Numbered from the stretch's first letter, positions 1 through 32,000 are shown. The stretch: 32,000 nt of DNA from Nostoc punctiforme PCC 73102 (GCF_000020025.1 NC_010628.1:5430001-5462000), one strand, 5' to 3'. Made by a program: numbers and translations. Notes: generated from the letters alone by a model not told the origin.

Positions 1-540
1 TGGCTCTTTACCACACTCTTCGTCAGTGGGACAGATTGTAATGGGAAATTTCCTTGGAAATAGTCAGTCATTAAACCTCAGGTGCTTTTTTCCTTTGAAA
101 CAATTGTTTACATTTACTTACAAATAACAAACAATTGATCTGACAAATGTGTCAATAGGTTTTTTTGAATACTAACAAAAAAACAGGTGTTTATGGGGGC
201 TAGTTTAATAATTGCTGTTTACTAAAAACTACAATACAACACAGCAGATTCATGCCTGGTCTACCAATAGCGTGATTGGCATCAGTGTAGTATTTAGTAT
301 TAGAGGATACTGAAGCACCCCTACTCTATAGTTAAAAAATTGGTGTTCCCACATATTTAATGAAGTGAAGCTGTGGGATTTTGGGTTCAAAACGTATTTG
401 AAACTCCCTTGTCTATTAGCTAATATGCTTGAACTAAGCCTTTTTCCTCTGCCTTGACTTCCTTTGCTTGCCTCAAAAGAGATATTTCTTTAACCTAAGC
501 GTATTGGTCTATTGTTGTATCTTTAAAAGTATAATTAATC

Positions 541-576
541 ACCCTCATAATCAGTTTGTATTTAGATAATGAGGGT
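541..576 (-). terminator. Hairpin just downstream of the glycosyltransferase stop; possible intrinsic terminator
   Basis: accctcataatc (541-552) pairs with gataatgagggt (565-576). The stem is 12 bp with one mismatch and the loop is 12 nt. On the minus-strand RNA a moderately U-rich stretch follows. It lies 32 nt past the stop at 608. Confidence 0.3.
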
Positions 577-607
577 ATAATTGCAATTTTCTGAATTGGT
601 CACATCC

Positions 608-1888
608 TTATGGGCTTTCTGCTCTAGATACTGTAACTCTTGTAGACTGAATAGCTGCACGATCTGCCGTCAATGAGTAACACAACGACTCATACTGATT
701 TAAAGCTTGCTCAAAAGCATAGTTCTCAATGGCATATTGGCGACTTTTATAACCCAGAGTTTTTACCTTTTCGGGATTTTGATACAAATCTAAAATTGCC
801 ATTGCTAAAGCTTGAGGATCTTCTGGAGGAACGATAACTCCGCCGCCACTTTGTTTGATTGCTCTTGCTGCTGTACCATTATCGGGTACAGATGCAACTA
901 AAGCTCCTCCACTGGCAAGTAGCACTTGAATTTTTGACGGCATATTGAAAGATACAATATTTTTCTTTTGCACCACTAAGCCAACATCAGCAGCTGCCAA
1001 CATTTGTGGCAAATCTTTGCGGGGTTGAAATGGCAGTAGCAAAACGTTATCTGCGCCGCAGTCTAGACATTCTTGTTGCAATCGCTGTAAACCTTTTGCC
1101 TCTCCAACGATAACAAAAACAATATTTGGGATATGGCGCAACATAGAAGCGGCTTTGACAACGCTTTCTAAGCCTTGGGTTAGAGCAATGTTGCCAGAAT
1201 AAAGTACTACAAATTTGTCATTTAGATTATGTGCTGCACGGAAAGGGTTATTTTCTTTAGGCAAAGGGCGGATAAAATTTACATCAACCCAGTTGGGAAT
1301 TTGCACAATTTTGTCAGCTTCTACGCCCTTAGAGCGCAAATTGTCCACAAAGCCATCGGCGATCACGCTAATCTTACTGGCAGTGTGGTATGCAAATTTT
1401 TCCAACACAGTAAATAACTTTATAAGCAATTTGTTTTTCAGTAGACCGACGTGGACGGCTGCTTCTGGTAATATATCTTGTAGATTTAAGATTACAGGGC
1501 AAGCACGTAACCATCCTAAAAGAGCAACTGGCACACAGCTTGGCAAAGATGGCGATGTTGAAAGAATAACATCTGGCCGCCAACCGATGAGGGCGGGCAC
1601 AAAACTAGTGACAACGAAACTAGCATCTAATAACACTCGATCTAATAGGTTAGGTTGTGGACGAATCCAAACATAACTGCGTTGGATTTGAACGCCATTT
1701 TTGTATTCGTTGAGATACCACTTGCCCCGATATTCCTGGTAAATTTGACGCTCAGGGTAGTTGGGCATAGCGGTGACTACGCGTACTTGATGCCCACGCT
1801 TCACTAGTCCCTCTGCTAATTCAGTCATCAGTGGGGCAATACCAATTGGCTCTGGATAGTAGTTGTAAGAGTAAATTAAAATTCGCAT
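608..1888 (-). CDS. Glycosyltransferase, GT4 family, WcaI-like
   Basis: Track ORF 608..1930. The internal N-terminus MRILIYSYNYYPEPIGIAPLMTELAEGLVKRGHQVRVVTAMPNYP is the typical WcaI-type GT-B start. I therefore prefer the ATG at 1886-1888 over the ORF's upstream start. Confidence 0.8.
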   Translation of the reverse strand: MRILIYSYNYYPEPIGIAPLMTELAEGLVKRGHQVRVVTAMPNYPERQIYQEYRGKWYLNEYKNGVQIQRSYVWIRPQPNLLDRVLLDASFVVTSFVPALIGWRPDVILSTSPSLPSCVPVALLGWLRACPVILNLQDILPEAAVHVGLLKNKLLIKLFTVLEKFAYHTASKISVIADGFVDNLRSKGVEADKIVQIPNWVDVNFIRPLPKENNPFRAAHNLNDKFVVLYSGNIALTQGLESVVKAASMLRHIPNIVFVIVGEAKGLQRLQQECLDCGADNVLLLPFQPRKDLPQMLAAADVGLVVQKKNIVSFNMPSKIQVLLASGGALVASVPDNGTAARAIKQSGGGVIVPPEDPQALAMAILDLYQNPEKVKTLGYKSRQYAIENYAFEQALNQYESLCYSLTADRAAIQSTRVTVSRAESP

Positions 1889-2170
1889 AAAAGTTAGTCT
1901 GAAGTACCCCGGTTTTTTGTTGAAGGACAAATATTTATCTTCAACATTGTTTAGAGCTTAGAAACTCTTATATTTAATTGTGACTTCAGACTCTTTTTCT
2001 GTCAGGGATTTTCCTTAAAGATTGAGTAAACTTAGATATTAAATACTTAGAGAAAGTGTGAATTTTTTTTACTATTTAAGTAGGCTTCAAATTTTTAACT
2101 TTTGATTGGTACGTAAGTATAAACCCCAGGCATTATTATATTAATTAAGACTATTTCACAATAATATTGA

Positions 2171-3412
2171 ATGAGCGATCGCCCTTGTATTTTCTCCTTT
2201 TTTGCTGGTTCGGGTTTCCTAGATTTAGGTTTTGAAACTAGCGGTTTTAATATTGTTTACGTTAATGAAATTTTTTCACCATTCATGGCAGCATACAGCT
2301 ATTCACGGCAGATTCTCAATCTGCCATTGCCAGAATACGGGTATCATCACGGAGAAATAGGAGATGTAACCCAACTTCACGAAGGTTTACAAGCACAACA
2401 CCTCCGTGAGTTAGTACAAGACTGCCGCAAATCTAATAATATTGTGGGCTTCATTGGTGGACCTCCCTGTCCTGATTTTTCTATTGGTGGGAAAAATAGA
2501 GGACGTTTAGGAGATAATGGCAAGCTTTCCGCTTCTTATGTTGAATTAATTTGCCGCAATCTTCCAGATTTTTTTTTATTTGAGAACGTTAAGGGGTTGT
2601 GGAGAACAACAAAGCACCGTTTATTTTTTGAATCGCTCAAGCAACAATTACTAGAAGCCGGCTATATTTTAACAGAGCGGTTAATTAATGCTATTGAATA
2701 TGGTGTACCCCAGGATAGAGAAAGAATTATTCTCATTGGTTTCCGAAATAATTTTATCAAAGATATAGGAATAAAAGTCGGTAGTGAAAAGTTACTTAAT
2801 GAAAGGGCTTTTCCTTGGAAAAATCATATTTTATATCCTAAACAAGAGGTTTTTGCTTACCCTTGGCAGAAGTGCGATCCATTCCAAGAAAATTCCATCA
2901 TGCTTTGTCCTGAAGGCATCCCTCAAGAATTAACAGTTGAATACTGGTTTAGAAAAAATAATGTTTTGAAGCATCCTAATACTGAAAACTGTTTTCAACC
3001 AAGGGCAGGTATCACAAGATTTGCTGCTATTGATGAAGGAGATGATTCTAAAAAGTCTTTCAAGCGTCTTCACCGATGGCGTTACTCCCCGACAGCTTGC
3101 TATGGAAATAATGAAGTACATTTGCATCCTTATAAAATCCGGCGACTATCTGTAGCGGAAGCTTTAGCCATCCAATCTTTACCTGTAAATTTTGTACTTC
3201 CAGATAATATGTCACTCACTAATATGTTTAAAACTATTGGTAATGGCGTACCCTATTTAGCATCCAATGCGTTAGCTAAAACTATTATTAACTTCTTAAG
3301 TATTGGCGTAAAAAATGCTATTAATATTTCTAACCTTACTAAGCCTAATGTCAACTTAAACACTAACACTAATTCCACAACATCTACAAAACCAACATTC
3401 AAAATAACTTAG
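2171..3412 (+). CDS. DNA (cytosine-5)-methyltransferase, apparently solitary
   Basis: The C5-MTase motifs occur in canonical order: I FSFFAGSGFLDLGFE, IV GGPPCPDFS, VI FLFENVKGL, VIII VPQDRERIILIGF, IX RRLSVAEALAIQSLP, X TIGNGVPYLAS. The C-terminal tail is low-complexity and Asn/Thr-rich. Confidence 0.9.
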   Translation: MSDRPCIFSFFAGSGFLDLGFETSGFNIVYVNEIFSPFMAAYSYSRQILNLPLPEYGYHHGEIGDVTQLHEGLQAQHLRELVQDCRKSNNIVGFIGGPPCPDFSIGGKNRGRLGDNGKLSASYVELICRNLPDFFLFENVKGLWRTTKHRLFFESLKQQLLEAGYILTERLINAIEYGVPQDRERIILIGFRNNFIKDIGIKVGSEKLLNERAFPWKNHILYPKQEVFAYPWQKCDPFQENSIMLCPEGIPQELTVEYWFRKNNVLKHPNTENCFQPRAGITRFAAIDEGDDSKKSFKRLHRWRYSPTACYGNNEVHLHPYKIRRLSVAEALAIQSLPVNFVLPDNMSLTNMFKTIGNGVPYLASNALAKTIINFLSIGVKNAINISNLTKPNVNLNTNTNSTTSTKPTFKIT

Positions 3413-3518
3413 TAGCTTGTTTTCAGGATAAACTCGTAATAAATATGGTTTAATATATATATAAGAAATGTTTTAATTTTTTATAAAGTTTAATAATCAA
3501 TTACTGGCAGAAGACACG

Positions 3519-4199
3519 ATGGCAGCAGACTATCCAGATATTGATATTGCGCCATTTATCGATCACGCCCTGTTAACGCCAACGGCTACTCCAGAGCAGG
3601 TTCAGCAGTGGTGTGAAGAGGCATATAGATTCAATTTTGCGGCAGTTTGCTTGTACCCCACCTATGTCAAACAAGCTGTCGAACTCCTCCACGGCAAAAA
3701 CCCGAAAGTGTGTACTGTGATTGGCTTTCCCTCTGGTGCGACAACTTCAGCAGTGAAACTCTATGAGGCTCAAGAAGCGGCGGATAATGGAGCCACTGAA
3801 TTGGATGTGGTCATGAACTTGGGCTGGTTGAAAGCTGGTAAAACTGAAGAAGTCCACCGGGAAATTGCCGAAATTTGTGAAGAGACTGGGCAAACTGTCA
3901 AGGTAATTTTGGAAACCAATCTGTTGACAGATGCGGAGAAAAAAATAGCTGCTGAAATAGCTATGGAGGCGGGGGCCGCTTTCTTAAAAACTAGTACAGG
4001 TTGGAATGGCGGTGCAACAGTGGCAGATGTGCGATTTTTGCAGGAATTGGCAAAAGAAAGAGTGGGAATTAAAGCTGCAGGTGGTATCCGCACTATCAAT
4101 CAAGCTCTAGACTTAATCGTAGCAGGTGCTAGTAGATTAGGCACATCTCGCGGTATCGATTTGATCCGCCAGCGCGATAATCTGGGGAAGGGTGAATAG
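3519..4199 (+). CDS. deoC: Deoxyribose-phosphate aldolase
   Basis: 226 aa. It has the [11 protein letters not shown]-terminal signature, the Schiff-base lysine context AFLKTSTGW, and the IKAAGGIRT motif. Confidence 0.9.
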
Positions 4200-4258
4200 T
4201 CATTCGTTTATCTTCCTAACTTGCGAAAAACTGCGGGCACATCTATGCCCTTTGTCCT

Positions 4259-4442
4259 AAACCAATGACCAATTTTAGATTTTGGATTGAAGGATTGAAG
4301 GATTCAAAATTTAAACCTGGTTTCAGAGCAGCTAGTTTCAACTATGGAAAAATCTAAAATCCTTGCATTCCTGCAAGTCCCTAGTTTTAGGTATGGCGTT
4401 AATCTAAAATCCAAAATCCGAAATTGATTGGCTAATGACTAA
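4259..4442. repeat. Compound short-repeat spacer (STRR-like words)
   Basis: Contains ccaatgaccaat at the left end and (GGATTGAA)x3 at 4284-4307. Repeated aatctaaaatcc words occur in inverted orientation relative to tagattttggatt. The region ends in CTAATGA heptamers that are interrupted by the IS. Confidence 0.6.
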
Positions 4443-5445
4443 TAGACTTGTCGGGAAATAAGAGAGAATAGACAGCAGTGGTAGGGAAGAATGATGCTGA
4501 ATATTGAAGGTGCGCTGAAGCAAGACCGACTGTTGAGGGCATTAACTGGGTTGAACCGGAAAGCATTTGATGCCCTTTTGCCCACGTTTACCACGATGTA
4601 CCTAGATACTCAACAGGCCAAGCCTCGTCAACGTGGCCTGGGTGGAGGACGCAAAGCCCGCTTACTTACAGCCCAAGACAAATTGTTTTTCATCCTTTTC
4701 TATTTCAAATGTTATCCGACCTTTGATGTGGCGGGACTGCTCTTTGATATGCATCGCTCCCAGGCACATGAGTGGATGCATCGATTGCAGCCAATATTAG
4801 AAGCGGCTTTGGGACAGAAGATGGCGCTGCCGGAACGCCATCTCGAAAGCATTGAAGCATTTTTGTCACGCTTTCCAGGAGTGCAACGAGTGATGATTGA
4901 TGGGACAGAACGCCCAATTGCGCGACCTCAAGAAAGAGAACAACAACAACAGAATTACTCCGGTAAAAAGAAACGTCATACGCGTAAACACTTGGCGGCA
5001 GTTGATGAAACCAAACGGGTCTTGATCTTAAGCAAAGCACGAGAAGGCAAACTGCATGACAAACGTTTTCATGACGAAGATGACATTGCAGGTAGTGTGC
5101 CTGATGAAATTCCGATTGAAGTAGACTCGGGCTTTCAGGGATTACAGAAGCAGTATGACAATCTCCATCTTCCTCACAAAAAGCCCAAAGGGGGCAAGTT
5201 AAGTGACCTTCAAAAAACGGAGAATCGTCAATTGAGTCAATCCCGTGTAGTTTGCGAAAATGCCTTTGCTGGTGTGAAGCGCTACAACGCCGCCAGTGTC
5301 ATTTATCGTAATCGGATTGAAAACTTTGATGACCATTTGATGCTGACCGCAGCAGGATTATGGAACTTCTACTTGATGGCTGCTTAAGAGAATCCCAATT
5401 ACAAGACCAGCATTGCCTCACTTATCTTTTATTTCCCGACAACTC
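4443..5445 (+). mobile_element. Insertion sequence, IS5 family / PIF-Harbinger-like (DDE_Tnp_4 type), apparently intact
   Basis: Terminal inverted repeats are left (ta)gacTTGTCGGGAAATAAgag at 4443-4464 and right ctTTTATTTCCCGACAActc at 5425-5445. The core matches 16/17. TAA is directly duplicated at 4440-4442 and 5446-5448. A single transposase ORF lies inside. The left boundary is uncertain by about 2 bp. Confidence 0.8.
4491..5387 (+). CDS. Transposase, DDE superfamily (IS5/Harbinger-like)
   Basis: 298 aa with an N-terminal HTH-like region. The catalytic-triad contexts are MIDGTERPI (D), IEVDSGFQGL (D) and VVCENAFAGVKRY (E). The spacer YSGKKKRHTRKH is typical of DDE_Tnp_4 transposases. Confidence 0.85.
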   Translation: MMLNIEGALKQDRLLRALTGLNRKAFDALLPTFTTMYLDTQQAKPRQRGLGGGRKARLLTAQDKLFFILFYFKCYPTFDVAGLLFDMHRSQAHEWMHRLQPILEAALGQKMALPERHLESIEAFLSRFPGVQRVMIDGTERPIARPQEREQQQQNYSGKKKRHTRKHLAAVDETKRVLILSKAREGKLHDKRFHDEDDIAGSVPDEIPIEVDSGFQGLQKQYDNLHLPHKKPKGGKLSDLQKTENRQLSQSRVVCENAFAGVKRYNAASVIYRNRIENFDDHLMLTAAGLWNFYLMAA

Positions 5446-5454
5446 TAATGACTA

Positions 5455-6357
5455 ATGAGTAGAACCTACAAAGCAAGCGGAATTAATCTTAAAACTCAGG
5501 TGCTAGGAGAATCAGATAAAATAGTGACCATTTTGACACCAGAATTCGGTCTGATTCGAGCAGTGGCTCCAGGGGCACGTAAGCACAACTCCAGCTTGGG
5601 CGGCAGGAGTGGTATGTTTGTTGTGAATGAACTATTGATCGCCAAAGGGCGATCGCTTGATAAGATTACTCAAGCACAGACGTTAAAGACTTATCCTGGT
5701 TTAGCTAAAGATTTGGGGAAATTGGCTGCTAGCCAATATTTAGCAGAAATAGTCCTATCTCAAGCTTTGAGCGAACAACCCCAAGAAGAACTTTATGAGT
5801 TGTTCAATGAACATCTCCATCGGTTAGAAGCATTGTCTAATGCAAATGCATCTGGTGTTTTGGCTCATCTGGCTCATGGGGTGTTTCACCTTTTAGCCTT
5901 AGCAGGAGTAACACCGCAAGTGCAAATATGCTGCTTATCTGGGCGCTCCCTCAAGCCAGACTTTACAGAACCCAACTGGCAGATAGGATTTAGCGTCCCT
6001 ACGGGTGGAACGATTTGCTTGGAAGCTTGGAAACGTTTACGAACAGAGGGAAAGGGGGAGATTAATAACCAATACCCCATTCCCCATATCCCATTACCCA
6101 TGCCCCATGCCCAAACAGTTGTTGTGCATCGGCAAGAAATACCTTTAATTTCTAGTCGTCTGGGTGCTATGGAACTGGCTTTGCTTCAACATCTGTCACA
6201 ACCAGAGATAATGCAAATTGATGGTGCTAGAGACCATAACTGGTTATCTGTTGAGCAGATTTTGCGCCAGTATGCTCAGTACCAATTAGGTCGCCCTATT
6301 CGCTCTGCTACCTTGATCGATTCTTATTTTGCTGCCAACCATGATGCAACCATCTGA
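5455..6357 (+). CDS. recO: DNA repair/recombination protein RecO
   Basis: 300 aa. The N-terminal OB-fold region is RecO-like ([39 protein letters not shown]). The start ATG lies inside a ctaATGa heptamer unit. Confidence 0.8.
6074..6113. repeat. Tandem heptamer tract (NNCCCAT)x5 plus a partial unit, inside the recO coding sequence
   Basis: The units are accccat tccccat atcccat tacccat gccccat gccca. They are translated in frame as [13 protein letters not shown]. Confidence 0.85.
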
Positions 6358-7987
6358 TTTGGATAAAAAAATCCTGCCTTTGTCACCAAGCCTTGTTAAA
6401 AAACAGAATAGGATATCAGATCCTAACCTCAAGAATCACTTGAGTGCCGTTTCAAAGTGTACACCTAGTCAAATCAATAGCCAAGAAATGTCCCCAAAAG
6501 ACGTTTCTAAAAACGATCAAAGTTGGACAGCCCAGATCCCAAAAACTGATGTTCCAGAAATACAATCTGAGGACAAATTAACTACTGATGAGGCAAATAG
6601 CAACGGTAATAGCAACGGGCAGAGTTTGCCAGTAGCTACTACCCCAGAAACAGAATCACCTAAATTAGATGGATCTGGTTCAGGTGGAGAAGCTGTTTCC
6701 GCGAATGTAACACAGCAGGGGTTTTTGCCTGTATTAAAAAACCCTAATTTCCTGGCTCTTTGGGGCGGTCAAGTTTTCTCCCAACTAGCAGATAAAGTTT
6801 ATTTGGTGCTGATGATTGCTTTGATTAATACTCAGTTTCAGGCTAGTAATCAGAGTATTAGTGGTTGGGTGTCAGTCTTGATGATGGCTTTTACGATTCC
6901 AGCCGTATTATTTGGTTCCGTTGCTGGCGTGTTTGTCGATCGCTGGTCAAAAAAGGCTGTGCTGGTGGCAACGAATATTTGGCGCGGCATCCTGGTTTTG
7001 TCAATTCCCTTCCTGCTGTGGTTGACTCATGGCTGGAAACCCATAGGAGTTATGCCAGTAGGTTTTTTGATCATCCTGGGTATAACTTTTCTAGTTTCCA
7101 CACTGACACAGTTTTTTGCACCGGCGGAACAGGCAGCAATTCCCTTAGTGGTAGAAGAACAGCATTTACTCTCAGCTAATTCGCTTTATACGACAACGAT
7201 GATGGCATCGGTGATTGTTGGGTTTGCTGTCGGAGAACCATTATTAGCGATCGCAGATGGACTTTGGTCGCAAATTGGTGGTAGCGGTAGTTTGGGCAAA
7301 GAACTTTTAGTAGGTGGTAGTTATGCAATCGCTGGACTAATTTTATTCCTCCTAGCAACTAAGGAAAAACACCACCACCCTGATACAGAATTCCCTCACG
7401 TATTCTCTGATTTGCGAGATGGTTTTGCCTACCTCAAAGCAAATCATCGCGTCCGCAATGCTTTGCTTCAGCTAATTATCTTGTTTTCTGTCTTTGCAGC
7501 ATTAACTGTTCTAGCTGTTCGGATGGCAGAAATAATTCCGAATATGAAAGCTTCCCAGTTTGGCTTTTTACTAGCAGCTGGCGGTGTTGGCATCGCTGCG
7601 GGAGCAACAATTCTCGGTCAATTTGGTCAACGCTTTTCCTATACCCAACTAAGTCTTTGTGGTTGTATGGGTATGACAGCATCCCTGATTGGTCTATCAA
7701 TCTTTACAACCCAACTGTGGCTAGTCCTGTTACTGGTGGCGCTATTAGGTATCTTTGGGGCCCTAATCGGAATTCCCATGCAAACTGCAATTCAAACAGA
7801 AACACCTCCAGAAATGCGTGGTAAAGTATTTGGCTTGCAAAACAATGTAATTAATATTGCCCTCTCCTTACCTTTAGCTTTAGCTGGTGTCGCAGAAACC
7901 TTTTTGGGATTACAGGTAGTTTTTTTGGGATTAGCCGCGATCGTCTTTTTAGGAGGTATATTAACGTGGTATAACTCACACAAGTAG
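6341..7987 (+). CDS. MFS transporter with a long low-complexity N-terminal extension
   Basis: About 12 hydrophobic segments begin after [28 protein letters not shown]. The track ORF starts at 6329 on a TTG. The first ATG pair is at 6341/6344, which overlaps the recO end by 17 nt. An alternative ATG is at 6488. Confidence 0.75.
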
Positions 7988-8018
7988 TTATCAGCTAACA
8001 GGAGCTATTATTCATTAC

Positions 8019-8050
8019 CTTTAAGTAATTAATATTTACTTAAAGATTTT
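8019..8050 (+). terminator. Candidate intrinsic terminator of the MFS gene
   Basis: ctttaagtaa (8019-8028) and ttacttaaag (8036-8045) form a perfect 10-bp stem with a 7-nt loop, followed by atttt. The stem is AT-rich. Confidence 0.4.
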
Positions 8051-8338
8051 GGGTTCATGCTAAACTGAGGTCAGTGAAAATTTATCACATACTTGCGGGA
8101 TATTAATCTGACATTAGTCAGAATAAGTTGCTTAAGTATCAGAAATTAACAACTTATAAATAGAATAAATAAAGCCATAAATCTACTGGTTTAATCAGCT
8201 TTGAATAGGCTTTTTAAACTAGAGCCTGGTTGGAATCTTTAATAGCTAAAAAACCAGCAAGTATAGTTGGATAAAAAAAAATCACAAAGTACACAAAAGT
8301 AATAGATCAAACCCGCTTTTCTTACAGCTAAATAAAGA

Positions 8339-9487
8339 ATGCGTATAGCCTGGATTGGAAAAAAATCACCCTTTTGCGGCAATGTCACCTACAGTCGAGA
8401 AATTACAAATGCTTTGCTAGATAGGGGACATCAAGTTAGCTTTCTTCACTTCGCACAGGAAGAGTCTGAACCTGAGAATTGGCCAAATCTTCGAGAGGTT
8501 TCGCTCCCATTCATTTACAAGTCTCAGGTTTATACAATTCCTACTTTTAAAGCAACCAAAGTTTTAACCGATTCGCTGCGGGAAATCAAGCCAGATGTAG
8601 TCCACGCTTCCTTAACATTATCTCCTCTAGATTTTTTTCTACCGGAAATCTGTGAGGAACTGAGGTTGCCCCTAGTTGCAACTTTTCACACACCGTTTGC
8701 TGGCAAGGGGGCAAAGCTGATATCGGGAACACAACTTTTGGCTTATCAGCTCTACGCACCTTTTTTAGTTAACTACGATCGCGTGATTGTATTTTCCCAG
8801 ATTCAGCGAGAATTATTGGCAGGGATGGGCGTAAGGGAAGAAAATATTGCTGTAATTCCCAATGGTGTTGATACCGTTAAATATTCTCCAGGATTTTCTC
8901 AAATCAAAGCCGAATTTAAAGCCGATCGCTTGTTTGTTTACCAAGGTCGAATAGCGCCAGAGAAAAATGTTGAAGCCCTGCTTCGGGCTTGGAAGCAGTC
9001 GGCAATGGGACCTGGTACGAAGTTGCTAATTGTTGGCGATGGTCCTTTAAAGTCTTCCTTAGAGCCGTTTTATGGTTCAGAATACGGCATTATCTGGTTA
9101 GGATTTGTTGCTGATGAAGACCGACGCATCGAAATTTTGCGGGGCGCAGATGTATTTGTTCTACCTTCATTGGTAGAGGGTTTGTCTCTATCTCTGTTAG
9201 AGGGAATGTCATGTGGGTTGGCTTGTTTAGCAACAGATGTGGGTGCAGATGGAGAAGTATTAGAAAAAGGTGCAGGTATAGTTATTAGTACTAAAACCGC
9301 GCGATCGCAGTTAAAAACTCTCTTGCCAGTGTTGCAAGACCATCCAGAGTTAACGACTTTACTTGGGCAAAAAGCCAGACAGCGTGTATTAGACCGCTAT
9401 ACCCTCAGTAAAAATATTACTCTGCTGGAAGAACTTTATAAAGAAGTTTTAGCACAGCGACCTCTACCGCTAAGTCGTAGAGCTTAG
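8339..9487 (+). CDS. Glycosyltransferase family 1 (GT-B, retaining type)
   Basis: 382 aa. It has the N-terminus MRIAWIGKKSP and an E-x7-E motif (EGLSLSLLEGM) in the C-terminal Rossmann half. Confidence 0.85.
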   Translation: MRIAWIGKKSPFCGNVTYSREITNALLDRGHQVSFLHFAQEESEPENWPNLREVSLPFIYKSQVYTIPTFKATKVLTDSLREIKPDVVHASLTLSPLDFFLPEICEELRLPLVATFHTPFAGKGAKLISGTQLLAYQLYAPFLVNYDRVIVFSQIQRELLAGMGVREENIAVIPNGVDTVKYSPGFSQIKAEFKADRLFVYQGRIAPEKNVEALLRAWKQSAMGPGTKLLIVGDGPLKSSLEPFYGSEYGIIWLGFVADEDRRIEILRGADVFVLPSLVEGLSLSLLEGMSCGLACLATDVGADGEVLEKGAGIVISTKTARSQLKTLLPVLQDHPELTTLLGQKARQRVLDRYTLSKNITLLEELYKEVLAQRPLPLSRRA

Positions 9488-9533
9488 GGAAAGGGAAAAA
9501 GTGCGAATTCTCTTACCACGCAAGTCAGATTGA

Positions 9534-10349
9534 TCAATTAATCTTTGAATTATCCCCTAAAGACCAGCCCAAACTAGTTGGCTGTTCATAAATCCGTTTT
9601 AGAGTATTTACATCTCTGGAAGAAATAGGCAACGGGTTACGAACTTGAGAAAAATATAGGGCATCAGTTTGTAGCGGACTATGACCCCAAATTCCAAGTG
9701 CATGACCAAATTCGTGGCGGGTAGCTGCAATGAGATACTCACCTGTTTGACTGGGGCTTAGCAAAATAGTGAAGCGGTGGGATAAAACTTTGTTGGTAGT
9801 GTATAACTCGTAAGTAGTTTGTGCCGATCGCGCACGAGGTTTACTACTACCAGGGGAAATTTGAAGAGGTGGCGCTTTTCGTGCGATCGTAATATCAGCA
9901 ATTTCTGGCTGTTCTACTATTGTCAAAGGCAAATAATTGCTCCATTCTTTTACACCCTGCAAGACACCATTAACCCATACTTGAGCTTGTTTTTCGTTAA
10001 CGGATTTTGGTGGTTCTACGTAAACTCGAATGGGAAATTGTGACCAGACTAAATAACCAACTTGGGTTGTTGTGACTTGTGAAAAGTAGTCACCACTGTT
10101 AGTGCTATCTTGCCACTGTGCGAGTGTGGGCGGTAAGGGATGGGGTTTTGGGATGGGTGAGGTGGAGAGAGAGATTACTGAGCCTGAATACACATATTTT
10201 GGTATTATTGTAAACCCATAACTCGAATGAAGATTAATAAAAATGATCGACAGCCCTGTGCCAATAAATAAGGCAAGAGCTGTAATTAACCGTTGTGAGA
10301 TTAAATTTATTAGGATGTTAAGTATTTGGTGTTGGGTTTTTTTCCCCAT
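9534..10349 (-). CDS. Putative membrane-anchored zinc metalloprotease-like protein (metzincin-like motif)
   Basis: The motif HEFGHALGIWGHS is an HExxHxxG-type zinc site, with the third His one residue further along than in canonical matrixins. There is an N-terminal TM helix (LITALALFIGTGLSIIFINL). I prefer the ATG at 10347-10349 because the longer track ORF would overlap secG. Confidence 0.55.
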   Translation of the reverse strand: MGKKTQHQILNILINLISQRLITALALFIGTGLSIIFINLHSSYGFTIIPKYVYSGSVISLSTSPIPKPHPLPPTLAQWQDSTNSGDYFSQVTTTQVGYLVWSQFPIRVYVEPPKSVNEKQAQVWVNGVLQGVKEWSNYLPLTIVEQPEIADITIARKAPPLQISPGSSKPRARSAQTTYELYTTNKVLSHRFTILLSPSQTGEYLIAATRHEFGHALGIWGHSPLQTDALYFSQVRNPLPISSRDVNTLKRIYEQPTSLGWSLGDNSKIN

Positions 10350-10359
10350 TGACCTAGCC

Positions 10360-10593
10360 TTATTTAGGCAGCCAACCAGCACTTAAAACCACTGTTAAAC
10401 CGAGGAAAATTACTGTCAATGCCCAAGTGATTCGATTTAAGGTGTTTTCTGCACTTTTGGTACTGCTGAATAGCTGGGCTTGTCCACCAATGGCTCCAAT
10501 ACCATCACCTTTGGGGCTATGTAGTAAAACTAAGATAATCAAACCAGTGGCGGAAAACGCCCAAATGCCTTGCACGATATTAGTAGCTGTCAT
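10360..10593 (-). CDS. secG: Preprotein translocase subunit SecG
   Basis: 77 aa with two TM helices and a central Gly-rich loop (LHSPKGDGIGAIGGQAQLF), which is typical of SecG. Confidence 0.85.
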   Translation of the reverse strand: MTATNIVQGIWAFSATGLIILVLLHSPKGDGIGAIGGQAQLFSSTKSAENTLNRITWALTVIFLGLTVVLSAGWLPK

Positions 10594-10641
10594 GGTAGGA
10601 ATCTCATTTATAACAATTTTTCAAAAAACAAAATTCAGAAT

Positions 10642-10680
10642 TCAGGAGTTAGGAATTTTCAGTAAACTCCTAACTCCTGA
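10642..10680 (-). terminator. Candidate intrinsic terminator after gpmI
   Basis: tcaggagttagga (10642-10654) and tcctaactcctga (10668-10680) form a perfect 13-bp stem with a 13-nt loop. It lies 12 nt past the gpmI stop. On the minus-strand RNA it is followed by auucugaauuuuguuuuuug. Confidence 0.5.
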
Positions 10681-10692
10681 CTTAGAAGTCTC

Positions 10693-12291
10693 TTACAGCC
10701 CTACTTGCACAGGAGTGCGAGTGCGTTGCAGTTCATAATCTGCTGTTTTCAGCAGCGATCGCCCTGTCATTTCTGGTGGCTGAGGCAGTTGTAAAATCTC
10801 TAGAATTGTGGGGGCAATGTCGGATAGCTTACCATCGCTTCGCAGTTCGACATTTGTACCATATCCAGGGATTTTGACTTTCTCTCCTTCCACCAAGATA
10901 AAGGGGACTGGGTTAGTGGTGTGGGCTGTCCAGGGATTACCCCCATCATCCAGCATATACTCAGCGTTGCCATGATCGGCAGTAATAATTGTTGTACCGC
11001 CGGCTTTGATAACGCTTTCTAATAAGCGTCCTAAACAGCGATCAACTGTTTCAATTGCTGTAATGGTAGCGTCGATTTGACCAGTATGCCCTACCATATC
11101 TGGATTGGCATAGTTAATTACAACTAAAGAATACGTACCCTTTTGAATCGCAGCGATCGCAACATCTGTAACTGCTACTGCTGACATTGCTGGGGCATGG
11201 TCGTAAGTTGCTACCATCGGGCTGCTTACTAGTTCCCGATCTTCTCCAGCAAAAGGTTCCTCCAGACCCCCATTAAAGAAATAGGTGACGTGGGCATATT
11301 TTTCTGTTTCGGCGGTGCGGAACTGATTCAGACCATGATTGGCTATTACTTCTCCCAGAATATTACTGAGATTCTGCGGCTCAAAGGCTACAGCCACGGG
11401 TAAGTCTGAATCATACTGTGTAAACGTGACAAAAGACAGTGGTGTGATTTGCTGTCTTTCAAAACCATTAAAAGTGGGACTGACTAAAGCTTGAGTCAGT
11501 TGTCTGGAGCGATCGGGGCGGAAGTTGAAAAATATCACTCCATCCCCTGGTTCTATTGCACCTGGTGCAATTCGGATTGGGTTGACAAATTCATCTTTTA
11601 CCCCTTCGGCGTAAGATGCTTGCAAGATTTCCACAGCCGTGCGATTATCACCCACACCATCTTGAGTCATCACGTCGTAGGCGCGTTTGACCCGATCCCA
11701 GCGGTGATCGCGATCCATCGCGTAGTAGCGACCGCTGAGGGTGACTATGCGCCCAATTCCTGTGCGGTCTATATAATTTTGCAGCATTGTGATTGCTCTT
11801 ACACCGTCAGTTGGGGCGGTGTCACGACCATCGGTAATGGCGTGGATACAAACTTCTGGAATTTGCTGGTTTTTGGCTAAGTCAAGTAGTCCGAATAGAT
11901 GGGTAATATGCGAATGTACCCCTCCCTCAGAACAAAGCCCGACTAGATGTAGCTTGCTATTCCGAGAACGAACTTCCTGGCAAATTTTGACAAGTGCTGG
12001 GTTTAAGGCAATAGAACCGTCTTCAACCGCATCGGAGATGCGTACAAGTTCTTGCGGTACCACTCGCCCAGCACCAATGTTCAAATGACCAACTTCCGAG
12101 TTGCCCATTTGACCCTCTGGCAACCCTACGGCTTTTCCTGATGTGCGGATGAGGGTGTGCGGGTAAGCTGCCCATAAACTGTCCACAATGGGAGTTTTAG
12201 CAGCAACAATAGCGTTTCCTCGCTTTTCCTCGCAGTAGCCCCATCCGTCTAAAATGACTAGCACCACAGGAGCAACAGGTGCTTTGGTCAT
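10693..12291 (-). CDS. gpmI: 2,3-bisphosphoglycerate-independent phosphoglycerate mutase
   Basis: 532 aa. It has VVLVILDGWG, the catalytic-Ser context MGNSEVGHLNIGAGR, and the C-terminal ADHGNAE metal site. Confidence 0.95.
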   Translation of the reverse strand: MTKAPVAPVVLVILDGWGYCEEKRGNAIVAAKTPIVDSLWAAYPHTLIRTSGKAVGLPEGQMGNSEVGHLNIGAGRVVPQELVRISDAVEDGSIALNPALVKICQEVRSRNSKLHLVGLCSEGGVHSHITHLFGLLDLAKNQQIPEVCIHAITDGRDTAPTDGVRAITMLQNYIDRTGIGRIVTLSGRYYAMDRDHRWDRVKRAYDVMTQDGVGDNRTAVEILQASYAEGVKDEFVNPIRIAPGAIEPGDGVIFFNFRPDRSRQLTQALVSPTFNGFERQQITPLSFVTFTQYDSDLPVAVAFEPQNLSNILGEVIANHGLNQFRTAETEKYAHVTYFFNGGLEEPFAGEDRELVSSPMVATYDHAPAMSAVAVTDVAIAAIQKGTYSLVVINYANPDMVGHTGQIDATITAIETVDRCLGRLLESVIKAGGTTIITADHGNAEYMLDDGGNPWTAHTTNPVPFILVEGEKVKIPGYGTNVELRSDGKLSDIAPTILEILQLPQPPEMTGRSLLKTADYELQRTRTPVQVGL

Positions 12292-12465
12292 AGTAAAATT
12301 GCCCTTTACTTTTTGTAATACCCGAATGATACCATTGCTAATCCACGCCGCAAGTGAATTTTTGCTTATGAACTTCTTTTATCAAAGACTTGCAGCTTTT
12401 TGAAATATTTTTTAAATTTTAGTAATTTTCCTGTGCTGTTTTTGAACGCTAATAAGCAATGATTA

Positions 12466-12497
12466 CTTAGTAGTAGCGTTTTAGTACTACTACTAAG
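12466..12497 (-). terminator. Perfect hairpin downstream of the ABC-F gene
   Basis: cttagtagtag (12466-12476) and ctactactaag (12487-12497) form a perfect 11-bp stem with a 10-nt loop. It lies 15 nt past the stop at 12513. No clear U-tract follows. Confidence 0.35.
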
Positions 12498-12512
12498 GTA
12501 GTATCTAATCCC

Positions 12513-14198
12513 CTATTTCCTTTTGGTGGAAGCTTTTGCAGCTTTCTTAGCAGCTTTTTCGGCAGCGATCGCAGCTAACTTTGCTTGTTCTTTTTCTTCG
12601 GCAATTTTCTGGAGATAGTAATGATAGTCTCCTAAGTAAACGCGGAATTCACCATCACGAATTTCGACGATTTTATTAGCTACTTGAGAAATAAAGTAGC
12701 GATCGTGAGAAACTACAATTGCCGTCCCATCATAATTTTTGAGCGCTTCTTCCAGCATTTCTTTCGCTGGAATATCTAGGTGGTTTGTCGGCTCATCTAA
12801 AATTAGTAAGTTCGCGGGACGTAAGAGCATTTTTGCCAACGCCAAACGAGCTTTTTCTCCTCCACTTAATGCCCCAACTGCCTTAAATACAGTATCACCA
12901 GTGAATAAGAAGCGTCCCAAAAGCGTGCGGACTTCTTGATTATCCCAGTCTGGAACTTCATCATGGATAGTTTCCATGACAGTTTTCTTCAAGTCCAAGG
13001 CTTCAGCTTGATTTTGCTCAAAGTAACCAGGAATAACGTTGTGATCCCCTAGTTGAACGCTACCTTCCGTGGGTGGTTCCATGCCCATAATTACGCGCAG
13101 AAGGGTAGATTTTCCAGCACCGTTGGGTCCAAGAAAAGCAATGCGATCGCCTCTTTCAATTAGCAGATTTGCTGCCAAAAACAGGATTTTATCACCATAA
13201 AGATGAGTTAAATCTTTAATGTCCACTACCTCGCGTCCACTGCGGGGTGCAGGCGGAAAACGGAAGTGTAGAGTTCTTACCCCAGCGATAGGTGCTTCAA
13301 TGCGCTCAATTTTGTCGAGTTGCTTTTCCCGGCTTTTTGCCTGGGTACTGCGGGTAGCACTAGCGCGGAATCTATCAACAAAGGTTTGCTGTTTCTCTAA
13401 TTCTTTCTGTTGGCGTTCGTAAGCACTCAGTTGTGCTGATTGACTTTCGGCTTTTTGTTCCAAATATGCTGAGTAGTTACCAAGGTAGGTACTGGAAACA
13501 CCACGTTCAGTTTCCACAATTTGGGTACAGAGGCGGTCAAGGAACTCCCGGTCATGGGAGACTATTACCATCGGCGTAATTAGCCCTCTGAGGTAATTTT
13601 CCAACCACTCAATGGTTTCTAAATCTAGGTGGTTAGTCGGTTCATCCAGCAGCAACAAGTCGGGTTTTTGCAGGAGAATTTTACCTAAACTCATCCGCAT
13701 TTGCCAACCACCACTGAAGGCACTGACGAGGCGATCGCCATCTTCTAGCCCAAACCCCATCTCTGGTAAAATTTTCCCGATGCGTGCATCTAAGTTGTAG
13801 CCATCCAAGGCTTCAAATTTGCGCTGCAAGCGATCCAACTTGTCGATCAGTCGATCCAGTTCCTCTGGGCTAGCCGTTTCCATTTCTTGTGGGATGTGCG
13901 CCAGAGATAACTGTACTTCGTTGGCTTCTTTAAAGACAGTCCAAAATTCTTCTCTAACGGTGCGGGTGGGGTCTACTTCAAACTCTTGGTTGAGGTAGGC
14001 TATATGTAAGCTATTAGGACGGATAATTTCGCCTGCGGTGGGTTCCATTTCCCCAGAAATGATCTTTAACTGGGTAGATTTGCCAGCACCGTTGACACCG
14101 ACTAAGCCAATGCGATCGCCTGGTTTAACTTCCCAGTTGATATCTTTGAGAACTTCGCCTGTGGGATAAATTTTACTTATATGTTCTAGTCGCAGCAT
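12513..14198 (-). CDS. ABC-F family ATPase (soluble, translation-associated type; no TM domain)
   Basis: 561 aa with two ABC cassettes. Walker A motifs are GVNGAGKST and GPNGAGKST. Signature motifs are FSGGWQMR and LSGGEKAR. There is an inter-domain linker and a Lys/Ala-rich C-terminal tail. Confidence 0.9.
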   Translation of the reverse strand: MLRLEHISKIYPTGEVLKDINWEVKPGDRIGLVGVNGAGKSTQLKIISGEMEPTAGEIIRPNSLHIAYLNQEFEVDPTRTVREEFWTVFKEANEVQLSLAHIPQEMETASPEELDRLIDKLDRLQRKFEALDGYNLDARIGKILPEMGFGLEDGDRLVSAFSGGWQMRMSLGKILLQKPDLLLLDEPTNHLDLETIEWLENYLRGLITPMVIVSHDREFLDRLCTQIVETERGVSSTYLGNYSAYLEQKAESQSAQLSAYERQQKELEKQQTFVDRFRASATRSTQAKSREKQLDKIERIEAPIAGVRTLHFRFPPAPRSGREVVDIKDLTHLYGDKILFLAANLLIERGDRIAFLGPNGAGKSTLLRVIMGMEPPTEGSVQLGDHNVIPGYFEQNQAEALDLKKTVMETIHDEVPDWDNQEVRTLLGRFLFTGDTVFKAVGALSGGEKARLALAKMLLRPANLLILDEPTNHLDIPAKEMLEEALKNYDGTAIVVSHDRYFISQVANKIVEIRDGEFRVYLGDYHYYLQKIAEEKEQAKLAAIAAEKAAKKAAKASTKRK

Positions 14199-14353
14199 TA
14201 AGTTTCTCTCAGGTAGGGAGTGGGTGGTTGAGGACGAAGTACTAACACCGCCTCTAATATTAACAAAAATTAACTATAAATTCGTCGTGATCAAGTTTGG
14301 AAGCCGCAAACCAAATTTGGCTTGAGCCACGGATAAAATTTACCACATCTATC

Positions 14354-14689
14354 TCAAGGCTGACTTTGTGCTACTTGTCTAACTTCTTCGACACTGAAAT
14401 CAAATGCCTCAGCCACTTGTTCCACTGTCACCCCAAATTTCAACAAAGTGGGTATTAATTTTAATTTGGCTCTACGCTCCCCTATTTGGATGCCATCATG
14501 ATAGAGTTTCGCATTTTGAACTTGGTTTATAGTTAAACCGAATCCCTCCGCAACCTGCTCAATAGTTAACGCTAAATCTAATAAACGAGGTACTGATTGC
14601 CGTAAACCTTCCAAACGCCCTTCTTCAAATGCTTCTTGATAAATTTTTGTATCTTTGAAACTCATAGTTCCTATATTGTAGTCCACCAA
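14354..14689 (-). CDS. Small protein made of two tandem copies of the Rpn-family C-terminal module
   Basis: Both halves resemble the last ~65 aa of the upstream nuclease: TKIYQEAFEEG...LTIEQVAEGFGLTINQVQ and ...VTVEQVAEAFDFSVEEVRQ, compared with TRFYQEAFQEG...LTVEQVAQALDLSVEQVRQ. The TTG at 14687-14689 sits 8 nt after AAGGAG. An alternative ATG is at 14663-14665. The ORF is in the same frame as 14717..15526 and is separated from it only by a TAG plus 9 sense codons. Confidence 0.6.
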   Translation of the reverse strand: MVDYNIGTMSFKDTKIYQEAFEEGRLEGLRQSVPRLLDLALTIEQVAEGFGLTINQVQNAKLYHDGIQIGERRAKLKLIPTLLKFGVTVEQVAEAFDFSVEEVRQVAQSQP

Positions 14690-14716
14690 TTCCTCTACTC
14701 CTTGATCATAAGAATC

Positions 14717-15526
14717 CTACTGCTCGGCTTGTCTGACTTGTTCGACACTCAAATCTAGCGCCTGTGCTACTTGTTCTACAGTCAACCCGGCTGCCAACAT
14801 TGCTGGTACTGCTCTGAGTTTACCTTGTTCAATGCCTTGAACCTTACCTTGTTCAATGCCTTGTTCAACACCCTCCTGAAAGGCTTCCTGATAAAATCTG
14901 GTTTGCTTTAACTCGCTTAAGCCAAACATTTGCTGCATCTCCTCCCTACTCATTGTGGGAAACTTATAAGCCAAAATAGTCTCTATAAATTGTAATAATT
15001 GCTGCTGTTTTGGTGGTGAATTTATCTCAGACTTCGTTCTATCTATCAACTCCCTTGCTTGGACAATTGCGATATCGTCGGTTGCAATTACTAATTTAGC
15101 AGTTGCAATGCCAATTGGAAGCGATGCACCTTCACCTAATTCATCCAAATAAATGCGTTTGACGCGCCCACTTGTGAAAAACTCACGGTAATGTTTGATA
15201 TTGCCTGTATCTACATTCCTGTTTGGGTATAAAACCACAGCACCCCAGTCATTCGATGGTTGATTTTGACGGAGGTATAAACATATTTCTGCAATTAGCC
15301 GTGAATAAATTTCCCCATCAGCTTGAAATTGCACTTCAACAAAGTAAATCTGGTTTTCGCTTCCTTGCGTAGGCAGAAACACACCATCGATTCTGAAGGC
15401 TGTTTGTTTGATTTCAACTGATGAAAATTGATAAAGACTAGCTTCTTCTGGAGGATTACCAATAAGTTCAAAGAAGATATCAGGAAATTCTTGAAACAGC
15501 CGATAAAAGATGATGTCTGTTTTCAC
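14717..15526 (-). CDS. Rpn-family (YhgA-like / cyanobacterial DUF2887-type) PD-(D/E)XK nuclease, putative transposase-like
   Basis: The N-terminus MKTDIIFYRLFQEFPDIFFELIG is characteristic of the family. The nuclease core is FRIDGVF...YFVEVQFQ. The start codon is GTG. Confidence 0.8.
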   Translation of the reverse strand: MKTDIIFYRLFQEFPDIFFELIGNPPEEASLYQFSSVEIKQTAFRIDGVFLPTQGSENQIYFVEVQFQADGEIYSRLIAEICLYLRQNQPSNDWGAVVLYPNRNVDTGNIKHYREFFTSGRVKRIYLDELGEGASLPIGIATAKLVIATDDIAIVQARELIDRTKSEINSPPKQQQLLQFIETILAYKFPTMSREEMQQMFGLSELKQTRFYQEAFQEGVEQGIEQGKVQGIEQGKLRAVPAMLAAGLTVEQVAQALDLSVEQVRQAEQ

Positions 15527-15576
15527 AATTTTATATGATTTTAAAATCTTGATTTGCTGTTCATAATATTACTTTA

Positions 15577-16059
15577 TTATTCAGAACCATCTCGCACTTT
15601 CAGCAATTGCTCTTTTGCCATCCCTAATATACGTGATAAGGGAGATAACAAACTATCATCAAATGTTTCTCCAGCATAAATATTATTCAGTTCAGTCGGA
15701 GATAATTTAAAGGTATCGCAGAACTTAGCAAACTCTTGGTTACTCAAGTCAAGCTCTTTTTGCCTATCCTGAAGTAAAACTGCGATCGCTCTAGTTCCAT
15801 GCTTCGGCCGCTCACTAGTTTTCACATATTTTTCCATTAAATAATTGACTTTTCTGGTATCGCCACCGACTTTTTTAATTAAATCAGTACAAGCCATTTT
15901 TAGAGCTTTCTTTAAAACTTCCTCTTCATTTAAAGTTTTAATAATTTCACTGGCATATTCTGGTTTAAAAAATCCCACCAAATTACCTTGATGATAAACT
16001 GGTATATAAGGATTATTCGTTTCAAGTTGCCAATCTAAAGGCTCATTGCGTAGAGACAT
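15577..16059 (-). CDS. Hypothetical protein with possible C-terminal HTH
   Basis: 160 aa from the ATG at 16057-16059. The C-terminal segment LDLSNQEFAKFCDTFKLSPTELNNIYAGE looks XRE-like. It is co-directional with the nuclease gene and lies 50 nt upstream of it. Confidence 0.5.
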   Translation of the reverse strand: MSLRNEPLDWQLETNNPYIPVYHQGNLVGFFKPEYASEIIKTLNEEEVLKKALKMACTDLIKKVGGDTRKVNYLMEKYVKTSERPKHGTRAIAVLLQDRQKELDLSNQEFAKFCDTFKLSPTELNNIYAGETFDDSLLSPLSRILGMAKEQLLKVRDGSE

Positions 16060-16156
16060 AGCTGCACCCCTAAATATTTTAAGATTGCACCATTTTAAAA
16101 CCATTTATTGTTTAACTGCCAGTAAAATACCCTATCACTGGCGATTAGAAATCGCA

Positions 16157-16230
16157 GCTATACAGACAAAACCCACCTCCGTGGGTTTCAACTTACTGGA
16201 GTCCACGCAGACGGACTTAGTTTGTGTAGC
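16157..16230. repeat. Structured small dispersed-repeat / MITE-like element
   Basis: There are two internal hairpins. One is aaacccac-ctcc-gtgggttt at 16169-16188. The other is gagtcc-acgcagac-ggactt at 16199-16218. They are bracketed by the imperfect inverted flanks gctatacagacaaa and tttgtgtagc. Translation gives the SVGF...TQTDLVCVA type of spurious ORF often seen for cyanobacterial repeats. Confidence 0.45.
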
Positions 16231-16497
16231 CATTACGTATTTCTACCAGAACCTCTAACTCAGCCAAAATTAGCGATCGCCAAGTGAATCAATGCGATTC
16301 TACTACTCACACGCCTAGTTTTGTGATTTGTATTCTTCAAAAATTATCACAGTAGGTTCTAGGTATCGATCTAATAGAGGACGATCGGATATATCAGGTA
16401 ATACTAATTCGACTGCCATAGTGGTTTCCATTACTCAACCACGATCTTCTCCATCTTTAAAAGCTGCGATAGAACCCCATAATAGAAATATTATTAA

Positions 16498-17091
16498 TTA
16501 CTTATCAAATCGCAGATGAAGAATATCTCCTATAACGCCAATTATATCTGGTTTAATACCAAAGAAAGATGGTTTAACTTCTACATATTTGTTTAACCAA
16601 TACCATGAGGTTTTCCATTCTTGCTTATCTACAAAATTATTGGTAGTACTACTATTAATAGATGATGAAAGTTGTCTCATGAAATTAACAAGGGCATCTT
16701 TACCACTATTGTCTACTTTTTCAAGGAAATCTGCTGAAAATATAACTAAATTAATATCTTCAGCATTTATTTTTTTGCTAGAAGATTCATCAATTTCTGA
16801 AGGTAAACGATTACATAATACTAATGCTGGTAATCTGGTATCTTTAAGTCTAGGCTGTCCTGTTTTGGGAGCTATTTCTCCTAATTTACTGTCTATTACA
16901 CTATTATAAAAGGACAAGTTATCATGCCCTTTTACAGCCAAATCTTTTAGACCAATATTTGTGGCAAAAGTATCATAATGCTTTAAAAGTTTTTTTGATA
17001 ATTCACCATTCCAGTCATCCATTAAGAAAAAGATATAGCTATTAAAACCATTGCTAGAAACTGTAGTTATATTTGCTGCTTTAAAACCCAT
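16498..17091 (-). CDS. Hypothetical protein (AT-rich orphan gene)
   Basis: 197-aa ORF with an ATG start. I recognise no motif. Both the gene and its ~300-nt upstream region are visibly more AT-rich than the flanks. Confidence 0.5.
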   Translation of the reverse strand: MGFKAANITTVSSNGFNSYIFFLMDDWNGELSKKLLKHYDTFATNIGLKDLAVKGHDNLSFYNSVIDSKLGEIAPKTGQPRLKDTRLPALVLCNRLPSEIDESSSKKINAEDINLVIFSADFLEKVDNSGKDALVNFMRQLSSSINSSTTNNFVDKQEWKTSWYWLNKYVEVKPSFFGIKPDIIGVIGDILHLRFDK

Positions 17092-17389
17092 AACACCTAC
17101 TCCTATTTTTTTAATTTGATTTGATTTTCTATTTGTTGAGTCAAATTTGAGAGTTAATAATATTATTTTTTTCGAGTTATTTTAACCGATTCAAATACTT
17201 TGATTGTCTCTTTAAAAATACCTGTCCTGGGGAATGACTATGGTACTCTTTATTTTTTATTTATAAACACCCTCTTAGAGAATTGGTATAACTAACTTGA
17301 AGTAAAACTTGTAAGTATATAATTTTTTTCACCTCGTTCTACTTAAGGTATCTCCAAATAACAAATGGGCTTCATAAAAATGGTAGTAA

Positions 17390-17848
17390 TTATCCTTCCC
17401 AGTCTTGACAAGTATCGCACAAAAAATTGTCTGCGATCGCATCATCAAATAAATAAGGGCAAAGCTCTGGAAAAGTTCGTAATGGTAAGTTAGTTTCTCG
17501 TAGCGCCAAATCCACTCCCGCTTCAAAGCCATCTAACAAGGCTTCTTCTATTCGAGACTTTAAGCTAGGGTTCTGCCGCAAATGCCTATTGATGGCGCGG
17601 CGCTGTTCTCGAATTGTTAAAAACCAACTGCGACAACGTTGTTCGGGTTGATACTCCCACTTCAAGAGATGACCGAGTAATACACTCAGACGACTCACGA
17701 GTTCCCGATACTCCTGTCTCCCCAAAGCTTGAATTTCCTCTTGCAGGTGTTGCCAGTCTAGTTCCATAACTAGCCTCTGCTCTAACGCTTTAGCCTGCTG
17801 CTGTGTCCAGCCATAGAAATCTTGGTCATACAAAAAAGGTTTGTCCAT
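17390..17848 (-). CDS. DUF29 domain-containing protein
   Basis: LYDQDFYGWTQQQAKAL...LQEEIQALGRQEYRELVSRLSVLLGHLLKWEYQPEQRCRSW is the typical cyanobacterial DUF29 pattern. I prefer the ATG at 17846-17848 because the track ORF begins at a TTG. Confidence 0.8.
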   Translation of the reverse strand: MDKPFLYDQDFYGWTQQQAKALEQRLVMELDWQHLQEEIQALGRQEYRELVSRLSVLLGHLLKWEYQPEQRCRSWFLTIREQRRAINRHLRQNPSLKSRIEEALLDGFEAGVDLALRETNLPLRTFPELCPYLFDDAIADNFLCDTCQDWEG

Positions 17849-17895
17849 AGATTTGAACCTTGACAACAAGAAACCACGAGCTAGTTAAAAAACTT

Positions 17896-17921
17896 AATTA
17901 CGAATTACGAATTACGAATTA
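17896..17921. repeat. Tandem heptamer (AATTACG) x about 3.7
   Basis: The sequence is aattacg aattacg aattacg aatta. It lies in the spacer between the XRE and DUF29 genes. Confidence 0.85.
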
Positions 17922-17930
17922 TTTTAATAT

Positions 17931-18293
17931 TCAACTTGCTTTTGCTTCATCCCCAGATGCTTCAGCCACAGCCGCCAATCTATCTGCCGCAGCTTGGACA
18001 ATTTGAGCCACTTGAGCCAAAGGCATGTGCTGGATTTGTCTAAGAATCAGACTCAAATCTGAGGTTTCTGGAATTGGCTTGCCATCTATGCAGCTGATTA
18101 ACTCTTCCATTGTGTAGCCTGCTTTCGATGCGATTCGAGCCAAATTTTCTGTATCTGGAACCTTCACACCTTTTTCCCACATCTGAACAGCAGTAGCAGA
18201 TACCCCCAAAAGCTTACCAAATGCTCGCTGACTCATTGAACCGCGAGCTAGTTTAATGATTTCAATCAGTTTTTGTTTGCTTTCGATCTTCAC
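17931..18293 (-). CDS. XRE-family helix-turn-helix transcriptional regulator
   Basis: The N-terminal HTH is LIEIIKLARGSMSQRAFGKLLGVSATAVQMWEKGVKVP. The GTG start at 18291-18293 preserves helix 1. The Ala-rich C-terminal half has unknown function. Confidence 0.8.
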   Translation of the reverse strand: MKIESKQKLIEIIKLARGSMSQRAFGKLLGVSATAVQMWEKGVKVPDTENLARIASKAGYTMEELISCIDGKPIPETSDLSLILRQIQHMPLAQVAQIVQAAADRLAAVAEASGDEAKAS

Positions 18294-18315
18294 TGCTTAT
18301 ATAGCTAGCCAACTT

Positions 18316-18386
18316 TATTTACAAGTCTACTTTCAATATTACAAGTTTACTTTTATATTGACAGCGTTGTGTTTTAGTACTAGACT
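18316..18386. promoter_or_regulatory. Divergent promoter / operator region between the XRE gene and the 148-aa gene
   Basis: Two 20-bp direct repeats are present: ttacaagtctactttcaata (18319-18338) and ttacaagtttacttttatat (18339-18358). The rightward promoter is TTGACA (18358-18363), 17 nt, TAGACT (18381-18386). The leftward promoter on the minus strand is TTGTAA (18339-18344), 17 nt, TAAATA (18316-18321). Confidence 0.4.
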
Positions 18387-18533
18387 ATATCTCTGGTTGT
18401 AAATCTGCAACTACAGGCATCAAGCTAGTAGAATAACCCATCTATCTTTAACCAACCCAAAAAACTTAGTTTGCTACGGCGCTTCAGCTAGTAGCTAGAC
18501 TTTGCTGCGAAGAAATAATATCGAAGGTGCATC

Positions 18534-18980
18534 ATGTTTCGCAAGCCACGCAAAATTAACCAATATCGCCGCAAAGGTAAAAACCTTATAGCCACTAATA
18601 AAATTAAACCAGAACAGTGGAACATTTCTGACACAGAAACCAAAGAAGCTTTAAAAGTTAAAGGCTACGATGTTAAGCAAATCAGAAAAATCCACCTTCT
18701 GAAGCATCAAGTGTGTATTTCCTACTGGGATGCAAAAGGCAATATATGCAGCAGTTTTTTTAGCTACCGGATTTTTGCACGTTGGCAAGAAGAAGTGGAA
18801 AAGCTAATTTATACCTGTGAAACTCTGAAGGAATGGGCAAAGTTAAATTACCTTATGAAGTACGAATTTGCCTATTACCATTATCCCAGTGAAATAGAAG
18901 ATATACTCCACGCGATATTAGAAAACCACCTGTCTGTGTTAAAAGCAACAGTACAACAAGTGGTTTTACAGGATATTTAA
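18534..18980 (+). CDS. Hypothetical protein, basic N-terminus
   Basis: 148-aa ORF with an ATG start. It is divergent from the XRE gene and I recognise no motif. Its stop is 9 nt from the convergent prfA stop. Confidence 0.5.
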   Translation: MFRKPRKINQYRRKGKNLIATNKIKPEQWNISDTETKEALKVKGYDVKQIRKIHLLKHQVCISYWDAKGNICSSFFSYRIFARWQEEVEKLIYTCETLKEWAKLNYLMKYEFAYYHYPSEIEDILHAILENHLSVLKATVQQVVLQDI

Positions 18981-18989
18981 CAACAGAAA

Positions 18990-20087
18990 TTAGTTAGCGG
19001 CAGAAGTCGCTAACTCCGCCAGACGTTCCTGTTGGTCTAGAGATATACAAGACTGGATAAGTGTCTCTAAATCACCATCCAAAACAGGGGTAAGGGAATA
19101 ATTCTGACCTAACCGATGATCGGTAGCGCGGTTATCTTTATAATTATAGGTGCGAATTTTTTCCGATCGCGATCCAGTACCAACCTGCGATCGCCGCATC
19201 GAAGTTACAGCTGCTTGTTGTTCGCCTAACTTGATGTCATACAACTTTGCCCGCAGAATTTGCATCGCCCGTTCTTTGTTTTGCAACTGGCTGCGTTCTT
19301 CTGTACAGAAAATGCGTATTCCTGTCGGTTTGTGCATTAAGTCAACGGCTGTTTCCACCTTGTTGACATTTTGTCCACCAGCACCACCAGAACGGGCTGT
19401 AGTCATTTCAATATCTTTCGGGTCAATATGAATTTCCACATCATCGACCTCTGGCATAATCGCCACCGTAGCTGTGGAAGTATGAACCCGTCCCCCAGAT
19501 TCAGTTGCCGGCACGCGCTGCACACGATGCACTCCAGCTTCAAACTTTAGCTGGCTATAAACGTCATTACCTTTAATTTCGAGAATGACTTCTTTCCAGC
19601 CGCCCATTTCTCCACGAGATTCGCTCACTAGAGAAACTTTCCAACCTTGAGTCTGGGCATAGCGGGTGTACATCTGCATCAAATCGCCAGCCCAAATACT
19701 TGCTTCATCGCCACCAGTACCAGCGCGAATTTCCAACATGATATTCTTTTCATCATTGGGGTCGCGTGGTAGCAGCAAGACTTTCAAGCGAGACTCTAAA
19801 TGTTCTATTTTTTCTTCAAGTTCTTTTACTTCCAGTGATGCCATTTCTTGCAACTCTGGGTCGCTCGCAGATTCTTTATAAACCTCACGCGCTCCGATCA
19901 AGTCTTCTTGGGCTGTTTTCCAAATTTCATAAGTATTAACTACCTCTTCCAAAGAAGAACGAGACTTAGCAATTTCTTGATACTCATCAGGATTGCTAGC
20001 GGTATCGGGGTCGCCTAGACGACGTGTTAATTCATTAAAAGTTTGTTCAACGGATTTTAGTTTATCCAGTAAGTATGATTCAGCCAT
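18990..20087 (-). CDS. prfA: Peptide chain release factor 1
   Basis: 365 aa. It carries the RF1-specific PAT tripeptide ([14 protein letters not shown]) and the GGQ motif ([16 protein letters not shown]). Confidence 0.95.
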
Positions 20088-20191
20088 GACGAGTGCGATC
20101 GCTCCTTAAAAAAATAACAAATTGGCTCGAGCATATAAATGACAATCGACCCAGCTGATGCAGGGCCGTCGTTAACAGCAGAGCCAACCCG

Positions 20192-20434
20192 CTACTTTTT
20201 GGTTTGTTCGTCGCCAGATGTTTGAGTGCTGCTCATACCGTACTTGCGGAGGAAGCGCTCTACTCGACCCTCAGTGTCAATAATCTTCTGAGTACCGGTG
20301 TAAAAGGGGTGATTTCCAGACCAAACGTCTACATGCAATTCTGGCTTGGTAGAGCCAATGGTCATAACAACTTGACCGTTGCAGTAAACTTTAGCATCTG
20401 GATACCACTTGGGGTGAATATCAGCTTTAGCCAT
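20192..20434 (-). CDS. rpmE: 50S ribosomal protein L31
   Basis: MAKADIHPKWYPDAKVYCNGQVV... is a typical L31 N-terminus. I use the ATG at 20432-20434 instead of the longer track ORF. Confidence 0.9.
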   Translation of the reverse strand: MAKADIHPKWYPDAKVYCNGQVVMTIGSTKPELHVDVWSGNHPFYTGTQKIIDTEGRVERFLRKYGMSSTQTSGDEQTKK

Positions 20435-20513
20435 TGTTCTTTTTGTGATGAATCTATATAAATTATAACTTTCAGCGTTCAATTGCAGCTAGGGAGTGGA
20501 GACTGGGAAAGAT

Positions 20514-20535
20514 GCCCCATGCCCCCATACCCAAT
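20514..20535. repeat. CCCCAT-type heptamer repeats (about 3 units)
   Basis: gccccat gcccccat acccaat in the rpsI-rpmE spacer. This is the same word family as the recO tract and as 25643-25656 (inverted). Confidence 0.6.
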
Positions 20536-20538
20536 GTC

Positions 20539-20955
20539 TTATCGCTTAGAGTACTGAGGCGCTTTCCGAGCTTTATGTAAACCATATTTCTTCCGCTCTT
20601 TTGCTCTCGGATCGCGAGTCAAATAACCTTCGGTTTTCAAAGGTGGGCGGTTGTCTGGATCGAGTTGGCACAAAGCACGAGCAACTCCTAAACGAACAGA
20701 ATCAGCCTGTCCGGTCAAACCGCCGCCTTCTGCTTTTACCAAAATGTCATATTCGTTTTCTAGTCCCAGAGTTTCCAGGGGTGCTTTAATTACTCCCAGG
20801 TAGTTGGGGTTAAATTGGAAATACAAGTTTCCATCTTTACCGTTCACAGTCAGTTGGCCGGTGCCTGGAACCAAGCGTACCCTTGCTACTGCATTCTTAC
20901 GACGGCCAGTGCCCCAGTATACGGCGCGACCGCTATTGGCATCTGCTACTACCAT
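20539..20955 (-). CDS. rpsI: 30S ribosomal protein S9
   Basis: The C-terminus [14 protein letters not shown] and the internal [16 protein letters not shown] are S9 hallmarks. Confidence 0.95.
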
Positions 20956-21416
20956 TAATTTTCTTCTCCAGGAATTGTACTAACTTTTAGTTCTTTAGGT
21001 TTTTGAGCATCATGTGGATGCGTAGGCCCAGCGTAAACTTTCAGCTTGGTGAACAACTGCTTACCCAGGCTATTTTTAGGTAGCATACCTTTAACAGCTT
21101 GTTCTAAGATCCGCTCTGGTATACGGTCTTGCAGTTTCGCGAAAGTTTCCGTTTTCATCCCACCGGGACGACCAGAATGGCGGCGGTAAAGCTTTTGAGT
21201 GCGCTTTTTGCCTGTAACTGCTACTTTCTCGGCATTGATGACGATTACGAAGTCACCTGTATCTAGGTGGGGTGTATATTCGGGTTTCTTTTTGCCTCTC
21301 AATACCTGAGCGATTTCGCTGGCGAGGCGACCGAGGCGTTTATCGGTGGCATCTACTATGTACCACTCACGCTCAAGTGTTGCTTGAGAAGGAAGGTATG
21401 TTTTAACTGTTGTCAT
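20955..21416 (-). CDS. rplM: 50S ribosomal protein L13
   Basis: [35 protein letters not shown] is L13-like. The stop overlaps the rpsI ATG by 1 nt. The start ATG lies in a heptamer unit (ttgtcat). Confidence 0.9.
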
Positions 21417-21518
21417 TTGTCATTTGTCCTTTGTCATTTTTAATTTGTCATTAGTCATTTGTCTTTTGTCATTTGTAGTTACTAAAAACCAATGACTAAT
21501 GACTCTTGACTAGTGACG
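21410..21518. repeat. Two-armed heptamer array (STRR-type) at the truA-rplM junction
   Basis: The left arm has about 10 units of TTGTCAT-like sequence (21410-21479). The right arm is aatgact aatgact cttgact agtgacg (21491-21518). The right arm encodes the last residues of TruA. Confidence 0.85.
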
Positions 21519-22330
21519 AACTTTGGCAAGGTGTCGTACCAAATCTCTTTTGGAAAAGGGAAATCGGGATAGCCGACTCGCAACAAGCACAAACCTTGAG
21601 GCGGTGCGGCATATTTCACTTCTTCTCGGCGTTGTTCTTTCCAGAGTTCGGTGAAGCTAGAAAGTGTTCGTTGTCCAGAACCTACTTCTACCAGCATCCC
21701 TACCAACAGCCGTACCATGCCATACAAAAATCCATCTGCCTGTATTTCAATATGGATAAATGGCCCACTGCGACGACACTCTACTGCTTGCACCTCTACC
21801 CAGGAATGGGATCGCTTTGAGCCTGCACGGTGAAAAGCAGCTAAGTGATGCTTTCCCAAGAGAGGTTTCAAGGCAGCTTGGATTAAAGATTCATCCAGGG
21901 GTGCATAATAATAATGCCAACTGAAGGGTCTTACAAACAAGTTAAGCCGATCTTCAGTATATATTGTGTAGCGATACCGTCGATAGGCTGCACTAAAGCG
22001 AGCGTGCCAACGGTTATCGACACTAGCTGAAGCCCTGATTAATATATCTGGCGGCAGGTAGCTGTTGAGGATTGTTGCCCACTTGTGAGGCGGAATTAAA
22101 CCTGTTGCTTCAAAATGGGCTACTTGAGCAGCAGCGTGAACTCCAGAATCGGTTCGCCCAGCACCGTGTAATGTTACATGATGCCCAAGAATAGTAGCGA
22201 TCGCTGTTTCGATCTCTTCTTGGACTGTCCGGTGTTGTTTTTGCCTTTGCCAGCCATGAAAATGAGTGCCCAGGTATTGGATTACCAAGGCTACTCGATG
22301 AGTTTGTGTAGGCTGGTGGCTTTCTAACAT
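21482..22330 (-). CDS. truA: tRNA pseudouridine(38-40) synthase TruA
   Basis: It has the catalytic-Asp context GAGRTDSGVHAAAQV and YLGTHFHGWQRQ. I prefer the ATG at 22328-22330 because AAAGGA lies 10 nt upstream. The track start at 22351 (MTKDK...) lies inside the repeat array. Confidence 0.85.
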   Translation of the reverse strand: MLESHQPTQTHRVALVIQYLGTHFHGWQRQKQHRTVQEEIETAIATILGHHVTLHGAGRTDSGVHAAAQVAHFEATGLIPPHKWATILNSYLPPDILIRASASVDNRWHARFSAAYRRYRYTIYTEDRLNLFVRPFSWHYYYAPLDESLIQAALKPLLGKHHLAAFHRAGSKRSHSWVEVQAVECRRSGPFIHIEIQADGFLYGMVRLLVGMLVEVGSGQRTLSSFTELWKEQRREEVKYAAPPQGLCLLRVGYPDFPFPKEIWYDTLPKFVTSQESLVIGF

Positions 22331-22336
22331 ACAGAT

Positions 22337-22447
22337 TTTGTCCTTTGTCATTTGTTTTTTGTCATTTGTCCTTTGTCAGTTGTCCTTTGTTATTCACTAA
22401 TGACCAATGACTAATGACTAATGACCAATAACCAATGACTAAATGAC
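22337..22447. repeat. Two-armed heptamer array (STRR-type) at the rplQ-truA junction
   Basis: There are 8 left units of TTTGTC(C/A) type (22337-22392), a loop ttcac, and 7 right units of (T/C)AATGAC type (22398-22447). The array ends at the rplQ stop codon. Confidence 0.9.
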
Positions 22448-22798
22448 TTAAACCAATTCAATTATTGCCATTTTTGCATTATCGCCCCGACGCGGTACGG
22501 TATGCAGAATGCGGGTATAACCGCCCTGGCGATCGCCATATCGAGTTGGAACTTGCTCAAATAGAGCGTGAACCAATTGTTTGTCGAAGATATAGCCAAG
22601 GGCTTCGCGGCGTGCTGCCAAGGAGCCATTTTTGGCTAGGGTAATCATTTTTTCCACTTCACTTCTTAGAACTTTCGCTCTAATTAAAGTGGTGGTGATC
22701 TTACCATGACGGATCAGCTCGGTGGTGAGCGATCGCAGTAAAGCACGGCGTTGATCGGCTGGTTTACTGAGTTTTTTGACGCGACAACGGTGACGCAT
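22448..22798 (-). CDS. rplQ: 50S ribosomal protein L17
   Basis: [37 protein letters not shown] is the canonical L17 N-terminus. Confidence 0.95.
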
Positions 22799-22829
22799 AA
22801 TTATCCACTATGAATTATGAAGGTTTTTC

Positions 22830-23777
22830 TTAAGGGTGTTTAGAGCCTCTTTCCATTGGCAGGGTAATGCCCAAGCGTCGCTGCAAAGCTTCCACGACTT
22901 CTTCTGCTGACTTCTGACCAAAGTTCTTAATTTCTAAGAGGTCTTCTTGGGTATAATCCAACAAATCTGCCACAGAGTTAACTTGTGCCCGTTTGAGACA
23001 GTTATATGCCCGCACAGAAAGTTGCAACTCTTCGATGGGTATCTGGGCAGTTGGATCATCTGGAATATCTGAACCTGTGTCTGTTGGTTCCAAGGAGATA
23101 TCTTTCAACGGGTTGAATAAATCTACCAAGATCCCAGCAGCCGAAGATAGTGCTTCTTGAGGAGAAATACTGCCATTTGTCCAAACTTCCAACAGTAGTC
23201 GGTCTTTTGGAATCAAGCCTTCTCCACGAGATTCTTCAACACTATAGTTGACTTTTCGCACTGGCATAAATATTGAGTCGATTTGAAGAAAATCCAACGA
23301 TGTGGCTTCCTCACGTCCTCTTTCTACAGTGCGATAGCCTTTGCCTTTCTCGATCCGAAATTCCATTTCCAGTTTTCCACCCTCAGCGATGGTGGCAACA
23401 TACTGAGTCGGATCGATAACTTCTACTTCACTAGGTAAATCAAAATGTGCCGCAGTAATTGTTGTTGGACCACTAACGAGTAATCTACCAATCTGAGGCT
23501 GCGAAGAATAGTTCTTCAGGATAACTTCCTTCATTCTCATGAGGATTTCCAGCACATCTTCCCGCACGCCCGGAACTGTGGCGAATTCATGTGAAACGCC
23601 TGCAATCCGCACTGCTGTAACTGCTGTACCTTCTAGGTTAGACAGTAAAACCCGCCGTAGTGCGTTGCCAACCGTTGTTCCTTGACCGCGTTCTAGAGGT
23701 TCCAGAACAAATTTACTGTAATGGTTCCGACTTTCTTCAGTATTCGACTCTACACATTCAATCTGAAACTGCGCCAC
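22830..23777 (-). CDS. rpoA: DNA-directed RNA polymerase subunit alpha
   Basis: 315 aa. The N-terminal domain has GTTVGNALRRVLLS and the C-terminal domain has ELQLSVRAYNCLKRAQVNSVADLL. The start codon is GTG. Confidence 0.95.
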   Translation of the reverse strand: MAQFQIECVESNTEESRNHYSKFVLEPLERGQGTTVGNALRRVLLSNLEGTAVTAVRIAGVSHEFATVPGVREDVLEILMRMKEVILKNYSSQPQIGRLLVSGPTTITAAHFDLPSEVEVIDPTQYVATIAEGGKLEMEFRIEKGKGYRTVERGREEATSLDFLQIDSIFMPVRKVNYSVEESRGEGLIPKDRLLLEVWTNGSISPQEALSSAAGILVDLFNPLKDISLEPTDTGSDIPDDPTAQIPIEELQLSVRAYNCLKRAQVNSVADLLDYTQEDLLEIKNFGQKSAEEVVEALQRRLGITLPMERGSKHP

Positions 23778-24104
23778 GGATGAGCCTCCCTTTTTCTAAG
23801 GTGCTGCTAGCAGACAAATCAATTGCCTCCCGAATTGACTTTATGTCCTGTAGGTTATAGGTCTATCAAACTATTAGTATGAAATTACGGTATAGTTTGA
23901 CGCTCCTATTGAGCTTTCAGGCGCTAATAATATTTTGGGTTTCCGAAGTTTAACAGCTTTCCCTACAGGAAAATCTGATTCACTTTTGGTGGTCCAAGTT
24001 TTCACCCAATGACAGTTTGCACGTTATCCGCCCAAGCGGTCATTGTAAGTAAATTTACTTTCTTTGGTTGTAGCTTCTCGTCCTCAATGCCCAAGTCTTG
24101 GTAT

Positions 24105-24500
24105 TTAAACTCGACGGCGCTTGGGTGGACGGCAGCCATTGTGAGGAATGGGGGTAATATCCCGAATGAGTGTAATTTCCAGTCCTGCTCCTTGAAGTGC
24201 GCGGATAGCGGTTTCTCTACCTGCTCCTGGCCCACTTACCATTACCTCAATTTGGCGCATTCCTTGATCTATAGCTCTACGGGCTGCACTTTCAGCAGCA
24301 GTTTGCGCTGCAAAGGGAGTTCCCTTTTTTGCTCCCTTAAAACCGCTAGAACCAGCGCTGGCCCAGGAGATGACATCTCCATTTTGATCGGTAATGGTGA
24401 CAATGCTATTGTTGAAAGTAGACTGGATGTAGGCCATCCCGCTGGGTACGTTCCGTTTCTGCTTCTTGCTCCCGGATTTTTTAGTTGGTTGTCTCGCCAT
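24105..24500 (-). CDS. rpsK: 30S ribosomal protein S11
   Basis: [30 protein letters not shown]...[16 protein letters not shown] is S11-like. Confidence 0.95.
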
Positions 24501-24554
24501 ACTTGTTTAGTTGATTTAAGGTAAAACTTGCTCTGATTAGCAAGCGTTGCAAAT

Positions 24555-24935
24555 TTATTTCCCTGGAGCCTTCTTCTTCCCAGCCACTGTCTGCCTTCTG
24601 CCTCGACGGGTTCTGGCATTGGTGCGAGTTCTTTGTCCTCTGACTGGTAAGCCCATGCGATGACGACGACCTCTGTAAGTACCAATGTCAACTAAGCGCT
24701 TGATGTTCAAAGACTCCAAACGCCGCAAGTCGCCTTCAACTTGATAGTTGCTTTCTATTTCGCCTCGCAGGGCTGTCACATCGGCATCACTTAAGTCCTT
24801 AACGCGGGTGTCTGGATTCACACCAGTAGCCGCTATAATTTCTTGAGCGCGTGATAAACCAATTCCGTAGATATAAGTTAGACCGATTTCAACGCGCTTA
24901 TCGCGTGGAAGGTCTACTCCGGCAATCCGTGCCAC
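24555..24935 (-). CDS. rpsM: 30S ribosomal protein S13
   Basis: [26 protein letters not shown] is S13-like. The start codon is GTG. Confidence 0.95.
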
Positions 24936-25052
24936 AATGAACTCTCCCTATTGTTTTCGCAATTACTGTTGGTTGGAAAAACGTGATTAATCGCGTTTTT
25001 TCGTTGTTAATTGATGATATGCGTGTTACAACTCACTCTCTTTGTAAGAGCG

Positions 25053-25166
25053 TTATCCTTGACGTTGCTTGTGCTTGGGGTTCACGCAGATCACCATGAC
25101 GCGACCACGACGTTTGATCACGCTACACTTTTCACAAATTTTCTTGACTGAGGCTCTAACTTTCAT
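25053..25166 (-). CDS. rpmJ: 50S ribosomal protein L36
   Basis: This ORF is too short to appear in the track. My manual translation of the minus strand gives [37 protein letters not shown] (37 aa), which is canonical L36. Confidence 0.9.
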
Positions 25167-25289
25167 GCCTTTTATTTTTTGACTCCAAATATTAAATTAT
25201 AGCATTTTTAGAGAAAACAATCCATTAATTTGACTAGCAAACAGTCAAAAGGATGATTTTATGGTAAAATTCTCTACATCTACATATAG

Positions 25290-25514
25290 TTACTTCTTTC
25301 GTAGTCGATAGGTAATTCTGCCTTTGGTCAAGTCATAAGGAGTTAACTCTACCTTGACGCGATCGCCGGGCAAAATCTTGATATAGTTGCGGCGAATCTT
25401 GCCGGAAATGTGAGCTAGCACGTTAAATCCATTGTCCAAGTCAACGCGAAACATCGCATTGGGCAAGGACTCTGTAACCGTGCCTTCCATTTCAATCAAA
25501 TCTTGCTTAGACAA
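25290..25514 (-). CDS. infA: Translation initiation factor IF-1
   Basis: [29 protein letters not shown]...RITYRLRKK is IF-1-like. The codon at 25512-25514 is TTG. Confidence 0.95.
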
Positions 25515-25705
25515 TTTGTTTTTTCCTCAACTCAACAATTTCGTGTTCAGTTGCAGCACTTCATCTGCAAGAGAACACATTTTAAGAAATATATCAACAG
25601 TTTATTAATATATCTTAGCTAAAATTGATCTGTTTCTTGGGAGGGGCATGGGACATTAGGAATTGGGGAAAGAATTGCTGTAGCTCCTCCCCTACTCCCC
25701 GATCC

Positions 25706-26257
25706 TCAAGCGATTACCTTTTGCAGTTCAGTAGTGACTTCTTCTTGGGACTGATTGCCATTGACTGTTAAAAGTTTTTGGCGATCGCGATAATAATCAA
25801 TTAAAGGTGCAGTTTCAGCGCGGTACACTTCTAACCGACGACGAATCACCTCTTCGGTATCATCTTTTCGCCCTCTAGCTAACAAACGTTCTACCACAAC
25901 ATCATCTGGTGCATCTAGATTAACTACCCTTTCGCCACTCTGATGTATTGTTTCCAGCAATTCTTCTAGAAAAGCTGCTTGCGTCACTTTACGGGGAAAA
26001 CCATCAAGAATCCAACCATTTTCTGCATCTGGTTGGTTGAGGCGCTCCTGTACCAAGTCCTGCACTAGCTGATCGGGTACTAACTCGCCGCTATTTACAT
26101 AGTTTTGAGCTTTGATTCCCAGATGAGTTTGCTCTTTCATAGCTTGTCTTAATATTTCCCCAGTAGAAATATGGGGAATATTTAAGTGTCCCGCCAATGA
26201 TTGAGCTTGTGTTCCCTTACCAGCTCCAGGTGGTCCCAAGAAGATTAGTCGCGTCAC
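25706..26257 (-). CDS. adk: Adenylate kinase (short type)
   Basis: It has the P-loop [11 protein letters not shown]. The GTG start overlaps the secY stop by 1 nt. Confidence 0.95.
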
Positions 26258-27570
26258 TATTGTTTCACCATTCCTTCATAGCGCTGAGAGATTACGTATG
26301 TTTGGATTTGCCTCGCCGTATCAATCGCCACACCGACTAGAATTAACAGAGAGGTAGCACCTAGTCCCTTAAATGTGGGTACTCCTAAAGCACTTTCTAC
26401 ACCGGTTGGGATAATAGCAACCAAGCCCAAAAAGATAGCACCCAAAAAGGTGAGTCGGTTTGACACGCGCTCGATATACTCACTAGTCGCTTTACCGGGA
26501 CGAATGCCAGGAATACTAGAACCCATTTTCTTCAAATTCTGCGCTACATCTACCGGGTTGAGAATCAACGAAGAATAGAAGTAGCTGAAGAAAATAATGG
26601 AAATCATGTAAACCAAGGCATAGACCCAAGAGCCAGAACCGCTTGGACTCAAATAAGTGTTAATTATATTTGCCAACTCAGCATTCTTGGCGAAATTTGC
26701 AATTAGCAATGGCAAACTGAGGATAGCTGCGGCAAAGATAATTGGCATTACGCCACCTTGATTTAGCCGCAAGGGTAAAAAGCTCCGTTGCTCTGCCAAA
26801 ACTCTACGACCTACTTGGCGACGAGCCGAAATAATCGGGATGCGGCGCATTCCTTCTTGGACAACCACAATACCAACAATGGTTGCTAAGAAAACTAAGA
26901 TTAGTACGATGACGCGACCCACTGTTTCCCGACCGCCGACTTGCACCAAATCGATAGTATCGCCTAAAGCTTTTGGTAATGAGGCGACAATGTTGACAAA
27001 AATCAACAATGATGCTCCATTCCCAATTCCCCGCTCTGTAATGAGTTCTGATGCCCACATAACGAACATAGAACCAGCAGTTAGAGCGATCGCAGTTTCA
27101 GCTACAAAGATTGGTCCTGGATTTAAGGCAAATTGCTGGAGGAATAATGCTGAAAATGCTGTACTTTGGAGAATTGCCCAACAGACAGTGACATAGCGGG
27201 TAATTTGCGATATTTTCCGCCGACCCGCTTCGCCTTCATTTTTCTGTAAATTTTCTAAAGATGGAATCGCCGCGGTGAGCAATTGGATGATAATGGACGC
27301 ATTAATAAAGGGTAAAATCCCTAGAGCAAAAACGCCCAAAGTCGAAAGTCCTCGCCCGGAGAATATATCCAATAAACCGAATATGGAATTACTGCCCGAT
27401 ATAGCTTCGGCAAATCTAGGTCTGTCAATCCCTGGTACGGGTAAGAAAATACCCAGGCGAACCAAAATTAAAACACCGACAGTAACAAGCAGCCTACCTC
27501 TAAGCCCGGCTGCTTGTGCCATCTGCATAAAAGTTTCTTGAGCCGTTGGGGCTTTATCTCGACTGATCAT
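26257..27570 (-). CDS. secY: Preprotein translocase subunit SecY
   Basis: 437 aa with about 10 TM segments. It is SecY-like throughout and occupies the conserved position between rplO and adk. Confidence 0.95.
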
Positions 27571-27644
27571 AGAGTGCTACCTTTATAGTGAACCAGGCGC
27601 TGACAGCGAGTTGGCTTACATTTAAGTGCGCTGTTCCGGCTCAC

Positions 27645-28088
27645 TCATAAGACTTCACAACTCCCACCAGCTGCCTCAATTTTGCTACGAGCTGTACCTG
27701 TGAAAGCTGCCGCTTGTACCTTGAGCGGAGTGCTCAATTCGCCGTTACCCAAAATTTTCAATGGCCCTTTGACAGCAGTCAGGATACCTGCTGCTTTCAA
27801 GGAGGCTAAAGTTACTTCCGTATTAGCGGGAAGAGAGGCTAGCTTCTCTACATTAATCGTAGTGTAAATCTTTTGATTAACAATCGGAAAGCCCTTCAGT
27901 TTCGGTAAGCGGCGGTACAATGGCTGTTGACCACCTTCAAAACCGGGTCGAGTACCACTACCAGAACGAGACTTTTGACCCCGCATACCTAGACCAGCAC
28001 TAGCACCTTGACCAGCAGAAATACCTCTGGCTACACGCTTTTTGCGTTTCTTTGAGCCTTTTTGCGGCTTAACATCATGGAGTCTCAT
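27645..28088 (-). CDS. rplO: 50S ribosomal protein L15
   Basis: [37 protein letters not shown] is L15-like. Confidence 0.95.
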
Positions 28089-28099
28089 AAGTTACCAAG

Positions 28100-28188
28100 T
28101 TGTCATTTTTCGTTTCTCATTTGTCATTTGCCATTACGTAGGTTGTCATTTGTTCAGAACAAAGGACTACTGACTAAGGACAAATGAC
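28100..28188. repeat. Degenerate two-armed heptamer array at the rpsE-rplO junction
   Basis: Left units are ttgtcat / ttctcat / ttgtcat / ttgccat ... ttgtcat. The central palindrome is tttgttc-a-gaacaaa. Right units are aaaggac tactgac taaggac aaatgac. Confidence 0.7.
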
Positions 28189-28191
28189 TAG

Positions 28192-28719
28192 TTAGATGTA
28201 GAGATTTTGAATAGGAATACCGCGATCTTCGGCGACTTCAGAAAGAGTCCGCAATGTAGATAAGGCATTGACTGCTGCTCTAGCATTATTGAGCGGATTG
28301 TTAGAACCAAGTTGCTTGGCTAAGACGTTACGAACTCCTGCCAATTCCAACACAGTCCGCACAGCACCACCAGCAATTACCCCAGTACCAGGTGCGGCTG
28401 GACGCATAATCACTTTTGCACCGCCACCTACACCATCAATGGGATGGGGGATGGAGTTAGATTTTGTGATTGGGATATCAATGAGATGTTTTTTGCCGTC
28501 GGCTACGCCTTTTTTGACTGCACCGATTACATCTGAGGCTTTGCCTACTCCGACACCAACTTGACCGCGTTCGTTACCGACGACAACGATCGCTCGGAAA
28601 CTGAGTTTTTTACCGCCTTTGACGACCTTGCTCACGCGGCGGATTTGGATAACCCGCTCTTGCCAAGTAGTTTCTTCTTTTTTGGCACGCTTTGTTCTAC
28701 TTTTACGCTCTGTTGCCAT
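28192..28719 (-). CDS. rpsE: 30S ribosomal protein S5
   Basis: [34 protein letters not shown] is S5-like. Confidence 0.95.
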
Positions 28720-28737
28720 AATTTATGCTCTGGTGAA

Positions 28738-28812
28738 CGTCATTTGTCAGTTGTCATTTGTCATTTGTCTTTTGTCATTTGTCCAATGACTAATGACTAA
28801 TGACCAATGACT
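28738..28812. repeat. Two-armed heptamer array at the rplR-rpsE junction
   Basis: The sequence is cgtcat ttgtcag ttgtcat ttgtcat ttgtctt ttgtcat ttgtcc, abutting aatgact aatgact aatgacc aatgact. It ends at the rplR stop. Confidence 0.9.
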
Positions 28813-29175
28813 TTAGAAATCTAAACCAGCTTCGCGTGCTGCATCAGCTAGGGCTTTGACACGACCATGATATAAGTTACCACCGCGATCGAAGACTACT
28901 TTGGTGATGCCTTTTTCTAGTGATCGCACTGCGATCAACTTACCAACTTGCACCGATGCGTCGCGGTTTGCACCTGACGCTAAACTAGATTTCAACTCTG
29001 GTTCTAAAGTCGATGCTGCCACTATGGTTTGATGCTGACTATCATCAATTACCTGGGCATAAATATGCTCATTAGAACGGAATACTGCTAAACGCGGACG
29101 TTCTGGGGAGCCAACAACTTTGCCACGAACGCGTCGATGACGACGGTTTTTTGATTCTCTACGAGTAAGTTTCAT
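28813..29175 (-). CDS. rplR: 50S ribosomal protein L18
   Basis: [35 protein letters not shown]...[23 protein letters not shown] is L18-like. Confidence 0.95.
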
Positions 29176-29177
29176 TT

Positions 29178-29726
29178 CTACTTCTTACCACCCTTACCAG
29201 TCTTACCAGCCTTACGTCTTACCACTTCACCGGCATAGCGAATGCCTTTACCTTTGTAAGGTTCTGGTGGACGAACGGCGCGAATTTTTGCGGCTGTGTT
29301 GCCTACGATTTCTTTGTCGTAGCCGCTGACAATCACGTTAGTGGTACCTTCGACTGCAAACTGAATCCCATCTGGTGGTTCAATTTGCACCTGATGGCTG
29401 TAACCCATGTTTAAAACTAGATTACGCCCTTGAAGTTGTGCCCTGTAACCAACACCTTGGATTTCCAAACGGCGTTGAAAACCTTGGGAAACTCCCTCAA
29501 CCATGTTGGCAACTAAAGTTCGGCTCAAGCCGTGCAGTTGCTTTGATGTCCGAGTTTCATCCCGACGATTTACGTGTAATATTTCTCCCTCTTGAGAGAG
29601 TGAGACATTATCTCTGAGAGTGCGAGAAAGTTCTCCTTTCGGGCCTTTCACCACAATATTCGTACCATTGATCGCCACTTGAACTTTGGCGGGAATAGTA
29701 ATTGGACGTTTACCAATACGAGACAT
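29178..29726 (-). CDS. rplF: 50S ribosomal protein L6
   Basis: [34 protein letters not shown] is L6-like. Confidence 0.95.
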
Positions 29727-29731
29727 TACTT

Positions 29732-29869
29732 TTTGTCCTTTGTTATTTGCCCTTTGCCTTTTGTTATTTGTCCTTTGTCCTTTGTCTTTTGTCCTTTGTC
29801 TTTCACTAATAACAAATGACTAATGACCAATGACCAATGACTAATGACAAATGACTAATGACCAATGCC
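29732..29869. repeat. Largest two-armed heptamer array, at the rpsH-rplF junction
   Basis: There are 10 left units of TTTG(T/C)(T/C)N type (29732-29801), a loop ttcac (29802-29806), and 9 right units of NAATGAC type (29807-29869). The array fills essentially the whole 142-nt spacer. Confidence 0.9.
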
Positions 29870-30270
29870 TACCAAACGTAACAAAGCACTTCGCCACCCA
29901 AGTTCTGACGACGCGCTTCGCGGTCAGTCATAATTCCACTGGATGTAGAAATAATGGCAATGCCAATGCCGCCTAGTACTCTTGGTAATTCTTTTCTATT
30001 GGAGTAAACACGCAAGCCTGGCTTACTCACTCGCTTTAAGGCGGTGATTAGAGGCTGACGATTCTTACCCTTATATTTCAGGGAAATCACTAGGTTGTGT
30101 TTTACCCCTTCTTCTGCTTCTTCGATTTCAGCAATAAAGCCTTCCTCCCGTAGCACTTTGGCAATGCTGCGGGTCATTTTTGTAGCTGGCACTTGTGTAG
30201 TTTGATGCCGCGCCAGGTTGGCATTGCGGATGCGCGTCAGCATATCTGCAATTGTGTCGTTAGCCGCCAT
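29869..30270 (-). CDS. rpsH: 30S ribosomal protein S8
   Basis: [18 protein letters not shown]...GGEVLCYVW is S8-like. Confidence 0.95.
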
Positions 30271-30290
30271 CGTTCCCTCTATAGATGAAC

Positions 30291-30839
30291 TTACTGATCG
30301 CGAAAGGGCATTCCTAATTCTTTAAGTAAGGCGCGGCCCTCTTCGTCGTTTTTTGCTGTGGTGATGATGGAAATATCCATCCCACGCACTTGATCAACGC
30401 TGTCGTATTCGACTTCTGGAAAAATTAGCTGTTCTCTTACACCCAGAGTATAGTTACCCCGTCCGTCAAAGCTTTTAGGGCTAACGCCACGAAAATCTCG
30501 AATTCTGGGCAGTGATAGGCTAACTAGCCGGTCGAAAAAGGCATACATCCGTTCGGCTCTGAGTGTCACCATGATCCCCACAGGCATCCCTTGACGGATC
30601 TTAAAGCCAGCGATCGCCTTTTTCGCCCGCGTCACCACTGGTTTTTGACCAGTAACAAGCGCAATTTCGTTGATGGATGCTTCCAGCGACTTGGCATTTT
30701 GAGCTGCTTCACCCAAACCTCGGTTAATAGTAACTTTTACCAACTTCGGTACTTGATGAACGTTGGTATATTGAAACTGATTAATCAGTTTGGGGACGAT
30801 TGTCTCTTGATATAAGCTTTTGAGTCTTGTTGTCGCCAT
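30291..30839 (-). CDS. rplE: 50S ribosomal protein L5
   Basis: [40 protein letters not shown] is L5-like. No rpsN lies between rplE and rpsH, as is usual in cyanobacteria. Confidence 0.95.
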
Positions 30840-30882
30840 AGTTTTTTGTCCTGATATCCCTGGGCTTGGTCAGGGAACTTTT

Positions 30883-30959
30883 ATTGTCCTTTGTTATTTG
30901 TCCTTTGTCTTTTGTTATTTGTCTTTATAACTAATGACTAATGACCAATGACTAATGAC
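30883..30959. repeat. Two-armed heptamer array at the rplX-rplE junction
   Basis: The left arm is attgtcc tttgtta tttgtcc tttgtct tttgtta tttgtct. The loop is ttataa(c). The right arm is taatgac taatgac caatgac taatgac. The array ends in the rplX stop. Confidence 0.9.
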
Positions 30960-31312
30960 TATTTATCCAGAATCTCGCCAGTTTTTTTAAGTTTTCTGAC
31001 TTTCTTGCCTTCTGAGGTAAAGGTATAACAAACACGACTGGCAACGTTTTGCTTAGTGGAATAAAGCATCACGTTGGAGCTATGAATTGGGAATTCTTGG
31101 GTGACAATCCGCCCTGATTCCCCTTCTTGCTGGGGTTTGACGTGCTTGGTCTTGATGTTGACACCTTTGACGATGACTTTACTCAGTTGGGGAAGTGCCT
31201 GGACAATTTCACCAATTTTTCCTTTGTCTTTACCAGCAATCACTTGTACGGTGTCGCCAGTTTTAACGTGCATTTTGTGGAATACTTTGGGCGTACCCTG
31301 TTTGGTTGCCAT
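30959..31312 (-). CDS. rplX: 50S ribosomal protein L24
   Basis: [25 protein letters not shown] is the KOW motif region of L24. Confidence 0.95.
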
Positions 31313-31680
31313 TAAAGCACCTCCGGAGCCAGAGAAACAATTTTGGTAAAGTTTTTATCGCGCAGTTCCCGTGCAACTGGGCCAAAAACCCGTGTGCCTC
31401 TAGGATTACCGTCTTTGTTGATAATTACAGCAGCGTTATCATCAAAGCGAATACTCATGCCACTGTCACGAGATACAGCTTTACGAGTGCGGACAATTAC
31501 TGCTTCCACAACATCAGACTTTTTGACAGCCATGTTGGGTGTAGCATCTTTGACAACGGCGATAATTTTATCACCGATAAAACCATAACGACGGTTGCCT
31601 CCGCCTAAAACGCGGATGCACATTAGTTTGCGGGCACCGCTATTATCTGCGACATTCAGGTAAGTCTGGGGTTGAATCAC
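31312..31680 (-). CDS. rplN: 50S ribosomal protein L14
   Basis: [27 protein letters not shown] is L14-like. The start codon is GTG. The stop overlaps the rplX ATG by 1 nt. Confidence 0.95.
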
Positions 31681-31726
31681 AATTATTCTCCCTTGTGATG
31701 TTGTTAGAAACTAACAACGATGAGGT

Positions 31727-31975
31727 TTAAGCAGGTTTGATGTTCAGGACTTCTGTGATTTTCCAGCGCTTGGTTTTGCTCAGGGGTCTAGTTTCCTGAA
31801 TGCGAACGCGATCACCTACTTTACACTTATTTTCTTCGTCGTGAACTTTATATCGTTGGGTGTTAACCACAATCTTGCCGTACTTGGGGTGAGGAGCGCG
31901 GTTTTCTATGGCAACCACCACAGTTTTTTGCATTTTATCGCTCACTACCAAGCCAACTCGTTCTTTAACTGCCAT
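31727..31975 (-). CDS. rpsQ: 30S ribosomal protein S17
   Basis: [29 protein letters not shown]...[30 protein letters not shown] is S17-like. Confidence 0.95.
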
Positions 31976-31981
31976 AATCTC

Positions 31982-32000
31982 CTACTTTTCTTCTTTAGCC
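31982..32000 (-). CDS. rpmC: Probable 3' end of the L29 gene (partial, runs off the window)
   Basis: The minus-strand reading gives ...AKEEK followed by TAG at 31982-31984, 6 nt upstream of rpsQ. The call rests on conserved operon order only and on too few residues to confirm. Confidence 0.3.

Follow-up and report, generated by a model that had tools for sequence, protein, structure and literature searches.

A two-module RpnS-like gene beside an Rpn-family nuclease gene in Nostoc and Desmonostoc, with coupled integrity of the two genes

Rpn nucleases are widespread toxin-antitoxin and antiphage systems whose control is only starting to be understood. RpnS, produced from an internal start, binds RpnL in a 2:2 complex and blocks it (PMC10400941), which bears out the antitoxin logic that a sequence-only reading of the DNA studied here had given for E. 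coli. [quoted passage not shown] Separate downstream rpnSs genes also exist, E. coli ypaA being an example; each comes from its own upstream gene, and they disappear either through deletion or when the N-terminal domain becomes fused to the rpnSs region (PMC10400941). For some species, separately encoded RpnS genes are equated with DUF4351 proteins (Zhong et al. 2023, PNAS, PMC10400941). The 2023 paper documents the role of separate copies only as protein expression (PMC10400941). Direct comparison of the E. coli K-12 pair rpnE-ypaA shows a TAA stop, four in-frame codons, an AAGGAG and then the 61-aa copy; the in-frame linker is a copy of the codons that precede the internal start of rpnE. In RefSeq, K-12 ypaA is annotated as a pseudogene.

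The locus described here lies in a 32,000-nt stretch of the Nostoc punctiforme PCC 73102 chromosome (NC_010628.1:5430001-5462000), called the window. Positions are counted from its first letter. The features, in order of transcription except where they overlap, are as follows.

15577..16059, minus strand: upstream gene for a protein of 160 aa, lying 50 nt before the start of the nuclease gene, with its own start ATG at 16059
14717..15526, minus strand: rpnL-like gene for an Rpn-family PD-(D/E)XK nuclease of 269 aa, a putative toxin (TIGR01784, PF11103)
14924..15520, minus strand: N-terminal nuclease domain and helical linker, residues 3-201 (DUF2887 match)
14939..14947, minus strand: SD-like element AGGGAGGAG (codons R194-E195-E196), 9-11 nt before the M200 ATG
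14720..14929, minus strand: putative gene-within-gene rpnS, M200 to Q269, equal to the C-terminal module of the nuclease
14823..14868, minus strand: 12-nt tandem repeat, 3.8 copies (TRF), encoding the four-amino-acid repeats (V/I)(E/Q)QG(I/K)
14717..14719, minus strand: TAG stop codon of the nuclease gene, shared by most split-type orthologues; L023 and L032 have TAA, and L057 has TAG TAG
14690..14716, minus strand: linker of 27 nt, with nine in-frame sense codons (DSYDQGVEE) and AAGGAG at 14698-14703
14354..14689, minus strand: rpnSs-like small gene for a single predicted chain of 110/111 aa with two RpnS-like modules
14510..14659, minus strand: module 1, FKDTKIYQEAFEEG...LTIEQVAEGFGLTINQVQNA, in which the head of the long helix of RpnS is conserved
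14357..14509, minus strand: module 2, KLYHDGIQIGERRAKLKLIPTLLKFGVTVEQVAEAFDFSVEEVRQVAQSQP, in which the HTH-like tail is conserved and the gene's ancestral 3' end retained

The layout first read from the sequence holds in all its coordinates: the nuclease ORF starts at a GTG and ends at the TAG, the nine-codon linker follows, the AAGGAG stands 8 nt before the TTG at 14687-14689, and the internal Met codons fall at 14951-53 (M192), 14936-38 (M197) and 14927-29 (M200).

Assignment of the 269-aa protein to the Rpn family (TIGR01784/YhgA-like PD-(D/E)XK, RpnL), proposed in the sequence-only reading, is borne out by a match to TIGR01784 from end to end (residues 2-266, 226.9 bits against a curated cut-off of 52.1, E 4e-67) and by a match to Pfam PF11103, DUF2887 (279 bits, E 3e-83). 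Among 47 homologues D47, E64 and Q68 are invariant and Q66 nearly so. The AF2 model (pLDDT 81) draws its top Foldseek matches from proteins of the restriction-endonuclease fold, the best in the PDB being EndoMS, BamHI and Nt.BspD6I, all weak (E only 0.03-0.3). By sequence, the sole match in the PDB was a designed 'CAP repeat' protein, and it fell on the HTH segment. PADLOC gave no Rpn-type match; the matches it did give, a 'putative invertase' over the tail and some of HTH type, were weak. PHROGs matched a 'transposase' family over the tail only. In cyanobacteria, the labels transposase and FliH are still often given to Rpn/DUF2887 genes.

With the RpnL/RpnS systems (RpnA-E, RpnP2, C. difficile Rpn; RpnA_S as 7TH0) the Nostoc protein shares the TIGR01784 PD-(D/E)XK N-terminal domain, a conserved internal Met with an SD-like element, a C-terminal module with a long first helix and two short ones, and four-residue repeats that begin about 20 residues after the internal Met and vary in number among strains. 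Nuclease lengths step accordingly through 265, 269, 273, 277, 281, 285 and 289 aa where the small gene is present in split form, and, again by 4 aa at a time, from 264 to 280 aa in loci of single-module form; L041 (QEVR/K, about 10 copies) and L052 have different repeat units. As in the Rpn family, the variable repeats appear to sit in the first helix of the C-terminal domain, and residues 218-232 have pLDDT below 50. The Nostoc locus differs in being vertically inherited beside abcF and in having a nuclease that is often pseudogenised.

The nuclease gene very probably encodes, in addition, an RpnS-like protein of 70 aa that has the same sequence as the nuclease tail and starts at M200. This residue is invariant in 47 homologues of 66-96% identity, and its ATG is lost only in two pseudogenes, L038 and L047. 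A GGAG, GAGG or AGGA motif occurs 5-18 nt upstream of the M200 codon in 59/60 loci. The codons for R194-E195-E196 read AGG-GAG-GAG in 42 of the 60, while in six genes of the window GAG encodes only 25% of Glu residues and AGG 5% of Arg residues. The equivalent of the M[LF]xL motif is the start of 42 of 133 small database relatives. Signals of a gene within a gene, namely an invariant internal Met, an SD made of rare codons and an accordion of four-residue repeats, thus appear to reach the cyanobacteria.

The ORF downstream runs from TTG 14687-14689 to TGA 14354-14356, with GTG 14684-14686 and ATG 14663-14665, 21 nt (seven codons) below the GTG, as other candidate starts. Its database homologues begin MDYNIGT at the GTG, the codon directly after the TTG, and this GTG is probably the better-conserved start. 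A survey of the start signal across orthologues, as the sequence-only reading had suggested, found AAGGAG kept in Nostoc and the SD-like GGAGGAAG kept before the TTG in Desmonostoc. One locus is limited to the ATG (L005) and two to GTG/TTG (L016 and L023). The small gene is shown by these signals to have a predicted translation start of its own.

That this ORF consists of two copies of the nuclease's C-terminal module was likewise borne out. By BLASTP, module 1 is 39% identical to nuclease residues 206-266 over 61 aa, module 2 is 54% identical to residues 230-269 over 39 aa, and the two modules are 32% identical to each other over 44 aa; with pairwise E-values of 1e-13 to 7e-10, the similarity is far above chance. 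In the profile comparison, the small ORF alone scores above the curated cut-off of NCBIfam TIGR01784 (56.7 bits against 52.1, E 3e-15), and it does so in two stretches, both on the C-terminal end of the model. The AF2 model of the small protein (pLDDT 77) has helices at 10-37, 42-49, 53-83, 88-95 and 99-108, each module being one long helix with two short helices, and the modules are predicted to form the compact three-helix unit of RpnS type with a long first helix. By hhalign, module 2 aligns to residues 9-48 of the RpnA_S crystal structure 7TH0 (probability 77%, E 2e-5); the matches of the two-module model in Foldseek were all local ones to HTH domains, and 7TH0 was not among the top 50. 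PF14261 (DUF4351) failed even at E 10 to match the small ORF, the nuclease tail or E. coli YpaA, the last a positive control, so the Pfam model does not cover these branches. Metagenomes hold many 50-100 aa relatives of the module, a likeness to the stand-alone DUF4351 (PF14261) small proteins.

Close homologues of the small protein number 18, at 67-96% identity, in Nostoc and Desmonostoc, and the locus is syntenic in Desmonostoc. The gene is under purifying selection, with a dN/dS of about 0.3 (0.29 without Desmonostoc and 0.32 with it; bootstrap CI 0.20-0.50), not the value near 1 of an ORF in free decay; dS between the window and Desmonostoc genes is 0.47 and dN 0.16. The protein keeps a constant 110-112 aa in 17 loci (102-104 aa counted from S10), and a 68-aa single-module deletion form is seen once (P0017). 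Together these data support a real, conserved gene, predicted to be separately initiated and to consist of two C-terminal, RpnS-like modules of the nuclease.

Like E. coli rpnE-ypaA and rpnC-rpnC_Ss, the Nostoc pair has a small gene on the same strand, directly downstream, that copies the C-terminal domain of the nuclease; by position, strand and homology to the domain upstream it is of the rpnSs kind. It differs in carrying two modules in one chain of 110 aa, compared with the 61 aa of YpaA and the about 50-60 aa that characterize rpnSs products, and in showing no four-residue repeat variation. It differs further in belonging to the cyanobacterial DUF2887 branch, and in being kept since before the split of Nostoc and Desmonostoc. 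The proposal that this locus holds a separately encoded, duplicated antitoxin therefore stands as to the separate copy of the C-terminal module but not as to novelty, rpnSs genes and ypaA having been published (PMC10400941). A separately encoded antitoxin copy is already known; new are the two modules in one chain, the Nostoc/Desmonostoc lineage, the purifying selection on the small gene, and the counts of nuclease pseudogenes by state of the small gene. The locus is a doubled variant of a known safety-catch and opens no new category.

The orthologous loci amount to a natural experiment, in that this chromosomal site is common to about 50 Nostoc species that differ in whether the small gene is present, has been broken or has been deleted. 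The site adjoins abcF, is vertically inherited in heterocystous cyanobacteria, and is not an obvious defence island. The split form is found in 23 loci and a tail-fused single-module form in 26, the two being interspersed on a flanking-gene tree of low resolution (1.5 kb, NJ, no support values). An insertion of ~2.2 kb at codon 164 is common to one split locus (L047) and one fused locus (L050). Single-module orthologues end with the tail of module 2 and the same downstream DNA as the small gene, and resemble the loss of rpnSs by deletion or N-domain fusion described above. The switch from nuclease-like to module-2-like sequence always falls within a short stretch common to both modules, so one deletion event and many look alike at the junction. 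Recombination between the repeated modules would repeatedly delete the small gene and leave single-module nuclease genes that end with its tail.

The integrity of the two genes is coupled. The nuclease is pseudogenised in 19 of about 50 loci, through at least 17 independent lesions. Of 18 loci whose small gene is intact, 1 has a nuclease pseudogene; of 32 in which the small gene has been broken or deleted, 17 do (Fisher p 0.0007). Within split loci the nuclease is broken in 4 of 6 with a broken small gene against 1 of 18 with an intact one (p 0.006); these tests ignore phylogeny. Small-gene integrity tracks nuclease integrity, as expected for an antitoxin-like partner, and small-gene state predicts nuclease survival across these Nostoc sites; we know of no earlier comparative evidence that a gene of rpnSs type matters to nuclease retention. 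The association can also be read in reverse, with the small gene decaying or being neutrally deleted after the death of the nuclease. In the 19 orthologous pseudogenes all inactivating lesions but one lie upstream of M200 and spare the RpnS-coding part. Thirteen genomes have an intact nuclease without the small gene, and two loci (L011, L006) have one with a broken small gene; the small protein is therefore dispensable, presumably since the internal RpnS suffices. As M200 and the upstream GAGGAG are kept in 59/60 loci, the small gene is predicted to add to an intragenic antitoxin rather than to take its place. The antitoxin reading is in this way upheld as to the tracking of integrity and amended as to the part played.

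We consider it probable, with room for doubt, that this is an Rpn-type toxin-antitoxin or defence nuclease locus of the DUF2887 branch with an extra, doubled antitoxin-like gene. The small gene is real and most likely encodes an accessory antitoxin: like RpnS, the two-module protein would attach to the oligomerisation domain at the C-terminus of the nuclease and by binding would dampen the toxicity of the enzyme. Translation from M200, physical binding and antitoxin activity are what we infer from comparison of the genes. Because RpnS works as a dimer in the 2:2 complex, the tandem form may behave as a covalent dimer, and it would be a convenient object for structural and binding work. Strict cognate pairing of helix to helix is doubtful, since the small protein has a fixed length and the nuclease shows seven repeat numbers in split-type loci. 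A bolder version, which we hold to be rather unlikely, makes the protein a natural single-chain RpnS dimer that caps nuclease C-terminal domains whatever their repeat number. If true, it would be a repeat-independent master antitoxin under which the repeat tracts of the nuclease and internal RpnS diversify fast under phage pressure without lethal mismatch, and its loss would force tight self-matching or inactivation of the nuclease.

The protein might instead be mainly a DNA-binding regulator, a built-in HTH dimer acting as repressor of the rpn operon or of some other target and not neutralising the nuclease protein itself, although this seems improbable to us. Antitoxins often double as operon repressors. 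Weak HTH-like hits recur on both modules (HTH_15, Sigma70_r3/r4, HTH_23, HTH_7, Tn916 excisionase), which may therefore bind DNA, and the local Foldseek matches are small HTH domains (2x48, IstA HTH, serine recombinase HTH); every one of the HTH hits, however, is under its curated cut-off. An HHpred relation of RpnS to HTH motifs was noted by Zhong et al., but the homologous RpnA_S works by protein-protein contact in its 2:2 complex with RpnL (PMC10400941). A fixed length beside variable nuclease repeats suits a DNA target better than helix-to-helix pairing, yet a promoter and terminator scan found sites no more numerous than in shuffled sequence. Decay together with the nuclease is equally expected of a repressor and does not discriminate.

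Quite unlikely, in our estimate, is that the small protein is not cognate to the adjacent nuclease and acts in trans, with other Rpn paralogues or a phage factor as its target; it would then be, for example, a decoy titrating phage proteins aimed at RpnS. Its repeat-free helix mismatches the variable repeat number next door, and mismatch abolishes inhibition in E. coli (PMC10400941). At least one Nostoc genome has a further Rpn paralogue (L063, in the same MAG as L017), and orphan arrays of RpnS-like genes occur without an adjacent nuclease (L082). The integrity of the small gene nevertheless tracks that of the adjacent nuclease, which is not expected with a target elsewhere, and the small gene is found at the present locus only.

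The small gene derives from its own upstream gene, internal start region included. At the DNA level the linker CAAGGAGTAGAGGAATTGGTG aligns opposite CAATGAGTAG-GGAGGAGATG of the nuclease, that is, the internal start (SD/M197) region, as in rpnE-ypaA, and the stop and following GAT of the nuclease match the ancestral stop and GAT after the tail of the small gene. The alignment of the linker with the internal start region implies that the duplicated unit included the stop. The 3' part of the nuclease gene, with its internal initiation region and stop, would have been tandemly duplicated in the Nostoc/Desmonostoc ancestor to give an rpnSs-type gene of its own on the downstream side, just as ypaA follows rpnE in E. 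coli, and a further internal duplication would have placed two modules within one polypeptide. The alignments show homology, origin by duplication, and variation in repeat number. The sole nuclease-type match of the small ORF in a word-indexed search was the tail of its own orthologue (P0019). MAFFT placed the small-ORF homologues, wrongly, onto the nuclease's own module. An Rfam search of the window gave no match.

That the small ORF is the decaying remnant of a fused three-module nuclease, recently split by a nonsense mutation, we regard as very unlikely, and this alternative from the sequence-only reading fails. In its favour, the two ORFs share a reading frame and only one stop codon parts them, and other lineages have relatives in which more than one module is fused to the nuclease (L051, a 303-aa protein with 1.5 modules, P0022 and P0040). 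Against these points, the split form is common to Nostoc and Desmonostoc, at the dS and dN/dS given above, no fused three-module orthologue appeared in 60+ loci or among the top 120 protein hits, and the linker and stop match as just described. In P0171, P0182 and P0263, which are long hits, it is the N-terminal part that is duplicated. The RpnS-like module has been tandemly duplicated recurrently among cyanobacterial Rpn relatives: P0021 in L082 has two full modules in 112 aa, P0022 and P0040 have fused two-module tails, and P0023, P0030, P0095 and L051 have 1.5 modules. These are independent events with other junctions, none orthologous to the gene in the window, and are mostly fused to a nuclease tail or on short contigs.

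Programmed readthrough of the TAG into a 380-aa nuclease isoform with three modules, also offered earlier, is scarcely credible: the small ORF is in frame in 20 of 23 split-type loci (the chance expectation being 1 in 3) with TAG in most, but Desmonostoc (L001) and L005 have a small ORF that is intact yet out of frame with the nuclease, the stop is TAA in two loci and doubled in a third, conserved SD and start codons lie within the linker, and a 1-nt indel against the parental sequence means that the frame of the linker, nearly identical across 20 Nostoc loci, is not the ancestral coding frame. We know of no readthrough context in cyanobacteria. The orthologues show the in-frame placement to be inherited and not selected, and the small gene would be translated on its own, from AAGGAG with GTG/TTG or from the ATG, not by readthrough.

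Upstream of the nuclease, the true start of the 160-aa gene is the ATG at 16059, since in-frame stops of the orthologues occur only upstream of that position. Its product has no match in Pfam, NCBIfam, PADLOC or PHROG. The suggestion of a three-gene unit is not supported in any obligate sense, and a three-gene operon as a functional unit is rejected: the 160-aa gene is absent from the orthologous loci of Tolypothrix and Cylindrospermum, and it is intact wherever fully present, including all 15 nuclease-dead loci that carry it. It is probably a conserved neighbour and not a functional component. It adjoins rpn in Fischerella and PCC 7107, and in a Leptolyngbyaceae genome it stands beside a Crp gene without any rpn gene.

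Every feature that a sequence-only reading had described on the minus strand between 14354 and 15526 is present, and its interpretation of the locus, correct in outline, concerns a real feature of the window. The elements of the locus are as follows.

GTG at 15526 to TAG at 14717-14719, minus strand: nuclease ORF, 269 aa
14823-14868: 12-nt repeat, 3.8 copies, encoding (V/I)EQG-type units
Directly after the nuclease stop, minus strand: linker of nine sense codons (DSYDQGVEE) in the nuclease frame
14698-14703, minus strand: AAGGAG, in the linker
Candidate starts TTG 14687-14689, GTG 14684-14686 and ATG 14663-14665, to TGA at 14354-14356, minus strand: small ORF

The nuclease matches NCBIfam model TIGR01784 (Rpn family recombination-promoting nuclease) end to end (E 4e-67) and Pfam DUF2887 with E 3e-83. 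The proposed similarity between the nuclease tail and the small protein is borne out by profile and by pairwise comparison. By itself the small protein exceeds the TIGR01784 cut-off (56.7 bits) through two matches to the C-terminal end of the model, and pairwise BLASTP gives the nuclease tail 39% identity to module 1 and 54% to module 2, the modules themselves sharing 32%.

Zhong et al. 2023 described rpn genes of E. coli and C. difficile as toxin-antitoxin systems that are genes within genes (PMC10400941). RpnS is the C-terminal domain, made separately by initiation inside the gene; it associates with full-length RpnL in a 2:2 complex and inhibits the nuclease activity of RpnL. Its long first helix contains a run of four-amino-acid repeats that differs between strains and determines specificity (PMC10400941). 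Some rpn genes are followed by separately encoded copies, ypaA (rpnE_Ss) and rpnC_Ss, of independent origin, each from its own upstream gene, and an rpnSs gene can disappear either through deletion or when the N-terminal domain becomes fused to its coding region (PMC10400941). In E. coli K-12, rpnE ends ...NCH-TAA and is followed by KERL, four in-frame codons that copy those before the internal Met, then by AAGGAG, ATG and a 61-aa copy of the rpnE tail. The AAGGAG lies 7 nt before the ypaA ATG, and rpnE and ypaA are in frame (our locus L084, 6905-8002, equal to NC_000913.3 2356904-2358001). Between the ypaA product and the rpnE tail the difference is one four-residue repeat, KLEG; in RefSeq, ypaA carries a pseudogene annotation. 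Because rpnE-ypaA shows the same stop, short in-frame linker, AAGGAG and tail copy, the Nostoc layout is the known rpnL-rpnSs layout. The locus belongs to an established type, rpnL/rpnS plus rpnSs, to which it adds one new structural feature and useful comparative data. Unlike the rpnSs genes of PMC10400941, the Nostoc small gene carries two modules in one chain, a form absent from the descriptions in that paper.

One scan of species-representative genomes yielded about 60 orthologous loci, whose 3' ends were read in frame. All occupy the same chromosomal site in Nostocales, upstream of an ABC-F ATPase gene. The split form, with nuclease and separate small gene, occurs at 23 loci, including that of Desmonostoc muscorum. 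Its nuclease ends ...VRQAAQ-stop, followed by a nearly invariant linker, and its two-module gene ends ...VRQVAQSQP-stop-DRCGKFYP. At 26 loci of single-module form, the nuclease's own module leads directly into the tail of the small gene and the DNA that follows it. In the nucleotide sequence, the change from nuclease-like to module-2-like falls inside a short stretch common to both modules. On a neighbour-joining tree built from the neighbouring abcF gene, split and single-module loci are intermingled, and two Nostoc MAGs, one split (L047, 4491-6724) and one single-module (L050, 4020-6298), share the same insertion of about 2.2 kb at nuclease codon 164. The outgroups Tolypothrix, Cylindrospermum, Fischerella and Nostoc PCC 7107 have one module. 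The small gene is recurrently deleted by recombination. The simplest history would be a single duplication before the Nostoc/Desmonostoc split, then repeated loss of the small gene through recombination between modules, then occasional partial forms such as a 68-aa one-module small gene (P0017) and an internal deletion (L006).

Module duplication has also occurred independently in a cyanobacterial MAG (L051, about 3909-4820), whose 303-aa nuclease has a second HTH segment fused into its tail in the same ORF, and in Cylindrospermum NIES-4074 (L044, about 4800-4870), with an in-frame second-HTH remnant, SEKVAEGLDFSLEEVRGVAENQS, directly after the stop. In JGI metagenome 3300033081 (L082, 190-724), RpnS-like genes form an orphan array that lacks an upstream nuclease domain. 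One of its genes encodes 52 aa with one module, the other (P0021) 112 aa with two, and a vestige of the ...EDIAAMF internal-start region stands before each. The neighbour of this array is a 780-aa GerE / NB-ARC / TPR protein.

The downstream gene is conserved and separately initiated, and its two RpnS-like modules derive from the nuclease gene. Its product has 18 close homologues (67-96% identity) in Nostoc and Desmonostoc, annotated as hypothetical proteins. Among 16 intact Nostoc copies dN/dS (Nei-Gojobori) is 0.29, compared with 0.25 for the nuclease tail and 0.13 for the nuclease N-domain; with Desmonostoc added it is 0.32 (bootstrap 95% CI 0.20-0.50), the window/Desmonostoc pair having dS 0.47 and dN 0.16. 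Free decay, with dN/dS near 1, is not what these values of about 0.3 describe, and the small ORF is a real gene. Two allelic classes were seen (homologues P0004 and P0008-P0012, and locus L017), ...EGLRQSVPRLLDLAL... and ...EGLRLVQTAPHLFDLGL..., the latter 2 aa longer with several changes in module 1.

The sequence-only reading had allowed for a recently split fusion or for TAG readthrough into the small gene. The first falls away: no orthologue among the about 60 loci has a sense codon at the nuclease stop, and longer protein hits considered as fused three-module orthologues were rejected, their duplications being N-terminal, not C-terminal. Three of these nuclease homologues (P0171, P0182 and P0263; 332-358 aa) carry a partial tandem duplication covering the initial 60-95 residues of the nuclease domain, so that duplication in this family is not confined to the 3' end but affects the 5' end too. 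Readthrough could draw on the small gene being in the nuclease frame at 20 of 23 split loci, a relation that reflects a little-diverged 27-nt linker. It is not conserved, because orthologues show frame shifts, TAA stops (L023 and L032) and TAG TAG (L057). The SD-like element of the linker is kept in Nostoc (AAGGAG, plus GAGGAA beside the start), and Desmonostoc has GGAGGAAG before the TTG, the remainder of its linker differing and lying in another frame. A 1-nt insertion between GTG and ATG leaves the ATG as the only usable start in L005; L016 and L023 have lost the ATG, leaving GTG/TTG. Comparison of these orthologues thus argues that the small gene is translated independently of the nuclease. 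The linker aligns with the nuclease internal start region (CAAGGAGTAGAGGAATTGGTG against CAATGAGTAG-GGAGGAGATG), so the duplicated unit carried the putative internal ribosome-binding site along, as in ypaA.

The nuclease gene itself has conserved sequence signals for an internal start, and its repeat number expands and contracts like an accordion. M200 is unchanged in all 47 homologues compared, which reach down to 66% identity, and its ATG is lost at two loci only, both pseudogenes. At 59 of 60 loci, among them relatives with 42-55% identity, GGAG, GAGG or AGGA occurs 5-18 nt before that ATG; the motif is encoded by AGG-GAG-GAG at 42 of 60, and in six window genes AGG makes up 5% of Arg and GAG 25% of Glu codons. 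The gene keeps the signals of an internal antitoxin, with a putative start at M200. Four-residue repeats begin about 20 residues past M200, the upper end of the 8-20 residues reported after the internal Met of the E. coli proteins (PMC10400941). Intact nucleases of the split form measure 265, 269, 273, 277, 281, 285 or 289 aa, and those of the single-module form 264 to 280 aa, matching the variation in repeat number that is a hallmark of the Rpn family. Distant relatives have other units, such as the roughly ten QEV(R/K) copies of a Stigonema MAG. The small protein shows no repeat variation (102-104 aa from S10 in 17 of 17 copies).

The integrity of the nuclease and that of the small gene are coupled. 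Nineteen orthologous nuclease genes are broken by nonsense codons at different positions, frameshifts, N-terminal deletions or an insertion element, representing at least 17 independent lesions. The nuclease is broken at 1 of 18 loci with an intact small gene (L022), at 4 of 6 where the small gene is broken or partly deleted, and at 13 of 26 where it is absent (intact versus not intact, Fisher p = 0.0007; within split loci alone, p = 0.006; neither value is phylogenetically corrected). Either loss of the small gene favours nuclease inactivation, or a dead nuclease lets the small gene decay or be deleted; under either order the small gene would be acting together with the nuclease. It would be an accessory, not a requirement, since 13 genomes keep an intact nuclease without it. 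All but one of the point lesions lie upstream of M200, the tail being 26% of the gene (binomial p about 0.03, our estimate). Toxin-antitoxin logic would predict this sparing, because killing the tail while the nuclease is still active would be harmful. Independent nonsense mutations (CAA/CAG to TAA/TAG) cluster in the glutamine run PPKQQQLLQ at codons 170-179 (L026, L028, L031, L061, L065), which makes this segment, shortly before the internal start, a mutational soft spot.

The small protein is modelled (AlphaFold2, 15-sequence alignment, pLDDT 77) as two units, each with a long helix and two short ones; the final helix of the first unit is predicted to continue into the long helix of the second. 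Its family profile aligns module 2 to residues 9-48 of the 49-residue RpnA_S crystal structure 7TH0 (probability 77%, E 2e-5). The nuclease model (pLDDT 81, low confidence in the repeat segment) has an alpha/beta core, its best PDB neighbours being EndoMS, BamHI and Nt.BspD6I with weak E-values. We infer that the small protein binds the C-terminal domain of the nuclease and would lower its toxicity, accessory to internal RpnS. The main difficulty for this antitoxin proposal is that the small protein lacks the repeat matching needed for inhibition according to the E. coli data. Possibly it binds the nuclease whatever the repeat number. It may instead be a DNA-binding regulator, Foldseek returning local HTH matches only, or may act on a non-cognate target.

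The upstream 160-aa gene, first proposed as part of a three-gene unit, is not supported as an obligate member of one. That gene, whose true start is the ATG at 16059, has no family match, one database copy being named HTH cro/C1 protein. It adjoins the rpn gene in Nostoc, Desmonostoc, Fischerella and PCC 7107. It is missing at the Tolypothrix and Cylindrospermum loci, is intact at 15 of 15 nuclease-dead loci that carry it, and in a Leptolyngbyaceae genome stands next to a gene of the Crp family, where rpn is lacking. It is a conserved neighbour that may be co-transcribed, and not an obligate part of the system. The surroundings include the following.

10693..12291: iPGM-type phosphoglycerate mutase gene, on the abcF side
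12513..14198: abcF, on the other side of the rpn locus
16498..17091, minus strand: 197-aa ORF, inside the variable stretch 16105-17390
17390..18293, minus strand: HTH_3 (Cro/C1-type, 120 aa) and DUF29 (159 aa) genes, a pair upstream of the locus
18990..20087, minus strand: 365-aa ORF, probably prfA by Desmonostoc synteny (Ribosomal_S9, Ribosomal_L31, RF-1)

The co-directional minus-strand ORFs upstream of the last, within 18990-31680, we take to be of ribosomal-protein/secY type. If the prfA/ribosomal-protein run, abcF and iPGM are so assigned, the rpn locus sits in the core chromosome and not in a recognisable mobile element. The stretch 16105-17390, between the DUF29 and 160-aa genes, varies in length and content among Nostoc genomes and may be a small variable islet. 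None of the loci compared has a counterpart of its 197-aa ORF, for which Pfam, PADLOC and PHROG give no match; in Nostoc PCC 7107 (L089) the corresponding position is occupied by an HSDR_N_2 protein and one of 673 aa. The HTH_3 and DUF29 pair is conserved in most Nostocales loci, and the HTH_3 protein has weak PADLOC matches (RmrA, CapH, control protein).
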